Of a DNA stretch of 64,000 nucleotides, positions 1 through 64,000 are shown one piece after another; position 1 is the stretch's first letter; each line of letters begins with the position of its first letter. The translations under genes were made by a program, and so were the position numbers. Source of the stretch: an uncultured Gemmatimonadales bacterium (GTDB lineage Bacteria > Gemmatimonadota > Gemmatimonadetes > Gemmatimonadales > GWC2-71-9); assembly GCA_963844445.1 (NCBI GenBank), contig CAWJOB010000001.1:731746-795745 (forward strand). The letters run 5' to 3'. The notes beneath the pieces were generated by a model that saw only the letters and a list, made by a program, of their open reading frames with translations, was not told the DNA's origin and searched no databases.

Positions 1-268
1 GCGAATAGCCGATCCCGGTCATCATCAGGATGTTGCAATAGATGGCGACGTTGACGTGGTTGGCCACGTCGGGAAACTGGACCAGGAGGAAATGCGCGGT
101 CGTGACGGCCAGGAAGATCAGGAAGGTGAGGCGGGTGATCCCGATCCACACGAAGAGCGCGGCGAGGAGCAGGACCACCAGGGTGAAGACCGGGTACGTC
201 CATCGCTCCGCCATCTCCAGGAACAGAGCGGTCATGTAGAGCGAGGCGAAGGTCGAGAAGGGCGTCAT
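1..268 (-). CDS. hypothetical integral membrane protein, N-terminal 89 codons only (gene runs off the window start)
   Basis: Own minus-strand translation from ATG 268-266: MTPFSTFASLYMTALFLEMAERWTYPVFTLVVLLLAALFVWIGITRLTFLIFLAVTTAHFLLVQFPDVANHVNVAIYCNILMMTGIGYS. No stop occurs before position 1. Third codon positions are GC-rich and the sequence is hydrophobic. ATGA overlap with the stop of the upstream gene. Absent from the ORF track because it is truncated. Confidence 0.5.
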   Translation of the reverse strand, partial: MTPFSTFASLYMTALFLEMAERWTYPVFTLVVLLLAALFVWIGITRLTFLIFLAVTTAHFLLVQFPDVANHVNVAIYCNILMMTGIGYS

Positions 269-1101
269 CGGTCGCGGGCGAACCATCGGTTGATCTCGGC
301 GAACGGGACCGCGCCGGACAGGCCGGTGAAGGTTCCTTGCTCGGCGATCTCCCTCGCCGCCTCGAGGAAGCCGCTCCAGGCCGCCCGCGCGAGCGCGCCT
401 CCGACGCTGATCCGCCGGGCACCCAGTCGAGCCAGCTCCTCCACCGTGGTGAAGTCGCTCCCGACCAGCACGTTCACCGGTTTGGGAGCGACCGCCGCGA
501 TCACCGCGGTGATCTCCGCCTTGGTATGGATGCCGGGCGCGTAGAGACACTCGGCGCCGGCTTCGGCGTAGGCGGTGAGCCGGCGGATGGTTTCGGTGAG
601 ATCGGGGCGTCCGACGATGAAGCCCTCGGATCGGCCGGTGAGGAGGACCCCCGTGCCGCTGGCGTCGATCGCCTCACGGGCGGCCCGCACCCGCTCCACC
701 GCCAGGCTGAAATCGAACAAGGGTTGTGAGGCGTCACCGGTGGAGTCCTCGATCGACAACCCGGCGACCCCGGTGGATGCAGCCGCCGCGACGTTGGCGC
801 CCACCGCGGCCGGCTCGGTCGCGAAGCCGCCCTCGAAGTCCCCGTTGACCGGGACCGGGACGCTCTCGGCGATCGACCGGAAGTGCGCCAGGGCCTCCGC
901 CAGCGACACGTTGTTGTCGGGCCTGCCCTGGGACCAGGCGAACCCGGAGCTGGTGGTCGCCAGCGCCTGGAAGCCAAGCCGGACGAGGAGGCGCGCGCTG
1001 CCGACGTCCCAGGGATTCGGGATCACGAAGCAGCCGGACTGGTGCATCCGCCGGAACGCGGCAGCTCGATCGACTACGGAGCTGGCAGTTGACCCGCTCA
1101 T
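265..1101 (-). CDS. isocitrate lyase / PEP mutase superfamily protein (2-methylisocitrate-lyase or oxaloacetate-decarboxylase-like)
   Basis: C-terminal 278 aa of ORF 265..1824(-), starting at ATG 1101-1099: MSGSTASSVVDRAAAFRRMHQSGCFVIPNPWDVGSARLL..GLSIEDS..ECLYAPG. 4-nt overlaps with both neighbouring genes. Confidence 0.85.
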   Translation of the reverse strand: MSGSTASSVVDRAAAFRRMHQSGCFVIPNPWDVGSARLLVRLGFQALATTSSGFAWSQGRPDNNVSLAEALAHFRSIAESVPVPVNGDFEGGFATEPAAVGANVAAAASTGVAGLSIEDSTGDASQPLFDFSLAVERVRAAREAIDASGTGVLLTGRSEGFIVGRPDLTETIRRLTAYAEAGAECLYAPGIHTKAEITAVIAAVAPKPVNVLVGSDFTTVEELARLGARRISVGGALARAAWSGFLEAAREIAEQGTFTGLSGAVPFAEINRWFARDR

Positions 1102-2396
1102 TGCAGGTCTCCCGGCAGATGGGGCGCCGAGAGCAGCGCGCGGAATGCGTTCCAGCGGGCCGCGGCATCGGCCCCGCCGGTCCGTTCCACCCACGCCGTG
1201 ACCAGGTCCCGGCCGAGGTTGTAGTTGATGACATAGCTGCGGTAGGTGTCGATGAAGCGCAACGTCTTGGCCGCCGCATCCGGCGCGACCAGCCAGTACC
1301 GCTGCATCATCGCCCGGGCGCCCGCCGCGTCCACCTGCCCATCGAGGTATTGCCGGGCGACCTCGTTCCGCGCGTAGTTCAGGCGCTCGACGATCTGGCG
1401 CACCGCGGCGTTCCGCTCCGCGAGGGCCGGGTCGAGGCCGGCGAGAGAAAACAGGGAGTCCCGCTCGAAGGCCACCCGCTCCGCCGGCGGGAACGCCATG
1501 TCGACCCCGAAGTTCGCGCTTCCCTCGGCGATGAGGGACTGCGGGCTGAACAGGGCATACATCGAGATCTCCACCCAGCCACGGTCCCGGACCAGCGCCT
1601 GCTCGAGCAGCGCGTTTTGGACGTGGTGCCCGGGATAGCCCTCGTGACAGGCGAGCTCGACCGCCCCGTCGAGCGGAATCGGAAAGTCCAGATTGACCCG
1701 GATCAGGCTGCGATAGTCGCCCTTGTACAAGTTGTGCGCGTTCCAGGGCGTTCCCTTGACGTACTCCAGATCGAATCGCTCGCCGGGTGGCAGGGGGAGA
1801 TGGGCCAGCGTGCGCGCCCGGCACGCGGCGATGGCGGTCTTGAACACGGTATCTACCTTCGCCTCCGGAATCATCAGACGGTCCTGGAAGCGCTGGTACC
1901 GTTCGACCAGCGGTCCCCGACCCGGGACCAGGGTGTCGAGCCGGCCGAGCAGCGAGTCGAAGTGCGCCTCCCCGTGGTGCGGTGGCGCGGCGTCGTACAG
2001 GGCTCGTGCCTCCTCATCGAAGGTGAGCCGCTCCCCGCCGAGCATCCGAGCGCGCGCGGCCATCGAGCCGAGCTGGACACGGAGATAGCTGTGGCGCAGG
2101 GCGACGATCGAATCGGCGTAGGCCGGGACGCTGTCGCCCAGGATGGCCACGAGGGACTCCGCTCCCGCCCGGATGTCCTGCGCCGACATCGAATCCGCCG
2201 CGGCCACCGACCGCAGGGAGTCGGGGCCGTAGTAGGCGTCGACATAGTTCGGGTCGTGCTGGCCCAAGCTCAGACCGAGGACGACGTAGCGCCGGGCCAC
2301 CGCGTCCAGGCGTCCGGGATCCGGGGCACTGGGGCGATCGGGACCGCATCCGGCCGCGAGGGCGAGCAGGATGGGGAGAGAGAAGCGCAGCCGCAT
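1098..2396 (-). CDS. DUF885-like lipoprotein with HExxPGHH metal-binding motif
   Basis: C-terminal 432 aa of ORF 1098..3926(-), starting at ATG 2396-2394. Lipobox signal MRLRFSLPILLALAAGC. The motif ELACHEGYPGHHVQ matches the DUF885 family as I recall it. Confidence 0.75.
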   Translation of the reverse strand: MRLRFSLPILLALAAGCGPDRPSAPDPGRLDAVARRYVVLGLSLGQHDPNYVDAYYGPDSLRSVAAADSMSAQDIRAGAESLVAILGDSVPAYADSIVALRHSYLRVQLGSMAARARMLGGERLTFDEEARALYDAAPPHHGEAHFDSLLGRLDTLVPGRGPLVERYQRFQDRLMIPEAKVDTVFKTAIAACRARTLAHLPLPPGERFDLEYVKGTPWNAHNLYKGDYRSLIRVNLDFPIPLDGAVELACHEGYPGHHVQNALLEQALVRDRGWVEISMYALFSPQSLIAEGSANFGVDMAFPPAERVAFERDSLFSLAGLDPALAERNAAVRQIVERLNYARNEVARQYLDGQVDAAGARAMMQRYWLVAPDAAAKTLRFIDTYRSYVINYNLGRDLVTAWVERTGGADAAARWNAFRALLSAPHLPGDLQ

Positions 2397-2663
2397 GGCT
2401 CTTAGACTCCTGTCTTGCAACGGCATTCTCCAATCTTCCCGGGCACGTGATCGTTCGCCAGGACCGATGGGCGCAGTGTCGGCCTCGCGCTCCGGAGAAG
2501 CCCACCCCACCGGCCCGCCGACGGCTCCTCGGGACGCCGGGAGTTTGCCCCACCGGGGGACCGGTCGTATCGTTGAGGGACACGTCCCACGCTCGAGCCC
2601 CGCGCCGCACCGCCATCGGCCACGCCGCCTTCCGAGCGGGAGTCGCGTTTGCCCGGAGGAGCC

Positions 2664-4118
2664 ATGAAGTACCCCGCCGTCTCCAACTATCTGAACGGAA
2701 CGTTCGTCGCGGACGACCTCCCCGCGCTCGAGGTGTACGATCCGAGCGAGGGCAGCGTCATCTCCCGGGTCCCGCTCTCTTCTCGGCGCGAAGTGGACCG
2801 CGCTGTCGAGAGCGCGCGGGCAGCCTTCCCCGGCTGGTCCGGGACGACCATCAAGGAGCGGGTCCAGGTCTTCTACCGCTACAAGGCGTTGCTCGAGCGC
2901 CATCTCGACGAGCTGGCGGCCCTGGTCAGCGAGGAGAACGGAAAGATCGCGAGCGAGGCCCGCGCCGAGGTGCTCAAGTCCGCCGAGCTGACCGAGTTCG
3001 CCTGCTCGCTGCCGCAGATCGTGCCGGGCGAGGTTCTGGAGGTGAGCCGCGGCGTGGAATGCCGGATCGAGCGCTACCCCCTCGGCGTCGTCGCGGCGAT
3101 CACGCCGTTCAACTTTCCCAACATGGTCCCGAACTGGTCGATCCCCAACGCCCTGGCCCTGGGCAACTGCCTCGTCCTCAAGCCCTCCGAGCTGGTCCCG
3201 CTGAGCGCGGGCAAGATCGCCGAGCTCCTGGCCGAGGCCGGGCTGCCTGAGGGAGTGCTCCAGGTGGTGCACGGGGGCAAGGACGCGGTGGAGGCGATCT
3301 GCGACCATCCGGGGATCGAGGCGATCAGCTTCGTCGGCTCGACCAAGGTGGCCAAGGTCGTCTACCGGCGCGGCACCGCTGCGCTCAAGCGAGTGCTGGC
3401 CCTGGGCGGTGCCAAGAACCACCTGATCGTCATGCCCGACGCAGATCTCGAGATGACGGCGGGCAACGTGGTGGCGTCCATGTCGGGCTGCGCCGGCCAG
3501 CGGTGCATGGCGGCCTCGGTGATGGTGGCGGTCTCCAAGACCGACCACATCATCCGCTGCATGGTGGAGCACGCCAAGCGGATGGTGCCGGGCAAGGACA
3601 TCGGGCCGGTCATCTCGGCCGAGTCGAAGGCCCGGATCGAGCGCTACATCGCGGAGGCAGAGGCCGCCGGGGCCGAGGTGCTGGTGGACGGCCGGAACAC
3701 GACGGTATCGGGACGGGAGGGCGGGTACTATCTCGGGCCCACCATCATCGACCGGGTCACGCCGGAGATGCGCATCGCCCAGGAAGAGGTCTTCGGCCCC
3801 GTGCTGGTGATCATCCGGAGCCGCGACCTGGATGAGGCCCTCGCCGTCGAGAACGCCTCTCCTTACGGGAACGCCGCGTCGGTCTTCACCGAGAGCGGCG
3901 GCACCGCGCGCTACGTGATGGAGCACGCCAGTGCCGGCATGGTCGGGGTGAACGTCGGCGTCCCGGTCCCCCGGGAGCCGTTCTCCTTCGGCGGCTGGAA
4001 CGAATCGAAATTCGGGGTGGGCGACATCACCGGCCGGGGGTCCATCGAGTTCTGGACCAAGTCGAAGAAGATGACGACGAAGTGGAACCGGGAGGCGGGG
4101 GTGAATTGGATGTCGTGA
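2664..4118 (+). CDS. mmsA: CoA-acylating methylmalonate/malonate-semialdehyde dehydrogenase
   Basis: ORF 2649..4118; ATG 2664 follows GGAGGA. Aldehyde dehydrogenase motifs ITPFNFPNMVP, SGCAGQRCMA and EEVFGPVL. Reads without any frame break. Confidence 0.9.
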   Translation: MKYPAVSNYLNGTFVADDLPALEVYDPSEGSVISRVPLSSRREVDRAVESARAAFPGWSGTTIKERVQVFYRYKALLERHLDELAALVSEENGKIASEARAEVLKSAELTEFACSLPQIVPGEVLEVSRGVECRIERYPLGVVAAITPFNFPNMVPNWSIPNALALGNCLVLKPSELVPLSAGKIAELLAEAGLPEGVLQVVHGGKDAVEAICDHPGIEAISFVGSTKVAKVVYRRGTAALKRVLALGGAKNHLIVMPDADLEMTAGNVVASMSGCAGQRCMAASVMVAVSKTDHIIRCMVEHAKRMVPGKDIGPVISAESKARIERYIAEAEAAGAEVLVDGRNTTVSGREGGYYLGPTIIDRVTPEMRIAQEEVFGPVLVIIRSRDLDEALAVENASPYGNAASVFTESGGTARYVMEHASAGMVGVNVGVPVPREPFSFGGWNESKFGVGDITGRGSIEFWTKSKKMTTKWNREAGVNWMS

Positions 4119-4147
4119 GTGCCTTGTCAGGAAGCCAGGAGAGTCAC

Positions 4148-5268
4148 ATGGCCGTCAACCGATCCGTCGATTTCACGGGGATTCATTTCGAGAATCCCTT
4201 TCTCCTCTCCTCGGCGCCGCCGACGGAGTCGGAGAGCAACATCCTTCGCGCGTTCGAGGCGGGGTGGGCCGGGGTGGTCACCAAGACCATCGGGCTCCAT
4301 CCGGTCGTCAACGTGGTGGGCGCCAAGGCCAAGTTCATGCGCACTACGCCCGAGGACGCCTACGTCTCGATGAAGAAGCGCCCGGGCGCGGCCCTCCACT
4401 CCTCGTGGAACTGGGAGCTCATCTCCGACAAGACCCTCGATTGGTGGCTGCCCCGCCTCCGGCGGATCAAGGAGGCCTTCCCCGACCGCGTCCTCATCGC
4501 GTCCATCATGGCGGGCTCCGGAAACGACAAGGAGCTGAAGAACTGGCAGCGCCTCGCGCGGGACTGTCAGGACGCCGGGGTGGACGGGCTCGAGCTCAAC
4601 TTTTCCTGCCCCCACATGGACCGCCGCGACATGGGGTCGAACATCGGGAAGGACCAGGGACTCTGCTCGGTGGTGACCGAGGCGGTCAAGGAAGCCGCCA
4701 CGGTGCCGGTCTGGTGCAAGCTCACCCCGGCCACGGCGGAGATCGAGGTCGAGGCGGCGGCCTGCTTCCGCGGCGGCGCCGATGCGATCGTCTCCTCCAA
4801 CACCTTCCCGTCCATTCCCCTGATCGATCCCGAGACGCTGGAGTTCGAGATCAACGTCGATGGCTTCGTGTCCAGTGGCGGGCTCGGCGGGCCGGCGATC
4901 CTGCCGCTCTCGCTGGCGAAGATGGCGCAGATGACGCGGGCGTTTCCCGACCGGAGCTTCTCGGGGATCGGCGGCGTGTCCGACTTCAACCAGGCCCTGT
5001 CCTACATCCTGCTGGGTTGCGGCACGGTGCAGGTGTGCACCGCCGCGATGCTGGACCAGGCGGTGGGACCGAACGTGATCAAGCGGCTCTCGCCGGGCTC
5101 GACGCGTTCCTGGAGCGGAACGCCGAGCGTGGGTGGAGCCGGGTCGAGGACTTCCGCGGGCTGCGGCGCGACCGGATCGTCCCCCAGTCCGACATCCGCC
5201 GGCCCGAGGCGGCCGACTATCACTCAGGGTACGAGGTGGCGGAGGGGTACGCCGGCGCGGAGCTGTGA
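4148..5268 (+). pseudogene. dihydropyrimidine dehydrogenase PreA-like (DHOD-fold) protein, one frame break (or a sequence error)
   Basis: Frame of 4082..5296: MAVNRSVDFTGIHFENPFLLSSAPP..LNFSCPHM..GIGGV..AVGPNVIKR. Then frame of 4264..5268: ALAGLDAFLERNAERGWSRVEDFRGL..AEL*. ATG 4148 follows AGGAGA. The join needs one missing nt near 5087 (aagcg^gctctc). Confidence 0.8.
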
Positions 5269-5276
5269 CGCCGGCT

Positions 5277-6130
5277 TCACCCCTCCTCGCGCGTGATCAC
5301 CGCTTCGATCCGCCCGTACGGCTCTTCGGTCGCCACGAAGATCTCATTCGGGTTGTCCAGGCCGAGCGGGGCGAGGTCCACCACCAGGTGGTGGCGGTTC
5401 GGCAGGATCAGGCGGATCTCGGTGATTTCGGCGCAACGGGCCAGCGCCGCCTCGCCCATCGCATAGAGCGTGTGCTGCACCGAGGCCGACTCGTGCCGGG
5501 CAAAAGTCTCGATCAGCGCCGCGCGGACCGCGTGCCATGAAGCACCGTAGTCGCCGGGCGGCTGCGAGTATCGCCAGCGCGCCACCACATCGGTGGCCAG
5601 AATCCGGTCGTCGGTCTCCCTGAGCGTGGTGTATTCGTCGCGAAGAAAGCCGGTGAACGCCGATCCGGTCGTCTTGAGCAAGCCCCAGACCCTCGATCCC
5701 CGCCTCGACTCCACCTCCCTTGTCGTCCACGGTGACGGTCGCCAGCCGGCGCTCCGCCGGGCCCCGCACGAATGCGTGATCGTGCGGGGCGTCGCCCACG
5801 CTCGCCCTATCCCATCGGTTGACCGTGATTCCGACGACCGCGCGCCGCGCGGCGGGGCAGGCGGCGAGAAAATGGCGGGCCAGCCGCTCGCCGAACTCCT
5901 CGGGTGGATCCACCGGACCCTGCCGGGCCAGGGCATACACGGTGTTCTTCATCGTGTCGGTGGGCAGGACCTGCCGAGTTGTCGCCCGCCGTATGGGTCG
6001 GCCCGAAGTCGCCTTGCAGCTGAACCTCGACCGTGAGGTCGTGCAGCTCATGCCGCGCCGCGCCGCGATCCACCTTCACCAGGCGAACCGCCGCCTTGCC
6101 GTATCCGTTCCAGGCCAGTCGCGGCGTCAT
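5277..6130 (-). pseudogene. urate oxidase (uricase), two frame breaks
   Basis: Three minus-strand frames carry consecutive uricase segments. 5807..6130: MTPRLAWNGYGKAAVRLVKV..GDNS. 5344..6051: VLPTDTMKNTVYALAR..GIEGLGL. 5277..5936: LLKTTGSAFTGFLRDEYTTL..ILPNRHH. Junctions near 5971 and 5679 each look like one extra nt. Confidence 0.85.
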
Positions 6131-6133
6131 GGC

Positions 6134-6476
6134 TCAGCTCCCCCGATAGGTGGAGTAGCCGAACGGCGAGAGGAGCAGCGGCAGGTGATAGTGCGGCACT
6201 CCGTCCAGCTACCTCGAAGTCGACCACCACCTCGGGATAGAGCGTGTCCCGGCCTGCCGCCTTGAACCAGGCGCCGGTCTCGAACACGAGTCGGTAGCGG
6301 CCGGACGGGACCCCGCCGGGGAGCCAGTCGCGAACCCGGCCATCGGCATCGCGTGGTGGCCGAAGCCAGTAGCCGTGGCGTCTGGCCCCCGGGCCCGCCT
6401 GCTCCAGTCGCACCGTCAGTCCGGCGGCGGGCTTTCCCGCGCTGGTGTCGAGTACGTGGCTCGTGATCCGGGTCAT
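6134..6476 (-). pseudogene. hiuH: 5-hydroxyisourate hydrolase (transthyretin-like), one frame break
   Basis: MTRITSHVLDTSAGKPAAGLTVRLEQ..GRYRLVFETGAWF..YPEVVVDFEV. After a 1-nt shift near 6195, own translation gives PHYHLPLLLSPFGYSTYRGS*, with the stop at 6134-6136. Confidence 0.85.
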
Positions 6477-6997
6477 GAGTGCTCTCGCTCCGATCAGGGT
6501 CTTCAGCCGAAGCCGGGTGATCTTGCGCTGTTCCTCCGCCGCGATCGCGCGCTCCCGGTCAGGGTCGTTCCTCATTCTCGCCGCGATATCGGCCAGCATC
6601 TCGTCGGGGCTCCTTCCGGCGGCGCACACGATGTAGATCCGGCCGAACTGCCGCTCGTACGCGTCGTTCGCCTCGGCCAGCGCGGCTCGGGCCGCCGCCC
6701 CGGCTGCCGGTGGCGGCGCGCTGTTCCCCCGGCGGACCAGGCCCGGGCGGTCGCGCTCACCGGCGCCGCGGCGTGACGCTCGCCGATTCTCGGATGGTGG
6801 GCGAACGCCTCCTCCCAGTCCTCGGGGCCCGTCGCGCGCCACGCCTCGTCGGCCGCCGCGAGCAGATCGGCGGCGCTCGCGAACGGCCGCCGGGCGAGCA
6901 TGGCCTCGACCCAGCGGGACGAGCCGCAGCAGCCGCGGAGCTGCTCCGCCGCCTCCTGCTGTGGCAGCGCGTTGAGCCGGTCGAGCGCGGCCGTCAC
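6477..6997 (-). pseudogene. uraD: OHCU decarboxylase, at least one frame break; reads in frame into hiuH
   Basis: GTG 6997-6995 overlaps the allantoicase stop (GTGA). Frame of 6572..8047: TAALDRLNALPQQEAAEQLRGCCGSSRWVEAMLARRPF..AFAHHPRIGE. Then frame of 6048..7040: NDAYERQFGRIYIVCAAGRSPDEMLADIAARMRNDPDRERAIAAEEQRKITRLRL. No stop precedes the hiuH ATG in that last frame. Confidence 0.75.
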
Positions 6998-7987
6998 GGC
7001 GACACCGTCCCGAAGAGCCGAAGCCGCGCGATGCCGCCATCGGGATAGATCGCGAGCCGCGCGTGGGTGGCCGGCTGCCCCGTCACCTCGAACTGGTGCT
7101 GGGCGTCGGGCTGGAGCGCCGTGCGCGGGAGCAGCGTGGCCCACGCGAGGTCGGGCCCGGAAAGCAGCTCCGGCGCGAGGCCGGGCACGTCGCAGGTCTC
7201 CACCGAGCAGCTCTCCGGAGCGTTGCCCTTGAAGTGGTCGGTGTCCACCTCGATCCGGCGCGATCGTTCCGCGGGCCGCCAGCCGCACGATGATCCAGTC
7301 GTGGCCGGGTCCGCGGCGGCGCTTGGTCTCCCACCCGTCGCCCATGTGGGTGGAGCGGCCGGGCAGGATGAGGTTGTGCCGGTGGCCGAAGAACATGTCG
7401 CTGCAGCCGACGACGAGGCCGCCGTTCTCGAGCGCGGCCAGGTCGGCCTCGCACGCCCGGCTGGAGACTGGGCATCGGGCACCGGTTCGCCGTACACCCG
7501 GAGCCGGGCCACGCCGCCATCGGGATAGATGTTGAAGCGGAGATGGGTGACCCGTCCCCGCGGCGCGACGGCGAACAGGTTCTCGGCGTCGCCCTGAAGC
7601 GCCGACCGGGGGAGGATCTCCTCCCACTCCACCCCATCTCCCGCGGCGAGCGCCTCGGCATCTTCTACGCCGTCGACCGCGCAGGCCTCGAGCGAGCACT
7701 GCTCGGGAAAGTTGCCCTTGAAGAAGCTGGTGTCCACCACCACGCCGTGCACCACCGCCGGGATGCCGAGCCGGACGAGGCACCAGTCGTGACCCGGGGT
7801 CGCGGCGGCGGCGGGTCTCCCAGCCGTCCATCCACTTGCCGCGATCGGTGTACTCGCCCTCGCGCCAGACCGGCTTCTCCGGCTTGAGCAGATTCTCCTT
7901 GGGCGCGAAGAACTCGTCGTTCGCCAGCAGCACGGCCCCGCCGAGGCGCGCGGCCGCGACGTCAACCAGGTCGGTGAATGGGCTCAT
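6994..7987 (-). pseudogene. alc: allantoicase, three frame breaks
   Basis: Segments alternate between frames 6572..8047 and 6994..7965: MSPFTDLVDVAAARLGGAVLLANDEFFAPKENLL..WMDGWETRRRR / HDWCLVRLGIPAVVHGVVVDTSFFKGNFPEQCSLEA..RFNIYPDGGVARLRVYG / LENGGLVVGCSDMFFGHRHNLILPGR..GDGWETKRRRGPGHDWIIVRL / IEVDTDHFKGNAPESCSVE..RLAIYPDGGIARLRLFG. Both allantoicase repeats are present. Confidence 0.85.
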
Positions 7988-9351
7988 GAGTCGAGACGGG
8001 TAGAGCAGTCGGCCGCGCGGCGGTGGATCCGTCCGCGCCGCGGGCATACACGCGCTCGCCCCGAAGGTACGTCGCCTCGACCACCCCGGCGAGTGTCCGG
8101 CCGAGCCATGGCGTGATCGCGTGGCGGTGGCGAAGGACGTTCTCGGTCACCACGAACTCCTCCTCCGGCTGCCAGAGGACCAGATCGGCGTCGCGACCCG
8201 CGGCGATGGCGCCCTTTCTGGCCGGCCAGCCCGGCCAGACGGGCGGGGCCGGCGCAGAGCCAGGCGGCCAGCCGCTCCGGGGAGTATCCTCGGGCCCGGG
8301 CGCCGGTCCAGACGGCGGGAAGCCGGAGCTGGAGTGACGCGATCCCGCCCCAGGCCCGGAGAAAGTCACCCTCTTCCCGCAGCTTCAGCGCCGGCTGGCG
8401 CCGGGGAATGGTCGCTCACCACCGCGTCCAGCCGGTCGCGCGCCAGCGCCTCCCACAACCCGTCGCGATGCCGCGCCTCCCTGATCGGCGGAGCGCACTT
8501 GTATTCGGTGGCGCCGTCGGGAATCTCCTCGGCGGCAAAGCCGAGGTAGTGCGGGCAGGTCTCCGCCGTCATCCGGATCCCCTCGGCCCGAGCGGCGGCG
8601 ATCAGCTCGAGGGTCTCGGCCGCGGAGACGTGGACGACGTGCATCCGAAGCCCCGACTCGCGCGCCAGCTCGATCAGGAATCGCACGGCCTCGGTCTCCG
8701 CGCCGACCGGGCGGCCGGCGAGCCAGGTGGCGTAGGACCGGCGGATCTCCCGAGGTCACCGCGGCGCGCTCCAGCAGCCGGGGGCCACTCGGCGTGCACC
8801 ATCAGCAGGGCGTCGAGCGCCGCGAGCGTCGGCGCCGCCTCACGCAGGTCGCCGGGCGACATCGGAGGGAACTCGTCCACGCCGGAGGGGCAGAGGAAGC
8901 ACTTGAACCCGAAGACGCCGGCCGAGTGCAGCGGAGCGAGCTCGGCGGCGTTGCCGGGCACCAGGCCGCCGAGAAAGCCGGTGTCGACCGCGCAGCGGCC
9001 AAGGGCCGCGGCGCGCTTGGTCTCGAGCGCGGCCACGCCGGTGGTCGGAGGAATGCTGTTGAGCGGCATGTCGAGCAGCGTGGTGACGCCGCCGGCAGCC
9101 GCCGCGCGGGTCGCGGTGGCGAACCCCTCCCACTCGGTCCGCCCCGGCTCGTTCACGTGGACGTGGGTATCCACCAGGCCGGGGAAGACCAGCGCGTCGC
9201 CCGCCTCCACCAGCTCGACGCCGGCGGCCACCTCGTCGAAGGAACCGACAGCGGCGATCCGCCCGCCGGCGATGTGGATCGCCGCCGCGCGAAGCCCCTC
9301 GGGCGTCGCGACGCGACGGCCGCGGATGACGAGGGATGCCTTCATGGCCAT
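7962..9351 (-). pseudogene. allB: allantoinase (cyclic amidohydrolase), at least three frame breaks; 3' end ambiguous
   Basis: 8674..9351: [55 protein letters not shown]. 8366..8686: LRMHVVHVSAAETLELIAAARAEGIRMTAETCPHYL..VVSDHSP. 7962..8369: AIAAGRDADLVLW..TYLRGERVY. The C-terminal frame is unresolved and overlaps the alc start at 7987. Confidence 0.75.
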
Positions 9352-9360
9352 CGGCGACCG

Positions 9361-10185
9361 TCACCCCGTCTCGGTCCAGAACCGGCGCAGCAGATTGGCT
9401 GCCACGTCCCGCCGGTAAGCCGCCGTGGAGCGGAGGTCGTCGATCGGATGGATGTCCTGATCCAGCCGGCGCACCGCCTCGATCCATGCCCGCACCGCCG
9501 GCCAGCGCCTCGCTCGACGGCCGCGAGCCGGATGACCGTGGGGGCGACGCTGCCGAGCGCGATCCGGGGCCGGGGCCCACGCACCGCCGCCATCACCACC
9601 TTGGAGATCGCCTGCGCCGCCCGGGTGCCCACCTTGCGGAACCACTGGCGGCCCTCGACCGGCGGGATCTCGAAGGCCACGATCAGCTCGTCGGGCCGGC
9701 GGACGGTGGCCCGATAGCCGGTGTAGAAGTCCCCGAACGGCACCCGCCGCTCCCCGTCTACGCTGCGCAGCACCACCACCGCCTCCGCCACCGCCAGCAC
9801 CGGAAGGGTGTCCCCGGCGGGCGAGCCGTTGGCGACGTTGCCGCCCAGCGTCCCGCGGTTCTGGATCTGCATCCCGCCCACCTCGCGGGCCGCGCTCGCC
9901 AGCATCGGCAGGCGTTGCCGGACCAGCCGGGAGCGCAGCAGTGCCGTGTAGGTGGCGAGGGCGCCGATCCGGAGGGTGCCGTTCCGCAGCGTGATGCGGC
10001 GCAGCGGGCTCAGCGCCCAGAGGTTGAGGAACCGGGTGCTCTCCAGCGTGCCGAAGTTGAGCGCCACGTAGAGGTCGGTGGCGCCGGCCAGCGGTGTGAG
10101 CCGCGCCGTCGTTCCGCAGCATCCGGAGCGCGTCCTGCACCGAGCGGGGCTGGAGCAGCTCCAGCGGGGAGATGGCCGTTCTCAT
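9361..10185 (-). pseudogene. xanthine dehydrogenase-family FAD-binding subunit (CoxM/XdhB type), two frame breaks
   Basis: N-terminus MRTAISPLELLQPRSVQDALRML and C-terminus DIHPIDDLRSTAAYRRDVAANLLRRFWTETG* lie in the frame of 9361..10332. The core LNFGTLESTRFLNLWAL..QNRGTLGGNVANGSPAGD..FRKVGTRAAQAISKV lies in the frame of 9342..10067. ATGA overlap with the upstream gene. Confidence 0.8.
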
Positions 10186-10621
10186 GTGCCGCGGTGGATC
10201 GCCCGGTAGATCGCCTCGTAGCCGGTGCAGCGGCAGAGATTGCCCGCGAGGCCCTGGCGGATCTTCGCCAGCGTCGGGCGGGGACCCAGGGTGAGGGCGG
10301 TGAGGATCATGCCCGGGGTGCAGATGCCGCACTGCGCGCCCACCTCGTCCATGAAGGCGCGCTGGAGCGGGTGGTCATCGCCCAGTCCCTCGATCGTGGT
10401 CACTTCGGCGCCCTCGACCTGCGCCGCCGGCACCAGGCAGGAGCAGACCGCTTCGCCATTCACCAGGACGGTGCAGGCGCCGCACTCCCCCTCGCCGCAC
10501 CCTTCCTTGGTGCCGGTGAGGCCGCAGTCTTCCCGCAGCACGTCGAGCAGCCGCGCCATCGGCGCGACGTCGAGGTCGACCTCGCGGGCGTTCAGCGTGA
10601 AGCGCAGGCCGCCTCCCTCAT
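10182..10621 (-). CDS. xanthine dehydrogenase-family [2Fe-2S] small subunit; start unresolved
   Basis: C-terminal part of ORF 10182..11246: LRFTLNAREVDLDVAPMARLLDVLREDCGLTGTKEGCGEGECGACTVLVNG..CGICTPGM..NLCRCTGY. The only nearby ATG (10621-10619, MREAA) is one nt out of frame. Confidence 0.75.
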
Positions 10622-12716
10622 CGCCTCCGGCAGCGCCGGGATCGCCCGCACGTCGAGCCCGAGGTGCCGGATCGCGTTCACCACCGCGGGGGCGGGTCCG
10701 TCGACGGGGAGCTCGCCGAGGCCTTTGGCGCCGAAGGGCCCGCCGGCGTAGGGGTGCTCCAGGAGAACGACGTCCAGCTTCGGAGTGTCCATCGTGGTGG
10801 GAATGAGGTAGTTGGTGAGCTGCGCGTTGGCCATGACGCCGTCTCGCATGGTCGACCCGCTCGAGCAGCGCGTAGCCGAGTCCCTGCGCGGTCCCGCCCT
10901 CGACCTGTCCCCGGGCGAGCGCCGGGTGAATCGCCCGGCCGATCTCGTTCACCACGGTGATCCGCAGCGGCCGGATCTCCCAGGTGTCGGGATCCAGCTC
11001 GACCTCGGCAACGTCACATCCCCAGGCGTAGGCGGCGTAGGCGTCGCCCCGATAGTTGACCTCGTCCCACTGGATCCAGTCGGGCTGCTCGTACTGGCTG
11101 GTGACCGCCAGCGGTCCGTGCCGCCGGTAGTACTCCGCGGGTGTCGCCTCGCCCAGCTTCGCCCGAATCTCCTCGGCGGCGCGCTGGAGGATGCGGCCCA
11201 CCACCATGCAGGTCCGCGAGGCGACGGTGGGTCCGCTGTCGGGCACGACGCCGGTGTCGGCGTGCGGCGATCTCGACCTGCTCGTACGGGATGCCGAGGG
11301 CGTCGGCCACGATCTGCGCGTGCATGGTGCGGGTGCCCTGGCCGATCTCCGTGCTGGAGGTGAGCACCCGGACGCCGGTGGCGGTGAGCTCGATCGTCGC
11401 GCGCGAGGCGAGCTTCAGCTCGCCGCTCCCGGTGAACCCGGAGCCGTGCCAGTACATCGCGAGACCGATGCCCGCGGCCCGTTCCCGCGTACGCCTTGCG
11501 CTTGCGGCGGAAGCCCGATCGGCGCACCGCGGTGCGCAGCACTTCGAGCGCGCTGCAGTCGTCGCCCATGCGCTGGCCCGTCGCGGTGGTGTCTCCCGGC
11601 CGGAGCAGGTTGCGCTCCCGCAGGCGAACCGGGTCGAGACCGAGCGCCTCCGCGACGCGCTCCATGTGGACCTCGACTCCGAACTGGGTCTGCGGGGCGC
11701 CGAAGCCGCGGAACGCTCCGTTGGGCGGCGTGTTGGTGAACATCGCCCGGGCGGCGATCCGGACGTTCGTCGCAGCGGTAGGGCCCGGCCGCGTGGATCG
11801 CGCCGCGGGAGAGGACCACCGGCGAGAGCGTCACGTAGGCGCCGCCGTCGAGGATCACCTCGATGTCCATCGCCACCAGGCGGCCGTCGCGGGTGAGCCC
11901 GGTGCGGTGGCGGACTATCGCGGGGTGGCGCTTCGTCGTGGCCACCATGTCCTCCACCCGGTCGTACACCAGCTTGACCGGCCGGCCCGACTTCAATGCC
12001 AGCAGGGCGGCATGGGCCGCGATGCCGGAGGGGTACTCCTCCTTCCCGCCGAAGCCGCCGCCGGTCTCGGTCTGCACCACCCGCACTCGCGACACCGCGT
12101 CACCCAGCACGGTGGCGAGCGCCCGGTGGGCGTAGAACGGGCATTGGATCGACCCGTACACCGTGATCCCGCCGTCCTCCGGCACCGCGATGACTCCCTG
12201 GGGCTCGATGTAGACGTGCTCCTGGTGTCCGGTGCGGTAGGTGCCCTCGACGATGCCGTCGGCCGCGGAGAATCCGGCGCCGAGGTCGCCCTTCTCGATG
12301 AGGATCGTCTTGAAGGCCGTGGGCGAGCGCTCCGGATCGAAGACCGGCTCGCGCGGCTCCTCGACCAGGCTCACCCGAGCGCCGAGGAGGACTTCGCGGT
12401 TCTCGTGGGCGAGCAGCAGCACCGGCTCGGCGGCGTGGCGGATCTCGCGCTCGGCCAGACATGGCTGGTCGTCGGTGATCAGGGCGACGATGTTCCGGCC
12501 GGGTATGTCTCGGTGGTCCACCACGGTGAAGCCGGCGGGATCGAACTCGAGCCGGACGCCGGTGAGCAGCCCACAGGGGATGGTGGTGCGAATGGTCCGC
12601 CCGAACAGCATGCCTGGAAAATGGAGATCGTCGGCGTAGCGGGCCGTTCCCGTCGCCTTGCCGATCCCGTCCTTTCTGGGGACGCTGCGTCCGACAGCGT
12701 TGAGCAGGGTTGTCAT
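10592..12716 (-). pseudogene. xanthine dehydrogenase / aldehyde oxidase-family molybdopterin-binding large subunit, at least four frame breaks
   Basis: Consecutive segments in five ORFs. 11415..12716: MTTLLNAVGRSVPRKDGIGKATGTARYADD..TETGGGFGGKE. 10949..11743: MFTNTPPNGAFRGFGAPQ. 11014..11457: MYWHGSGFTGSGE..TEIGQGTRT. 10182..11246 N-terminal part: PDSGPTVASRT..VNEIGRAIHPALARGQVEGG. 10592..10849: YLIPTTMDTP..GAKGLGE. The xanthine assignment rests on gene context only. Confidence 0.8.
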
Positions 12717-12735
12717 CCGTCATCCCCGATGCGGG

Positions 12736-13455
12736 TCATCGGTGCCGGTCCACCCGCGCGCGCGCTGCGCGCACCAGGTCGCCGTTGCCGGTGGCGACCG
12801 TCCCATCGGGCAGGACGAGGGTGTCCTCGAAGCCGATCCGGGTGGCGTAGCCGCGCGCGCCCGCCGCGTCCACCAGCGGCCAAGCGGTCGCGTTCACGCC
12901 GTGAAGCAGTCTGGGTGCCCGCACGGCCGCCGCGTCGAGGACCGCCTCGGTTTGCGCCACCGTGGCCATGGCGTCTGCGGCGACCTGCTCCCGAGGCTCG
13001 AACATGATCCGGAGACACCGATCTCCCAGCCCGCTCCGAACCAGCTGTTGGGCAGCGAAGAGGTTCGCCACCCCGGCCTCGAGCGTCACGTCGCGCTCCA
13101 TGAAGAAGGTCGCCAGCTCGGCGGCCCCCTCCTCGTCGAAGTTGATGGAGACGAAGTCGGGGAGCGCCGTCCACTCCCGGACCGTGGCAAGTCGACGCGC
13201 CGGGTCGGGGATTATCCATGCGCCGGTACTGATACCGAACGGTACGCCAAGCCCGCGGACCTCGGAGACCGCGCCGGCGACGTCGGCGGGGGCCAGGCTC
13301 TCCCGCCCGTCCGCCGCCCGGACATGGAAGTGCACGGCTCCAGCGCCCGCTCCGGCCGCCTCGGCCGCGGCGGCGGCCAGTTGCTTGGGCGACAGCGGCA
13401 TCGCGGGATGGTCGGCTGGTGAGCGCCCACCGTTCAATGCCGCCTCTACGAGCAT
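12736..13455 (-). CDS. BKACE / DUF849 family (3-keto-5-aminohexanoate cleavage enzyme-like) protein
   Basis: ORF 12736..13455: MLVEAALNGGRSPADHPAMPLSPKQLAAAAAEAAGAGAGAVHFHVRAADGRESL. This is the DUF849 N-terminal pattern as I recall it. Intact but rather short at 239 aa. Confidence 0.65.
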   Translation of the reverse strand: MLVEAALNGGRSPADHPAMPLSPKQLAAAAAEAAGAGAGAVHFHVRAADGRESLAPADVAGAVSEVRGLGVPFGISTGAWIIPDPARRLATVREWTALPDFVSINFDEEGAAELATFFMERDVTLEAGVANLFAAQQLVRSGLGDRCLRIMFEPREQVAADAMATVAQTEAVLDAAAVRAPRLLHGVNATAWPLVDAAGARGYATRIGFEDTLVLPDGTVATGNGDLVRAARARVDRHR

Positions 13456-13584
13456 GTTGGGCCAAACCCCATGGCTGTCAAACCTACGCGCATCGCTCGT
13501 GCTCGCCAGCCTGCGCGCGGCGTTTGCACGGGGTTGGAGCCCGTCGTATGTTGACGTGAAACCCGGTCCGGAACACGGTACGAT

Positions 13585-13687
13585 GTCATCCCGACCCCGA
13601 GAGCACGAGGGGGAGGGATCTTCTCACCCGGCATTCGATACCCGCGGAGTGGATCCCTCCCCCTCGTGCTCTCGGGGCCGGGATGAC
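13585..13687. repeat. 36-bp-arm inverted repeat (REP-like hairpin) in the hydA 5' region
   Basis: Left arm 13585-13620 is gtcatcccgaccccgagagcacgagggggagggatc. Right arm 13652-13687 is gatccctccccctcgtgctctcggggccgggatgac. One position is a G-U wobble pair rather than a Watson-Crick pair. The loop is 31 nt. The hairpin ends 5 nt before the AGGAGA RBS of hydA. Confidence 0.9.
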
Positions 13688-13705
13688 ACACCAGGAGAAG
13701 CGGCC

Positions 13706-15178
13706 ATGAGACTCGATCGCATCATCAGGGGCGGCAACGTCGTCACCCCGGCTGGAACCTTCACCGGCGACGTCGGCATCGCGGGCGAGAAGATCGCGGC
13801 GCTCGGCACGGACCTCGAGGCGTCGCAGGGTACCGACGTCATCGACGCCACCGGCCATCACGTGCTGCCCGGGGTGCTCGACGTCCACGTGCACCTGGCA
13901 CTTCCGTTCTGCGGCACGGTCTCCGCCGACGACTATCGCACCGGCACTCGAGCCGGCGCCCGGGGTGGGGTCACCACCGTGATCGACTTCGCCATCCCGT
14001 ACGCCGGAGAATCTCTCGACCAGGCGGCCAACAACTGGATGCTGAAGGCTGAGGGGAAGGCGCTGATCGACTACACCTTCCACATCTGCGTCACCCGCTA
14101 TGCCGAGCACAAATCGCAGATCAAGGGCATGGTGGACCGCGGCTTCAGCACCTTCAAGGAGTTCATGATCTACGAGTCGGAGGGGTGGCAATCGGACGAC
14201 CGCGCCCTGTTCGGCACGCTGGAGCAGATGCGGGAGCACGGCACCATGCTCCTGGTGCATGCGGAGTCGGCCCGGGTGCTCGACGAGTTGATCGCCCGGC
14301 ACCACACGCCGGAGCTCATGGCGCGCTACGGCGCGCGGCTGCACCCGATGACCCGCCCCAACTTCATCGAGGCGGAGGCGATTCAGCGGGTGGTGCAGTG
14401 GTGCGAGGCCACCGGGGGACAGCTCTATATCGTGCACATGTCCACCGCGGAGGGCTCGGACATCGTGCGCGCGGCCCAGTCCCGCGGCGTGCCGGTGTTG
14501 GCCGAGACCTGCGCTCAGTATCTGGTGCTGGACGACTCGGTCTTCGAGCGGGAGGACGGGCACCTCTTCGCCTGCTGTCCCCAGATCAAGAAGCCGAAGG
14601 ACGTCGAGCGGCTGTGGCAGGGACTCCGCGGCGGTGAGGTCTCGGTAGTCTCCACCGACACCTGCACCTTCACCCGCGAGCAGAAGGCGATGTGGAACGG
14701 AGACTGGACCAAGATTCCGATGGGGCTTCCGGGTCTCGAGACCCTGCTGCCGCTGGTCTACACGCGGGGCGTGCTCGGCGGCCGTCTCACCCTCGAGGAG
14801 CTGAGCATGAAGCTGAGCACCAACCCGGCGCGGATCATGGGCCTCGCTCCGCGGAAGGGCGCGATCGCGGTGGGTGCCGATGCCGATCTGGCCATCATCC
14901 ACCCCACGGCAACCCGCGCGGTGACCCCGTCCGCCATGGAGACCAACGCCGACTGGTCGCCCTACGAGGGGTGGGAGCTGGCGGGGTTCGCCCGGACGAC
15001 CCTTTCGCGCGGCGAGGTCATCGTGGATCGATACGCCGTGGTGGGTCGCGAGGGGAGAGGGCAGTGGCTGCCGCGCACCAGCGCGGGGCTCCAGCCGTCG
15101 GCTCCGCCGCCGCCGGCGGCGAATGCGCCGGCCGCCGCCCCACGCGCGCGGGTCAAGCGACCGGCAGGAGCCCGGTGA
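13706..15178 (+). CDS. hydA: dihydropyrimidinase / D-hydantoinase
   Basis: In-frame part of ORF 12962..15178 from ATG 13706 (RBS AGGAGA at 13693-13698): MRLDRIIRGGNVVTPAG..LPGVLDVHVHLALPF..FKEFMIYE..LLVHAES..YIVHMST..VSTDTC. Intact. Confidence 0.9.
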   Translation: MRLDRIIRGGNVVTPAGTFTGDVGIAGEKIAALGTDLEASQGTDVIDATGHHVLPGVLDVHVHLALPFCGTVSADDYRTGTRAGARGGVTTVIDFAIPYAGESLDQAANNWMLKAEGKALIDYTFHICVTRYAEHKSQIKGMVDRGFSTFKEFMIYESEGWQSDDRALFGTLEQMREHGTMLLVHAESARVLDELIARHHTPELMARYGARLHPMTRPNFIEAEAIQRVVQWCEATGGQLYIVHMSTAEGSDIVRAAQSRGVPVLAETCAQYLVLDDSVFEREDGHLFACCPQIKKPKDVERLWQGLRGGEVSVVSTDTCTFTREQKAMWNGDWTKIPMGLPGLETLLPLVYTRGVLGGRLTLEELSMKLSTNPARIMGLAPRKGAIAVGADADLAIIHPTATRAVTPSAMETNADWSPYEGWELAGFARTTLSRGEVIVDRYAVVGREGRGQWLPRTSAGLQPSAPPPPAANAPAAAPRARVKRPAGAR

Positions 15179-16688
15179 CGACCGCCCCGGCGGCGTCCAC
15201 GTCAGTCGATCTCAGCCAGAGCCCGCTCTGGAATCCCGACCTGGCTCCCACCCCGCCGGAGCGACGAACCTGGTCCACCTACAACATCGCCGCGCTCTGG
15301 ATCGGCATGAGCGTGGTGATCACCACCTACACTCTCGCCTCCGGCCTCATGCATCAGGGGATGCACTGGTGGCAGGCGATGACCACCATCCTGCTGGGCA
15401 ATACCATCGTGCTGGTGCCGATGGTGCTGAACGCCCACGCCGGCACCAAATACGGCATCTCGTTTCCGGTGCTGTGCCGCGCCAGCTTCGGCGTGCGCGG
15501 CGCCAACCTCCCCGCGATCCTGCGTGCGATCGTCGCCTGCGGCTGGTTCGGGATCCAGACCTGGATCGGCGGGCTCGCGCTCGACGCGCTGGTCTACGCG
15601 GCCTGGTCAGGCTGGGGGGAGGTGCCGGCCCACGCCGGCATCGCCTTCATGGTGTTCTGGCTGATCCAGGTGGCGGTGATCCTCAAGGGGACCGAGGGGA
15701 TCAAGCACCTGGAGAGCTGGTCGGCGCCGCTGCTTCTGGCCGGAGGAGGCATTCTCCTCGCCTGGGCCATCCGCGCCGGAGGCGGGCTCGGCCACCTGTT
15801 GGCCGAATCGGAGCGGCTCCGCGGTGGGAGCACCTCGTTCTGGGCTCTCTTTCCGTCGGCGCTCACCGCCAGCGTCGGCTACTGGGCCACCCTGAGTCTC
15901 AACATCCCCGACTTCACCCGCTACGCCAGGAGCCAGCGCTCCCAGATGCTGGGCCAGGCGCTGGGCCTTCCCACCACGATGACGGCGTTCGCGTTCATCG
16001 GGGTGGCGGTCACCAGCGCCACGATCGTGATGTTCGGCGAGGCGATCTGGGACCCCGTAGTGCTGATCGCGCGGGTCGGGGGCACCGGCATGATCGTGTT
16101 CGCGGCGCTGGTGGTGCTCGCGGCCCAGCTCACGACCAACATGGCGGCGAACGTGGTGTCGCCCTCCAACGACTTCTCCAACCTGAGCCCCAAGCGGATC
16201 AGCTACGTCACCGGGGGGCTCATCACTGCGGTGATCGGCATTCTGATGATGCCGTGGAGGCTGTACGCCGACGCGGCTGCCTACATCTTCACCTGGCTGC
16301 TGGGCTACTCGAGCCTGATGGGCGCGCTCGGGCGGAATCCTCATCGCCGACTACTGGGTCATTCGGCGGCAGCGGCTGGTGCTGGACGACCTCTACCGCA
16401 GCAGGGCGCCTACACCTATGGCGCGGAGTCAACTCGCGGGCGGTCGCGGCGTTCGTCATCGCCATTGTGCCGGTGGTGCCCGGCTTCGTGCGCGCCGTGG
16501 CGACGCCGGGCGGGGCCGTGGCGGACCCGAACCTGTTCGACCGGCTGTACTCGTACGCGTGGTTCGTGACGTTCGGGCTGAGCTTCGTCGCCTACCTCGT
16601 GCTCATGCGGGGCGCGACGAATGCGCCTCCGCCCCAAGCGCATGAAGAGAGAGGCACAGAGGCCACGAGGAAGTACACTTTCTGGTAG
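15175..16688 (+). pseudogene. NCS1-family nucleobase/hydantoin/allantoin permease, three frame breaks near the 3' end
   Basis: GTG 15175 overlaps the hydA stop (GTGA) and follows GGCAGGAG. Frame of 14692..16569: WNPDLAPTPPERRTWSTYNIAALWIGMSV..NAHAGTKYGISFPVL..GWFGIQTW..NIPDFTRYA..SSLMGALG. Then GILIADYWVIRRQRLVLDDLYRS (frame of 16379), GAYTY, and WRGVNSRAVAAFVIAIVPVVPGF (frame of 15123..16688). Confidence 0.8.
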
Positions 16689-16700
16689 GAGAAGGACGAG

Positions 16701-17570
16701 ATGCCCCGAGTCGTGAAATGCGGATTGATCCAGGCGACCCATGCCTGCGCCACCTCCGAGAAGCTCGAGACGATCCGCGAGGCGAACGTCGCCAAGCACA
16801 TGAAGCTGATCGAGCGCGCCGGGCGCGAGGGCGTGCAGATCCTCTGCATGCAGGAGATCTTCACCGGCCCCTACTTCTGCGCCGAGCAGAGCGCGCGATG
16901 GTACGACGCGGTCGAGGCGATTCCCGAGGGGCCGACCACCCGGCTCATGCAGGAGGTCGCCCGACGCTACTCGATGGCGATCGTGGTGCCGCTCTACGAG
17001 GAGGACGGGGCCGGGATCTACTACAACACCGCCGCGGTGATCGATGCCGACGGGTCCTACCTGGGCAAGTACCGAAAGAACCACATTCCCCACTGCGCGC
17101 CGGGATTCTGGGAGAAGTTCTACTTCCGGCCGGGCAACCTGGGTTACCCGGTCTTCAAGACCAGGTACGCCGACGTGGGCGTCTACATCTGCTACGATCG
17201 CCATTTCCCCGAGGGCGCGCGCGAGCTGGGCTTCAACGGCGCGGAGATCGTCTTCAACCCCTCGGCGACCGTGGCGGGCCTGTCGGAGTACCTCTGGCGG
17301 CTGGAGCAGCCGGCGCACGCGGTGGCCAACGCCTTCTTCGTCGGGGCGATCAACCGGGTGGGATACGAAGATCCCTGGCGGATCGGCGAGTTCTACGGGC
17401 AGAGCTACTTCTGCAACCCGCGCGGGCAGATGGTGGCGGAGGCGAAGCGGGACCGGGACGAGCTGATCACGGCGGAGCTGGACCTGGACCAGATCCGCGA
17501 GGTGCGAAACGTCTGGCAGTTCTACCGGGACCGGCGGCCGGAGACGTACGTGGGCTTGACGAAGCTGTAG
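16701..17570 (+). CDS. beta-ureidopropionase / N-carbamoyl-amino-acid amidohydrolase (nitrilase superfamily)
   Basis: ORF 16701..17570: MPRVVKCGLIQA..ILCMQEIF..YRKNHIP..VYICYDRHFPE..FNPSAT. Contains the catalytic E-K-C triad contexts. Intact. Confidence 0.9.
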   Translation: MPRVVKCGLIQATHACATSEKLETIREANVAKHMKLIERAGREGVQILCMQEIFTGPYFCAEQSARWYDAVEAIPEGPTTRLMQEVARRYSMAIVVPLYEEDGAGIYYNTAAVIDADGSYLGKYRKNHIPHCAPGFWEKFYFRPGNLGYPVFKTRYADVGVYICYDRHFPEGARELGFNGAEIVFNPSATVAGLSEYLWRLEQPAHAVANAFFVGAINRVGYEDPWRIGEFYGQSYFCNPRGQMVAEAKRDRDELITAELDLDQIREVRNVWQFYRDRRPETYVGLTKL

Positions 17571-17590
17571 ACCGACCGGCCGCTCCGCGC

Positions 17591-18028
17591 TCAGCGGCCG
17601 ATGTCCTCGTTCCAGAGGTCCGGGTGGTCGCGGATGAAGTCCGCCAGCAGCCGCTCGCAGGCGGGGTCCTGGACCACCTCGAGCGCCACACCACGGCTCC
17701 GCAGCAGGTCCTCCTCTCCCACGAACGTCCGATTCTCGCCGATGACCACCTTGGGAATCCCGTAGAGCAGAACTGCCCCGCTGCACATCGCGCAGGGCGA
17801 GAGCGTGGTGTAGAGCGTGCACTCGCGATACACCGCCGCCGGATGCCGCCCGGCCCTCTCCAGGGCGTCCATCTCCGCGTGGAGCACCACGCTTCCCGCC
17901 TGCTGCCGCCGGTTGTGCCCGCGGCCGAGCATGCGATCCTGGTGGACCAGGACGGAGCCGATCGGAATGCCGCCCTCCTCGAGTCCGAGACGAGCCTCGT
18001 CGAGAGCGGCGCGCAGGAAGCGGTCCAC
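17591..18028 (-). CDS. cytosine/nucleoside deaminase (CDA fold, FCY1-like)
   Basis: ORF 17591..18028. Zinc motifs HAEMDAL and PCAMC. The C-terminal FIRDHPDLWNEDIGR resembles the yeast Fcy1 tail as I recall it. Confidence 0.8.
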   Translation of the reverse strand: MDRFLRAALDEARLGLEEGGIPIGSVLVHQDRMLGRGHNRRQQAGSVVLHAEMDALERAGRHPAAVYRECTLYTTLSPCAMCSGAVLLYGIPKVVIGENRTFVGEEDLLRSRGVALEVVQDPACERLLADFIRDHPDLWNEDIGR

Positions 18029-18064
18029 GCGATGGTCTCCGTGCGGCGGCAGGGAGACGGCCGA

Positions 18065-18529
18065 CTACGGTGCGCGAGTGCCCTCGAACCGGAGGTGGGC
18101 CACCGAATCTGGGCCACTCGCCTTGTAGTGAGCGATGATCGTGCCCACTAGCTTGCCGTCCTCCAGCCGGTTGACGGTGGTTGACGTCACCTGGACCCCC
18201 TTCCGGAAGTTGCTCTCGAACGGGCCGGCCTCGGTCACAATGCTGTCGCCGTCCACCGCGACGACGCGGACCGGGACGGGGCTCCGTTTCGGGAAGGTGA
18301 ATGTCCAGCCCAAAGTGTCGCTGGTGGCGACCATCTCGTGGCTCAGGATCGTGCTGTCCCCACTCTCGGGCATCACCCGCACTGCCCACCTGCCGGCGAT
18401 GTCGGCGAGCGCGATCGGGGCGGGGGCTGCCGCGGTGGCGTCGGCCATCTCATCCGCTGCCGGTTGGGCTCTTTCTTTGCTGCAGGCCACGAGGACGACC
18501 GCGCAGCAGCAGATGGCGAAACGGCGCAT
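18065..18529 (-). CDS. hypothetical lipoprotein
   Basis: In ORF 18065..18646, from ATG 18529-18527: MRRFAICCCAVVLVACSKE (lipobox). No family recognised. Confidence 0.6.
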   Translation of the reverse strand: MRRFAICCCAVVLVACSKERAQPAADEMADATAAAPAPIALADIAGRWAVRVMPESGDSTILSHEMVATSDTLGWTFTFPKRSPVPVRVVAVDGDSIVTEAGPFESNFRKGVQVTSTTVNRLEDGKLVGTIIAHYKASGPDSVAHLRFEGTRAP

Positions 18530-18630
18530 CGGTCTCTCCGTTGTCGAGGACTGTTGGATCAAGATTTTGCAGAGGAGTGTCGAGGAGAACCTACGCGCCC
18601 GATCAGGGGCACGCAAACGGCCGGCATGGT

Positions 18631-18662
18631 TTGACGTGGAGCACATGTCTGACTAAAGTCAG
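18631..18662 (+). promoter_or_regulatory. sigma70-like promoter (TTGACG-17-TAAAGT) with a CTGACT-AA-AGTCAG palindrome overlapping the -10; predicts a leaderless MarR-GNAT mRNA
   Basis: -35 at 18631-18636, 17-nt spacer, -10 at 18654-18659. Palindrome at 18649-18662. The ATG at 18666 lies 7 nt after the -10 and no SD is present. Confidence 0.45.
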
Positions 18663-18665
18663 CTA

Positions 18666-19568
18666 ATGTCGTTCGACCAGATCTCCCAGGTCCGGCGCTT
18701 CAATCGGCTCGTCACCCAGCGTGTCGGAGCCTTGAATGACCATTCCCTGGGGCGCGATCGCCCGCTGGGGGAATCGCGCCTGCTGTACGAGATCGGCTCT
18801 AAGGGAGCGGACCTCCGGGACCTGCGCCGTCGACTGGGGCTCGATTCCGGCTACGTCACCCGGCTGGTCCAGTCGCTCGAGAAGAGCGGTCTGATCCGAC
18901 TGGGGCAGGGAACCGAGGACCAGAGGGTCCGGAAGGCTCGGTTGACGGCCGCAGGACAGCGCGAGGTGCGAGAGATGAACGCCCGGTCCGACCGGGCCGC
19001 CGCGGAGCTGCTGGAGTCGCTGACTCCGTCGCAGCGCACCCGGCTGGTCGCGGCCATGGCCGAGGTGCATCGGCTGCTTCAGCTCGCCGGCCTCGAGGTC
19101 GAGAGGGTCGACCCGGCAAGTCCGGCCGCCCGCTGGTGCGTCGGGCAATACATCGAGGAGCTGGACCGGCGCTTCGACTCCGGCTTCGACCCGGCCGCCA
19201 GTCTGCCCGCCGACGATCGGGACTTCATCCCGCCCCAGGGCGCCTTTCTCGTCGCGTTCGTGGACGGGGAGCCGGTCGCCTGTGGTGCCCTAAAGGCAAT
19301 CTCACCCCGTGTCGGGTCGCTCAAGCGGATGTGGGTGTCCGACGCGGTGCGCGGGCTGGGGATCGGGCGGCGAATGCTGGAGGCGCTGGAGGCCCACGCC
19401 CGGGAACTCGGGCTGACGAACCTTCGACTGGAGACGAATCGAACGCTCCAGGAAGCCATCCGCCTGTACCGGAGTGCTGGCTTCCGCGAGGTGGCGGCTT
19501 TCAACGACGACCCCTACGCCCACCATTGGTTCGAGAAGCGGCTAAGAAAGTTGCAGAATGCAACGTAG
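18666..19568 (+). CDS. MarR-family HTH regulator fused to a GNAT N-acetyltransferase
   Basis: ORF 18666..19568. N-terminal winged helix: LRDLRRRLGLDSGYVTRLVQSLEKSGLIRL. C-terminal GNAT: RMWVSDAVRGLGIGRRMLEALE..RLYRSAGFRE. Confidence 0.85.
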   Translation: MSFDQISQVRRFNRLVTQRVGALNDHSLGRDRPLGESRLLYEIGSKGADLRDLRRRLGLDSGYVTRLVQSLEKSGLIRLGQGTEDQRVRKARLTAAGQREVREMNARSDRAAAELLESLTPSQRTRLVAAMAEVHRLLQLAGLEVERVDPASPAARWCVGQYIEELDRRFDSGFDPAASLPADDRDFIPPQGAFLVAFVDGEPVACGALKAISPRVGSLKRMWVSDAVRGLGIGRRMLEALEAHARELGLTNLRLETNRTLQEAIRLYRSAGFREVAAFNDDPYAHHWFEKRLRKLQNAT

Positions 19569-19589
19569 GCGGCGGTCAAAAGTCACATC

Positions 19590-19618
19590 TTGAACCTCGA
19601 CCCCCCTGTCGCTATATT
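19590..19618 (+). promoter_or_regulatory. sigma70-like promoter TTGAAC-17-TATATT upstream of csp
   Basis: -35 at 19590-19595, exact 17-nt spacer, -10 at 19613-19618. An A/T-rich hexamer in a GC-rich intergenic region. Confidence 0.5.
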
Positions 19619-19672
19619 CCCGCCTGCGATGGTCACGCCCACTCGGCGTGATTTCAAGATCCAAGGAGCTCA

Positions 19673-19703
19673 GGGCCCCCGGAAATCGCAGGGGTCCTTT
19701 TTT
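19673..19703 (+). terminator. intrinsic terminator-like hairpin plus T6 (terminator of the MarR-GNAT gene and/or attenuator in the csp leader)
   Basis: Stem GGGCCCC (19673-19679) pairs with GGGGTCC (19691-19697), including one G-U. 11-nt loop. TTTTTT at 19698-19703. Confidence 0.55.
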
Positions 19704-19811
19704 CTTGGCAAGCCATCGCAGCCCAGCGTGAGGGCATCGATCACGACGAACTGGTAGTCGGTACGCGTGCGAACGCCGAGTCCCGATTACGAACACAAAG
19801 GAATACTCAGC

Positions 19812-20024
19812 ATGCGCACCACCGGCACCGTGAAGTGGTTCAACGACGCGAAGGGCTTCGGGTTCATCACCCCGGAAAACGGCGAAAAGGACTGCTTCGT
19901 CCATCACTCGGCCATCTCGGGCCAGGGCTTCAAGAGCCTCGCCGAAGGCGAGAAGGTGGAGTTCGACGTGGTTCAGGGCGCCAAAGGCCCGGCCGCGGAG
20001 AACGTCGTCAAGGTCGGCAAGTAA
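19812..20024 (+). CDS. cspA: cold-shock protein (CspA family)
   Basis: [38 protein letters not shown]1 and RNP2 motifs are present. ATG 19812 lies within ORF 19767..20024. Confidence 0.95.
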
Positions 20025-20106
20025 GCCAGCTCTGACGCACACGACATAGCCTTCGGGCCCCAGGGGTTGAAGCAGCCTGGGTGATCAATCCTGCTTCGAC
20101 TTGCGT

Positions 20107-20144
20107 CCCGGCGGTGCCATAGCACCGGCCGGGCGTTTTGTTTT
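20107..20144 (+). terminator. intrinsic terminator after csp
   Basis: cccggcggtgc-cata-gcaccggccggg hairpin with one bulge, followed by cgttttgtttt. Confidence 0.6.
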
Positions 20145-20172
20145 CGCTGAGGCGACCCGGCCGGACGGTCGC

Positions 20173-20736
20173 TCAGCAAGGGTCGACCGCCCGGCCCATC
20201 TGCAGGCAGTCGTTGAACTGCCCGTCGATCAGCGTGTCGCGAGTGCTCCTCCCCTCGTGCACCCAGCCCATCCGCTCGTACAGCCGGATCGCGCTGACGT
20301 TGTCTACCCGCACCTTGAGATTGATCTTGCGGACTACGCCGCTGTGCTCCGCCCACGCGATCATGTACTCGATCATCGCGCGGCCGATGCCGAGCCCGAC
20401 GTATTCCTGGGCGACGCTGATCCCGAACTCCCCGACGTGCCGGAGTCGTGGCCGGCGGCCGCCATCGAAGGTGAGACCTCCCACCAGCGTGTCTCCCACC
20501 AGCGCCAGGATCGCCAGCGAGTTGTCCGCCTGGCCGACACGGGTGAGATAGTCGCGCTCCTCGTCTTCGGTCAGCCCCGGGCCTTCGGCGCCGAACGTGA
20601 GGTTCGGGGTTTCGCCGCCGACCACGCTGAGATAGCGGAGCACGACGCCGGCATCGTCCGGAACGGCGCGACGAATCCGCACCGCCCTGCCGTCAGGCAG
20701 CCGCAGCTCGCGCTGCATCGCGGGGGCCGCGGTCAT
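20173..20736 (-). CDS. GNAT family N-acetyltransferase
   Basis: C-terminal 187 aa of ORF 20173..21126, from ATG 20736-20734: [54 protein letters not shown]. Confidence 0.85.
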   Translation of the reverse strand: MTAAPAMQRELRLPDGRAVRIRRAVPDDAGVVLRYLSVVGGETPNLTFGAEGPGLTEDEERDYLTRVGQADNSLAILALVGDTLVGGLTFDGGRRPRLRHVGEFGISVAQEYVGLGIGRAMIEYMIAWAEHSGVVRKINLKVRVDNVSAIRLYERMGWVHEGRSTRDTLIDGQFNDCLQMGRAVDPC

Positions 20737-21062
20737 CACGACGGGGTCGCCATCTTGAGACCCACGATGCCGCCGACGATCGCCGCGATCGAAAGCAGCC
20801 TGGCCGGGCTCCTGGGCTCGCCGAGAAGCCAGATGCCTACCAGCGCGGTGCCCACGGCGCCGATCCCAGTCCACACCGCGTAACCGGTCCCCACTGGGAT
20901 CGTCCTGAGCGCGCGGGAAAGCAGAACTATGCTCAGTGTCATCGCGATGAGTGTAATTCCGCTCGGCAGCAGCCGGGTAAAACCCTCGGTGTACTTGAGG
21001 CCCACGGCCCACACGACTTCGAGAAGCCCAGCCGTAATGAGTAGGATCCACGCGGTGCTCAC
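20736..21062 (-). CDS. sugE: SMR-family transporter SugE/Gdx (guanidinium / quaternary-cation exporter type)
   Basis: ORF 20736..21062 with a GTG start: [31 protein letters not shown]. Four TM helices with the conserved Glu in TM1. Confidence 0.9.
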
Positions 21063-21436
21063 GATCTCCCTCCCTCGTCGAGCAGGACCTGAAGTTTCTT
21101 CGGCGCGATGAGCCGGTAGGAGTCACGCATCAGATCGTCCACCTCGGCCCAGTCGGGATCGCGGTCGAGCCACACACCCACCCAGCCGCTCGGCCCCACG
21201 TAGGGCGGCACGAAGAATCGACCCGGCGACGCGCGCACCATCAGCGACTGGTTGCCGGGCGCGGCCTTGCACCAGACGGCGGGCCGTCCGCCGCCGTGAT
21301 GGTTGTTGGGCGCGGCGTACATGGCGAACAGCTTGTTGCGCACCCGAAACGTCGGCTCGCCCCAGGCTTCGACCTCGTGGGCCTCCGGGAGCGCCAGGCA
21401 GAGCTTGCGCAGTCGGGTGAGTGGGCTCGGCGGCAT
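21059..21436 (-). CDS. MmcQ/YjbR family DNA-binding protein
   Basis: ORF 21059..21436: [36 protein letters not shown] overlap with sugE. Confidence 0.75.
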
Positions 21437-21463
21437 TGAGTCAGGCTCGGTCGAGTTCCGTCC

Positions 21464-21925
21464 TCAGCTCCGCGGGCCCATGCCGATGCCACGCGCCATC
21501 GCGGTGGCGGCCAGAACCATCAACACGACCAGCACAACCTGAACGTAGCTGATGGTCGCCATGCGCCCGGCGGAGCTCGTGTCGGGTGTCTCGCCGTTAC
21601 GGACCCGAGCCCGCCAGCGCGTGAGCGTCACGATCGGTGACACCTCGAGCACGAGGATCGCGAGGAGCAGCGTCATCTTGCCCCAGAAGACGTGATTGTG
21701 GAGGTAGTACTCCATGCTCTTCTCGAACCCGGCGAGCAGCCGCACCAGCCCGGTGCTGATCCAGATGGCGGCCGCGCCGCCCCACCAGCCATCGGCGTAG
21801 AACACTCGCCGGAGCCCCGCGATGTCGAGCGGACCGCGAAGCGCCCGGGCCCGGGCCCAGACCGCCCCCAACCCTACGCCCAGGCCAAGCAGATGAAGTG
21901 CGGCGAAGAGCCACCGAACCAACAT
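21464..21925 (-). CDS. DUF2214-like integral membrane protein
   Basis: ORF 21464..21925. Four predicted TM helices. The family name is from memory only. Confidence 0.6.
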   Translation of the reverse strand: MLVRWLFAALHLLGLGVGLGAVWARARALRGPLDIAGLRRVFYADGWWGGAAAIWISTGLVRLLAGFEKSMEYYLHNHVFWGKMTLLLAILVLEVSPIVTLTRWRARVRNGETPDTSSAGRMATISYVQVVLVVLMVLAATAMARGIGMGPRS

Positions 21926-22025
21926 GTTACCCTCCGGACGTGACTCGGGTCACCTCCCCTGGCTCCCCCCCGGCGTACGTTGCCCAGTTCGGTTGCTAGG
22001 GTCATACAACTGTGAGGTACTATAA

Positions 22026-22295
22026 ATGATACGGAACTTGATGGCGCTTCCCTGCATGCTGGCGCTTGTGCTCGCCTGCGGCCAGGGGCGCAGCAATGGC
22101 CAGGATACCGGAGCGGCGGCCGGCGGTGCGGAGTCGGGCGCCTTGCCGGCGGACACCGGACTCACCGGCGGTGGGATCGAGGACACGACGGCGGCACCGT
22201 CCATTGACGCGGCGGACACCGCCGCCCCGGCGAGTGACACCCTGTCGGGCCATGACACCGGCAGCACGGACGCCACCAGCGACACCACGTACTGA
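22026..22295 (+). CDS. small low-complexity lipoprotein (Thr/Ala/Asp/Gly-rich)
   Basis: ORF 22026..22295: MIRNLMALPCMLALVLACGQG (lipobox). GAGG lies 9 nt upstream of the ATG. Confidence 0.55.
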   Translation: MIRNLMALPCMLALVLACGQGRSNGQDTGAAAGGAESGALPADTGLTGGGIEDTTAAPSIDAADTAAPASDTLSGHDTGSTDATSDTTY

Positions 22296-22317
22296 CCGCT
22301 GTGAACCCGAGCGCATG

Positions 22318-22342
22318 CGAGGGCGGGCGAGTTGCCCGCCCT
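22318..22342. terminator. bidirectional terminator hairpin between convergent genes
   Basis: gagggcgggc-gagtt-gcccgccctc: perfect 10-bp stem with a 5-nt loop. Confidence 0.6.
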
Positions 22343-24027
22343 CAGTGTTTCATCCTCCACATGTCCGCCAGCAGCGCCGCCGGCGTGACCGGTCCTCCCA
22401 GAAATTCCTTGACCACTTCCGCGCTCGGTCGCTCGAGCCCGAAGCGGAACAGCCTCCGCGACACCCAGTCGTACCACGCGGCGTCGCCCGTGACGAAGGG
22501 ACCGTGGGCCTCGACGGTTCTGGCGCGGACACCCGCTATGAGCATCGCGCCGATCGCGTAGTTCATCATGTAGCCGGGCGAGTCCACCAGCTGACCCCGC
22601 ATGGCCCACCACGACCACTCGGGATGCGGGCGGATGCGCAGGTAGTCGCGGGTGAGGTCGGTCCACAGCCGGTTCGGATCGGCCGCGGGATCTCGGAGCA
22701 TCCGCAGCTCGAGCAGCGACCAGGCCACGTCGAGCACGATGCCTCCATATCGTGCGCGAAGCCCATCGGCGAGCGGCACCGAGTCGCCCAGCCAGTGCTG
22801 CTGCCAGGCCGGCTCGGTCACGTCGAGCGCCACGAAGTCGGCGATCGCCTCGGTGAAAGGGTCGCTGTCGGGCCAATCGGCGAACGCCGGCCGGGTCCGG
22901 ATCGCCGCGATGTGAACCGCGTGCCCGGTCTCGTGTAACAGCTCGGCCAGGTTGTCGAGCCCGCCGCCTCGATAGGTCGCGAAAACCGAGGGTTCGCCCG
23001 GCGTCCACCCGCCATTGCGACGCCGGGGCCGCGCTCCAAAGTCGCAGAACGCCACCGGCGTCTTCCCCTCGCGCCGCTCGAGATCGTACCGGATGTTGAG
23101 CGCCGCGAGATCCGCGCCGAGCGCGCGGTACACCTCGGCGTTGAGCGCGGTGAGCCGCTCGCGCGAGATGCGACCGCCCAACGCGCGGCCGGCGCGGCCG
23201 GTCCGGTAGTACCAATCCCAGGGCTCGATCAGCGAATCGGGATTGACGGTCCGCCAGCTCTCCAGGATCGCCACCAACCAGCGCTCGAGGGAGTCGGGTG
23301 GCACGCCGGCGAGGCGCGCCTGCCGCGCCGCGGACAACTCGCCCGCGGGCCGCTGCTTCACCCTAAGCGCGATCAGCCGGCGGTACGGGCTGTCGGCACC
23401 GTTCTCCGCGTTTACGCTGTGCCACACCGGCTCGAGCGAAAGGAAGAGCCGCCGCCGCTCGGCCGGATCCTCGGTGCGGCCCAACGCGCCGAGCACGGAA
23501 AGCCGGTCCATCGTGTCGCTGCCGACGGCGACATGGCTCTGGGCCCAGCCGTAGCAGGCGTAGACCCGCCCCCGCAGCGAGTCGAGTCCGTTCCGGGCCG
23601 CCGCGATCGCGGCGGGATCGTACTCGCAGTCTGGGCGGCGTTGTGTACGGGGGGCGGTGGGCTCGGCCGAGTCCGCGAGCGTGGTGAGACCGCGATTGAG
23701 CGCGAGGCGCATCGTTCGGAAGGCCCGGGTGTCGTCGCCGGCAAGCGCCGAGGAATCGACAGCGTCCAGGCGCGCGACGAGCGTCTGGCGGAGCTGGTTG
23801 TGCCGCCGCGCGAGCGCCGCGACGGGAGTGCCGTCCCTCGCGGTGGTGCGGCCGGCGGACGCCGCCACGCCTATCCGGTCGCCCACCTCTCGCAGATCGA
23901 GGTACAGCGATTCGGCGGCCGCCAGCTCACCTGCGGGGGCCGGAGCAGCCTGAGGTGGCGCGGAGCACGCCGCGAGGAGGGTCGTGACCACCCAGCGACC
24001 CGAGCGACCGATCCGCGGGCGCGGCAA
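22342..24027 (-). CDS. lipoprotein with HExxH zinc-metallopeptidase motif (family not resolved)
   Basis: ORF 22342..24027 (561 aa). Signal RWVVTTLLAACS. Motif LHETGHAVH. Intact. Confidence 0.6.
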   Translation of the reverse strand: MPRPRIGRSGRWVVTTLLAACSAPPQAAPAPAGELAAAESLYLDLREVGDRIGVAASAGRTTARDGTPVAALARRHNQLRQTLVARLDAVDSSALAGDDTRAFRTMRLALNRGLTTLADSAEPTAPRTQRRPDCEYDPAAIAAARNGLDSLRGRVYACYGWAQSHVAVGSDTMDRLSVLGALGRTEDPAERRRLFLSLEPVWHSVNAENGADSPYRRLIALRVKQRPAGELSAARQARLAGVPPDSLERWLVAILESWRTVNPDSLIEPWDWYYRTGRAGRALGGRISRERLTALNAEVYRALGADLAALNIRYDLERREGKTPVAFCDFGARPRRRNGGWTPGEPSVFATYRGGGLDNLAELLHETGHAVHIAAIRTRPAFADWPDSDPFTEAIADFVALDVTEPAWQQHWLGDSVPLADGLRARYGGIVLDVAWSLLELRMLRDPAADPNRLWTDLTRDYLRIRPHPEWSWWAMRGQLVDSPGYMMNYAIGAMLIAGVRARTVEAHGPFVTGDAAWYDWVSRRLFRFGLERPSAEVVKEFLGGPVTPAALLADMWRMKH

Positions 24028-24040
24028 GCGAAGTATCGAG

Positions 24041-24556
24041 CTAGAGGTACCGGGCGACGGCCATTGCCGTGACCGCGAAGAGCAGCAGGTACGCGGTCGC
24101 CCGGCTGGCCGCAGCCGCGCGCCCGCGCAGCCGCTGCGCCTCCCCCATTATCCTCTGCCGCTCCTCGGCGCTCGTGGAAGGGCCAAGCGACTGGCCGAGC
24201 GCCATGGCCTTCAGCATCGAGGGACGCAGGATCGCCATGCCGAGCACCCAGGCGACGAACGCGGCGAGGCCACCGAGGCCGTAGGCCATGCCCACCGGCG
24301 ACCGGCCGAACTCCGCCGGCATCCCGGCCCCCGCCCGGATGTACAGCCAGATTCCCGAGATCAGCGCGCCGATGGCCAGGATCGGCATCACGGTCATGAG
24401 CCCGCGCCGCTGGACCGCGGCCATGACTTTGCCTCCCTCGGGTCCGACTTCCTGGATCGCCGGCATCAGGAAAAAGGTGCTGAAGAAAATCATCCCGACC
24501 CAGAGCGCGCCGAAGACGACGTGGACGAACCGAAGGACGATGACGAGTGGGTCCAC
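24041..24556 (-). CDS. hypothetical integral membrane protein
   Basis: ORF 24041..24556. Four hydrophobic helices: VHVVFGALWVGMIFFSTFFLMPA, etc. Confidence 0.6.
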   Translation of the reverse strand: MDPLVIVLRFVHVVFGALWVGMIFFSTFFLMPAIQEVGPEGGKVMAAVQRRGLMTVMPILAIGALISGIWLYIRAGAGMPAEFGRSPVGMAYGLGGLAAFVAWVLGMAILRPSMLKAMALGQSLGPSTSAEERQRIMGEAQRLRGRAAAASRATAYLLLFAVTAMAVARYL

Positions 24557-24566
24557 CTTGTCCCTC

Positions 24567-25085
24567 CTAGGTCAATGGCTTCACGTAGTGCAGCGTCTCG
24601 GGCGCATAGCCAAGTCGTTCGTAGAGCGCCCGCGCCCGCGCCCGCTGGTTGCTGGCGAACACGTTGAGTGTGATGAGATCGAGCCCCGCCGCGCGGGCCC
24701 ATCCTTCCGCCGCCTGGACCAGCGCCATTCCGGCGCCTCGCCCCTCGGCCGTCTGGCTCACGGCAAGGATCTCGATGTGCGCGTGAGTCCGGCCGTAATA
24801 GTCGGTCTCCGCACGCACGTACACATACCCGCCGGGCACCCCTCCGCCTTCCTCGGCGAGAAGGACCGCTCCCTGATCGGCGCCGGGCCGGAGCGCCGCG
24901 TCGAGGGTGGCGCTCTCCGCCGCCACAACCTCTCGCGCGCTGCGCCAGGAGGGGAGCTCGAAGCCCTGGGCCAGCCGCGGGGTGATCCCGAGCATGAAGG
25001 CACGGTCGGAGGGCTCCGCGGGGCGAACACGCCACTCGGTGCGGGGAGTCCGGCCCGTGTCCTGTCTGTCTGCGTTGCCGCGCAT
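24567..25085 (-). CDS. GNAT family N-acetyltransferase
   Basis: ORF 24567..25085: ILAVSQTAEGRGAGMALVQAAEGWAR..LYERLGY. Confidence 0.8.
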   Translation of the reverse strand: MRGNADRQDTGRTPRTEWRVRPAEPSDRAFMLGITPRLAQGFELPSWRSAREVVAAESATLDAALRPGADQGAVLLAEEGGGVPGGYVYVRAETDYYGRTHAHIEILAVSQTAEGRGAGMALVQAAEGWARAAGLDLITLNVFASNQRARARALYERLGYAPETLHYVKPLT

Positions 25086-25133
25086 ATCTCCTTGTCGACT
25101 CTTCGTCTTTCACCCGCAAGGAGGGGAAGCCCG

Positions 25134-26063
25134 ATGCGCAGGTCAAGCCCTCGACGCCACAGCAGGCCCATGGGAGTCGTGGTGCGACTCGCCCTCACTG
25201 CTCCTACGGTGTGGCCGCTCGCGGCGGCCGCGGCCGCGGCGGCGGTGTTGCCGGCGTCGCCGGAGCTCCGGTTCGCCGACGTACGGCTCTCCACCGGCGT
25301 ACGGCTCCGCTACTTGGAGCAGGGGGACCCAGCCGGGCGGCCGGTGATCCTCATCCATGGCATCACCGACTCCTGGTTCTCCTTCAGCCGGGTGCTGCCT
25401 GAAATCTCGAAAGCGCACCGGGTCTATGCACTCGACCTGCGGGGCCATGGCGACTCCGACCGGCCGGCGAACGGCTACACGCCGCAACACATGGCCGCCG
25501 ACGTCATCGCGTTCATGGACGCCCTGGGCATCCGGCGCGCCGTCTTGGTGGGACACTCGATGGGCAGTTTCGTGGCGCAGCAGGCCGCCCTGGCCGCGCC
25601 GGAGCGGATGGCCGGGCTGGTGCTGATCGGGTCCGCGACCGGCGCCCGCAACGAGGTCACGCTGGAGCTGCAGCGGGCCCTGGCATCGCTCCCCGACACC
25701 GTCCCGGCGGAGTTCGCGACGGAGTTCCAGGCCAGCACGGTGCACCAACCCGTGCCGGAGGAGTTCATGCTCCGGGTGGTCGCGGAGTGCCGCAAAGCTC
25801 CGGCGAGGGTATGGCGGGCCGCGTTGGCTGGCCTGCTGGAGACCGAGCGATTCACCGGCCTCCGCGGGGGCAGGGTTCCGGCGCTCCTCATCTGGGGCGA
25901 CCGCGACGGGATGTTCTCGCGATCGGAGCAGGAGGCGCTGGTGGCGGCGCTCCCGATCGCGAGCCTCAAGGTTTATCGGGAGACGGGTCACGCGCCCCAC
26001 TGGGAGCGCCCACGGGAAGTCGTTCGCGATCTCGAGCGGTTCCTCGGGACCGCCCCCTCATGA
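25134..26063 (+). CDS. alpha/beta hydrolase
   Basis: In ORF 24288..26063, from ATG 25134 (RBS AAGGAGGGG): VILIHGITDSWFSF..VLVGHSMGSFVA (GxSxG)..GHAPHWE. Confidence 0.85.
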   Translation: MRRSSPRRHSRPMGVVVRLALTAPTVWPLAAAAAAAAVLPASPELRFADVRLSTGVRLRYLEQGDPAGRPVILIHGITDSWFSFSRVLPEISKAHRVYALDLRGHGDSDRPANGYTPQHMAADVIAFMDALGIRRAVLVGHSMGSFVAQQAALAAPERMAGLVLIGSATGARNEVTLELQRALASLPDTVPAEFATEFQASTVHQPVPEEFMLRVVAECRKAPARVWRAALAGLLETERFTGLRGGRVPALLIWGDRDGMFSRSEQEALVAALPIASLKVYRETGHAPHWERPREVVRDLERFLGTAPS

Positions 26064-26066
26064 GAA

Positions 26067-26097
26067 GCGCCCCACCCGTGTGCTGCGGGTGGGGCGC
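26067..26097. terminator. terminator hairpin between convergent genes
   Basis: gcgccccacccg-tgtgctg-cgggtggggcgc: perfect 12-bp stem. Confidence 0.6.
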
Positions 26098-26125
26098 GGT
26101 CAGTCACTGATGATTCGGGTCTGCG

Positions 26126-26380
26126 TCAGGCCTCGCGTCGCGGAAGCCCCAGCTCCTGCGTACCGAGCCATTTCAGCAGGCCCTTTTCCACCTCGTCGTC
26201 GGGCTGATCCGCAAGGTGTTCCATGACCGGCCAGCGCTTGGCCGGTCCCATCAGATACCACATCGCCGGCATCGCGGTCTCCCCGCGCCGCTCATTGGCA
26301 GGGTGGCCCTCGTAGGAGACGAAATGGAAATCGCGTCCCCTGTAGGAGAGGCGACACTGCCTGACTTTATGGCTGCTCAC
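26126..26380 (-). CDS. hypothetical protein (84 aa)
   Basis: ORF 26126..26380. GTG start, no clear RBS, no family recognised. Confidence 0.35.
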   Translation of the reverse strand: MSSHKVRQCRLSYRGRDFHFVSYEGHPANERRGETAMPAMWYLMGPAKRWPVMEHLADQPDDEVEKGLLKWLGTQELGLPRREA

Positions 26381-26503
26381 GGAAAGACTCGTGCGTTGGC
26401 GTGATCTGAGCGGCGGGCGCAGCCTGCGGGGCGGCCACCGATGCGGCGGGGCCGCATGGGTGAAATGTAACCTGGTCGGGGCTTTAGCGGCTGGCGGACC
26501 GCC

Positions 26504-27724
26504 TCAGACCAGCGGCACCGTCTCCGCGTCCACCTCGGGTGCCGGCTCACGCTGCCGCCCGCCGTGCTCGATCCTCGGCAGGAACGCGGTGAGCAGCCCC
26601 AGCGCCGGCAGGAAGGAGCAGAGCCGGTACACGAATTCGATCCCGGTCCGGTCAGCCAGGTCGCCCAGCAGCGCTGCGCCGATCCCGGCGGTGCCGAACG
26701 CGAACCCGAAGAAGAGGCCCGAGACCATCCCGATCCGGCCGGGCACCAGCTCCTGGGCAAAGACCAGGATCGCGGAGAAGGCCGACGCGAGGATGACGCC
26801 GATCGCGACGCTCAGCACCCCGGTCCAGAAGAGATTCACGTAGGGGAGCGCGAGCGTGAACGGCAGGACGCCCAGGATGGAAGCCCAGATCACCCACTTC
26901 CGGCCGAGCCGGTCGCCCACCGGGCCGCCGATGATCGTTCCCGCCGCGACGGCGCCGAGGAAGACGAACAGGTACACCTGGGCGCCCTGCACCGAGACGC
27001 CGAACTTCTCGATGAGGAAGAAGGTGTAGTAGCTGCTGATGCTCGCCAGGTACACGTTCTTGGAGAAGACCAGCACCAGCAGGATGGCGAGCGCGACCAT
27101 CACCTGGCTTCGGGACAGGTCGTGATGGGCGGCGCCGGCCAGGGATCGCGATGGCGCCCCCTTCCGGTGCGCCTTGTACCAGCGGCCCACCCGCTCCAGG
27201 ATGACCATGCCCGCCAGCGCCGCCGCCGAGAACCACGCCACGCTCCCCTGACCGCGCGGCACCACGACGAACGCGGCCAGCAGTGGGCCGATGGCTGATC
27301 CGGTATTGCCGCCCACCTGGAAGAGCGACTGGGCGAAGCCGTGGCGTCCGCCGGAGGCCATCCGCGCCACCCGCGAGGACTCGGGATGGAAGACCGCCGA
27401 GCCGAGCCCGACCATGCCCGCCGAGAGCAGGAGGAGAGGGTAGCTCGAGGCGGCGGAGAGGACGAGGAGACCCAGCAGGCTGAATCCCATCCCGGCCACC
27501 AGCGAGTACGGCTTGGGATGGTGATCGGTGTAGAGACCGACCAGCGGCTGGAGGAGCGACGCGGTGAGCTGGAAGGTGAGGGTGATGAGGCCGATCTGCC
27601 CGAAGTCGAGCCCGAATCGGCTCTTGAGTATCGGGTACATCGCGGGCAGCAGCGCCTGCATCATGTCGTTCAGCAGATGGCAGATGCTGATGGCGAAGAG
27701 GACTGCGTAGGCGGTGCCCTGCAC
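26504..27724 (-). CDS. fsr: MFS transporter, Fsr (fosmidomycin-resistance) type
   Basis: ORF 26504..27724: ISICHLLNDMMQALLPAMYPILKSRFGLDFGQIGLITLTFQLTASLLQPLVGLYTD. This matches the Fsr N-terminal pattern as I recall it. Confidence 0.8.
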   Translation of the reverse strand: MQGTAYAVLFAISICHLLNDMMQALLPAMYPILKSRFGLDFGQIGLITLTFQLTASLLQPLVGLYTDHHPKPYSLVAGMGFSLLGLLVLSAASSYPLLLLSAGMVGLGSAVFHPESSRVARMASGGRHGFAQSLFQVGGNTGSAIGPLLAAFVVVPRGQGSVAWFSAAALAGMVILERVGRWYKAHRKGAPSRSLAGAAHHDLSRSQVMVALAILLVLVFSKNVYLASISSYYTFFLIEKFGVSVQGAQVYLFVFLGAVAAGTIIGGPVGDRLGRKWVIWASILGVLPFTLALPYVNLFWTGVLSVAIGVILASAFSAILVFAQELVPGRIGMVSGLFFGFAFGTAGIGAALLGDLADRTGIEFVYRLCSFLPALGLLTAFLPRIEHGGRQREPAPEVDAETVPLV

Positions 27725-27739
27725 CCGCGGATCGCCCGG

Positions 27740-27964
27740 CTAGAGACGGCCGTCCGGACCGTTTGCGTCGGGCGTGTCGCCCGGCCGCTCTTCCGCCGCT
27801 TCCTTGCGCTCCAGCTTCCGCTGCTGCTTTTCTTCCTTCTTCTTCTGCTTGTTCAGCTCCTTCTGTCGCTTCTCGAAGCCATAGTTGCGCTTGGGCAAAT
27901 GCACGCTCCGGGTCGTGAGTGCCGGGGCGCTTCGGCTATAGGTCTCGCGGCCCGGGTAGCGCAA
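27740..27964 (-). CDS. small Lys/Glu-rich protein; alternative TTG start at 27898 would give MPKRNYGFEKRQKEL
   Basis: ORF 27740..27964. TTG 27964 follows AGGAGA by 5 nt and lies just after the stop of the upstream gene. An internal TTG at 27898 is also preceded by GGAG. Confidence 0.5.
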   Translation of the reverse strand: MRYPGRETYSRSAPALTTRSVHLPKRNYGFEKRQKELNKQKKKEEKQQRKLERKEAAEERPGDTPDANGPDGRL

Positions 27965-27973
27965 GATAGTCTC

Positions 27974-28414
27974 CTACTCCCCCTCCTGCTCACGGTCCAC
28001 GTGCCCCAGCAGGTCGCTCACGTCGTCCGGCGTCATGCCGATGTCGCGAAGGATCTGCTCCCGGCTGGGCCGGGTGAAATCCACTCTGTGCGCCTTGAAG
28101 ATCAACTCGACCGCCAGCGGGGCGTCGAGACTCTGCTCCTGGAGCAGCTCCCAGCCCTGCTCATCGATGTGCCGGCGGCGCAGCGCCTCCAGCGACTCGA
28201 AGTCGGTCTCGGACCAGCGTCGGTCGTGGGGATTCCAGTAGCGTTCCCGGAGCGTGGCGCCGGGCTCCGCCCCGTCCCCCTCCACCACCGCCCGGGTGAC
28301 CACCGTGACGAGGTGGCTGCGCCTGGCGGGCAACGACTCGCTGGGTTGCTCGACCACCGCGGGCAGCGGCACTTCCTTCCCCAGTGGCTCGCCCGTCGGA
28401 TCTTCAAGCCGCAT
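27974..28414 (-). CDS. hypothetical protein (146 aa)
   Basis: ORF 27974..28414. ATG preceded by GAGGAG. No family recognised. Confidence 0.55.
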   Translation of the reverse strand: MRLEDPTGEPLGKEVPLPAVVEQPSESLPARRSHLVTVVTRAVVEGDGAEPGATLRERYWNPHDRRWSETDFESLEALRRRHIDEQGWELLQEQSLDAPLAVELIFKAHRVDFTRPSREQILRDIGMTPDDVSDLLGHVDREQEGE

Positions 28415-28457
28415 CGTCGGCTCCTCTCATCATGACTGGCCTCGGGCCGACGCCGCG

Positions 28458-29000
28458 TCAGGAGCGTGGCGCCTCGTGGTCGGTGAGCACCGGCAGGAAT
28501 GGCACCCAGGGTCCGACCTCGTCGCGGTACTGCTTCGCCATCACCCGCGAGACCTGGGCGACGTGCCCGAGATCGTGCACCACCCAGCTCGCCAACAGGT
28601 GCCGCAGCGTGACGGGGCCGAGGCCGGGATGGTTGCCCGGGAGGTCGAGCTCCGCGTCGCCGAGACGCCAGGAGCCGAGCAGCTCGAGGTTCGCGGCCCG
28701 CAGCTCGGCGAACTCGGCCAGCAGCGATTCCAGCGAGCGGCCGACGTTGCGGGCGCGGTGGCGGAAGCGGTCGTACGGCTCGAAGCGCGGATCGGCGCCG
28801 CGCGCCAGGATGATGCGCGCGCGTGGGATCCAGTCGGTCTCCTCGCCGTCGATGAGATGGCCCACCACGTCGAAGGGGCTGAAGGTATCGGGCCCTTCGG
28901 TGCCCCGGGCCCAGGGTTCGGCCACTCCATCGAGCAGCACCTGAAGCGTCGCGGGCGTTCGCCGGAGCACATCCATCGCGGTTTCCAGCTCGAATCTCAT
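28458..29000 (-). CDS. DinB superfamily protein
   Basis: ORF 28458..29045, probable start at ATG 29000: FDVVGHLIDGEETDWIPRARIIL..LASWVVHDLGHVAQ. Confidence 0.7.
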   Translation of the reverse strand: MRFELETAMDVLRRTPATLQVLLDGVAEPWARGTEGPDTFSPFDVVGHLIDGEETDWIPRARIILARGADPRFEPYDRFRHRARNVGRSLESLLAEFAELRAANLELLGSWRLGDAELDLPGNHPGLGPVTLRHLLASWVVHDLGHVAQVSRVMAKQYRDEVGPWVPFLPVLTDHEAPRS

Positions 29001-29137
29001 TTCGTGCCTGCCGTCCCCAAGGGTCGCCAGACTCCTTCGTCCCACCGTTGCACAATGAACTGGAGAGCGCCGAAGGGGAAGCGCGGTGCAAGCCCGCGGT
29101 GCAAGCCGAAGCCTTCTGTCCGTCTTTTCAGTTCACG

Positions 29138-29641
29138 ATGCGCGATCAACACCGACCCAAACAGGAGCTCTGCGACGAGGTGGCGGCCCTGCGCAAGCAG
29201 GTGGCCGACCTCAAGGCGGAGATGGTCGTGCGGCGCAGGGTCGAGGACGCGCTCCGTCTGTCCGAGCAGCAGCTCCGCGCCCTGGCCGACTCGGCGCCCG
29301 CCGGGCTCTGCATCATCCGGCCCGGCGGCACGGTGCGCTCGGCGAACCTGCCGTTCGCCCGGTTGCTCGGGTACGACTCCCCCGCCGAGCTCGCGCGGCT
29401 CAGCGACGTCCTCGGCGTCTTCGCCGGCCGGGAGGAGCTGGACCGGGTGCTCGCGATGGCGGAGCTTGCCGACCAGCGCACGGTGGGCGTGCTGTTTCGC
29501 CGGAAGGACGGGAGCCGGCAGTCGTTCGGCGTGATCGGTGTCGTGTGCGCCGAGTCCGACGCGGTCGCCATAGCGGTCCTCGAGCGCCAGCCGCAGCCGT
29601 GGCGCGCGCCGCCGCTGACGGGGACGGCGGGAGGGAAATAG
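29138..29641 (+). CDS. PAS-domain protein with N-terminal coiled coil
   Basis: In ORF 29048..29641, from ATG 29138: SEQQLRALADSAPAGLCIIRPGGTVRSANLPFARLLGYDSPAEL..FRRKDGS. Confidence 0.65.
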   Translation: MRDQHRPKQELCDEVAALRKQVADLKAEMVVRRRVEDALRLSEQQLRALADSAPAGLCIIRPGGTVRSANLPFARLLGYDSPAELARLSDVLGVFAGREELDRVLAMAELADQRTVGVLFRRKDGSRQSFGVIGVVCAESDAVAIAVLERQPQPWRAPPLTGTAGGK

Positions 29642-29664
29642 CCGGGGCTCGCCATCCCCTGCGG

Positions 29665-30108
29665 TTACGGCGGCCCGATCCGCAACCCGGTCGTGGCCAG
29701 CCGGATCTCACCCAGGAACATCAGCAGTCCGACGAACAGCGCCAGCATCGCCGCGACGAAGAGCAGTCCGATCACCAGGGACGCGTCGGTCTTCAGAAAC
29801 GCCCCGACGAACAGCGTCACGATCACCGCGCAGATGAGGAGCGCGCAGGTGGTGCAGAGGCCGATCGCGCGATTGATCAGCCGAGCCCGGCGCGAGAGCA
29901 GATCGAGCTCGCCGAGGGCGTGCGGCCGGAACTCCTCCGAGGCCACGGGAAGGCGTTCCTCGAGAACCCGGGCCCGGTCGATGATCCGCCCGAGCCGCTG
30001 GGCCAGCACGCCGAGCATCGCCCCGACGCCGGTGAGCAGGAAGACCGGCGCCACCGCGAGCTGGATGACATGGGCGACCGCGGTGATCTGCGTCTCGGCC
30101 TGCAGCAC
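29665..30108 (-). CDS. DUF2721 membrane protein
   Basis: ORF 29665..30108: VIQLAVAPVFLLTGVGAMLGVLAQRLGRIIDRARVLE. Confidence 0.7.
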   Translation of the reverse strand: MLQAETQITAVAHVIQLAVAPVFLLTGVGAMLGVLAQRLGRIIDRARVLEERLPVASEEFRPHALGELDLLSRRARLINRAIGLCTTCALLICAVIVTLFVGAFLKTDASLVIGLLFVAAMLALFVGLLMFLGEIRLATTGLRIGPP

Positions 30109-30111
30109 TCC

Positions 30112-30744
30112 TTACTCCTCCCCCTGGATCCCAAATACCCCCGCTCCGCCGGCCGCGCCGATCAGCGGGCCCACCACGTAGATCCAGATATCGCCCAGCG
30201 TCCCGTCGGCGAAGATGCTGTGCACCAGGATCGGCCCGAATCCCACGGCTGGATTGAACGCCCCGCCGGACAGCGGCCCGCCGGCGTACGCGGCGACCAC
30301 GATAGTGAATCCGATCGCCAGACCGTAGAACGAGTTTCCCTTGGTCTTCTGGATCGTGGCCACGTTGAGCACCACCAGTGTGAGCGCGAAGGTGTAAAGC
30401 GCCTCGACTGCGAGTGCCGTGGTGGCGCCGATGCCCTCGGCCGGGGCGATGGTGAAGGTCTGTCCCAGGATCCCGCGGACCGTCAGCGCGGCTGCCACCG
30501 CGCCGGCGAGCTGGGCCCCGATATAGGGCGGCACCTCGGACCAGGGCAGCTTCTTCCGCATCGCGCAGGCGATGCTGACCGCCGGGTTGTAGTGCGCACC
30601 CGACACGTGCCCGCCCATGAACACCATCACCATCAGCGCCCCGCCGATGGCCAGCGGCGCGAATGGCGTTCCGCCGAGCACGGTGAGCCCGATGGTGAGA
30701 ACCAGGAAGTAAATCCCGATGAATTCGGTGACGTATGCGCGCAT
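30112..30744 (-). CDS. aqpZ: aquaporin (MIP family)
   Basis: In ORF 30112..30804, from ATG 30744. Two NPA boxes: SGAHYNPAVS and GGAFNPAVG. Confidence 0.9.
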   Translation of the reverse strand: MRAYVTEFIGIYFLVLTIGLTVLGGTPFAPLAIGGALMVMVFMGGHVSGAHYNPAVSIACAMRKKLPWSEVPPYIGAQLAGAVAAALTVRGILGQTFTIAPAEGIGATTALAVEALYTFALTLVVLNVATIQKTKGNSFYGLAIGFTIVVAAYAGGPLSGGAFNPAVGFGPILVHSIFADGTLGDIWIYVVGPLIGAAGGAGVFGIQGEE

Positions 30745-30838
30745 GGCCGACCTCCTGGCAGGCAATCGTGACCGGCGGGAACGATGATCGGGCTGAGTGC
30801 CCAAGTTATCTTATCGAGGTTCCCAACAGGAGAGCCGC

Positions 30839-31594
30839 ATGCGAACCCTGATCCGCCTGGCGGTCGTCTCCGCCGCCCTCGGTGCCGCCTGCGGGGGCGG
30901 CCGTGGTGGTGGCGTGAGGCCGGCCGAGACGGCGGCGGCGCCGGCCCCGTTGTCGGACGACACCACCGGCCTCCGTCGGGTGCGATTCGCTCGTGGGACG
31001 ACGTCGGGGATTCTGAACGACAGCCTCCGGGCCGGCGAGACCCGCGGCTATCTCATCGGGGCGGAGCAGGGCCAGATAATGATGGTTCATGCGATCACCT
31101 GGCCGGTCCGGCGAGGAGAGGCGCCGCCCGCCACGGCGACGGTGCGGGTCTACTCGCTGGCCTTCGGGGGCGAGCTGACCGCTCCTTCGGGGTCGGGTCC
31201 ACTCTGGTCGGGACGCCTGCCCGCCACCGGAGACTTCATCGTCCGAGTGACCGCGACCGAACCGACCGCTTATACGCTGGCGGTGCAGATCCCCCGGCGG
31301 CTGTCGGTAGGGGAAGGCGATCCGACGGCGGCGATCACGGGGACCGCGCCCTCGCGCGCGCCGGTGGACTACATCATCGAGGGCGGGAGCGGCCGGACCC
31401 TGGCCGCGTCGGTGCGGGACCGCGACTCCGCCACGCTCCACCTGTACGGACTGGACGACGGCACCCAGCTGGCACCGCTCTCGGAGCGCCGGAAACTGTG
31501 GGCGGGCACGTTGCCGACCTCGCAGGACTACGTGATCAGCGTCGTGCCCGCCGACGAAGGGACGAGGTACGAGCTGACCGTCGCGCTTCGGTGA
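30839..31594 (+). CDS. hypothetical lipoprotein with an internal two-domain duplication
   Basis: In ORF 30797..31594, from ATG 30839 (RBS CAGGAGAG). Signal MRTLIRLAVVSAALGAACGG. Repeated ends: LWSGRLPATGDFIVRVTATEPTAYTLAVQI and LWAGTLPTSQDYVISVVPADEGTRYELTVAL. Confidence 0.65.
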   Translation: MRTLIRLAVVSAALGAACGGGRGGGVRPAETAAAPAPLSDDTTGLRRVRFARGTTSGILNDSLRAGETRGYLIGAEQGQIMMVHAITWPVRRGEAPPATATVRVYSLAFGGELTAPSGSGPLWSGRLPATGDFIVRVTATEPTAYTLAVQIPRRLSVGEGDPTAAITGTAPSRAPVDYIIEGGSGRTLAASVRDRDSATLHLYGLDDGTQLAPLSERRKLWAGTLPTSQDYVISVVPADEGTRYELTVALR

Positions 31595-31603
31595 TCATGG
31601 CGG

Positions 31604-32639
31604 TCAGGCCACGGTCTCGCCGCCGAGCACGGGGAGCACCTCTCCGGTGATGTAGCTGGAGCAGGCCGACGCGGCGAGGAACACGTAGGACGGCGCGATC
31701 TCCTCCGGCTGCGCCGGCCGCTTCATCGGCACCTCGGCCCCGAACTCCGCCACCTTCTTCGGCGTCCTGATCCGCGGGATTGAGCGGCGTCCACACCGGG
31801 CCCGGCGCGACGGCGTTCACCCGTATCCCGCGGTCCATCAGGTTCTGCGCCAGCGACTTGGTGAAGGCATGGATCGCGCCCTTGGTGGAGGCGTAGTCCA
31901 GCAGCTCCTTGCTGCCCTGGATGCCGGTCACCGAGCCGCTGTTGACGATCGCTCCGCCCTTCTTCAAGTGCCGCAGCGCGGCCCGGGCCATGTAGAAGTA
32001 GCCGTAGATGTTGGTCCGGAAGGTCCGGTCGAGCTGCTCGTCGGTGAGGTCCTCCAGCGAGGGGAGATGCTCCTGGAAGGCGGCGTTGTTGACCAGGATG
32101 TCGAGCCGGCCCAGCTGCTCGACGGTGGTGTCGACCGCCCGGTCGCAGAAGCCGGAATCGGTGACGTCGCCCGGGAGGAGGATCGCGCGGCGGCCCTCAC
32201 CCTCGACGGCGAGGCGGGTCTCCTCGGCGTCGTCGTCCTCGCTCAGGTAGACGATGGCGACGTCGGCGCCCTCGCGGGCGAAGAGGACGGCGACGGCGCG
32301 GCCGATACCGGAATCGCCGCCGGTGATGAGGGCGACCTTGCCCTCGAGCTTCCCCGATCCGCGGTACTCCGGCGCCAGGAACTTGGGCCGAGGCTCCAGG
32401 TCGGACTCGAGGCCGGGCTTCGCGAGATGCTGCTTCGGCAGCGGTGGCTCGGGATATTTCCGCTGCCCGGCCTGCACCGCGCCTTCCTGCTTGCCGCGGC
32501 TGGTCACCTCGCTGTCCCGGCGCCGCTGCTCCGCCTCGCGCTGGAGCTTCCGGTCGGATCGGGCCTTCGCCTTGCCGGCGGCCGCGCTACCCGCCTTCTT
32601 GGCGCCGGACCACCGCGCGCCCTTCTTCTTTACCGCCAC
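31604..32639 (-). pseudogene. SDR oxidoreductase (YhdF/YghA-like) with a Lys/Arg-rich N-terminal extension; one frame break
   Basis: ORF 31536..32639: GKVALITGGDSGIGRA, NNAA, YASTKGA, PGPVWTPLNPADQD. The frame breaks near 31775. Own translation of the shifted frame gives PKKVAEFGAEVPMKRPAQPEEIAPSYVFLAASACSSYITGEVLPVLGGETVA*, with the stop at 31604-31606. Confidence 0.8.
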
Positions 32640-32816
32640 GATGCGCCTCCCGCAGATTCAAGCGATTGTTCCTCGACATGCCGTATGCAGTGACTCACCG
32701 TACGCCTGCGTTTGGGCCGATGCGGTGATCCCCCTCACCAGGTCGCGCGAGCGAAACACCCGGCTCGAGCGAGCCGTAGAGCCCCTGACCCCGCATCACA
32801 GACCGAGGAGAGCACG

Positions 32817-33263
32817 ATGATCCCCCGATATGGGCTGTCGCTCGCTTTGTTGCTGGTTCCCATCGCCGCCCATGCCCAGACCGCCGCCGACTCATCCTCC
32901 ATCCGCGCCACGGCGCTCGACTACGTCGAGGGGTGGTACGAGGGGAACCCGGAGCGCATGGGGCGAGCCCTCCATCCCGAGCTGGTCAAGCGTATCGTTG
33001 CCAGCGACACGGCCACCAAGCGCAGCGTCCTGGAGAACATGGGCGCATCGGCGCTGGTGAACGGCACCCGCCACGGATGGGGCAAGCAGACGCCCAAAGG
33101 GCGCCAGCAGAAGGAGGTGACCATCCTCGACGTCTTCGGCAATGCCGCCAGCGTCAAGGCGGTGATGGCCGACTGGATCGACTACATGCACATGGCGAAG
33201 GTGGACGGTCGCTGGGTGATCGTGAACGTGCTATGGGAGATGAAACCCGGGGCAAAGGGATGA
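32817..33263 (+). CDS. secreted NTF2-like (putative lumazine-binding) protein
   Basis: In ORF 32712..33263, from ATG 32817 (RBS GAGGAGAG). Signal LLLVPIAAHAQ, then ATALDYVEGWYEGNPERM. Confidence 0.65.
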   Translation: MIPRYGLSLALLLVPIAAHAQTAADSSSIRATALDYVEGWYEGNPERMGRALHPELVKRIVASDTATKRSVLENMGASALVNGTRHGWGKQTPKGRQQKEVTILDVFGNAASVKAVMADWIDYMHMAKVDGRWVIVNVLWEMKPGAKG

Positions 33264-34651
33264 GGGTATCGCAGCGGGTGGGCGCGCTCGCCATGCTGGT
33301 CTCGGCTGGTGTGATCGTAGCCGCCGGGTGGCGGTCCATCACACCGCCCGCCCCGCCGCCGGCCGACGCCGTGAATCCGGCACGCTCCAGCGCCTGGCTC
33401 TCCCGGCTGCCCGACGGCGAAGTGAAGCGGAAGTTCATCCTCGACTGCACCGGGTGCCACCAGTTCGACGAGAAGATCGCCCGCCCGCAGGGGACGCCGC
33501 GCAGCGAGGCGCAGTGGGCCGAGGCGGTGACTCGGATGCTGGGTTACGCCGGCGCCAGCACCAGTTTCCCGGTGATCGCGGCGGATCGCGATGCGAAGGC
33601 GACCGCGGCGTGGCTGGCGAAGAGCCTCGCGGCGGGCGACGTGGCCGACGCGCAGGTCCCGAGATCGCGGCAGGCGGACGTGCGGGAATACCCGATGCCG
33701 GTGGCGCAGGACCTTCCGCACGATCTGATGGTCGAGCCCAACGGCGACGTGGTGATCACCGGAATGTTCACTCACCGGCTCTACCGCCTGAAGCCGGAGA
33801 GCGGCGCGCTGAGCGAGATCCCGATCCCGGTGGCGGAGGGCGCCAATCCGCGGGCCATCGACCGCGATGCGTCGGGCCGCACGTGGGTGGTGCTGGGGCA
33901 GCCCAAGCAGCTCGCGTCCGTCGCTGCCGACACGCAGTGGCGCAGCTGGGACGTGGGGATGTATCCCCACAGCCTGGCCATGGCGCCCGACGGGAAGGTC
34001 TGGTTCAACGGGCACTTCACCCACGCGCCCGAGCTCATCGGCGTCGTCGATCCCGCCGGCGACAAAGTCACCACGTACCCGGTGCCGCCGCATCCCACCC
34101 TGGCGAAGGGGCCGGGTGGGCCGATCCCCTACGAGATCCGCGCGAGCCGCGACGGACGGATCTGGCTGAGCGAGCTCCAGGGCAACCGCCTCGTGGCATT
34201 CACCCCCAAGACGGGGAAGTTTCAGACCTTCACCATGCCGACGTCCCACAGCGGGCCTCGGCGATTCGACGTGGACACCAAGGGCATACTCTGGATCCCG
34301 GCCTACTCGGCGAACTTGCTGGTTCGGCTCGATCCCGCGACCGGCAAGTTCACCGAGATCCCGCTGCCCATGAAGGACGTGCTGCCATACGTCGCCCGGG
34401 TGGATCCGCGCGACGGCGCCGTCTGGCTGGGCTCCGCCGCGGCGGACGTGCTGCTGCGGTACGATCCAGGCTCCCGACGATTCGACACCTTCCCGCTGCC
34501 CAGCCGGGGCGCGCTGGTCCGGCATCTGGCGGTGGACCCGCGGGATGGCGCCGTCTGGCTGGCCTACGGCGCGTCGCCCGGGATTCCGGCGCGCGTAGCG
34601 CGGGTGACGGGGTATTCGCCGCCTACCGTTCTCAAAAAGCGTGAAAAGTGA
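33260..34651 (+). CDS. cytochrome c (CxxCH) domain fused to a virginiamycin-B-lyase-like beta-propeller
   Basis: In ORF 32933..34651; ATG 33260 overlaps the upstream stop (ATGA). One TM/signal helix. Heme motif CTGCH. Repeated blades: DGKVWFNG, DGRIWLSELQGNRLVAFTPKTGKFQTF, GILWIPAYSANLLVRLDPATGKFTEI, DGAVWLG. Confidence 0.7.
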   Translation: MRVSQRVGALAMLVSAGVIVAAGWRSITPPAPPPADAVNPARSSAWLSRLPDGEVKRKFILDCTGCHQFDEKIARPQGTPRSEAQWAEAVTRMLGYAGASTSFPVIAADRDAKATAAWLAKSLAAGDVADAQVPRSRQADVREYPMPVAQDLPHDLMVEPNGDVVITGMFTHRLYRLKPESGALSEIPIPVAEGANPRAIDRDASGRTWVVLGQPKQLASVAADTQWRSWDVGMYPHSLAMAPDGKVWFNGHFTHAPELIGVVDPAGDKVTTYPVPPHPTLAKGPGGPIPYEIRASRDGRIWLSELQGNRLVAFTPKTGKFQTFTMPTSHSGPRRFDVDTKGILWIPAYSANLLVRLDPATGKFTEIPLPMKDVLPYVARVDPRDGAVWLGSAAADVLLRYDPGSRRFDTFPLPSRGALVRHLAVDPRDGAVWLAYGASPGIPARVARVTGYSPPTVLKKREK

Positions 34652-34737
34652 ACGGTGAACAGTGAAAAGGGATGGTCGCCCTTTTACCGTTCACCGTTCA
34701 CGCTTTTCTATCGTTGTTCACGCTTTTCTGTCGTTGC
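34634..34737. repeat. inverted arrays of GTGAAMN heptamers plus a tandem GTTCACGCTTTTCT(A/G)TCGTT pair; probable bidirectional terminator
   Basis: gtgaaaa gtgaacg gtgaaca gtgaaaa ggg / loop atggtcg / cccttttac cgttcac cgttcac gctttt. Then gttcacgcttttctatcgtt gttcacgcttttctgtcgtt. The repeat covers the last codons and the stop of the upstream gene. Confidence 0.85.
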
Positions 34738-34741
34738 GGGC

Positions 34742-36307
34742 CTATTCGCCGAGCTTGATCCGCTCCACCCGCCGGTTCTTCGCCTGAGTGTTGTAGACTC
34801 GGAGACTCACGATCGCCCCCGGCCTCATCCCCTTGAGCATATCGCGCAGCTCTGCCGCGGTCTTCACCGGCTTGCCCTCCACCTCGAGGATGATGTCCGG
34901 ACCGCCCCGGTCGGCGTCCACCAGCTCGCCCCAGGCCGGGCCGCCGGCGGTGACGTCGGTGACCACGAGCCCGCGTTGCGCGGCGGTGAGCTCGAAGCGG
35001 TCTACATCCTCCCGGCTGACCGGAGCGACCGTTACGCCGAGCCGGCCCAGGGCGGCGGCAGCGTCCGACTCACGTTCGCCGGCGCTCCTCCGCTCCGCTA
35101 ACGCGGTGGTGCCGGGCATGGCCTGCAGCTTGACGGCGTACGTCTTCCGGACGCCGCCCTTGCGGGCAACCTCCACCTTGACCGTCTCACCCGGCTGGCG
35201 GAAGGCGATCCGCTGCTGGAGCTGACCCACGTATTCGACCGGCTTGCCGTCCACGGTGATGATGATGTCGCCCGGCTCCAGCCCGGCCTTCTTCGCCCCC
35301 GAGCTGTCGGTGCCGAAGTCCTCGACCAGGACGCCCCGGATATCGGGAAGTCCCACGTAGGCGGCGTCGTTGGCCGACGCGTTCCGCACCGCGATGCCCA
35401 GCACCGAGCGGCGGACTTCACCGTGCGAGATGATCTGGTCCATCACTTGGCGGGCCAAATTGATCGGGATGGCGAAGCCGTAGCCCGAGTAGAACCCGGT
35501 TCGGCTGGCGATGGCCGAGTTGACCCCCAGGACCCGGCCGCTGGTGCTCACCAGGGGGCCTCCCGAATTGCCCGGGTTGATCGCGGCGTCGGTCTGAATG
35601 AAGTCCTGGATGCTGCGGTCGCTGGCGTTCGGCAGCTGCAGCGTGCGCCCCTTGGCGCTGATGATGCCCGACGTGACCGTGAACGTGAGGTTCTCGCCCA
35701 GCGGGTTCCCCACGGCAAGCACCCACTCGCCCACCCGGGCGGCGTCGCTGTCGCCCAGCGGGGCGGGCGTCAGGTTGGCCGCCTCGATCTTGAGAACGGC
35801 GAGGTCGGTGCCCGGGTCGGTTCCGACCACCTTGGCCTTGAATTCACGCCGGTCGAGCAGCCGCACCGTGACGACATCCGAACCGTCCACCACGTGGTCG
35901 TTGGTCAGGATGAATCCGTCGCGCGAGACGATGAAGCCCGATCCGGCCGCCTCCTGAAACTCGGGCGGCTGCATCTGGGGAAGCTGAGGCAGGAACTCCT
36001 CGAAGCCCGGAGGAAGCTGGAGCCGGGGCTGGCTCCGATCGTCCTGAGCGTTCCGCTTGCCCGACTTGATGAAGACCACGCTCGGCTTTACGGCCTCGGC
36101 CACCGAGGCGAAGGCCTCGCTCAGGCTCTGGAGGCCGGCGGCCGCGGCGGGTGGGGCCGGGGTGGCCGTCCCCGCGGCATACCGGCTGTCCTGCTGCTGG
36201 GCAAGTGAGGAACCGGGCAGATTGAGCAGGCCGGCGAGAATCAATCCGGCGAGAAAGGCCAGCACGATACCACCGACAGGCAGCCGGCGCAGTGAACCCT
36301 GAGGCAT
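34742..36307 (-). CDS. htrA: HtrA/DegP-family serine protease with two PDZ domains
   Basis: In ORF 34742..36412, from ATG 36307: GSGFIVSRDGFILTNDHVV, DLAVLKI, GNSGGPL. Followed by two PDZ-like regions. Confidence 0.9.
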   Translation of the reverse strand: MPQGSLRRLPVGGIVLAFLAGLILAGLLNLPGSSLAQQQDSRYAAGTATPAPPAAAAGLQSLSEAFASVAEAVKPSVVFIKSGKRNAQDDRSQPRLQLPPGFEEFLPQLPQMQPPEFQEAAGSGFIVSRDGFILTNDHVVDGSDVVTVRLLDRREFKAKVVGTDPGTDLAVLKIEAANLTPAPLGDSDAARVGEWVLAVGNPLGENLTFTVTSGIISAKGRTLQLPNASDRSIQDFIQTDAAINPGNSGGPLVSTSGRVLGVNSAIASRTGFYSGYGFAIPINLARQVMDQIISHGEVRRSVLGIAVRNASANDAAYVGLPDIRGVLVEDFGTDSSGAKKAGLEPGDIIITVDGKPVEYVGQLQQRIAFRQPGETVKVEVARKGGVRKTYAVKLQAMPGTTALAERRSAGERESDAAAALGRLGVTVAPVSREDVDRFELTAAQRGLVVTDVTAGGPAWGELVDADRGGPDIILEVEGKPVKTAAELRDMLKGMRPGAIVSLRVYNTQAKNRRVERIKLGE

Positions 36308-36502
36308 CTTGGTATCTCCATCGTGGGAAACCCGAGGCGGACGGGAGCCGCCCTGACACCGCTTGGAATGCCCGAGACGCCGCCGCCGTCGCGCCCACGT
36401 TGCTCTTCGCATCGACCGAAACGAGGCTTGCCTGGGGCCCGTAGTCAGGCCATCATCCGGCCCCGGGCGGGGCGCCCCAGGACACCGATAACGGAGAGGC
36501 TG

Positions 36503-38501
36503 ATGGACAGCACGGCGATGGCAGCTCGCACCCCGATGGCGGGGCTACTGGTACTCCTTGCCCTGGCGGGATGCAGCTCGGGCCGCGCCGGCTCCTCCAG
36601 CCCCGAACCGGTCGCCGGCCCTGCCGGGACCGCCCCCGCCGGCACCCGCGCAATGGAGGTCCCCGCCATGGAGGCCTTCGACCTGGCGGTGGCCAAGGGC
36701 ACCCGCCTGCGGTCGGGCGCGCCGGGCCCCCGGTACTGGCAGCAGTGGGCCGACTACCGGCTGGAGGCCGAGCTCAATCCCGTCTCCAAGCGGCTCACCG
36801 GGAAAAGCGCGATCCGCTACTACAACCGGTCTCCCGACACCCTCAATACCGTCTACATCCAGTTGCTGCACAACATCTTCGCTCCCGGCAGCCGGCATAA
36901 CACCGACATCGCCTGGGCGGTCGAGGGATACGAGCTCTCGAAGGTGGCCGTGCAGGGCACCACCCTCAGCGCCGTCGCCGGCGAAGGCGCGGGCTACGAG
37001 GTGGACGGAACCATCATGCGGATCCGGCTGCCCAAGCCGCTGCTGCCGGGTGGGACCGCCGACCTGGAATTCGCCTACCGCATCCGGATTCCGCCCAATG
37101 GGGCGCCCCGGGGCGGGCAGGACGGCGAGGTCTACTACATCAGCTACTGGTACCCCCAGATGGCGGTGTACGACGACGTGAACGGCTGGCAGACCGATCA
37201 GTACTTACGGGAACGCCGAGTTCTACATGGGGTACGGCAATTACGACGTCGCCCTGACCGTCCCCGCGGGGTGGCTGGTGACCAGCACCGGTACGCTGAC
37301 CAATGCCGCGGAGGTCCTCTCCGAACAGACCCGGGCGCGGGTGGACTCCGCGATGAGCGCCAAGGAAGTCGTCCACGTGGTGAGCGAGACCGATCGCGGA
37401 GCGGGGAAGGCTACCGCCGCGGGCGCCGACGGGAAGCTGACCTGGCGCTTCCGGGCGGAAAACGTTCGCGACGTGGCCTGGGGTGCGTCGGCCAGCTACC
37501 TCTGGGACGCCACCAACGCCGCGGTCGGTGATGCCGACGGCGACGGCTCGGCGGACACCACCCGGGTGGACGCCTTCTGGCGGCCCGAGATGCGAACCAG
37601 CCACTGGGACCAGGCGGCCCGCTACGGCCGGCACTCGGTGGAGTTCCTCTCCAAGTACCTCTGGCCCTACCCGTATCCCCATATGACGGCGGTGGACGGG
37701 CCCACCTCCTGCGGCGGGATGGAGTACCCGATGATGACCTGCATCGGGGGCCAGTGGGACACGCTCGGCATGTACGAGGTCGTGGTCCACGAGATCGCCC
37801 ACATGTGGACCCCGATGCTGGTGGGCTCGGATGAGAAGCGGTTCGCCTGGATGGACGAGGGGTTGGCCCAGTTCAGCCAGTCGCAGGCCATGCCCGACTT
37901 CTTCAAGGGATACGACGACGAGGCGGAGAACCGGGAGCCGTACCTCAGTCTGGCGGTGACGGGCGGCGAGGTCGAGCTGATGCGCCACGGCGATCGCTAT
38001 CCTAACTACACCGCGTACGGCACGGCGAACTACTACAAGACCGCCACAGTGCTGGTGGCGCTGCGGGGCCTGCTGGGCAAAGAGACCTTCGAGAAGGCGC
38101 TCAAGGAGTACGGCCGGCGGTGGGAGTACAAGCACCCGACGCCGTACGATTTCTTCAATACGGTGGAGGACGTCGCGGGCCGTGATCTCTCCTGGTTCTG
38201 GCGCACCTGGTTCTTCGAGACCTGGAGGCTGGACCAGGCGATCGACACGGTCGCCGCCGTCGGCGACTCGCTCGAGGTGGTGGTATCGAACCGCGGCCGG
38301 GCGCCGATGCCGGTCCATCTGGTCGTCACCCGCTCGGAGGGACAGCCCCAGACCGTCGAGATCCCGGTCAGCGTCTGGTTCACCGGGGTGAAGCGCACCA
38401 CCGTCCGCATCCCCCGCGAGCCGGCGATCAAGACCATCGAGATCGATCCCAAGCAGGAGTTCCCGGACGTAGACCGGGGCAACGGGATGTGGCCCAGGTA
38501 G
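36503..38501 (+). pseudogene. M1-family (gluzincin) metallopeptidase lipoprotein, one frame break
   Basis: Frame of 36323..37531, from ATG 36503: MDSTAMAARTPMAGLLVLLALAGCS..WQTDQYL. Then frame of 37227..38501: NAEFYMGYGNYDVALTVP..VVVHEIAHMWTPMLVGSDEKRFAWMDEGLA (HExxH-18-E). Junction near 37210 (tactta[c]gggaac). Confidence 0.85.
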
Positions 38502-38512
38502 GGGGCGCAGAC

Positions 38513-38540
38513 GGGGGACGGCGGGACGGCGGGACGGGGG
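38513..38540 (+). repeat. (GGGACGGC)x3 repeat that forms a canonical G4 motif (four G3+ runs with loops of 5 nt or less)
   Basis: gggggacggcgggacggcgggacggggg, starting 12 nt after the M1 peptidase stop. It is the reverse-complement flavour of the GCCGTCC units downstream. Confidence 0.8.
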
Positions 38541-38562
38541 AAGCCTCCCTGGGCTTGGCCTG

Positions 38563-38644
38563 CCTCATCCCGAGCGCAGCGAGGGACCTGCCTTGCCGGC
38601 TTCGATAGCAGCCAGGTAGGTCCCTCGCTCCGCTCGGGATGAGG
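38563..38644. repeat. 27-31-bp-arm inverted repeat (REP-like hairpin, catcccgag...ctcgggatg type)
   Basis: Left arm cctcatcccgagcgcagcgagggacct (38563-38589). Right arm aggtccctcgctccgctcgggatgagg (38618-38644). One mismatch. The ends resemble those of the 13585 hairpin (tcatcccga / cgggatga). Confidence 0.9.
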
Positions 38645-38653
38645 TATCCTCGC

Positions 38654-38815
38654 GTCTGCCGTCTGCCGTCTGCCGTCTGCCGTCTGCCGTCTGCCGTCTG
38701 CCGTCTGCCGTCTGCCGTCTGCCGTCTGCCGTCTGCCGTCTGCCGTCTGCCCGTCTGCCGTCTGCCGTCTGCCGTCTGCCGTCTGCCGTCCGCCGTCCGC
38801 CGTCCGCCGTCCGCC
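38654..38815. repeat. heptanucleotide microsatellite: (GTCTGCC)14 + C + (GTCTGCC)5 + (GTCCGCC)4
   Basis: Counted directly. Unit starts run from 38654 to 38745 every 7 nt. There is an extra C at 38752. Five more units follow from 38753, then four GTCCGCC units at 38788-38815. The array ends 57 nt upstream of the otsAB ATG. Confidence 0.95.
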
Positions 38816-38871
38816 GTTCCGCCTCCCGCGTCCGCCGTTCCCCCCTCCCCCCTTTCGGCTACCTTTCCCCC

Positions 38872-41076
38872 ATGTCCCGTCTTCTGATCGTGGCCAACCG
38901 GCTGCCCGTCACGGTTCGTCCCACCGAGGCTGGCGTCGAGGTGGAGCGGAGCTCGGGTGGACTCGCCACCGGGTTGTCTCGGCCCCACGAGCAATCGGGG
39001 GGGCTCTGGATCGGGTGGTCCGGAGCGGAAGAGGAGCTGACGCCCGAGCAGCAAACCGCGTTCGACAGGCAGCTTGAGGAGCACCGGCTGGTCGCCGTCC
39101 CCCTCACCCGGGACCAGGTGACACGGTACTACGAGGGGTACTCCAACGGGGTGCTCTGGCCCCTCTTCCACTACCTGCTCGACCAGGTTCCGCTCCAGGC
39201 CAGCGACTGGGACGCCTACGTCGAGGTCAACGAGCTCTTCGCCGACGCCGTCGCGAAACAGTACCGCGCGGGCGACCTGATCTGGGTGCACGACTACCAG
39301 CTGCTTCTCCTGCCCGGCCTGCTTCGCCGCCGGCTCCCCGACTCCCGGATCGGCTTCTTCCTCCACATCCCGTTTCCCTCCGAGGAGCTGTTCCGGACTC
39401 TGCCGCCCCGGAGGCAGCTTCTCGAAGGGATGCTGGGCGCCGACCTCGTCGGCTTCCACACCCCCACCTATCTCCGCCACTTCGCCACCGCACTGACCGA
39501 CATCCTGGGCCTCACCGTGGACATCGATCGGGTACAGCTGCCCGGCCGCGAGGTCCGGCTCGGGGTCTTCCCTATGGGGATCGATGCCGCCTCGTTCCAG
39601 ACCCTGGCGAAGGACCCCGCGGTCGAGGCCGAGGCGGAGGCGCTCCGGGGCGACGGGAGCGTCCGCATCCTCGTCGGGGTCGACCGGCTCGACTACACCA
39701 AGGGAATTCCCCGGCGGCTGCTGGCCTACGAGCGGATGCTGGAGACCCATCCCGAGCTCCGCGAGAGGGTCCGGCTGGTGCAGGTCGCGGTCCCATCCCG
39801 CACCGGGGTCGGGGCATACCAGGACTTCCGCTCCCTGGTGGATGGGCTGGTGGGCCGGATCAACGGTGTGTTCGGCACGCCGCGCTGGGTGCCGGTGCAC
39901 TACATCTTCCGCGGCCTGTCCGCGCCCGACCTGGTGGCGCTCTACCGCGCCGCCGACGTGATGCTGGTGACTCCGCTCCGGGACGGGATGAACCTGGTGG
40001 CGAAAGAGTTCATCGCCTCCCGGCCGGATGGCGACGGCGTGCTGGTGCTGAGCGAGTTCGCCGGTGCGTCGTGGGAGCTTCCGGAGGCGCTGCCGGTCAA
40101 CCCCTACGACACCGAGGCCACGGCGGAGGTCTTCTTCCGGGCTCTTTCCATGGACCCCGACGAGCGGCGGGCGCGCCTCGCGCCGCTCCGCCAGCGGGTC
40201 GCCACCTTCGACGTCCACAGCTGGGTCACCTCGTTCCTCGATCAACTCGAGCGAGTGACCGGACCCGCCGTCCGGACCACGCCCACCGCGGGCGAGCCCG
40301 AGCTTCGGGAGGAGTTGAACCGCGCCCTGGAGCGGAACGACGAGCTGCTGCTCCTCCTCGACTACGATGGCACGCTGGTGCCGTTCACCGCGACGCCGGA
40401 GCTGGCGCGGCCCGACGCCGCCCTGGTGCGGCTCCTCCGCTCGCTGGCGAGCCGCCCGGAGACCGAGGTGCACATCGTCAGCGGCCGGAGCCGCGAGGCG
40501 CTGGAGCAGTGGGTCGGCAACCTTCCCATCTGGCTGCACGCGGAGCACGGCTTCTGGTCCCGGCCGCCCGGCCAGGCCGAGTGGACCCCGGCGGCGGACA
40601 TACACGGCACCTGGCGGGAGCCGGTGCTGGCGATCCTGCGCGACATCACCGCGCGTACCCCGGGCTCGCTCATCGAGGTGAAGGCGGTGGCCATCGCGTG
40701 GCACTACCGGCTGGCCGACCTGGAGACCGGCGCCCGACGGGCCAACGAGCTCCGGATCCATCTCAACCAGCTGCTCAGCAACCAGCCGGTCGAGATTCTC
40801 GCCGGCAATCGGGTCCTCGAGATCCGTCCCTACGGCGTCCACAAGGGCCGGATCATCCCCCCGATGTCCGCCGAGCGGGAGGCGCGGACGACCGTGGTGG
40901 CAATCGGAGACGACCGCACCGACGAGGATCTCTTCGCCTCGCTGCCGCCGGAGGCGATCAGCGCCCGGGTGGGCCCGGGCGCGACCCGGGCGCGCTTCCG
41001 GCTGGACGGGACCTCGGCGGTGCGCGGCGTGCTCCAGATGCTGGCGGACGCGGGCGTACGGGTCGATCTGGCATAG
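38872..41076 (+). CDS. otsA: bifunctional trehalose-6-phosphate synthase / trehalose-6-phosphate phosphatase (OtsA-OtsB fusion)
   Basis: ORF 38872..41076 (734 aa). GT20 N-terminus: [38 protein letters not shown]-terminal HAD phosphatase: [24 protein letters not shown]. Intact. Confidence 0.9.
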
Positions 41077-41080
41077 ACCG

Positions 41081-41619
41081 ATGAGCCCGCTGGTGCCCCC
41101 GGTCGAGCGAGCGCGACCACGTTGTGGGACCGGCCGACGCGCGCGTCACCCTGGTGGAGTACGGCGACTACGAGTGCCCCCATTGCGGGGCGCTCTATCC
41201 GGTGATCGAGGCGGCCCGGAAGGCCTTCGGCGGGAACCTGCGGTTCGCGTTCCGGCATTTCCCCTTGCGTTCGTCGCATCCCCACGCGCTTGCGGCGGCC
41301 AAGGCCGCGGAGGCGGCCGGCGAGCAGGGGCGGTTCTGGGAGATGCACGACCGGCTGTACCAGCGGCAGACGCAACTGGAGGATCGAGGACCTGGCGCGG
41401 CATGCGCGAAAGCTCGGGCTGGACGTGGCCCGCTTCCAGCGCGAGCTGACCGCGCGGGCCCACGAGGTGCGGATCCGCGAGGATCTGGCGAGCGCGGCCC
41501 AGAGCGGCGCGGGCGGGACACCCTCGCTCTTCATCAACGGTGAGCTGTACCAGAGCTCGCTCGACCGCGACGACGTGTTCGCGGCGCTGGCCCGAGCCGC
41601 CGTCGCGGCGGTTCCCTGA
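41081..41619 (+). pseudogene. DsbA-family thioredoxin-fold protein (CPHC), two frame breaks
   Basis: 41081 frame: MSPLVPPVERA. 41124 frame: DHVVGPADARVTLVEYGDYECPHCGALYP..GRFWEMHDRLYQRQTQLE. 41290 frame: IEDLARHARKLGLDVARFQREL..GTPSLFINGE. Junctions near 41112 and 41385. Confidence 0.75.
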
Positions 41620-41805
41620 ACCTAGGAGCGGTTATGGCCCGAAAGAGTTCGGAAGCCGCGCGCAACGCGGCGCGCGAGATCGGGCGGGTGACGGTCATCC
41701 GGCTCACGGGCTACTACCTGGTGGCCGGAGTCGCTCCTGCTCTGCCTCTCGGCCCTCCTCCCTCAGGAGGCCATCGCCCCGGCGGCGGGCCAGCCGCCGG
41801 CCGAT

Positions 41806-42654
41806 ATGCAGGGGGTGATCGAGTGGTTCCGCGGCCAGGTCGCGATGTTCCCCACCGGCACGCCCCGGTGGCTCGACGCCCTGCTCCAGATGGTCGCCGC
41901 GTTCCTGCTGGTCCTGCCGCTGGCCTTCGTGTACGTGCGCACCCGGACCCGGATCAAGTTCGATCACTCGCTGGTGCAGACGGTGATCGTGCTTCCGATC
42001 GTGGTGACGGCGATCCTGGTCGTCGTCCGCGACAGCCTGGCCCTCGCCTTCAGCCTCGCGGGCATCGTGGCGGCGGTCCGCTTCCGGAACAACCTCAAGG
42101 AGTCGGGCGACGCGGTCTACATCTTCGGCTCGATCGGCATCGGCTTCGCCACCGGCATCCACGCGATCTCGGTGGCGGCGGTGCTGTCGATCGTCTTCGT
42201 GGTCGTCGAGCTGGCGCTCTGGAAGTTCGACTTCAGCGCCGAATTCGAGCGGACCTTCGCCCGGCTCTGCCTGCCTTCGGGGGCCGACCTGGCGGATCTG
42301 CCTCAACTGAGCGACGCGCCGTCGAAGCCGGCGCCCGCCGGCAACGGCGCGGGAGACGACCGCAGCGTTCTGCTCCGGGTCTACGTGGACCGGGTGGAGG
42401 ACGCGCAGCCGGCCATCGAGGCCGTGCTGGCCCGCGACGCGAAGCGCTGGAGGCTGGAGCAGGTGGTGGCGGACACCAACGGCCCTCCCCTCCTGACCTA
42501 CCGAGTCCGGGCGCGAAAGAGCGTCGGCATGGACGGTCTGCGCGAACGGCTGCTTCGGGAGGGCGCGCCGCACGTCGTGGCCGCCGACCAGCCGCCCGGA
42601 CGTCCTGACGAGATTCTGTCATTCCGCGCATGGCTCGCGGAGGAGGGCCGGTGA
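41806..42654 (+). CDS. DUF4956-like membrane protein (the start may lie further upstream)
   Basis: ORF 41806..42654: LAFSLAGIVAAVRFRNNLKESGDAVYIFGSIGIGFATG. The upstream 41634-41805 region holds coding-looking text in two frames. Confidence 0.6.
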   Translation: MQGVIEWFRGQVAMFPTGTPRWLDALLQMVAAFLLVLPLAFVYVRTRTRIKFDHSLVQTVIVLPIVVTAILVVVRDSLALAFSLAGIVAAVRFRNNLKESGDAVYIFGSIGIGFATGIHAISVAAVLSIVFVVVELALWKFDFSAEFERTFARLCLPSGADLADLPQLSDAPSKPAPAGNGAGDDRSVLLRVYVDRVEDAQPAIEAVLARDAKRWRLEQVVADTNGPPLLTYRVRARKSVGMDGLRERLLREGAPHVVAADQPPGRPDEILSFRAWLAEEGR

Positions 42655-42666
42655 TATCTATGGCCC

Positions 42667-44106
42667 ATGAGCCAACAACCTACTCTCAGGCCGGTCCTCG
42701 GCCCCCTCGCTCTCACCACCCTCGGCATCGGTTCGGTCATCGGCACCGGCATCTTCGTCCTTACCGGGACCGCCGCCTCGCAGCACGCCGGCCCAGCGCT
42801 GGTGATCTCGATGATCGTCGCCGCGATCGCTTGCGCGCTCGCCGGTCTGTGCTACGCCGAGCTGGCCGCGATGATCCCGATCGCGGGCAGCGCGTACACC
42901 TACGCGCACGCCTCCGCCGGCCAGTTCGTCGCCTGGATCATCGGCTGGGACCTGATGCTGGAGTACGCGCTCAGCGCCTCGACGGTGGCGGTCGGCTGGT
43001 CGGGCTACTTCGTGAGCTTTCTCCGCGACCTGGGCGTGCACCTGCCGCCCGAGCTCACGGCGGCGTCGGGGTCGGCCGCGGTCGGCCCCGCCGGAGAGAT
43101 GGTGCCCGGCGTCTTCAACCTGCCGGCCACGATCATCGTGCTGTTGGTCGCGGGGCTCCTCGTCGTCGGGATCAGCCAGTCGGCCCGCGCCAACACGGTG
43201 ATGGTGATCATCAAAGTGGCCGTGCTGATCCTCTTCATCGCGCTGGGAGCGGCCTACGTGCAGCGGGACAACCTGACCCCCTTCATTCCGCCCAACACCG
43301 GTACCTTCGGTGAGTTCGGCTGGAGCGGCGTCATGCGCGGCGCGGCGGTCATGTTCTTCGCCTATATCGGATTCGACGCGGTCTCCACCGCGGCGCAGGA
43401 GGCCCGCAATCCGCAGCGCGACATGCCGATCGGGATCCTCGCTTCACTGGCGATCTGTACCGTGATCTACATCGCGGTGGCGGTGGTGCTGCTCGGCATC
43501 GTGCCGTACCGGGAGCTCAACGTCCCCGATCCGCTCGCCATCGGCATCGACGCGACCGGTCTCACCTGGTTCAGCCCGGTGGTGAAGATCAGCGCGCTGT
43601 TCGGGCTCTTCAGCACGATACTGGTGCAGCTCCTGGGGCAGAGCCGCATCTTCTACTCGATGAGCCGAGACGGACTGCTGCCCGAGCTTTTCGGCAGGGT
43701 GCATCCGCGGTTCCGTACGCCGCACCTGAGCACGATGATCACCGGCGCGGTCGTGGCCGTCGCCGCCGGGGTCCTGCCGTTGCGAACTCTCAGCCAGCTG
43801 GTGAGCATCGGATCGCTGCTCGCCTTCACCCTGGTCTGCCTCGGGGTCATCATCCTGCGCCGCACCCGGCCCGACGTGCCCCGGCCGTTCCGGGTGCCCG
43901 GCGTGCCTTACGTGCCGGTGCTCGGGGCGCTGGTCTGCCTGGTCCAGATGGCCGCCCTGCCGTGGGCCACCTGGGAACGGCTGCTTGTGTGGCTGGCGCT
44001 TGGTCTCGCGATCTACTTTATGTACAGCCGCCGCAGGGCGCGGGAGAAGCGGGCGGAGATGGCGGGGGCTGCTGGCGACGCTGCGGCTGCTGCCGTGTTA
44101 CCCTGA
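42667..44106 (+). CDS. APC-superfamily amino acid permease (cationic amino acid transporter-like)
   Basis: ORF 42667..44106 (479 aa): LTTLGIGSVIGTGIFVLTG..YAELAAMIPIAGSAYTY. About 12 TM helices. Intact. Confidence 0.85.
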   Translation: MSQQPTLRPVLGPLALTTLGIGSVIGTGIFVLTGTAASQHAGPALVISMIVAAIACALAGLCYAELAAMIPIAGSAYTYAHASAGQFVAWIIGWDLMLEYALSASTVAVGWSGYFVSFLRDLGVHLPPELTAASGSAAVGPAGEMVPGVFNLPATIIVLLVAGLLVVGISQSARANTVMVIIKVAVLILFIALGAAYVQRDNLTPFIPPNTGTFGEFGWSGVMRGAAVMFFAYIGFDAVSTAAQEARNPQRDMPIGILASLAICTVIYIAVAVVLLGIVPYRELNVPDPLAIGIDATGLTWFSPVVKISALFGLFSTILVQLLGQSRIFYSMSRDGLLPELFGRVHPRFRTPHLSTMITGAVVAVAAGVLPLRTLSQLVSIGSLLAFTLVCLGVIILRRTRPDVPRPFRVPGVPYVPVLGALVCLVQMAALPWATWERLLVWLALGLAIYFMYSRRRAREKRAEMAGAAGDAAAAAVLP

Positions 44107-44220
44107 ACGGAACGAACCCGCCGTAGCGGGGGATCCGGCGGTTCGCCGGGTGACATAGATCTGTTGAATACCGAGCCCGGGAGGCAGGTTTGCGACCGGA
44201 CAGGTTGACAGAGTTGCAGG

Positions 44221-44303
44221 GTGCGAGCGGACTGTAGGGGCCGGGGAGGCTAGGGGTTGGCTGGGCTTGGCCAGCCTCCCCGGCCCCTTCAGTCCGCTCG
44301 CAC
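44221..44303. repeat. 31-bp-arm inverted repeat (hairpin) upstream of the sensor kinase
   Basis: Left arm gtgcgagcggactgtaggggccggggaggct (44221-44251). Right arm agcctccccggccccttcagtccgctcgcac (44273-44303). One mismatch and a 21-nt loop. Confidence 0.9.
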
Positions 44304-44338
44304 GGCGCGCTGACAGTCTCGCCCTCACGAGGGCTTCG

Positions 44339-45946
44339 ATGAACCGTGCTTCCCGTTCCCTCGTTCTCCTCCTGTCCCTGACGGTCGCCCTCGCGGGCCT
44401 CCTGGCCTACGAGGCGCAGAGCGCCACCCGCTCTCACCGCGTCACCGCGGAGCGAGCGCTCCGGGACTACGCGACCGTGGCGGCCCGGGAGCTCGCCACC
44501 GCGAGCGCCGAGGCGCTGGAGGGAATCGTCGGCCCGGCGCTCAATCCTGTCGTCGGAAGTCCCGCCGCGTCGCCCTACGACCCGCTGCCGCCGGCCTCCG
44601 CGATCGCGGCCGCGGCTGACGGGATCCTCGGCTGTGGTGGCGCCGACCCCGGACGCACCTACTTCGCGCTCGACTTCCGGAGCGGCGCCCTCTCCACCGC
44701 CGGCGTCGTTCCCGACGCGGAGACCACCGCCTGGCTCCGGGCCTCCGTCGGCACCGCGGCGCGGGCGCGCCGCGATCGCGTGGGGCCGCGGCCCTATCGC
44801 CGGGCGGATCGCCGTGTACGGCGTCAAGAGCCTCCGCTACAGCGGCTTCGCCGGCCACGACGCGCCGCTGGCGGCCTACGGTCTGGTGACCTGCCGCTCG
44901 GCGCTCGGTCCGGTGATCGCCCGGGTGCTGAAGGAGCATCCGCTGCTGCCCCGCTCGGTGTCCGGCGGGCTCTCCAACGCCGAGCTGGCGGCGCTGGAGG
45001 TGAGCGCGCCCGACGGCGAGCCGCTGTTTCGCTTCGGCCCCGCGGCCGAGGCCGCCTACGCCGGCGACACCGTCACCGCCGGCCCCGGTTCGCCGGTCTT
45101 CCGCGCGTCGCTCCCCGCGTCGGTCGCCGGGCGCCTGGTGGTGGCGCGCCCGCGGTCGCGGCTGCCGCTCCTGCTTCGGGCTGCTCGCGGTCACCGCCGG
45201 GCTCGCGGCGGTCGCCCTGCGGCAGCTCCGCCGGGAGCAGGAGCTCGCTCGACTTCGGGACGACTTCACCTCCAGCGTCTCCCACGAGCTGCGCACGCCG
45301 CTCACCCAGATCCTCCTCTTCGCGGAGACGCTGGAGCTGGGCAGGGCGGGCGGGGAAGGCGAGCGGCGCCAGGCGCTGAGGATCATCGTCCAGGAGGCGC
45401 GGCGGCTGGCGCACCTGGTGGAGAACGTGCTGCAGTTCTCCCGCGCCGAGCCGGGGGATGGTGCGGCTGCGGACCGAGGAGCAGCGGCTCGCCCCGCTGC
45501 TCCGCGAGACGGCGGAGCGCTTCGCGCCGCTCGCCTCCGGGTGCGGCCGGCTCGGCGTCGAGCTCGACGAGGCGCTGGTGGCTCCGGTCCACGCCGACTC
45601 GCTGCGCCAGATCGTCATCAACCTGCTGGACAACGCGGTGAAATACGGCCGCGAAGACGGTGTCGTCTCGCTCCGGACATCCCTCGCCGCGGGTCGCGCG
45701 CGACTCGAGGTGGACGACGCGGGGCCCGGTATCGCCCCGGAAGACCGGACGAGAGTGTGGGAGCCGTTCGTCCGCCTCGAGCGGGCGCCGGCAGTGGCGG
45801 GGAGCGGTATCGGGCTGGCGGTGGTGCGCGAGCTGGTGGCGGCGCACGGGGGAGCGTGCTGGGTGGAGGAGGCGCCGGGCGGCGGGGCGCGATTCGTGGT
45901 CGAGCTGCCGCAGGGCCGGCACGCCGCATCGATCGAGGCGGCGTGA
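44339..45946 (+). pseudogene. sensor histidine kinase, three +1 frame breaks
   Basis: TM1 MNRASRSLVLLLSLTVALAGLLAY (frame of 44267). Periplasmic part IAVYGVKSLRYSGFAGHDAPLAAYGLV (frame of 44634). TM2 and H-box by own translation: FGLLAVTAGLAAVALRQLRREQELARLRDDFTSSVSHELRTPLTQI. HATPase_c in 45458..45946: NLLDNAVKYG..DDAGPGI..GSGIGLAVV. Junctions near 44780, 45185 and 45462 (the last in a G5 run). Confidence 0.8.
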
Positions 45947-46647
45947 TGGCACGGGTGCTCATCATCGAGGACAACCGGAACCTGGCGCTCGGCCTGCGCA
46001 CCAACCTCGAGTTCGAGGGCCACGACGCGGAGATCGCCGGCGACGGCACCGCAGGCCTGATCCGGGCTCGCACCCGGGGCCACGATCTCATCGTGCTGGA
46101 CCTGATGCTTCCGGGGCTCGATGGCTTCCGGGTGCTCGAGGTCCTGCGGGGCGAGGGACTGACCACGCCGGTGTTGGTGCTCACCGCCCGCGGCGACGAG
46201 ACCGACAAGGTGCGCGGGCTGCGTGGCGGCGCCGACGATTACGTCACCAAGCCCTTCGCCCTGCGCGAGCTGCTCGCCCGGGTGGCCGCGCTGCTCCGCC
46301 GGACCCGCGCTCCGGGCGAGGAGCGATCCGCGCCGCCCGCCGTCTATCGCTTCGGCGAGATCGCGGTGAATCCGGGCACCCGGGTCGTGACGCGAGCGGG
46401 CCATCCCGTGCCGCTCAGACCCAAGGAGTACGATCTGCTCGGCGCCCTGCTGCGGCGCGAAGGCGGTGTGGTCGGCCGTGCGGATCTGCTGCGCGAGGTC
46501 TGGGGCTATCACGAGAGCGTGCTCAGCCGGACCCTCGACACCCACATCGGCGAGCTGCGCCGCAAGCTCGAAGCCGACCCCGCCATGCCGCGGCACATCC
46601 TCACCGTTCGGAAGACCGGCTATCGCCTGGCGATTGACCCCCAGTGA
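45946..46647 (+). CDS. OmpR-family response regulator
   Basis: ATG 45946 overlaps the kinase stop. MARVLIIEDN..LIVLDLMLPGLDG..LTARGDE..GADDYVTKPF. Winged-helix C-terminus: LTVRKTGYRL. Confidence 0.9.
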   Translation: MARVLIIEDNRNLALGLRTNLEFEGHDAEIAGDGTAGLIRARTRGHDLIVLDLMLPGLDGFRVLEVLRGEGLTTPVLVLTARGDETDKVRGLRGGADDYVTKPFALRELLARVAALLRRTRAPGEERSAPPAVYRFGEIAVNPGTRVVTRAGHPVPLRPKEYDLLGALLRREGGVVGRADLLREVWGYHESVLSRTLDTHIGELRRKLEADPAMPRHILTVRKTGYRLAIDPQ

Positions 46648-46788
46648 GCTGGTGCCCCGACCCGATCTGGCCTCACCCCAGGGGATCCGATATTGTTTCG
46701 CGCGACCCCCGCCACCGGATCACGAGCGCCGTTCTGGGGACATGCCGATGATGCTGGAGTTCCGCCCCGTCCATCCGACGGCCGCCAC

Positions 46789-48246
46789 ATGACCGCGCCC
46801 GAAGAGAGCCTCGACCCCGCGGACTGGAGCGAGCTCCGCGCGCTCGGTCACCGCATGGTGGACGACATGATGGACTATCTCGAGCAGGTGCGGGAGCGGC
46901 CGGTGTGGCGCCCGGTGCCGGCCGAGATCCGCGCCGCGCTGGACCAACCGACGCCGCGCGGACCTACCGATCCGGCGGCGGTGTACCAGGAGTTCCGCGA
47001 GCACATCCTTCCCTATCCCACCGGCAACATCCATCCGCGCTTCTGGGGATGGGTGATGGGCACCGGGACGCCGCTCGCGATGCTCGCCGACATGCTCGCT
47101 TCGGGAATGAACGCCCACCTCGCGGGCTACGATCAGTCGCCGGCGCTGGTGGAGCGTCAGGTGATTCGCTGGATGGCCGAGCTGCTCGGGTTTCCACCCG
47201 GCGCGAGCGGGCTGCTGGTGAGCGGCGGCACCGTGGCGAACCTGGTTGGCCTCGCGGTTGCCCGCAACGATCGCGCCGGGTTCGACGTGCGCGCCGAAGG
47301 CCTCCAGCGGCCGGGCACACCGCGCCTCCTGTTCTACGGCTCGAGCGAAACTCACAGCTGGGCGAAGAAGTCGAGCGAGCTGCTGGGAATGGGCGACCGC
47401 GCCTTCCGGCGGATCCCGGTGAGCCCCGCCTACGAGGTGGACGTCGCTGCCCTCCGCGCCGCGATCGCGGAGGACCGGGCGGCGGGGCACCGGCCGTTCT
47501 GTGTGATCGGCAACGCCGGGACGGTCAACACCGGCGCAACGGACGATCTTCCGGCGCTCGCGGCGATCTGCCGCGAGGAGAAGCTCTGGTTCCACGTGGA
47601 CGGTGCCTTCGGTGCGTTCGCCGCTCTCGCGCCGTCGCTTCGCTCCATCGTGGCCGGATTGGAGGAGGCCGATTCGGTGGCCGTAGACCTCCACAAGTGG
47701 GGCTATCTGCCCTTCGAGGTAGGGCTCGCCTTGGTGCGCCACCCCGAGGCGCACCGCGCCACCTTCGCCACCGCGTCCAGCTACCTCGACGCCACCCCGC
47801 GGGGGATCGTCGCGGGCGGACTGCCGTTCGCCGAGCTCGGCGTCCAGCTCTCACGAGGGTTTCGGGCCCTCAAGGTGTGGATGTCACTCAAGTCGCACGG
47901 GGCGGATGCTTGGGCCCGCCTGGTCGAGCAGAACGTGGCCCAGGCGCGCTACCTGCGCGACCGGATCGCCGCCGAACCCCGGCTGGAGCTGTTGGCGCCG
48001 GTGCCGCTCAACGTCGTCTGTTTCCGCTTCACCGCGCCGGGGCTGGACCGCGCCGCGCTCGACTCGGTCAACCAGGAGATCCTGATCCGGGTGCAGGAGC
48101 GCGGCATCGCGGTGCCGTCGAGCACTGTGCTCGGTGGGCGTTTCGCGCTTCGGGTGGCGATCACCAACCACCGGAGCCGGCGGGAGGACTTCGATCTGTT
48201 CGTCGACGCGGTGCTCGAGGCGGGGGCGGAGCTGACGCAGGACTGA
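46789..48246 (+). CDS. group II PLP-dependent amino acid decarboxylase
   Basis: In ORF 46693..48246, from ATG 46789: HPRFWGWVMGTGTP..SGGTVANLVGL..HVDGAFG..DLHKWGYLP (the PLP lysine). Confidence 0.85.
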   Translation: MTAPEESLDPADWSELRALGHRMVDDMMDYLEQVRERPVWRPVPAEIRAALDQPTPRGPTDPAAVYQEFREHILPYPTGNIHPRFWGWVMGTGTPLAMLADMLASGMNAHLAGYDQSPALVERQVIRWMAELLGFPPGASGLLVSGGTVANLVGLAVARNDRAGFDVRAEGLQRPGTPRLLFYGSSETHSWAKKSSELLGMGDRAFRRIPVSPAYEVDVAALRAAIAEDRAAGHRPFCVIGNAGTVNTGATDDLPALAAICREEKLWFHVDGAFGAFAALAPSLRSIVAGLEEADSVAVDLHKWGYLPFEVGLALVRHPEAHRATFATASSYLDATPRGIVAGGLPFAELGVQLSRGFRALKVWMSLKSHGADAWARLVEQNVAQARYLRDRIAAEPRLELLAPVPLNVVCFRFTAPGLDRAALDSVNQEILIRVQERGIAVPSSTVLGGRFALRVAITNHRSRREDFDLFVDAVLEAGAELTQD

Positions 48247-48256
48247 GGGTTCGCCG

Positions 48257-48676
48257 CTACTCCCCGGCGAGCGCCGAAGGCTGGATATGCCGGATCGCAC
48301 GGCGGGCGGCGGCTGCGATCTCGTCGTTCAACTCCTCCTCCATCATCTGCTTGAGCCGGGGAACGGCGGCTTCAGCGCCGGGACCGATTTCGCCCAGGGC
48401 CACGGTGACGGGAAACCGCACTACCGCCACCGGATCGTCGAGCGCCTCGATCAGCGCCGGAACCGCGGGAGCGCCGGCGGGGCCCATGCTGGCGATCTCA
48501 TATGCGGCCGCGTTTCGAATGACCGGTGCGGCGGCCTTGAGATCGGCGATCCACTCGCTCAGCGGCCGCCCGCGTGACTGGGGTTCCTTGGCAGCGGGCG
48601 TGGCGGTCTGCGCCGAGGCGCTTCCCGCCGTCACCACGAGCGCCAGTGCGAGGGCGCCGAGGACACGATTGAGCAT
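48257..48676 (-). CDS. secreted HEAT-repeat protein
   Basis: In ORF 48257..48955, from ATG 48676. Signal MLNRVLGALALALVVTAGSASA. Repeats: AVPALIEALDDPVAVVR and AVPRLKQMMEEE. Confidence 0.65.
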   Translation of the reverse strand: MLNRVLGALALALVVTAGSASAQTATPAAKEPQSRGRPLSEWIADLKAAAPVIRNAAAYEIASMGPAGAPAVPALIEALDDPVAVVRFPVTVALGEIGPGAEAAVPRLKQMMEEELNDEIAAAARRAIRHIQPSALAGE

Positions 48677-48766
48677 GTTTGCCTCCAGGTATTGTCGCCG
48701 AGCGTAGTGCCGTCCATTCTGAATATAGACCCCTCGTTCCCGGGGGTCGTTATTGTTCTCCGCACC

Positions 48767-50167
48767 ATGATACGCCTTCGCTCTACCGCACTCGCCGCCG
48801 CCATGACTCTCGCGCTCTCCTCGGCCCCCGCTCTCGCTCAGGGCAGCGGCATCCCGGCGGCCTATCGTGCGGCCGCTGACAGCCTGATCGGTGCCGCCGT
48901 TCGGGACAGCGCTGCCTACGAGCGCCTGGGCCGGTTGGTGGACGGGTTCGGCCACCGGCTCGCGGGCTCACCGAGTCTCGAGTCGGCGATCGACTGGATT
49001 CTCGCCCAGATGAAGAAGGATGGTCTCCAGAACGTGCGCGGCGAGCCGGTGACCGTGACCCGCTGGGTGCGAGGCGAGGAATCCGCCATTCTGGTCCGCC
49101 CTCGCCGCGACACGCTCGCCATGCTCGGGCTGGGCGGAAGCGTGGCGACGCCGAAGGCGGGGATCACCGCGCCGGTGCTGGTCGTCACCAGCTTCCAGGA
49201 GTTGGAGCGGCGGAAGGCAGACGCCAGAGGGAAGATCGTCCTGTTCGACGTGCCGTTCACGAGGTACGAGGAGACCCGCCGCTATCGCACCGACGGCCCG
49301 TCCGCCGCGGCGCGAGCCGGCGCCGTGGCCTGTCTGATCCGCTCGGTGGCGTCGACCTCCATCCGGAGCCCGCACACCGGCCGGACCTCCTACGACAGCA
49401 CCGCCCCCCGCATTCCGGCCGCCGCGCTCAGCGTGGAGGACGCCATGATGCTCCACCGGATGCAGGAGCGCGGCGAGCCGGTCGTGCTGACGCTCCAGAT
49501 GGGCGCCCGGCAGCTTCCGCCCGCCCGGTCGCGCAACGTGGTGGCCGAGCTGGTCGGGAGGGAGAAGCCGGACGAGGTGGTGGTGCTCGGCGGGCACATC
49601 GACTCGTGGGACGTGGGGCAGGGGGCGATGGACGACGCCGGCGGGTCGGTGGCGGCGTGGGAGGCCGTGCGCCTCATGCACCAGCTCGGGCTCCGTCCCC
49701 GCCGGACTGTGCGAGTGGTGCTGTGGACCAACGAGGAGAACGGGGTGGAGGGAGGGAAGGCCTATCGCGACCGGCACCTGGGCAAGCTCGATCGACACGT
49801 CATGGCCATGGAGTCGGACGGCGGCGTCTTCCAGCCCAAGGGTTTCGCATTCGCCGGCTCGGACTCGGCCGCCGCGCTGGTGCGCCAGGCGGCCTCGCTG
49901 CTGGGGCCGATCGAGGCCACGGCCGTCGACCACGTGAGCCAGAGTCCCGAGGCCGACATCGGGCCGCTGGTGGAGGAGGACGTGCCGGGCATCGGCCTGG
50001 TGGTGGACGGCACTCGCTACTTCTGGTACCACCACGCTGACGGCGACACCCTCGACAAGCTCGACCCCGCCGAGGTGGCCCGGTGCGTCGCGGCGATGGC
50101 GGTGATGGCCTACGTAATCGCGGATTTGCCGGAGAGGTTGCCGAGGGCAGAACAGCGTGGACAGTAA
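48767..50167 (+). CDS. M28-family metallopeptidase (carboxypeptidase Q-like)
   Basis: In ORF 48692..50167, from ATG 48767. Signal sequence, then VVVLGGHIDSWDVGQGAMDDAGG, WTNEENGVEG and WYHHADGDT. Confidence 0.85.
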   Translation: MIRLRSTALAAAMTLALSSAPALAQGSGIPAAYRAAADSLIGAAVRDSAAYERLGRLVDGFGHRLAGSPSLESAIDWILAQMKKDGLQNVRGEPVTVTRWVRGEESAILVRPRRDTLAMLGLGGSVATPKAGITAPVLVVTSFQELERRKADARGKIVLFDVPFTRYEETRRYRTDGPSAAARAGAVACLIRSVASTSIRSPHTGRTSYDSTAPRIPAAALSVEDAMMLHRMQERGEPVVLTLQMGARQLPPARSRNVVAELVGREKPDEVVVLGGHIDSWDVGQGAMDDAGGSVAAWEAVRLMHQLGLRPRRTVRVVLWTNEENGVEGGKAYRDRHLGKLDRHVMAMESDGGVFQPKGFAFAGSDSAAALVRQAASLLGPIEATAVDHVSQSPEADIGPLVEEDVPGIGLVVDGTRYFWYHHADGDTLDKLDPAEVARCVAAMAVMAYVIADLPERLPRAEQRGQ

Positions 50168-50245
50168 ACAGTAAAAGGTGAACGGGTTACTTCCTCACCC
50201 CGTGACCCATTAACCCCCTTTCACTGTTCACCTTTCACTGTTCCC
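50163..50245. repeat. A/T-rich repeat element: ACAGTAAA x2 ... tandem CCTTTCACTGTTC x2; shares GGTGAACAGTGAAA with the 34.6 kb element
   Basis: The reverse complement of 50216-50232 is ggtgaacagtgaaaggg, and 34657-34674 is ggtgaacagtgaaaaggg. The element starts at the M28 stop codon. Confidence 0.8.
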
Positions 50246-50325
50246 GCTGCTCCTTTCTACCCTGCTTCTCGAAACCACCACCCTCCGCGTCGCGTAGGCC
50301 CAAGTACCCCGACTCGCGAGCCCCG

Positions 50326-52677
50326 ATGCTGCGCCACCTGGCGTTCGCCCTGCCCGTTCTGATCGATCCCCGATTGGTCTACCACGGTCGGTCGGGGAAC
50401 CTGGACGTGAGGCCGCCCAGGCTCGAAGCGGAGATCGAGGTGGACGGCAAGCTCACCGAGGACGCCTGGGCCAGCGCGGCGGTGCTCACCGGATTCTCCC
50501 AGTTCTCGCCGGTGGACGGGGTGCCGGCCGCCGATTCGACCGAGGTCCTGGTCTGGTACTCCCCCTCCGCCATCCACTTCGGCATCCGGGCCTACGAAGC
50601 GCACGGCGCGGTCCACGCCACCCTGGCCGACCGCGACCGGATCGGCGCCGACGATCACGTGCAGATCCTGCTCAGCACCTTCAACGACGGGCGCCAGGCG
50701 ACCGTCCTCGCGGTGAACCCGCTCGGCGTCCAGTCGGACGGGGCGCTGGTGGAGACCGGATCGACTTCAGGAAACGGATTCAGCAGCGCGGTGGTCCGGC
50801 GGGAGGTCGCGGACCTGAGCCCCGACTACATCTACCACTCGAAGGGCCGGGTCACCGAATACGGCTACGAGGTCGAGGTCCGGATCCCGTTCAAGAGCCT
50901 GCGCTATCAGTCGCAAGCCGGAGCAGAGCTGGGGGATCAACCTCACCCGCCAGGTCCAGCACTCCGGGTACGAGGACTCCTGGGTGCCGGCGCGCCGGGC
51001 GAGCGCCTCGTTCCTGGCCCAGTCAGGGCGGCTGGTCGGGCTCACCGATCTGCGGCGTGGCCTGGTGGTCGATCTCAATCCCTCCGTCACGTCGAGGACC
51101 ACGGGACGGCGGAACGGGTCGGGATGGGACTACAGCGGCGGGCGCCCCGAGGTCGGCGGCACCGCGCGGTGGGGAATCAGCAACAACCTGAGTCTCACCG
51201 GCACGGCCAATCCCGATTTCAGTCAGGTGGAGTCGGATGCCGGCCAGCTGCTCTTCGATCCGAGGGATGAGCGGTTCCTCCAGGAGAAGCGCCCCTTCTT
51301 CCTGGATGGCATCGAGCAGTTCAACGTGCCCAGCGGCCTGGTGTACAGCCGGCGGGTGGTGCAGCCGGTGGCGGCCGTCAAGCTGACAGGGAAGGGACTG
51401 GGGGCCGACGTCGCCCTCCTGTCCGCGGTAGACGACCGCTCGCTCTCCGTGGGCCGCGACCACCCGATCTACAACATCCTCCGGCTCCAAAGGGACATCG
51501 GGGCCAACTCGCGGGTCGGGATGGTCTACACCGACCGTATCGAGGGCGGCGATTACAACCGGGTCCTCGGCGCCGACGCACGGCTGGTCTTCGGCGAGAT
51601 CTACACAGTCCAGCTCCAGGCGGCCGGCAGCCGCACCCGGGTCGGCGACCAGACCACCACCGCCCCGCTCTGGGAGGCGCGGTTCCACCGGAACGGCCGC
51701 ACGTTCGGATTCCGCACCAGCATCCGCGCCAGCGACGAGGAGTTCCGTGCTCGCAGCGGCTTCTTCCCTCGCCCGGGCCTGGTCCACGTGCAGTTCCAGC
51801 CCCGGGCCACGATCTACGGCAAGACCGGATCGGTGATGGAGAGCCTCACGTTCGACGTGAATCTGAACGGGCGGTGGCGCTACGACGAGTTCGTGGGCGA
51901 GGGCGGGATTCTCGACGAGCAGCTCCACTTCAACGTCAACACCACGCTGCGAGGCGGCTGGAACCTCACGGGGTCGTTGCTGCTCGAGACTTTCGGATAC
52001 CCGTTCGAAATCTACGGCGGATACCGGGTGGAGCTGCCTCGATTCGGCGGCGACCCCGACACGGTCGCGTTCGTCGGCCGGCCCCGGATTCCCAACCGCG
52101 ACTACGTCCTGTCGTTCGAGACGCCCGAGTTCAAGCACTTCTCGGGAAACGCGTTCATCCTGTGGGGGAACGACGAGAACTTCTTCGAGTGGTCGCCCGG
52201 GCGGATCATCATCTCGAACGCCGGGGTGACCTGGCGGCCGACCGGCAAGCTGCGTCTCGACGGCACCTACGCTCTCCAGCAGGTCCGGCGGGTGAGCGAC
52301 GGCAGCCTGGTCAACGTGGCCCACCTTCCGCGGCTCAAGATGGAGTATCAGGTGTCCCGGCCGATCTTCCTCCGCCTGGTCGGCGAGTATGGCCACGAGA
52401 AGCAGGACTCGCTCCGGGACGACACCCGCACGGAGGCCCCGATCCTGGTGTTCGATGCGGAGGCCGGCGACTTCGTCCGGACCCGCGCGTTCACCCGCAG
52501 CTCCTTCCGCGGTGACATCCTCTTCTCCTACCAGCCCAATCCCGGAACGGTGGTTTTTCTCGGTTACGGCAGCACGCTGTTGAACCCCTTGGATCCGGCG
52601 CATTCCTCGCGCGGGCGGGCTTGCGGCGGGTGGAGGACGGGTTCTTCCTCAAGATGAGCTACCTGTTTCACATGTAG
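50326..52677 (+). pseudogene. DUF5916 / CBM9-like outer-membrane-type protein, two frame breaks
   Basis: 50326..51270: IEVDGKLTEDAWASAAVLTGFSQFSPVDG..RIPFKSLRYQS. 50984..52657 frame: WGINLTRQVQHSGYEDSWVP..NPDFSQVESD..GYGSTLL. Own translation of the last frame gives RRVEDGFFLKMSYLFHM*, with TAG at 52675-52677. Junctions near 50920 and 52610. Confidence 0.7.
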
Positions 52678-52928
52678 CCGTTGGTCCCCTCTTCGATCGC
52701 TTGTAGCCGGGCCGCAACAACGACCCTCAGTCAGGGCCGGATGCGCAAGCGTCTGCACCTCCTTCGCATCACGTTCAACCACAGCCGCGACGCGGGCTTG
52801 TCGTAGGATTGCATACCCTCCGCGCGGATGCCTCGACTCGCCTTCCATTGGCTTGCCTCTTGCCCCTGTCGTCCTAGCCAGCCCCGACAACAACCGATCA
52901 CCTTCTCGAACGGATGCCCGCGAGCTCG

Positions 52929-54146
52929 ATGCGCGTTCTCATCCTGAACTACGAGTATCCTCCGCTCGGCGGCGGCGCCGGAGTTGCCACCCAGGCGCTG
53001 GCCTCCGGGCTGGCGTCACGCGGGGTGACGGTGGACGTGATCACCGCCGGCGAGCGGGACGAGCACCGGTCCGAGGTCCTCTGGGACGGCCGCGCAACCG
53101 AAGAGGGACTGCTCACCGTGTACCGGGTGAAGAGCCGCCGCACCGGGGTACACCAGGCCGGCATCCGCGGGGCGTTCAGCTACCTCCGCGGCGCGCTCCC
53201 GCTGGTGCGCGCGCGGCTGCGCGCCGAGCACTACGACATCGTGCATCTGTTCTTCTCCCTGCCCACCGGCGCGCTGCTCCCCTTCCTGCCCCTCCGGGAC
53301 ACGCCCGTCATCGTGTCGCTTCGCGGGTCCGACGTGCCGGGCTACGATCCTTGCCAGCTCACCCTGCGCCGCGCGCACAAGGCGCTGCGCCCTCTCACCC
53401 GCTGGATCTGGCGGCGAGCCAGCCGGGTGGTGGCGGTCTGCGAGAGCCTCGGACGGCTGGCGCTCCGCACCGATCCCGGTCTCCGGTACTCGGTCATCCC
53501 CAACGGCGTGGACCTGGCCCGTTTCCGTCCCTCCTCCCGCCGCCGCCCCCGCAACCCGAAAAAGGTGCGGTGCCTCGCGGTCGCGCGGCTGGTGGAGCGC
53601 AAGGGAATCGGCGACCTGATCCAGGCGATCGCCTCGCTCGAGCGCGGCCGCTACGAGCTGGAGATCGTGGGATCGGGCCCCGACGAGCAGCGGCTCAAGG
53701 ATCTGGCGGAGCTCCTGGGTGTGAGCCGCGAGGTGATCTTCGCCGGCTCGGTGGATCGCGCGGTGATTCCGGGGCGCTACCGTGACGCGGACATCTTTAC
53801 GCTCGCGCCTTGGGACGACGCGTTCGGCCATGTCTTCGCGGAGGCGCTCGCGTCGGGGCTGCCGATCGTGGGCAGCACCGTCGGCGGGATCCCCGAAGTC
53901 GTGGAGCACGGCAAGAACGGTTTCCTGGTCCCGCCGCGGGAGCCGAAGGCCCTCGCCGCCGCTATCCGTCATCTGGCCGACCACCCCGCGGTTCGCGCCG
54001 ACATCGGGCGGTGGAACCGAATCCAGGCGGAGGCAAACCTCTCCTGGGCTCGGGTCACCACCAGGTACCTGTCGCTCTACACCGGTGTGCTCCGCCGCGC
54101 GCCCGCGCGCCCGCGGCTCGCCGAGCTGCCCTCGAGCACCTGGTGA
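52929..54146 (+). CDS. GT4-family glycosyltransferase
   Basis: In ORF 52914..54146: MRVLILNYEYPPLGGGAGVATQALASGL..FGHVFAEALASGLPIVGSTVGGIPEVV (E-x7-E region). Confidence 0.85.
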   Translation: MRVLILNYEYPPLGGGAGVATQALASGLASRGVTVDVITAGERDEHRSEVLWDGRATEEGLLTVYRVKSRRTGVHQAGIRGAFSYLRGALPLVRARLRAEHYDIVHLFFSLPTGALLPFLPLRDTPVIVSLRGSDVPGYDPCQLTLRRAHKALRPLTRWIWRRASRVVAVCESLGRLALRTDPGLRYSVIPNGVDLARFRPSSRRRPRNPKKVRCLAVARLVERKGIGDLIQAIASLERGRYELEIVGSGPDEQRLKDLAELLGVSREVIFAGSVDRAVIPGRYRDADIFTLAPWDDAFGHVFAEALASGLPIVGSTVGGIPEVVEHGKNGFLVPPREPKALAAAIRHLADHPAVRADIGRWNRIQAEANLSWARVTTRYLSLYTGVLRRAPARPRLAELPSSTW

Positions 54147-55516
54147 GCGGCGGCCGTCCGGAGATCGGGCCCGCGCTTTCGGCCGCCTGGAGGCACACCC
54201 GGGTGGCCAGGGCGGAGCTTCGCCTCTGGCAGGACGCCCGGCTCCGGCGCCTGGTGCTGCATGCGTACGAGTCGGTGCCGTTGTACCGCCGGCTCTTCGA
54301 TCTCCACCGCCTGCATCCACGCCACATCCGTGGCATCGTCGACCTCGACCTGATCCCGTTCACCGACAAAGCGGAGATGCGCCGGCAGGGGCCCGCGGCG
54401 CTGCTCGCGCGGGGCCACGATCCGGAGGCGCTGCTCTCGGTGCGCACCAGCGGCGTGTCGGGCGAGCCCTTCACCATCCGCCGCACCTGGCTGGAGGACA
54501 AGCTCCAGGATCTCCTTCGGCTCCGTGCGTTCCACGCCTTTGGTGTCGGACCCCGCGATCGCATCGTGGTGGTGGGCGCCGCCGGCCAGCCAACGGCGGC
54601 AGACCAGAAGCTGATCGACCGCTCGCTCCGGGCGTTCGGATTTCACCAGAGGCAGCTGATCGACGGGCTCCAGGAGCCGGCCCAGGTGGCGGCCCAGCTC
54701 CGGGAGGCACGGCCGGAGGTGCTGGTCGGGCTGCCCGGCATGCTCGATCGCCTGGCGGCGCCCGGGCTGGCCGACCTCGTGCGGTCGGTGCGGCCACGGG
54801 TGGTCATCGTCGGCGGCGAGGTCGCCACGCCGGCGATGCGGCTCCGCATCCGCGAGACCTTCGCCGCGCCGCTCTACGAGACCTACGCCAGCCACGAGTG
54901 TCCCCTCATAGCCTGGGAGTGCCACCATTCGGGTGACCTGCACACCTGTGACGACGGCGTGCTGGTCGAGGTGTTGCGCGACGGCCGTGGAGCGGAGCCG
55001 GGCGAACGGGGCGAGGTGGTGGTGACCAATCTCCACGCCTACGCGATGCCGTTCATCCGCTATCGCATCGGCGACCTCGCCTCGCGAGGCGCACCGTGCG
55101 GCTGCGGCGCCGCCTTCTCCACGATTGGGGAAATCACGGGGCGGACGACCGATCACTTCCCGCTCGCCGACGGCCGTCTGCTGGACCCCCGCGAGATCGT
55201 CGGTCGCCTGGCGTGGGGGCCCCGCGAATGGATCAAGCAATGCCTGCTGGTGCAGGAGCGCCGCGACCGGGTGGTGCTCTACGTGGCGGCCGACGAGCCG
55301 CCGCCCGCGGAGCGGGTTCAGGAGATCGAGCGCGTCGCGCGCCCCATTCTCGGACCCGGCGTGGAGTTCGAGGTGCTGTCGGCCGGGCGCATCCCCATCG
55401 AGCCCAGCGGGAAGCTCCGTCTGTCCCTCTCCCTGGTTCACTCCGAGCGCGATCAGGTCGGGATCGAGCCGGTTCAGCCCGCGGACCAAGTCCGCCGGCG
55501 GATGCTCGGCGCCTGA
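54143..55516 (+). CDS. phenylacetate-CoA-ligase / CapK / F390-synthetase-like adenylate-forming enzyme
   Basis: GTG 54143 overlaps the GT4 stop (GTGA), in the frame of ORF 53810..55516: VRTSGVSGEPFTI (P-loop-like), YETYASHEC, GEVVVTNL, FIRYRIGDL, GRTTD, SGKLRLS. Confidence 0.75.
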   Translation: MSGGRPEIGPALSAAWRHTRVARAELRLWQDARLRRLVLHAYESVPLYRRLFDLHRLHPRHIRGIVDLDLIPFTDKAEMRRQGPAALLARGHDPEALLSVRTSGVSGEPFTIRRTWLEDKLQDLLRLRAFHAFGVGPRDRIVVVGAAGQPTAADQKLIDRSLRAFGFHQRQLIDGLQEPAQVAAQLREARPEVLVGLPGMLDRLAAPGLADLVRSVRPRVVIVGGEVATPAMRLRIRETFAAPLYETYASHECPLIAWECHHSGDLHTCDDGVLVEVLRDGRGAEPGERGEVVVTNLHAYAMPFIRYRIGDLASRGAPCGCGAAFSTIGEITGRTTDHFPLADGRLLDPREIVGRLAWGPREWIKQCLLVQERRDRVVLYVAADEPPPAERVQEIERVARPILGPGVEFEVLSAGRIPIEPSGKLRLSLSLVHSERDQVGIEPVQPADQVRRRMLGA

Positions 55517-55545
55517 GTCGCTTCTACCTCCACTGCGTTGGCTCC

Positions 55546-56823
55546 GTGGGCTCGCTGCATCGACTGGGCGAAGCGATCCCGGGCCTCGACCGGTATCCGG
55601 AGCGCGCGCTGCTCCTCGCCGGCGAGGGCGATGCCGTATGCGTCCCCACGCCGGTGGACCCCGCCTACCTCGGCTTCCTCGCCGGACTGGGGCTGGGTCC
55701 GCGGCCGGAGCACGTCATCGTCGCCGGCGGGAACGGTCGGGGCACGGGGCGCTCTCTCGCCGAGCGGCTGCTCTGCGAGCCGGCGGTCCTGAGCCGGGCG
55801 GCCCGCGCGCTGGGCGCCGACGAGGTGACCATCGACCCCTACGCGGCCACGACCGAGGTGATGGCCCTGGCGGAGGTCATGGAGCGCGAGAGCGGTATCC
55901 CGGTGAGGATGGACGGCTCGCCCAGGATCACGAAGTACGCCGACCAGAAGCATCACATGCGGGTCAAGGCGCAGGAGCTGGGCATCCCGGTCGCCGAGGG
56001 TGAAGTGGCGGAGCTGTCCTATCCCGGCGGCCGCCGCCGCCGCGACATGGAGCCGGTGCGGGCCGCGATCGAACGGCAGCTCCGGAAGTCCGCCAGGGTG
56101 ATCGTCCGGGGCGCCACCGGTGCGTCGGGCTCCTCCACCTTCGTGGTCGGCCGCGGCGGCGAGGACACTGACGGAGTGCTGCGGCGGCTCGCGATGCGGT
56201 GCGACAACCGGGTCTACCTGGTCGAAGGGATGGTCGAGGCGGTGGTGTCGCCCAGCGTGCAGATCCACATTCCCCCGGCAGGCGCGCCGCTGGTTTGCAC
56301 CGGGATCACCGATCAGCGATGGGCGCGCGGCCTCACCTACGAGGGCAACCAGCTTCCATCGTCCGCGCGCACCGTGGACGCGATGGAGGCGTGGGCTCGG
56401 ATCCTGGCCAACTGGATGCGGAGCCAGGGTTATACCGGGCTGGCCGGGTTCGACTTTGTCGAGTACCGCGATCCGGTGACGAGCGGCCTCCGCGCCATCC
56501 TGGCGGAGGTAAATCCCCGGGTGAACGGGTCCACCTATCCACTCGCCGTGCGCGCCCGACTCAACGCGGCGGCCGGCCGGGCGGGCCGGCCCCAGGCGCG
56601 GGCATTCGTCTCGGGGACGGTGGGGACCCGCGCGGCGAGCTTCGTCCGGGTCAAGGCCGCCATCGGGCATCTCCTGTTCGATCCGGACCGCGGCACGGGG
56701 GTGGTACCCTACGCCACCGGCTGCCTGGAGCACGGACAATGCTCGCTCGTGGCGCTGGCGGGCTCGCGGCTGCGCGCCGCGGAGTTGTACGGGGCGGCCC
56801 GGGCCCGGCTGGAGGCGGCGTGA
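55546..56823 (+). CDS. ATP-grasp domain protein (PGM1-like peptide ligase?); start uncertain (GTG 55546, or CTG 55513 overlapping the upstream stop)
   Basis: Frame of ORF 55096..56823: VIVRGATGASGSSTFVV, VYLVEGMVEAVVSPSVQI, GLAGFDFVEY..ILAEVNPRVNGSTYP (the E-x-N-x-R metal/ATP site pattern). Confidence 0.65.
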   Translation: MGSLHRLGEAIPGLDRYPERALLLAGEGDAVCVPTPVDPAYLGFLAGLGLGPRPEHVIVAGGNGRGTGRSLAERLLCEPAVLSRAARALGADEVTIDPYAATTEVMALAEVMERESGIPVRMDGSPRITKYADQKHHMRVKAQELGIPVAEGEVAELSYPGGRRRRDMEPVRAAIERQLRKSARVIVRGATGASGSSTFVVGRGGEDTDGVLRRLAMRCDNRVYLVEGMVEAVVSPSVQIHIPPAGAPLVCTGITDQRWARGLTYEGNQLPSSARTVDAMEAWARILANWMRSQGYTGLAGFDFVEYRDPVTSGLRAILAEVNPRVNGSTYPLAVRARLNAAAGRAGRPQARAFVSGTVGTRAASFVRVKAAIGHLLFDPDRGTGVVPYATGCLEHGQCSLVALAGSRLRAAELYGAARARLEAA

Positions 56824-58067
56824 AAGACCTCCTTCTGGAGGTCTCCTACCGCCGTGCAGAACGGCACCGGCGCGGGCTCGACCACGTGGTCTTCGTCGGA
56901 GTCACCGGAAGCGCGGGCAAGACCACCACCAAGGACCTGGTCGCGGCCGTCCTCGCGCGCCGCTACAACGGCAGCAAGAGCCCGGGGACGCACAACGCGG
57001 CCCACTGGGTGAGCCGCACCGTGCTCGGCGTCCGGCGGGACGATGGGTTCTGCGTGCTCGAGCTGGGCGCGAGCGGCCCCGGCAGCCTCGACGATCCGAT
57101 CGCCCTGGTGCGTCCCAGCATCGCGGTGATCACCAACGTCGGCGGCGATCACCGGACCGCGTTCCGCACCCTCGACGCCACCGCGGCCGAGAAGATCAAG
57201 CTGGTGGCCGCGGTGCCCCTCGAAGGCCTGGCGGTGCTCAACGCCGACGATCCGCGGGTGACGTCCATGGCGGGCAGCTGCCGGGGCCGCGTCCTCACCT
57301 ATGGCCTCACCCCCTATGCATCGGTTCATGCCGAGTCGGTCACCAGCTCCTGGCCCGACCGACTCAGCTTCGTTGCCATTCATGGCGAGCAGCGTGTGGA
57401 GGTGCACACCCGATTCTGTGGCGTGCATTGGACCCATGCCTGTCTCGCCGCCATTACCGTCGGCGTCGGGTTCGGCATCCCGCTCGCCGACGCTGCGGCC
57501 GCGCTCGCGGACGTGGAGCCCGGACCGGGCCGGCTGAGCCCGGTCGAGGCGGGCGGCATCACCTTTCTGCGGGACGAGGTCAAGGCTTCCCTCTGGTCCA
57601 TCGGCCCCTCGCTGGAGTTCCTCCGAAGCGCGCGCGCGGCGCGGAAGGTGGTCGTGATCGGGACCATCTCCGACTACGGCGGCCGCGCGTCCTCGGTGTA
57701 CGCCTCGGTGGCGCGCCAGGCCCTCGAGGTGGCCGACGAGGTGATTTTCGTGGGCCCCCAGGCCCTCCGTTGCTCGGCGGCGCGGGCCCATCCCAGGGGC
57801 GCCGCGCTGCACGCGTTCCTCACCGCACGGAAGGCCCACAAACACCTCTCCGACACCCTGGTGGCCGGCGACCTGGTGCTGCTCAAGGGATCTCAGCGCG
57901 CCGACCACCTGCTGCGGCTGCTGCTGGCGCGTACGCGAAGGATCGCGTGTTGGCGGACGACCTGCCGGCGGATGACGTTCTGCGACGACTGCCTGCTGCT
58001 CCGAGTGCCTGAGCTTCCGTGGTCCGGCTACCGCGCACCGGTGGCGGGGGAGCCGGCCGATGCGTAG
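56820..58067 (+). CDS. Mur-ligase-family protein (central and C-terminal domains only) with a Cys4 C-terminal tail
   Basis: GTG 56820 overlaps the upstream stop (GTGA), in the frame of ORF 56199..58067: VFVGVTGSAGKTTTKD, ELGASGPG, VITNVGGDH, NADDP. Tail: CWRTTCRRMTFCDDC. Confidence 0.75.
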   Translation: MKDLLLEVSYRRAERHRRGLDHVVFVGVTGSAGKTTTKDLVAAVLARRYNGSKSPGTHNAAHWVSRTVLGVRRDDGFCVLELGASGPGSLDDPIALVRPSIAVITNVGGDHRTAFRTLDATAAEKIKLVAAVPLEGLAVLNADDPRVTSMAGSCRGRVLTYGLTPYASVHAESVTSSWPDRLSFVAIHGEQRVEVHTRFCGVHWTHACLAAITVGVGFGIPLADAAAALADVEPGPGRLSPVEAGGITFLRDEVKASLWSIGPSLEFLRSARAARKVVVIGTISDYGGRASSVYASVARQALEVADEVIFVGPQALRCSAARAHPRGAALHAFLTARKAHKHLSDTLVAGDLVLLKGSQRADHLLRLLLARTRRIACWRTTCRRMTFCDDCLLLRVPELPWSGYRAPVAGEPADA

Positions 58068-58332
58068 CGCGGTTGACAGGCTCGGCAACGGGGCCATAAG
58101 TTAGGCGACTACCCTCAGCCCGAGCCCCGCGATGCCTGAGACCGGCATGGAATCCGTGCGCATGAAACGCTGTTGCCGCGCCGGGCCACATCGCGGCCGG
58201 CGGGCAGCGCTGCTGTCCTAGGGCGTCGGGGTACCAGGTCCCGGCCGGCCGCTCTCCCTCCCGGGGCGCGGCCGGTCTTCGTTTCGGGCGGCTACAGCTC
58301 GAAGACAATGAATGCAGTGCAAGGAGGCAGAC

Positions 58333-59227
58333 ATGGCAACCGCCCAAGTGGCAGCCGCTACACCGATCGAGAAGCGGGGATACGCCCATCCTGAGGTCCT
58401 GGTCTCCACCGACTGGGTGGCGCAGCACCTCAAGGACCCGAAGGTCCGCCTGGTCGAGTCGAACGAGGACATCCTGCTCTACGACACCGGCCACATCCCC
58501 GGCGCGGTCAAGGTGGACTGGACGACCGATCTCAACGACTCGCTGGCGCGCGACTACATCGACCGCGAGCGACTCCAGAAGCTGCTCCGCGCCAAGGGGA
58601 TCAACGACGATACCACGATCGTCTTCTACGGCGACAAGAACAACTGGTGGGCGACGTACGCGCTCTGGGTGCTCGCAGCTCTTCGGGCTCGAAGAACGTC
58701 GAAGGTGATGGACGGCGGCCGGCTGCGCTGGGTGGACGAGGGACGCCCGCTCTCCACCGAGCGCCCTCGCTATCCCGAGGGCAACATCACCGTCGGCGAG
58801 CGGGACGACAAGAAGATCCGCGCCTTCCGCGACGAGGTGCTGGAGCACCAGAAGCAGAAGGGGCAGCTGGTGGACGTCCGGAGCCCGGAGGAGTTCCGGG
58901 GCGAGAAGACCCACATGCCGGAGTATCCGCAGGAGGGCTGCCTCCGGGGCGGGCACATCCCGGGTGCCAAGAGCATTCCGTGGGCCAAGGCGATCGATCC
59001 GGAGACCCACACGTTCAAGTCCGCCGAGGATCTCCGGAAGCTGTACGAGCAGGACAACAGCCTGAAGAAGGACCAGGAGACGATCGCCTACTGCCGGATC
59101 GGCGAGCGCTCGTCGCACACCTGGTTCGCGCTCACCTACCTGCTCGGGTTCGACAAGGTGCGGAACTACGACGGGTCGTGGACCGAGTGGGGGAATGCGG
59201 TGCAGGCTGCCGGTGGAGAAGCCGTAG
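58333..59227 (+). pseudogene. sseA: thiosulfate / 3-mercaptopyruvate sulfurtransferase (tandem rhodanese), frame disturbed near the 3' end
   Basis: ORF 58312..59319; ATG 58333 follows [29 protein letters not shown], active-site loop [20 protein letters not shown]. Own translation of the +1 frame after GNAV gives RLPVEKP*, with TAG at 59225-59227. The annotated ORF instead runs on to 59319. Confidence 0.8.
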
Positions 59228-59504
59228 CGGCCTTCCAGCCCGGCCCGCCTCCGTGGCCGGCTCTCCCGAGGGGGGGCCGGCCACAGTTGTTTGTGGGAAG
59301 GGCGCTACAGCCCGCCTGACGGCCGCGCCAACTACCCGACGTATCGATCTGTAGCCCTATGAGTTGCACTTCGGAGTCGCTGGCGCCGCCGTCGGTACGG
59401 TTCCTGCCCTTACGGCATCCCTCATCCTGCGAAACATCGAGCAAGCGGCGTCCGAACTGCCCACCCCGGGTAGGCGCGGCCCGCTGTGCGTCAAGGAGGC
59501 GGGT

Positions 59505-62213
59505 ATGCGCGTGCGTGGCTGGTGGACGACTGTCGTGCTCGCAGGTGTCGCGGTAGCCTGCGGCGATCAACCGACCGAGGTGGTGCCCGAGCGGCAGCAG
59601 ATGACGCAGGGGCCGGGACTCATCGCCCTCGCGACGTCATCGTCGGACGATGGGCTCTCGATTACCACCGACAAGGACGATTACTCGCCGGGCGACACCG
59701 TGTGGTTCACCGGGGCCGGATGGCCAGCGAACGACACGCTGGACATCCTGCTCGAAGATGAGCCAGCGACGCACGAGCCGCATACGTGGTGGGTGCCGGT
59801 GGGGGAGGATGGCGGGTTTCGCGATTCGACATATGTGGTGGACATCAACGACATCGGTGTGAACTTCACCTTGACAGCGACCAGTCGAGCGACGGATCGC
59901 TGGCTGACGGTGCAGTTCACGGATGGCAACGTCAGGGTCACTGCCGCCCCTGACGGGGTCGTCTTCGTGGTAACCCGCACAGTGTTCAGCGCGGCGGGGT
60001 GCAGCGGGTCGATCAGCTTGGGCCCCAATACTTTCACGATCACCGCCGGTACAAACACCACTGTCGCCTCTGCCGGCGGCTCCGGACCGCCGTCAGTACG
60101 GCTTGTAGCCGCCGCGACCTCGGCGGCAGGAGCTTCGTTCGGGAGCTGGGCCGGGGACAAGCCGTTCACCGTCGATCCATCGGACACCAAGAGCATCTGC
60201 CTCAATGGGGACAATGGCAATCTGAGCTTCACGGCCACGTACAACGCGACTCCCGATCTCACCGTCTCGAAGGCGACCACTGGCGGCTTCGAGGTAGGCA
60301 GCACGAATGCTCAATACACCTTCGAGGTGTCGAACCCGGGTACCGCCACCGCCCAGGGTAGCGCCGCGAATCGCATCACGGTTACCGACGTCCTTCCAGC
60401 GGGCATCACCCCGCCCAGCTCGCCCTTTACTGTGAGCAACTGGAACTGCACGGTCACTGGGCAAACAGTCACGTGCCAGCTCGCGGCCGGTCAAACGATC
60501 ATTCCCGGTGCTTCGAGGACCTTCAGCTTCGGCGTCGGCATCACGCTCGCGGCCTGCCCGAGCGTCTCGAACTCGGCCAGCGTAGGCGGCGGCAACGAGC
60601 CAGCGGGCAATACCGGGAACAACACGAGTGCGGCCGTTGCGACCCCGATCTCCGCAGGCTGCCCCAACCCGAACCAGGCGCCGAGCGCCGACGCGGGTGA
60701 TGACAAGGAGGGCAACGAAGGCTCCGCGATCCAGCTGGACGGCAGCGGCTCGACCGACCCCGATGGCGATACGCCGCTCGAGTTCGAATGGACCGTCGTC
60801 ACGCCCCTGACGGGATTTGATGTCGGCGCGTCCTGCGGCCTGGACGACGCTTCGATCGAGAAGCCATCCATCACCTGCACCGACGACGGCATCGTGAAGG
60901 TGACGCTGAAGGTGAAGGACAGCGAGGGCTTGCCGTCGGCGAACGAGGATGAGGTCGAGGTCACCGTGAAGAACGTGAAACCTGCGGTGACGGTTTCGCC
61001 GGCGTCGAAGACCATCGCCGAGGGCGGAAGCGCCAGCTTCACGGCGACGGTGACGGACGTAGGCGCCAACGACGATCCCGATGATTTCGACTTTGACTGG
61101 ACCACGACCGTCAGCCCCTGCTCGCTGAGCGGTACGCCGACGCTCACGAGCGCGACCTTCTCCTGCAATGACAACGCGAGCGGCACGGTGAAGCTCACCG
61201 TGGACGATGGTGACGCGGATGGCGAAGCATTCGACGAAGCCAGCCTGACGGTCACCAATGTACCGCCGACGGCGAGTGGACTGACCACGAACAGCCCGGT
61301 GGCCGAGGGCAGCGACATCACCCTCTCACTCGCGGACGTCTTCGATCCGTCCACCGTCGACGCGGCGAGCCTGCGGTACGCCTTCGACTGCGGCGATGGG
61401 AACGGGTATGGCACGGCGACGAGCTATGCTACTGCGGGGGAAGAGAACGATGCGGATTGCCCCACGACCGACGACGGCACCCGCACCGTGAAGGGAAAAG
61501 TGTTCGACAAGGATGGCGGGTCCAACGAGTATACGGAATCGGTGACGATCACCAACGTGCCACCGTCGATCCAGAGTCTCACGACGCCAGTCGGGGGCCC
61601 GCTTCCGGCTTCGATCGCCATCGGAGCGACCCTCGACATCAAAGTCACCTTCACTGATCCGGGAAGTGGCGATACGCACACGGCCAAGATCGATTGCGGC
61701 ACCGGGTATAGCGATGTCGACAGCGGCAATGATGTCGCCTCGCCGTTCCAGACTTCCTGTACGTTTGCTACCGTCGGATCAAAGACGATCAAAGTGAAGG
61801 TTACGGATGACGACGGCGGCTACGACGTGGAGTCGCATGTGATCAGCGTCCTGTACAATTTCGAAGGACTCTTTGCCCCGGTCGACCGGCCGAATACGAT
61901 GAATGTTTCCAAGGCAGGCCAGTCGATTCCACTCAAGTGGAGGCTGACCGACTTTCAGGGCGCGCCGATTCTCGACTTCTCCCCTGCGGCTTTAGGAGTC
62001 GCGGTCAGCGGGTTGCAGTGCACGGTCTCGACCTCGCTCGACCAGATCGAGGAGTATGCCGGTAATTCGGGTCTCCAAAACCTCGGCGACGGCTACTACC
62101 AGTTCAACTGGAAGACCCCTCCCGCCTACGCGAACAGCTGCAAGGCGGTCGGGCTCAACCTCGGAGAGGCATCGCCTCGTGGGCCGCTGGCATACTTCAA
62201 CTTCAAGAAGTAA
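59505..62213 (+). CDS. large surface lipoprotein: DUF11-type repeat, four PKD-like modules, C-terminal PxKF-like domain
   Basis: In ORF 59364..62213, from ATG 59505 (RBS AAGGAGG). Lipobox VVLAGVAVACG. DUF11-like: LTVSKATTGG..YTFEVSNPGTA..VTDVLPAGI. Modules start V(T/K)NV(P/K)P. PKD-like: DAGDDKEGNEGSAIQLDGSGSTDPDGD. C-terminus: NVSKAGQSIPLKW..YYQFNWKTP..CKAVGLNL..AYFNFKK. Confidence 0.8.
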   Translation: MRVRGWWTTVVLAGVAVACGDQPTEVVPERQQMTQGPGLIALATSSSDDGLSITTDKDDYSPGDTVWFTGAGWPANDTLDILLEDEPATHEPHTWWVPVGEDGGFRDSTYVVDINDIGVNFTLTATSRATDRWLTVQFTDGNVRVTAAPDGVVFVVTRTVFSAAGCSGSISLGPNTFTITAGTNTTVASAGGSGPPSVRLVAAATSAAGASFGSWAGDKPFTVDPSDTKSICLNGDNGNLSFTATYNATPDLTVSKATTGGFEVGSTNAQYTFEVSNPGTATAQGSAANRITVTDVLPAGITPPSSPFTVSNWNCTVTGQTVTCQLAAGQTIIPGASRTFSFGVGITLAACPSVSNSASVGGGNEPAGNTGNNTSAAVATPISAGCPNPNQAPSADAGDDKEGNEGSAIQLDGSGSTDPDGDTPLEFEWTVVTPLTGFDVGASCGLDDASIEKPSITCTDDGIVKVTLKVKDSEGLPSANEDEVEVTVKNVKPAVTVSPASKTIAEGGSASFTATVTDVGANDDPDDFDFDWTTTVSPCSLSGTPTLTSATFSCNDNASGTVKLTVDDGDADGEAFDEASLTVTNVPPTASGLTTNSPVAEGSDITLSLADVFDPSTVDAASLRYAFDCGDGNGYGTATSYATAGEENDADCPTTDDGTRTVKGKVFDKDGGSNEYTESVTITNVPPSIQSLTTPVGGPLPASIAIGATLDIKVTFTDPGSGDTHTAKIDCGTGYSDVDSGNDVASPFQTSCTFATVGSKTIKVKVTDDDGGYDVESHVISVLYNFEGLFAPVDRPNTMNVSKAGQSIPLKWRLTDFQGAPILDFSPAALGVAVSGLQCTVSTSLDQIEEYAGNSGLQNLGDGYYQFNWKTPPAYANSCKAVGLNLGEASPRGPLAYFNFKK

Positions 62214-62234
62214 CCGCGCTTCCACTCGGTAAAC

Positions 62235-62261
62235 GAAGGCCCGGCACCCCGCCGGGCCTTC
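62235..62261. terminator. bidirectional terminator hairpin between convergent genes
   Basis: gaaggcccggc-acccc-gccgggccttc: perfect 11-bp stem. Confidence 0.65.
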
Positions 62262-63048
62262 AGTTTGTCCGGACCTCGACGATCGCCCGCGGCGAGTTGG
62301 TCACGATCCCGGCTACCCCGGATCGCCACAACCGTCGAGCCGCCGCCGGCCGGTCTACCGTCCAGACATGCACCGGGCAGCCGAGGGCACGGGCCGCGGC
62401 GACGAAGCGCCGGGTTGGGATGGTGAGCCCGCGATACCGTTCCGGGACCGAGAGCAGGCGATAGCGGACGGCCGAGCGGCGTCTGGCAAGGAGCGCCGCC
62501 CCTGGTAACGACGCCCGGTAGAGCGCCGCGATCTCGGGCCCCGACGCCCCGCGCGCGAACGCCGGCTCCTCGAAGACCCGAAGCGCCGCTTGGTGCTCCG
62601 AAGCCACCACGCACCGCTCGGCGGCATCCTCCTGAAGCAGCACCTTCCGCACCGCCTCTTGCGCCTCGGGCTCCTTGATCTCCAACAACACCGGCATCCG
62701 GGGAAATGCCCATAGCACTTCCCCCAGGCTCGGGATCCGGGCGTCGCCGCCCCGATAGGGAAAGCTTCGACCTCCGTCGTGCGTGAACCGCGCTCCGGCG
62801 TCCACCGACCGCAGCTCCGCGAGCGTGTGCGAGCGCACCAGCCCCGATCGGTCCGTGGTCCGGTCGAGTGTGTCGTCGTGGATCACCACCGGCGCGCCGT
62901 CCGCGGTGAGCCGCACGTCGAGCTCGAAGGCGTCCGCTCCACGTTGCACCGCGGCCTCGAACGCCGGCAGGGTGTTTTCCGGAGCCTCGGCCGACGCGCC
63001 GCGATGGGCGATGACCGGCCGGGCGTCGAGGTCAAGTAGCGGATTCAC
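62260..63048 (-). CDS. ugpQ: glycerophosphodiester phosphodiesterase
   Basis: ORF 62260..63048 with a GTG start: VIAHRGASAEAPENTLPAFEAAVQRGADAFELDVRLTADGAPVVIHDDTLDRTT. Confidence 0.9.
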   Translation of the reverse strand: MNPLLDLDARPVIAHRGASAEAPENTLPAFEAAVQRGADAFELDVRLTADGAPVVIHDDTLDRTTDRSGLVRSHTLAELRSVDAGARFTHDGGRSFPYRGGDARIPSLGEVLWAFPRMPVLLEIKEPEAQEAVRKVLLQEDAAERCVVASEHQAALRVFEEPAFARGASGPEIAALYRASLPGAALLARRRSAVRYRLLSVPERYRGLTIPTRRFVAAARALGCPVHVWTVDRPAAARRLWRSGVAGIVTNSPRAIVEVRTN

Positions 63049-63062
63049 TCTCTCGCCCCGGC

Positions 63063-63980
63063 TCAGGGTTGGGGGTGACGGTCGAAGAAGTCGAGCATCG
63101 TGCGCGTCGCGTCGATGTCGCGGGAGACCCGCCCTACCCGGCGGCCGACCGGCGGGCCGCCGGGCCAGGTGTGGCCCCCGCCCTCGATGGTGTAGAGCAT
63201 CACGTCCCGGCCCTCGGAGCAGCCGCCGTAGGCCGAGCGCTGGACCCGGGTTCCGTCCCTCACACTGTCGGGCTCCCAGGTGACCACCGGTGGCGGCGTG
63301 CAGCCATTCACGCCGGCGAAGAGCGCCGCGCTTCGTGTCGCGGCCAGCACCTTGCCTCGGCGGAAAAGAGTGTTGCCGCCCTCATAGGGCATTAGCCGGT
63401 CCCGGGTTCCCTGAAACGAGATCACCGAGACCGGTCGGGTCGCGGCGCAACTCTCCTCCAGTACGGCAGCGGGTGCCCCGGCCACCGGCGCGATCGCGGC
63501 GAAGGTCCCAGGCAGGTCGCAGGCGAGCCGGTAGGCGAAGCCTGCCCCGTTGGAGATGCCCGTGGCGTAGATTCGCTTGGGATCCACCGGTAGCTCGCGA
63601 CTCAGGGAGTCGAGCAGGACGCGGATGAATTCGACGTCGTCCTGTCCGGCACTCGTTCCCCGACCGTCGTTCCAGCGCCGGTCGATGCCGTCGGGATAGA
63701 CCACCGCATACCCCCGCGCGATGGCCGGCCCGGTAAGGCCCGTGTGCTCCGCCATGCCGGCCCCCTCTCCTCCGGCCCCATGCAACACCAGCAGGAGGGG
63801 GACCTGCTGCCCCGCGGGCTGCGCCGAGGGGACGTGGAGCAGGTAGGAACGCTCCCTGCTTCCTGCCTGAATCGTGCGGGGCGTGCCGACGGGGGCGTGG
63901 GACTGTGCGGGCAGCGATGCCGCCGCCCAGAGGACGAGCGCCAAGACGGATGCGAGCTGACGGACCAGAATCGGAAGCAC
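63063..63980 (-). CDS. secreted PHB-depolymerase-family esterase (LpqC-like)
   Basis: ORF 63063..63980 with a GTG start. Signal peptide, then PLLLVLHGAGGEG, VVYPDGIDRRWNDGRG and GISNGAGFA (GxSxG). Confidence 0.8.
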   Translation of the reverse strand: MLPILVRQLASVLALVLWAAASLPAQSHAPVGTPRTIQAGSRERSYLLHVPSAQPAGQQVPLLLVLHGAGGEGAGMAEHTGLTGPAIARGYAVVYPDGIDRRWNDGRGTSAGQDDVEFIRVLLDSLSRELPVDPKRIYATGISNGAGFAYRLACDLPGTFAAIAPVAGAPAAVLEESCAATRPVSVISFQGTRDRLMPYEGGNTLFRRGKVLAATRSAALFAGVNGCTPPPVVTWEPDSVRDGTRVQRSAYGGCSEGRDVMLYTIEGGGHTWPGGPPVGRRVGRVSRDIDATRTMLDFFDRHPQP

Positions 63981-64000
63981 CCGTGCATTAAAGCCCGCTG

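Follow-up and report, generated by a model that had tools for sequence, protein, structure and literature searches.

The GGGNATC heptamers of Xanthomonas and Nostoc are G-rich, dispersed and quadruplex-forming (Rehm et al. 2015, PMC4692102). The repeats described here resemble them in being tandem units of 7-8 nt found genome-wide and mostly in non-coding DNA, in forming arrays of 2 to ~26 units with four preferred, and in carrying the G-rich strand just past stop codons and its complement just upstream of ORFs (PMC4692102). Unlike the GGGNATC repeats, the arrays here occur as inverted pairs, each pair making a single long palindrome that often encloses a nested hairpin; their unit is a different one that changes between species at the same site and is not G4-prone in its expanded form. 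Among the marks of the GGGNATC class, the four-unit preference and the G-strand behind stop codons are present, and the GGGNATC unit itself is absent. The cyanobacterial STRR heptamers are a related class of dispersed repeats.

In Haemophilus influenzae, hmw1A and hmw2A carry an (ATCTTTC)n tract of 9-28 copies whose number is inversely correlated with transcript level (PMC2424069), and the hmw1A repeat sits in an RNA hairpin with a G-rich partner arm that is cut by RNase III (PMC12721329). The locus described here likewise has a pyrimidine-rich 7-bp unit upstream of a gene and a G-rich pairing region in a long RNA hairpin. The hmw repeats, however, form part of the transcribed 5' UTR, vary between isolates and correlate in number with expression, whereas the tract ahead of otsAB lies upstream of a predicted leaderless promoter and is part of a genome-wide family.

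Two further systems invite comparison. The REP, BIME and REPIN elements of proteobacteria are matched here by dispersed extragenic palindromes flush with gene ends, by BIME-like composites and by 33 uniform hairpins of ~77 nt; the elements differ from REP sequences in that their arms are tandem microsatellites instead of a fixed palindrome and are spelled differently at orthologous sites. The Beggiatoaceae carry abundant intergenic direct repeats of the heptamer TAACTGA, for which a regulatory role was proposed (PMC4679880). The unit differs from ours, and the TAACTGA repeats are reported to be mostly direct, with only one indirect set (PMC4679880). No description of a palindromic family with arms of 7-8-nt units was found in the searchable literature, and the literature searched held no relevant description of the arm octamer, the hairpin core or REP elements in Gemmatimonadetes.

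A heptamer array in the peptidase-otsAB spacer

The window analysed here is a stretch of 64,000 nt (C1:731746-795745) from the assembly of an uncultured Gemmatimonadales bacterium, which comprises 4.56 Mb in 7 contigs at 69% GC and is 85% complete. Within it, a peptidase gene is followed by otsAB, and the whole 370-nt spacer between the two is one composite palindrome consisting of a G-rich arm (G-arm), a REP-like hairpin of ~80 nt and a C-rich arm (C-arm) that holds the heptamer array. In window positions, the features are as follows.

37227 to 38501, forward strand: upstream M1-family peptidase-like gene, 3' part, with a TAG stop at 38499-38501 (Pfam Peptidase_M1, E 2.4e-19)
38502 to 38540, forward strand: G-arm, ~4-5 G-rich 7-8-nt units of the GGCGGGAC type, abutting the stop codon (TRF, genome scan, RNA fold)
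38563 to 38644, no strand assigned: REP-like long hairpin with core CATCCCGAGCG ... CGCTCGGGATG (RNA fold; 33 genome copies of ~77 nt)
38654 to 38751, forward strand: inner C-arm block, 14 perfect GTCTGCC units (exact parse)
38752, forward strand: lone C between blocks (exact parse)
38753 to 38787, forward strand: second block, 5 perfect GTCTGCC units (exact parse)
38788 to 38815, forward strand: 4 GTCCGCC units, complementary to the G-arm (exact parse, RNA fold, sister alignment)
38816 to 38852, forward strand: degenerate end of the C-arm, with GTTCCGCC, TCCCGC, GTCCGCC, GTTCCCCCC and TCCCCCC (sequence)
38872 to 41076, forward strand: otsA-otsB fusion, trehalose-6-phosphate synthase/phosphatase, 734 aa (Pfam Glyco_transf_20, Trehalose_PPase)

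An earlier note on this DNA had described the array as 14 units, an extra C, 5 units and 4 units followed by a degenerate tail, and the same make-up was recovered by exact parsing and by Tandem Repeats Finder (TRF), which reported 38653-38817 with period 7, 23.4 copies, 98% matches and a score of 293. In the genome-wide TRF run, the array is the top-scoring short-period repeat and the longest microsatellite of the 4.56-Mb assembly, and a pattern search of the whole assembly placed a GTCTGCC array at this single site. Such an array cannot have arisen by chance. The gene directly downstream, which the same note had named as a trehalose gene, is confirmed by Pfam as a fusion of GT20 (E 7e-153) and trehalose-phosphatase (E 1e-49) domains, and 56 nt separate the array end at 38815 from its ATG at 38872. 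Its product has full-length homologues in the thousands among 5.8 billion proteins, the closest being 91% identical, and the upstream peptidase is 87% identical to the C-terminal 430 aa of an orthologue. Translation of the array gives CRLPSAV repeats, which the earlier note took to be non-coding; the codon-usage gene caller agreed, finding 0 genes in 38502-38871, and a coding reading of these repeats was rejected.

The blocks of the C-arm appear to differ in age. The GTCCGCC block at 38788-38815 aligns with the GTCCGCCC units of a sister species (see below) and, as judged by that alignment, represents the older, unexpanded spelling of the C-arm. The lone C at 38752 is either the relic of an octamer unit (GTCTGCCC) or an assembly indel; the units of the sister species are octamers with a CCC end. 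Two C6 runs lie in the tail between the array and the otsAB ATG, and the tail from CCGTTCCCCCC (38834) onward, together with the sequence that follows, is common to the nearest relative in the genome set (L010).

Structure of the composite palindrome

The G-arm was reported by TRF at 38510-38541 with period 8 and 4.3 copies, and was recovered in a genome-wide arm scan at C1:770255-770285, with the whole locus at C1:770255-770556. Folded as RNA, the spacer reaches -183.5 kcal/mol (z -4.66). In this fold the G-arm pairs with the distal C-arm, from the GTCCGCC block through the GTCCGCC at 38830-38836 and on into the tail, and the REP-like hairpin forms a separate fold in the minimum-energy structure as in the centroid. 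The centroid leaves the GUCUGCC run without partners, and the array folded by itself as DNA shows no self-structure (z +4.98). An Rfam identity for the REP-like hairpin was sought and returned only sub-threshold matches to plant and animal miRNAs, which were rejected as generic hairpin similarity.

A search of 38300-39000 for terminator-like sites (a GC-rich hairpin followed by a U-tract) found none, the REP-like hairpin being followed by GGTATCC. An insulator or terminator role for the hairpin is speculative, since no U-tract follows it. The unpaired run is C-rich, with 3 C versus 2 G per unit, and a Rho gene is present in the genome, so that the GUCUGCC run could possibly serve as a Rho entry site on RNA reading through from the peptidase gene. 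A further reading would make the run a rheostat at the RNA level and not by way of promoter spacing: on RNA reading out of the peptidase gene the G-arm would fold onto the distal C-arm, and the unpaired GUCUGCC run, with a length altered by slippage, would set the efficiency with which Rho or RNase III ends or cuts that RNA. We regard this as improbable. If true, it would make the link between the peptidase and trehalose production adjustable from cell to cell in an uncultured soil bacterium, giving a free-living, high-GC lineage its own counterpart of the hmw1A 5'-UTR mechanism.

A predicted leaderless promoter for otsAB

The earlier note had pointed out that the otsAB ATG lacks a Shine-Dalgarno sequence, which the sequence bears out. 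An explanation is suggested by a motif just ahead of the start codon.

38860 to 38865 (-12 to -7 from the A of the ATG), forward strand: TACCTT, predicted -10 box of a leaderless otsAB mRNA (TAnnnT spike, conservation)

A TANNNT motif near -12 is a mark of leaderless genes (PMC3160421). Across this genome, 91 genes have a TAnnnT that begins precisely at -12 relative to the start codon, versus a background of ~12 at neighbouring positions, and the narrower TAnnTT[TG] stands there in 32 genes versus a background of ~1. TACCTTT or a near variant precedes the ATG in most otsAB orthologues, some of which have spacers of 21-22 nt. With TACCTT at -12 to -7 and no Shine-Dalgarno sequence, otsAB carries the marks of a leaderless gene, and its transcript most likely has no leader, with a 5' end at the A of the ATG or adjacent to it. 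Such a promoter would explain the missing Shine-Dalgarno sequence, leaving nothing in it to be attributed to the repeat. A scan of the spacer region for consensus sigma-70 promoters returned 0 sites; the -35 region, GTTCCC at 38837-38842, lies inside the degenerate last units of the C-arm.

It had also been proposed that a change in copy number would alter the geometry of the promoter or UTR. From its position at -218 to -57, the perfect array would not reach the core promoter, and the predicted transcript has no 5' UTR. Because the array ends at -57, upstream of the -35 region, changes in unit number would leave the spacing of the core promoter and the UTR geometry unaltered, and with the -10 box at -12 to -7 and the start site as predicted, the proposal is not supported. 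Compared with described contingency loci, the site does have a long, perfect, slippable tract; with the start placed as predicted, this tract is not in a -35/-10 spacer, a 5' UTR or an ORF.

These data bear on the possibility that the tract is a contingency or rheostat locus, in which slippage alters the unit number and so tunes or switches otsAB across the population, either through upstream promoter geometry or through a read-through hairpin of G-arm and C-arm cut by RNase III, as in the hmw1A 5' UTR. The perfect runs of 14 and 5 units are well above the lengths of frequent slippage, the tract lies near the promoter, and the genome's three longest arms are all start-facing. There is precedent in hmw1A/hmw2A, with 9-28 copies of a 7-bp unit (PMC2424069), and the RNase III-cleaved hmw hairpin with its G-rich partner arm (PMC12721329) resembles the pairing of G-arm and C-arm here. 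Against this, a tract that ends at -57 from the predicted leaderless start would change neither the -35/-10 spacing nor a UTR, and further evidence against it comes from the rest of the genome and from relatives, as described below.

A genome-wide family of paired arms

A regular-expression scan of the genome, requiring at least 3 units per arm, identified 148 arms of 7-8-nt units. Arms within 400 nt of each other formed 48 pairs in the G-then-C order and 0 in the C-then-G order, and the otsAB locus is one of the 8 pairs that enclose a REP-like core. Arm length has its mode at four units (75 of the 148 arms). The longest arm is the otsAB array at 156 nt, followed by arms of 120, 96 and 80 nt, and one-sided asymmetry is seen in other pairs of the genome as well (120/32, 72/24 and 24/64 nt). 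In the genome-wide TRF run, period 8 is the commonest among arrays of at least 5 copies, period 3 aside; nearly all of the period-8 units are rotations or close variants of GGCGGAAC, and the arrays often form inverted pairs. The units of the family are of the GGCGGAAC, GGCGGGAC and GGCAGAC types.

Throughout the genome the REP-like hairpin was counted 33 times (for example C3:536254-536330 and C4:722974-723049), each copy being 74-84 nt long and sharing a conserved core. Arms flank 13 of these 33 hairpins on one or both sides, with the G-arm always on the left and the C-arm always on the right, and the hairpin lies at the centres of octamer palindromes far more often than chance placement would give (13 of 33). 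The two hairpin half-sites occur 65 and 62 times versus 3-4 times for reversed controls. For the arm regular expression and the unit pattern search, reversed-sequence controls are uninformative, because the units read the same backwards up to rotation. No Y1 (RAYT) transposase (PF01797) was found in the genome, which is 85% complete; this is a further difference from REPINs, and a REPIN/RAYT identity in the strict sense was set aside on this ground. The marks of a palindromic family are present throughout, namely the G-centre-C order, many intergenic copies near gene ends, and arms that are complementary despite changes in spelling. The array had earlier been read as a device of this particular locus; that reading gives way to one arm of a genome-wide palindromic family, in an element that is absent or tiny in many relatives.

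Gene context was assessed with 3845 genes from a home-made codon-usage gene caller. The pairs fall into tandem, divergent and convergent spacers in a ratio of 35/8/5 versus 2857/490/491 for the genome, which is about the genome proportions, and their distances to the flanking genes are mostly 0-60 nt. A reading of the elements by terminator context was tried and dropped, there being no enrichment between convergent genes. In the arm family the G-rich strand comes after stop codons and its complement ahead of gene starts. Whether an arm faces a gene start (n=39) or a gene end (n=46) makes no difference to its length (Mann-Whitney p = 0.24); the top three by length (156, 120 and 96 nt) are all start-facing.

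The locus could also be a structural module in which a G-quadruplex of the G-arm, a C-rich i-motif or antisense G4, and the hairpin would affect transcription or mRNA stability, with the heptamer run acting as a spacer. This would be modelled on the proposal made for the GGGNATC repeats of Xanthomonas and Nostoc. The G-arm sequence matches the canonical G-quadruplex motif (G3+N1-7 x4), and this motif, the four-unit preference and the placement of the G-rich strand behind stop codons with its complement ahead of gene starts have all been reported for quadruplex-forming heptamer repeats (PMC4692102). However, the antisense unit GGCAGAC has one GG per unit and adds little G4 potential, and the spelling of orthologous units varies widely and includes AT-containing units without G-runs, which argues against a G4-specific role. 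A structural module of this kind therefore seems quite unlikely.

Several other repeats were noted in the scan. The second-longest microsatellite, 15 copies of GGAACGGC at C3:536116-536237, is an arm of another composite element; the gene that begins 36 nt downstream of it has TAGCTT at -12, a further promoter of the leaderless type. Of the 148 arms, 50 run into predicted coding sequence, and long ORFs contain several entire palindromes (for example C1:168608-168863 and C4:488437-488542); these overlaps may be in-frame insertions or errors of the simple gene caller. A second repeat family consists of AT-richer heptads (GTGAAAA, GTGAACG, CCTTTCA and others) in arrays of ~4 units, often as inverted pairs, with dozens of copies in the genome, including 34641-34736, 50161-50243 and 60894-60918 in the window.

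The same locus in related genomes

The order of peptidase then otsAB is kept across the genus. The spacers, including the one at this locus, measure 0, 9, 17, 21, 22, 29, 32, 45, 51, 73, 77, 86, 104, 148, 150, 170, 179 and 370 nt, and many relatives with the same -10 box have little or nothing of the element (spacers of 0-32 nt). Since spacers range down to 0 nt, the element is dispensable. The longer spacers of relatives hold palindromic elements with units AGCTGATA, GGCGATAG/CTATCGCC, GAGTCGC/GACTCGT and GGGAGTC/GACTCC. Within each species the arms are complementary, although the spelling of the unit differs between species at the orthologous spacer.

Among metagenome contigs encoding the OtsAB proteins nearest to this one (85-91% identity), one sister species stands out. 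Four independent assemblies of it share a single OtsAB sequence, which matches the product here at 89% identity, and its locus has a G-arm, the same hairpin and the same promoter. Its spacer is 195-196 nt long, and its C-arm consists of four octamer units of the GTCCGCCC type, with no 14-unit GTCTGCC block at the same position. The four assemblies differ from one another by point changes and one single-base length change, and their unit number is constant. The shared architecture with a four-octamer C-arm in the sister indicates that the array is a lineage-specific, one-sided expansion; on this comparison, the composite element is inherited and the ~170-nt extension of the C-arm specific to the lineage. 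The copy-number comparison with relatives that the earlier note had called for thus yields a C-arm of 4 octamers in all four sister assemblies versus 23 units here. A conspecific was looked for by exact look-up of the OtsAB protein, which gave no match, and by metagenome scans with the left and promoter junctions, which gave 0 matches.

The species whose OtsAB is nearest to this one (91%) has a capsule-synthesis-like gene of 281 aa (PF05704, L159:575-1420) inserted between the peptidase and otsAB, and a C-arm-like array (GTCCCGCC x3, CCGCTGCC x3) still stands ahead of the otsAB promoter.

These comparisons weigh against slippage as a switch or rheostat for otsAB. The element is dispensable, with relatives keeping the -10 box behind spacers of ~20-30 nt; the array is specific to one lineage and belongs to a genome-wide family without promoter preference; and the four sister assemblies show no variation in copy number, although their arms have only four units. 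We consider regulation of otsAB by unit number to be unlikely.

The unit in other bacteria and the reliability of the assembly

In a species-representative genome set, at least 4 exact GTCTGCC units were found on more than 120 contigs from many phyla among the matches listed, the hosts among these matches including Gemmatimonadetes, many Streptomyces, Acidobacteriota, Chloroflexota and Bacteroidota. The longest GTCTGCC array among 80 loci inspected has 17 units, allowing at most 1 mismatch per unit. The earlier note had held perfect arrays of this length to be unusual in such bacteria. This stands only in part, given dozens of 7-8-nt arrays in this genome and the more than 120 contigs elsewhere; 23 units is at the top of the observed range, and not beyond it.

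GTCTGCC and its one-base variants (CTCTGCC, GTTTGCC, ATCTGCC and GTCCGCC) form block-wise intergenic mixtures in many phyla and in many Streptomyces. One Streptomyces locus has 9 GTCTGCC units followed by 7 GTCCGCC units, the same two-block pattern as here, and a Latescibacterota contig has ~30 mixed units.

Frame changes relative to intact orthologues are seen in two conserved genes just downstream, in a dsbA-like gene (41085-41574) near 41385 and in a DUF4956 gene (41634-42582) near 41761-41789. Upstream, two long ORFs in different frames, 36323-37531 and 37227-38501, overlap at 37227-37531, and the peptidase gene may be split across them. The frame breaks and the possible peptidase split are likely to be assembly indels. 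With breaks in conserved genes so close by, small indel errors may likewise affect the lone C and the copy number as counted.

These errors could be taken further, to suggest that a long-read assembler had made up the array, or had greatly expanded or collapsed it, in view of the frame breaks in two conserved genes within 3 kb downstream and of an extra C that is of the error type of long-read data. We find this very unlikely. Long reads easily span 165 nt, and clean blocks of 14 and 5 perfect units are unlike a noisy consensus. Many independent assemblies, a good part of them with contig names in the short-read style, contain arrays of the same unit of up to 17 copies (at most 1 mismatch per unit), and the two-block pattern recurs in Streptomyces. 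Independent assemblies also contain orthologues of the flanking arm and hairpin. The array itself is beyond doubt because of its modest length, its clean blocks and these orthologous flanks, and real doubt is limited to the extra C and to the exact count, within a few units.

Origin and significance of the array

Taken as a whole, the evidence favours the view, which we hold to be probable, that the array is the hyper-expanded C-arm of a dispersed palindromic element, a largely neutral and slippage-prone by-product and not a dedicated regulator. The ancestral C-arm would have had about four GTCCGCC(C) units. GTCTGCC, a CpG C-to-T variant of GTCCGCC, would then have multiplied to 19 copies, in this arm alone, with replication slippage as the likeliest process. 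The pure blocks of the GTCTGCC variant suggest that this spread was recent. The earlier description of the array as slippage-prone in type fits these one-variant blocks and the fast turnover of the orthologous spacer; for this locus, slippage is the process that the sequence suggests.

The expansion would form an unpaired, C-rich insert inside the palindrome, with the G-arm still pairing with the old distal units of the C-arm. With the -10 box TACCTT placed 6 nt ahead of the ATG and the -35 region in the degenerate last C-arm units, the perfect tract would remain outside the promoter and UTR. Any effect would then be indirect, by way of peptidase read-through RNA carrying a long stem and a 130-nt unstructured, C-rich tail; the stem and tail could end, process or insulate the peptidase transcript before otsAB.

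Some points run against a neutral origin. The start-facing position of the three longest arms is an anecdotal hint of a possible relation to promoters. Repeats upstream of promoters can modulate expression elsewhere, as in the case of the nadA TAAA repeat.

For the locus itself, the main outcome is a correction: on the reading as a hyper-expanded C-arm, the conspicuous microsatellite beside a stress gene is the overgrown arm of a dispersed repeat element, and the absent Shine-Dalgarno sequence would reflect leaderless transcription, with nothing odd about it that concerns the repeat. The wider interest lies in the family, which consists of paired complementary arrays of 7-8-nt units, usually four units long, flush between genes and sometimes arranged around a hairpin. 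It offers a natural system for studying how palindromic microsatellites arise and how their arms stay complementary, and for asking whether such elements serve as transcript boundaries in high-GC bacteria without classical U-tract terminators.

Follow-up and report, generated by a model that had tools for sequence, protein, structure and literature searches.

What might a bacterium make with one glycosyltransferase and three ATP-dependent ligases encoded in immediate succession? Four such genes lie on the plus strand of a 64,000-nucleotide stretch of DNA from an uncultured Gemmatimonadales bacterium (the window). The original prediction assigned them to a GT4 glycosyltransferase, a PaaK/CapK-like adenylating enzyme, an ATP-grasp enzyme and a Mur-ligase-like (here, MurF-like) protein, and Pfam and NCBIfam searches bear out all four domain calls. 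These are genuine coding sequences: every ORF is full length, third-position GC is strong, the third-position GC plot shifts frame at ~54140, 55510 and 56820, and catalytic motifs are intact in each protein. As had been proposed, a scan of ~45 larger ORFs along the 64 kb window revealed no dcw or other cell-wall genes, and no characterised matching system was found by PADLOC, by NCBIfam equivalogs (all matches below cut-off) or by literature searches.

The first gene (52914–54146, + strand) encodes a 410-residue GT4 enzyme (GT-B, retaining-type; 405 residues from an alternative ATG at 52929) with Pfam matches to Glycos_transf_1 (123 bits, 9e-36) and Glyco_transf_4 (84 bits, 1e-23). Its closest solved relatives are the sucrose-phosphate synthase Tll1590, BshA and MshA (full length) and PimA/B. 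The GTG start of the second gene overlaps the GT4 stop codon as GTGA at 54143–54146. This gene (54143–55516, +) encodes a 457-residue PaaK/CapK-like ANL adenylating enzyme, designated PaaK#2, which matches the NCBIfam DVU_1553 family (4e-39) and PaaK (6e-32), all under curated cut-offs, as well as PaaK (2y4o, 7e-22) and AjiA1 in the PDB. The motifs TSGVSGEP, GRTTD and PSGK are present in its translation.

The third gene (55546–56823, +) encodes a 425-residue ATP-grasp amide ligase of the PGM1/BesA type when read from GTG 55546, the first ATG, GTG or TTG in the frame, which lies 29 nt past the PaaK#2 stop and is the start of database protein P0001. An overlap with PaaK#2 had been proposed at 55513, but the codon there is CTG, not a canonical start. 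Related ATP-grasp proteins begin with ATG or GTG followed by RRRFYLHC, and the window retains RFYLHC only if translation starts at CTG 55513; this non-canonical start, which would overlap the PaaK#2 stop, is possible. PreAtp-grasp scores above its Pfam cut-off (41 bits), with weak ATP-grasp_3 and PGM1_C matches. The AF2 model (pLDDT 85) shares the PreATP-grasp plus ATP-grasp architecture and fold of a Streptomyces peptide ligase (8ynd/8ynq, TM 0.73–0.76), BesA (0.72) and the pheganomycin enzyme PGM1 (0.70), and LdmS (7r8q) is also among its best Foldseek matches. Sequence identity to PGM1, BesA and 8ynd is only 17–21%, and those enzymes belong to actinobacterial secondary-metabolite clusters. 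The genes studied here include neither a precursor peptide nor an amidinotransferase. The enzyme is not of the TupA/Cj1438 type; its nearest characterised relatives are PGM1, BesA and LdmS. These three use free small molecules or peptides rather than sugars.

The fourth gene (56820–58067, +) starts with a GTG that overlaps the ATP-grasp stop as GTGA at 56820–56823 and encodes a 415-residue MurF-like ligase with the motifs GSAGKTTT (P-loop), DH and NADD. Pfam detects Mur_ligase_M (105 bits, 6e-30) and Mur_ligase_C (38 bits, 4e-9). The match to the TIGR01143 murF model (199 bits, 1e-58; cut-off 288.6) spans only model positions 73–407 of 418, and only residues 102–403 of E. coli MurF can be aligned; the N-terminal UDP-MurNAc-binding domain is therefore absent, as the original prediction had stated. 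MurF (4qf5) is the first-ranked Foldseek match (TMq 0.81, rmsd 2.4 Å). The protein carries a C-terminal Cys4 motif (C377-x4-C382-x5-C388-x2-C391, ACWRTTCRRMTFCDDC; 57948–57992, +) to which nothing in canonical MurF aligns. The four cysteines are invariant in alignment A2, and the motif recurs in 111 of 113 full-length homologues and in a Nitrospirota orthologue. AF2 does not model this segment (pLDDT <50); it is probably a metal-binding tail. It had gone unremarked in the original prediction.

Using the ATP-grasp gene as anchor, 73 related loci were collected, of which 32 complete Gemmatimonadales loci were compared. In all 32 the cluster lies between an upstream gene for a DUF5916 protein (50984–52657, + in the window; identified by Pfam), which is probably outside the pathway, and a tandem-rhodanese sulfurtransferase gene (58312–59319, +; identified by Pfam and by tblastn in related loci) whose product is 76–95% identical in amino acids across loci. 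Some loci carry unrelated genes (DUF983, GNAT, Ser/Thr kinase) between the DUF5916 gene and GT4. GT4 and ATP-grasp form a near-invariant core (31/32) and are maintained on their own in at least six genomes. Other members are variable: PaaK#2 is present in 24 loci, GNAT in 20, PaaK#1 in 19, FemAB-like in 18, BKACE in 15, and MurF-like and formyltransferase in 11 each. Genes of the relatives are chained by 4-nt overlaps, and full loci also encode proteins matching Formyl_trans_N and Polysacc_synt/Polysacc_synt_3 (MOP flippase), the latter with modest scores of 28–31 bits. Neither the fixed position nor the Wzx-like flippase, FemAB-like, GNAT and formyltransferase partners of the relatives had figured in the original prediction.

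Alignment by blastn with full locus L007 shows that the cluster in the window is a deletion derivative, a full locus of approximately eleven genes minus two cassettes comprising seven genes, both lost at gene boundaries. At the first junction (54143–54150, +), the 2.2 kb with PaaK#1 and BKACE that separate the GT4 stop from the PaaK#2 start in L007 are precisely absent; window 54050–54150 corresponds to L007 6281–6381 and window 54144–54249 to L007 8581–8686, with a 7-nt overlap. At the second (58067–58068, +), 5.1 kb are missing between the MurF-like stop and a point ~275 nt ahead of the rhodanese gene (window 57900–58070 corresponds to L007 12400–12570 and window 58068–58395 to L007 17662–17999). 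The genes lost there are two FemAB-like genes, GNAT, the Wzx-like MOP flippase and the formyltransferase, as annotated by Pfam in L004, L032, L001 and L002. Precise single-gene losses are found in close relatives: L013 lacks PaaK#2 through an in-frame deletion that left a 5-codon remnant, and L008 precisely lacks the MurF-like gene. Of the 32 loci, 3 have exactly the four-gene layout of the window. The original description holds for the genes, their domains and two of the overlaps, but not for the third overlap or for a conserved four-gene unit. A lack of co-conservation, which the original prediction had named as counting against it, partly applies, since PaaK#2 and the MurF-like gene are individually dispensable and the cluster derives by deletion from a larger locus.

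We tentatively favor reading the four genes as a reduced but functional version of a modular locus by which Gemmatimonadales extend a sugar with a short amino-acid or peptide chain, with an envelope glycoconjugate as the preferred product. The chain would be assembled without a ribosome or NRPS. GT4 would install or create the sugar unit, and PaaK#2 would convert a carboxylate, most likely that of a uronic acid or of the first residue, through an acyl-adenylate to an amide. The ATP-grasp and MurF-like ligases, whose folds resemble the peptide ligases 8ynd, BesA and PGM1 and MurF minus domain 1, respectively, would each convert a carboxylate to an acyl-phosphate and attach one more amino acid or dipeptide. 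Because the UDP-binding domain is absent, the MurF-like ligase would use a substrate other than a UDP-MurNAc peptide, and this substrate may be either lipid-linked or free. In full loci, the FemAB-like transferases, GNAT and formyltransferase would extend and cap the chain, and the Wzx-like flippase suggests that the product is delivered to the envelope, hence the preference for an envelope glycoconjugate as what is decorated. With the late genes lost, the lineage of the window may produce a shorter conjugate, which would either stay inside the cell or be flipped by proteins encoded elsewhere. The cluster contains no gene for uronic-acid synthesis.

Two glycan systems offer precedents for these steps. 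VpsH of V. cholerae, a PaaK/CapK-like ANL enzyme that works alongside GT4 enzymes, attaches glycine, through an amide bond to the uronic acid, to the GulNAcA of a lipid-linked intermediate in VPS synthesis (PMC13463779). Likened by description rather than by sequence, VpsH, which acts on a bactoprenyl-PP-linked sugar, would be the best precedent for the role proposed for PaaK#2. The VPS locus differs: it is of the complete Wzx/Wzy type, includes several glycosyltransferases as well as a phosphoglycosyltransferase, and adds a single glycine (PMC13463779), whereas the loci studied here lack both a phosphoglycosyltransferase and Wzy and have a single glycosyltransferase with as many as six ligases or transferases. 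In C. jejuni Cj1438, a GT2 enzyme is fused to a TupA-like ATP-grasp amidoligase that amidates capsule GlcA (PMC11800379). This coupling of a glycosyltransferase to a sugar-carboxylate-amidating ATP-grasp domain parallels the GT4 and ATP-grasp core, although Cj1438 is a single protein with GT2 and TupA-like domains and the core consists of separate GT4 and PGM1/BesA-like genes. A further resemblance concerns EPS loci. PEP-CTERM/XrtA-type EPS loci combine GT4 (stp2), FemAB-like and acyl- or AMP-ligase genes, according to TIGRFAM descriptions. The comparison consists of a sub-threshold match of GT4 to stp2 (8e-34), and none of the exosortase, PEP-CTERM or chain-length genes of those loci was seen here.

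A soluble small molecule is a possible but more doubtful product. The ligases would join free amino or other acids into a di- to oligopeptide, along the lines of the dapdiamide, bacilysin, PGM1 and BesA pathways, and GT4 would glycosylate it or supply a glycoside aglycone, with a logic like that of mycothiol and bacillithiol or of compatible solutes; in full loci, the role of the MOP protein would be to export the metabolite and not to flip a lipid-linked glycan. Structurally, the ATP-grasp protein is matched best by secondary-metabolite or free-amino-acid ligases, and the nearest solved relatives of GT4 (BshA, MshA and sucrose-phosphate synthase among them) use small soluble or lipid acceptors. 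No flippase, priming phosphoglycosyltransferase or polymerase is encoded in the window or in the minimal GT4 and ATP-grasp loci. In another Gemmatimonadota genome (L065), a PaaK-like/ATP-grasp pair stands alone among xanthine-dehydrogenase genes, and distant ATP-grasp homologues adjoin aminotransferases and AMP-binding enzymes. However, GT4 scores far under the NCBIfam equivalog cut-offs for BshA (105 versus 274) and MshA (98 versus 462), and both an LmbE-type deacetylase and a Cys ligase are absent. The FemAB-like and Polysacc_synt-type partners of full loci point instead to the envelope, as does the setting in Nitrospirota, where related sets (three to five PaaK-like genes, FemAB-like, a MurF-like gene with the same Cys4 tail, AsnB-like and ATP-grasp) lie within glycan loci, beside GT2, GT-C (PMT_2), epimerase, GFO/IDH/MocA and methyltransferase genes. 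Variable gene content at one fixed position also resembles surface-glycan loci.

The scale of gene loss raises the quite unlikely alternative that the four genes are leftovers from a locus in decay and make no product at present; the two deletions, the further losses in close relatives and the canonical ATP-grasp start lost at its conserved position would fit such decay. In addition to the intact ORFs and motifs, dN/dS argues against it. For a pair sharing the four-gene layout, dN/dS is 0.16–0.22, comparable to the flanking housekeeping genes (0.15–0.19), and against other relatives it is 0.15–0.25; the remaining genes are under purifying selection. The layout also persists in L015 at ~78% nucleotide identity, and the smaller GT4 and ATP-grasp loci are maintained.

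Stem-peptide assembly in peptidoglycan synthesis (MurC-F, Ddl, FemXAB and MurJ) is among the closest known systems, and there too ATP-dependent ligases extend a peptide on a sugar step by step. The succession of an ATP-grasp and a MurF-fold ligase (TM 0.81) may echo the Ddl-MurF pairing, and full relatives carry FemAB-like transferases and a MOP-family flippase. It is nevertheless very unlikely that the MurF-like, ATP-grasp and FemAB-like enzymes instead modify a peptidoglycan precursor, attaching extra residues to free carboxylates or amines on the stem peptide of lipid II in the manner of MurT/GatD and FemXAB. MurT acts on lipid II, and loss of the UDP-binding domain parallels MurT, but the MurT profile match is weak (7e-5) and the 50 best structural matches do not include MurT. 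The MurF-like gene, with its Cys4 tail and sub-cut-off murF score, is missing from 21 of the 32 loci, and the minimal loci retain only ATP-grasp and a dedicated GT4, the most conserved partner, which lipid II modification would not need. GT4 is not MurG (GT28), the ATP-grasp enzyme is not Ddl, and neither MraY nor a dcw context is present. Housekeeping peptidoglycan synthesis is likewise not supported, in agreement with the original prediction, given the dispensability of the MurF-like gene.

Finally, a cyanophycin-like or poly-γ-glutamate-like polyamide made by a split ATP-grasp/Mur-like pair is extremely improbable, and a cyanophycin-like polymer is not supported: the pair recalls the G and M domains of the fused polymerase CphA1, weak CphA matches exist (2e-15; 7lgj, TM 0.66) and PGA_cap (CapA-like) genes adjoin related ligases in two other loci, but the Mur-like protein is far closer to MurF (1e-58; CphA1 ranks 33rd in Foldseek), CphA is missing from the 50 best structural matches to the ATP-grasp protein, no PgsB/PgsC model matched in NCBIfam, no PGA_cap gene occurs in the window and the pairing is not obligate.

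The original interpretation stands for the domains, the non-housekeeping role and the general idea of a sugar-linked peptide from stand-alone ligases, and not for the conserved unit or the cyanophycin analogy. Taken as a whole, the locus is an uncharacterised gene set of uncultured soil Gemmatimonadales that most likely joins a sugar and a short amino-acid chain by means of stand-alone ATP-dependent ligases. The decorated product would probably be an envelope glycoconjugate, with a soluble glycopeptide as a strong rival.

The window has a GC content of ∼70%, so that long spurious ORFs are common. A third-position GC plot resolved one coding frame on the plus strand, which switches at ∼54140, 55510 and 56820, the meeting points of the four genes of the block (52914-58067). 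The original prediction described a coupled operon of GT4, PaaK-like adenylating, ATP-grasp and Mur-ligase-like genes, and all four domain calls were borne out by Pfam and NCBIfam; a sequence check also verified two start/stop overlaps, both GTGA, one at 54143-54146 and the other at 56820-56823. The start proposed at 55513 for the middle junction did not stand: the codon is CTG, and there is no canonical overlap. The first ATG/GTG/TTG in the ATP-grasp frame is the GTG at 55546, 29 nt past the PaaK stop, and this is the start used by the public protein (P0001). The ATP-grasp N-terminus of relatives reads ATG or GTG and then RRRFYLHC; in the window and in two related loci, L006 and L013, a CTG occupies the conserved start position (window 55513-55546), where the other relatives have ATG/GTG. 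In these three loci, either translation initiates at the CTG, or the ATP-grasp proteins are made without the conserved RFYLHC N-terminus. The four enzymes are intact, of known catalytic classes, genetically linked and translationally chained. Promoter and terminator scans of 52500-58500 detected no element, Rfam and tRNA scans gave no match, and PADLOC returned zero matches for the four proteins.

The first gene (52914-54146, plus strand) encodes a glycosyltransferase with the two GT-B fold domains, Glyco_transf_4 (1e-23) at the N-terminus and Glycos_transf_1 (9e-36) at the C-terminus, both above the Pfam cut-offs. Its nearest solved relatives are sucrose-phosphate synthase, BshA, MshA and PimA/B, a set that is generic for retaining GT4 enzymes, and the NCBIfam models for BshA and MshA scored 104.7 and 98.5 against cut-offs of 273.7 and 462.5, respectively. 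The second gene (54143-55516, plus strand; PaaK#2 of the locus family) encodes an ANL adenylation core homologous to PaaK, with A3, A8 and A10-like motifs visible in the translation. Its NCBIfam matches to the DVU_1553 family (4e-39), PaaK (6e-32) and F390 synthetase (3e-15) all fall far under the equivalog cut-offs, and its best PDB match is PaaK 2y4o (7e-22, residues 21-426). The enzyme is not a PaaK equivalog (TIGR02155, 83.6 vs 646; NF041878, 110.8 vs 700), and no paa genes lie near it. CapK_C was not matched at E≤0.01 in the window protein; the orthologue at the related locus L001 has a weak match.

The third gene (55546-56823, plus strand) encodes a PreAtp-grasp domain (PF18604, 41.2 bits vs a cut-off of 27.5) followed by an ATP-grasp fold, as in PGM1/BesA-type ligases. 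PGM1_C (PF18105) is annotated on several homologues and scored 19.3 bits on the window protein, under the cut-off of 22.5. The AlphaFold model (pLDDT 85) was placed by Foldseek closest to a Streptomyces ATP-grasp peptide ligase (8ynd/8ynq, TM 0.73-0.76), followed by BesA (TM 0.72), PGM1 (0.70) and then LdmS (7r8q), with TM-scores of 0.70-0.76 to 8ynd, 8yi6 and 3wvq. Amide formation on an amino-acid or peptide nucleophile is the activity predicted for this PGM1/BesA-type enzyme.

The product of the fourth gene (56820-58067, plus strand) consists of a central ATPase domain with a P-loop (Mur_ligase_M, 105 bits) and a C-terminal Mur ligase domain (Mur_ligase_C, 38 bits; Pfam), and retains the GSAGKTTT, DH and NADD motifs. 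The UDP-MurNAc-binding N-domain (MurF domain 1) is absent: alignment begins at E. coli MurF residue 102, and the model has a single helix before the P-loop. The murF model TIGR01143 scored 199.2 bits over positions 73-407 of 418, against a cut-off of 288.6. Residues 1-370 of the AlphaFold model (pLDDT 85) match MurF 4qf5 most closely (TMq 0.81, rmsd 2.4 Å), with MurC and MurE next in order; MurT, FolC and PgsB were not among the top 50 Foldseek matches. An alignment of 14 homologues revealed an invariant C-terminal C-x4-C-x5-C-x2-C motif (C377, C382, C388, C391), next to which lies a WR pair. The Cys4 motif recurs in 111 of 113 full-length matches and in a Nitrospirota orthologue, and its tail has no aligned counterpart in canonical MurF. 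A housekeeping MurF or MurE was rejected on the missing N-domain, the sub-threshold score and the dispensability of the gene, which is precisely absent from the related locus L008; of 32 complete loci, 21 do not have it. The locus family defines a MurF-derived ligase family that lacks the UDP domain, carries a Cys4 tail and is sometimes fused to peptidyl-tRNA hydrolase. Current pipelines annotate this MurF-ΔN-Cys4 family as housekeeping MurF (JGI names its members MurF), and it is one of the two most original elements of the system.

P0230, P0232 and some 20 further MurF-like paralogues (see L076:10001-11938) carry a C-terminal peptidyl-tRNA hydrolase fusion (PF01195). These are 50-58% identical, keep the Cys4 motif, have canonical GLGNPG and TPHN motifs in the hydrolase part, and are encoded immediately downstream of an AsnB-like amidotransferase. 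The fusion suggests a tie to aminoacyl- or peptidyl-tRNA chemistry.

Scanning GTDB species genomes with the ATP-grasp alignment yielded 73 loci, the majority in Gemmatimonadales MAGs and the remainder in Nitrospirota, Brocadiaceae, Verrucomicrobiales, one deltaproteobacterium and one spirochaete; no close homologue was found in a cultured organism. Tblastn mapping showed that the position of the cluster in Gemmatimonadales is constant, with the same DUF5916 and rhodanese genes on either side. Gene content was counted over 32 complete loci anchored on the ATP-grasp gene, itself present in all (32/32). GT4 is found in 31 of these loci, PaaK#2 in 24, a GNAT in 20, a second PaaK-like gene (PaaK#1) in 19, FemAB-like genes in 18 and BKACE in 15, the MurF-like and formyltransferase genes in 11 each, and a second (CPSase-type) ATP-grasp in four. 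Six loci have GT4 and ATP-grasp alone, and only the window, L015 and L066 have exactly the four-gene layout. Full loci carry Polysacc_synt/Polysacc_synt_3 (Wzx-like MOP) and Formyl_trans_N proteins ahead of the rhodanese gene, and the gene calls of relatives are linked by 4-nt overlaps. The enzyme genes co-vary modularly with Fem-like, capping and flippase genes, and this cassette-wise variation at one fixed position is the other most original element.

Taken together, the cluster probably builds a sugar-linked short peptide by means of stand-alone ligases. The GT4 enzyme would supply the sugar unit, and the PaaK-like enzyme may form an acyl-adenylate and then an amide, as precedented by VpsH, whose substrate is a bactoprenyl-PP-linked disaccharide and which attaches glycine to its GulNAcA (PMC13463779). 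The ATP-grasp and MurF-like enzymes could each add further residues via acyl-phosphates; C. jejuni Cj1438 offers a precedent for pairing an ATP-grasp amidoligase with a glycosyltransferase (PMC11800379), and the order of the ATP-grasp and MurF-like genes echoes Ddl and MurF. Because the UDP-binding domain is missing, the MurF-like substrate is presumably non-UDP: a free molecule or, as with MurT, a lipid-linked one. That the product decorates an envelope glycoconjugate is held less firmly than the peptide chemistry, as a possibility approaching an even chance.

The genomic surroundings bear on the destination of the product. Two independent Nitrospirota loci (L043 and L059) carry the ligase set, with several PaaK-like genes, FemAB-like, AsnB-like amidotransferase and ATP-grasp genes and, in L043, a Cys4 MurF-like gene, inside a single-strand gene array. 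Around the set both arrays contain GT2 enzymes and methyltransferases, together with a PMT_2 (GT-C) enzyme and an NAD-dependent epimerase in L043 and a GFO/IDH/MocA oxidoreductase in L059; this is a surface-glycan context. Three further contexts count against a glycan reading: a PaaK-like/ATP-grasp pair stands alone amid xanthine-dehydrogenase genes in another Gemmatimonadota genome, a second such pair adjoins PGA_cap in a deltaproteobacterium, and very distant ATP-grasp homologues (30-34% identity; Thiothrix, Nitrospira sp. T9) occur in unrelated, uninformative surroundings. A soluble glycopeptide or metabolite is the strongest rival to envelope decoration, although we consider it rather unlikely. 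One form of it, a mycothiol/bacillithiol-like thiol pathway, was raised by the BshA/MshA-like GT4 and the conserved neighboring rhodanese gene. It was rejected as an identity; neither an LmbE-type deacetylase nor an MshC/BshC-like Cys ligase is present in any mapped locus, the rhodanese gene is no more than a strongly conserved neighbor flanking the cluster position, and the idea is kept only as a flavor of the soluble-metabolite explanation.

A different Gemmatimonadota locus (that of P0220) encodes a 54%-identical MurF-like paralogue and a second Mur-like gene, both ligases without the N-domain, along with two PGA_cap (CapA-like) proteins, AsnB-like, BKACE, two GNATs, two FemAB-like proteins and Polysacc_synt_3. 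From this gene set, the full cluster's late module can also occur where GT4, PaaK and ATP-grasp are lacking.

Comparison with the full locus L007 (∼11 genes) located two deletions in the window. At the first junction, the GT4 3' end maps to L007 6281-6381 and the next bases to 8581-8686, with alignments overlapping by 7 nt; PaaK#1 and BKACE (2.2 kb) are therefore missing. At the second, the MurF-like 3' end maps to L007 12400-12570 and the downstream intergenic DNA to 17662-17999, so that the window lacks a 5.1-kb segment with two FemAB-like genes, a GNAT, the flippase gene and the formyltransferase gene. Close relatives show further clean losses: the MurF-like gene is exactly missing in L008, and PaaK is gone in L013, where a five-codon remnant ORF (GTG AGG CCG GGC GCC TGA, L013:6950-6975) marks an in-frame deletion in the stretch that separates the GT4 stop from the start of ATP-grasp. 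Deep-branching members (ATP-grasp identity 47-50%) have the full architecture, which makes deletion more parsimonious than insertion. Such losses could mean that the block is a non-functional remnant, a minor and improbable alternative against which selection on the remaining genes speaks. Relative to L066, which shares the layout at 90.7% nucleotide identity, the four genes have a dN/dS of 0.16-0.22 and the flanks one of 0.15-0.19; against other relatives the values are 0.15-0.25 and 0.13-0.16, respectively. The four remaining genes are under purifying selection and are not decaying.

Synonymous divergence between the window and L066 falls over 56820-59231 to 0.05 for the MurF-like gene and 0.11 for rhodanese, from 0.21-0.34 for the genes upstream of that segment; this mosaic points to a recent recombination event that spanned the right-hand end of the locus. 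The 245-nt spacer before rhodanese (58068-58311) is 79-87% identical in relatives with or without the preceding cluster genes. Near 58245-58290 a T-rich run comes after a GC-rich hairpin (CCGGCCGC...GCGGCCGG). For this spacer Rfam gave no match and the terminator scan no call.

The block is preceded by response regulator, PLP decarboxylase, M28 peptidase and DUF5916 genes and followed by the rhodanese gene and a PKD-domain protein (PKD/DUF11 repeats, 59364-62213, 949 aa; local GC 0.63-0.67, below the rest of the window). Gene starts are uncertain in the very GC-rich segment 44267-46647 (0.74), which holds an ORF without a Pfam match (44267-45379) and the response regulator (45418-46647), in whose longest ORF the receiver domain does not start until residue 180. 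Elsewhere the window encodes a nucleobase (purine/pyrimidine)-catabolism-type group at 2577-17570 (aldehyde dehydrogenase, DHO_dh-like, allantoicase, xanthine-dehydrogenase-family subunits, amidohydrolase, cytosine/purine permease and CN-hydrolase), a fused trehalose-6-phosphate synthase/phosphatase (OtsA-OtsB; 38620-41076, 818 aa, Glyco_transf_20 and Trehalose_PPase), peptidases and transporters.

The cluster works like peptidoglycan stem-peptide synthesis, VPS and Campylobacter capsule amino-acid decoration but is a member of none of them. Peptidoglycan modification, which the resemblance to MurF might suggest, is a minor alternative of very low probability; as originally stated, dcw and other cell-wall genes are absent nearby, with none among ∼45 larger ORFs scanned over 64 kb. 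A cyanophycin- or PGA-like polymer is the most improbable of the minor alternatives: the genes are separate and do not form the fused N-G-M architecture of cyanophycin synthetase, the CphA model scored 55.9 vs 877, and fold rankings also rule out membership (CphA1 is 33rd for the MurF-like model, and CphA lies outside the top 50 for the ATP-grasp model).

Several other identities were considered and rejected. A Wzx/Wzy-dependent locus is not indicated, as phosphoglycosyltransferase, Wzx and Wzy are all absent between DUF5916 and rhodanese in the window; in full relatives a Wzx-like MOP protein was seen, and no phosphoglycosyltransferase or Wzy. A defense or conflict system was raised by a GT4-conflict Pfam match (41 bits), but PADLOC was empty and housekeeping genes flank the cluster. 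A precursor peptide used in RiPP fashion, as by PGM1, was also considered; the 109-aa ORF of L001 is present in one of 32 loci and not conserved elsewhere. Searches of NCBIfam equivalogs, PADLOC, the PDB and the literature returned no characterized locus of the same composition, and papers from the Aravind laboratory that deal with peptide ligases and with lipocone domains do not describe the cluster.

A bolder and unlikely proposal is that the full locus is a second, peptidoglycan-independent 'stem-peptide' line, in which a lipid-linked glycopeptide would be assembled by four ligase classes of differing mechanism (ANL, ATP-grasp, the new MurF-ΔN-Cys4 and tRNA-dependent Fem-like transferases) and flipped to the cell envelope in the Gram-negative soil phyla Gemmatimonadota and Nitrospirota, with cassettes that come and go at the fixed position tuning peptide length and the window holding a truncated form. 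Judged from sequence, the biology of the cluster is plausible and testable, and the window contains only its truncated version. Little is known of how amino acids and peptides are joined to bacterial glycans other than peptidoglycan, and a PaaK-like enzyme, VpsH, received a genetic assignment for the first time in 2026. The locus family offers a natural series in which a single GT4 is accompanied by between one and six ligases or transferases, and this series could be used to dissect such chemistry. Its hosts are abundant, uncultured soil Gemmatimonadales, and the product may therefore be significant in soils as an envelope or matrix component.
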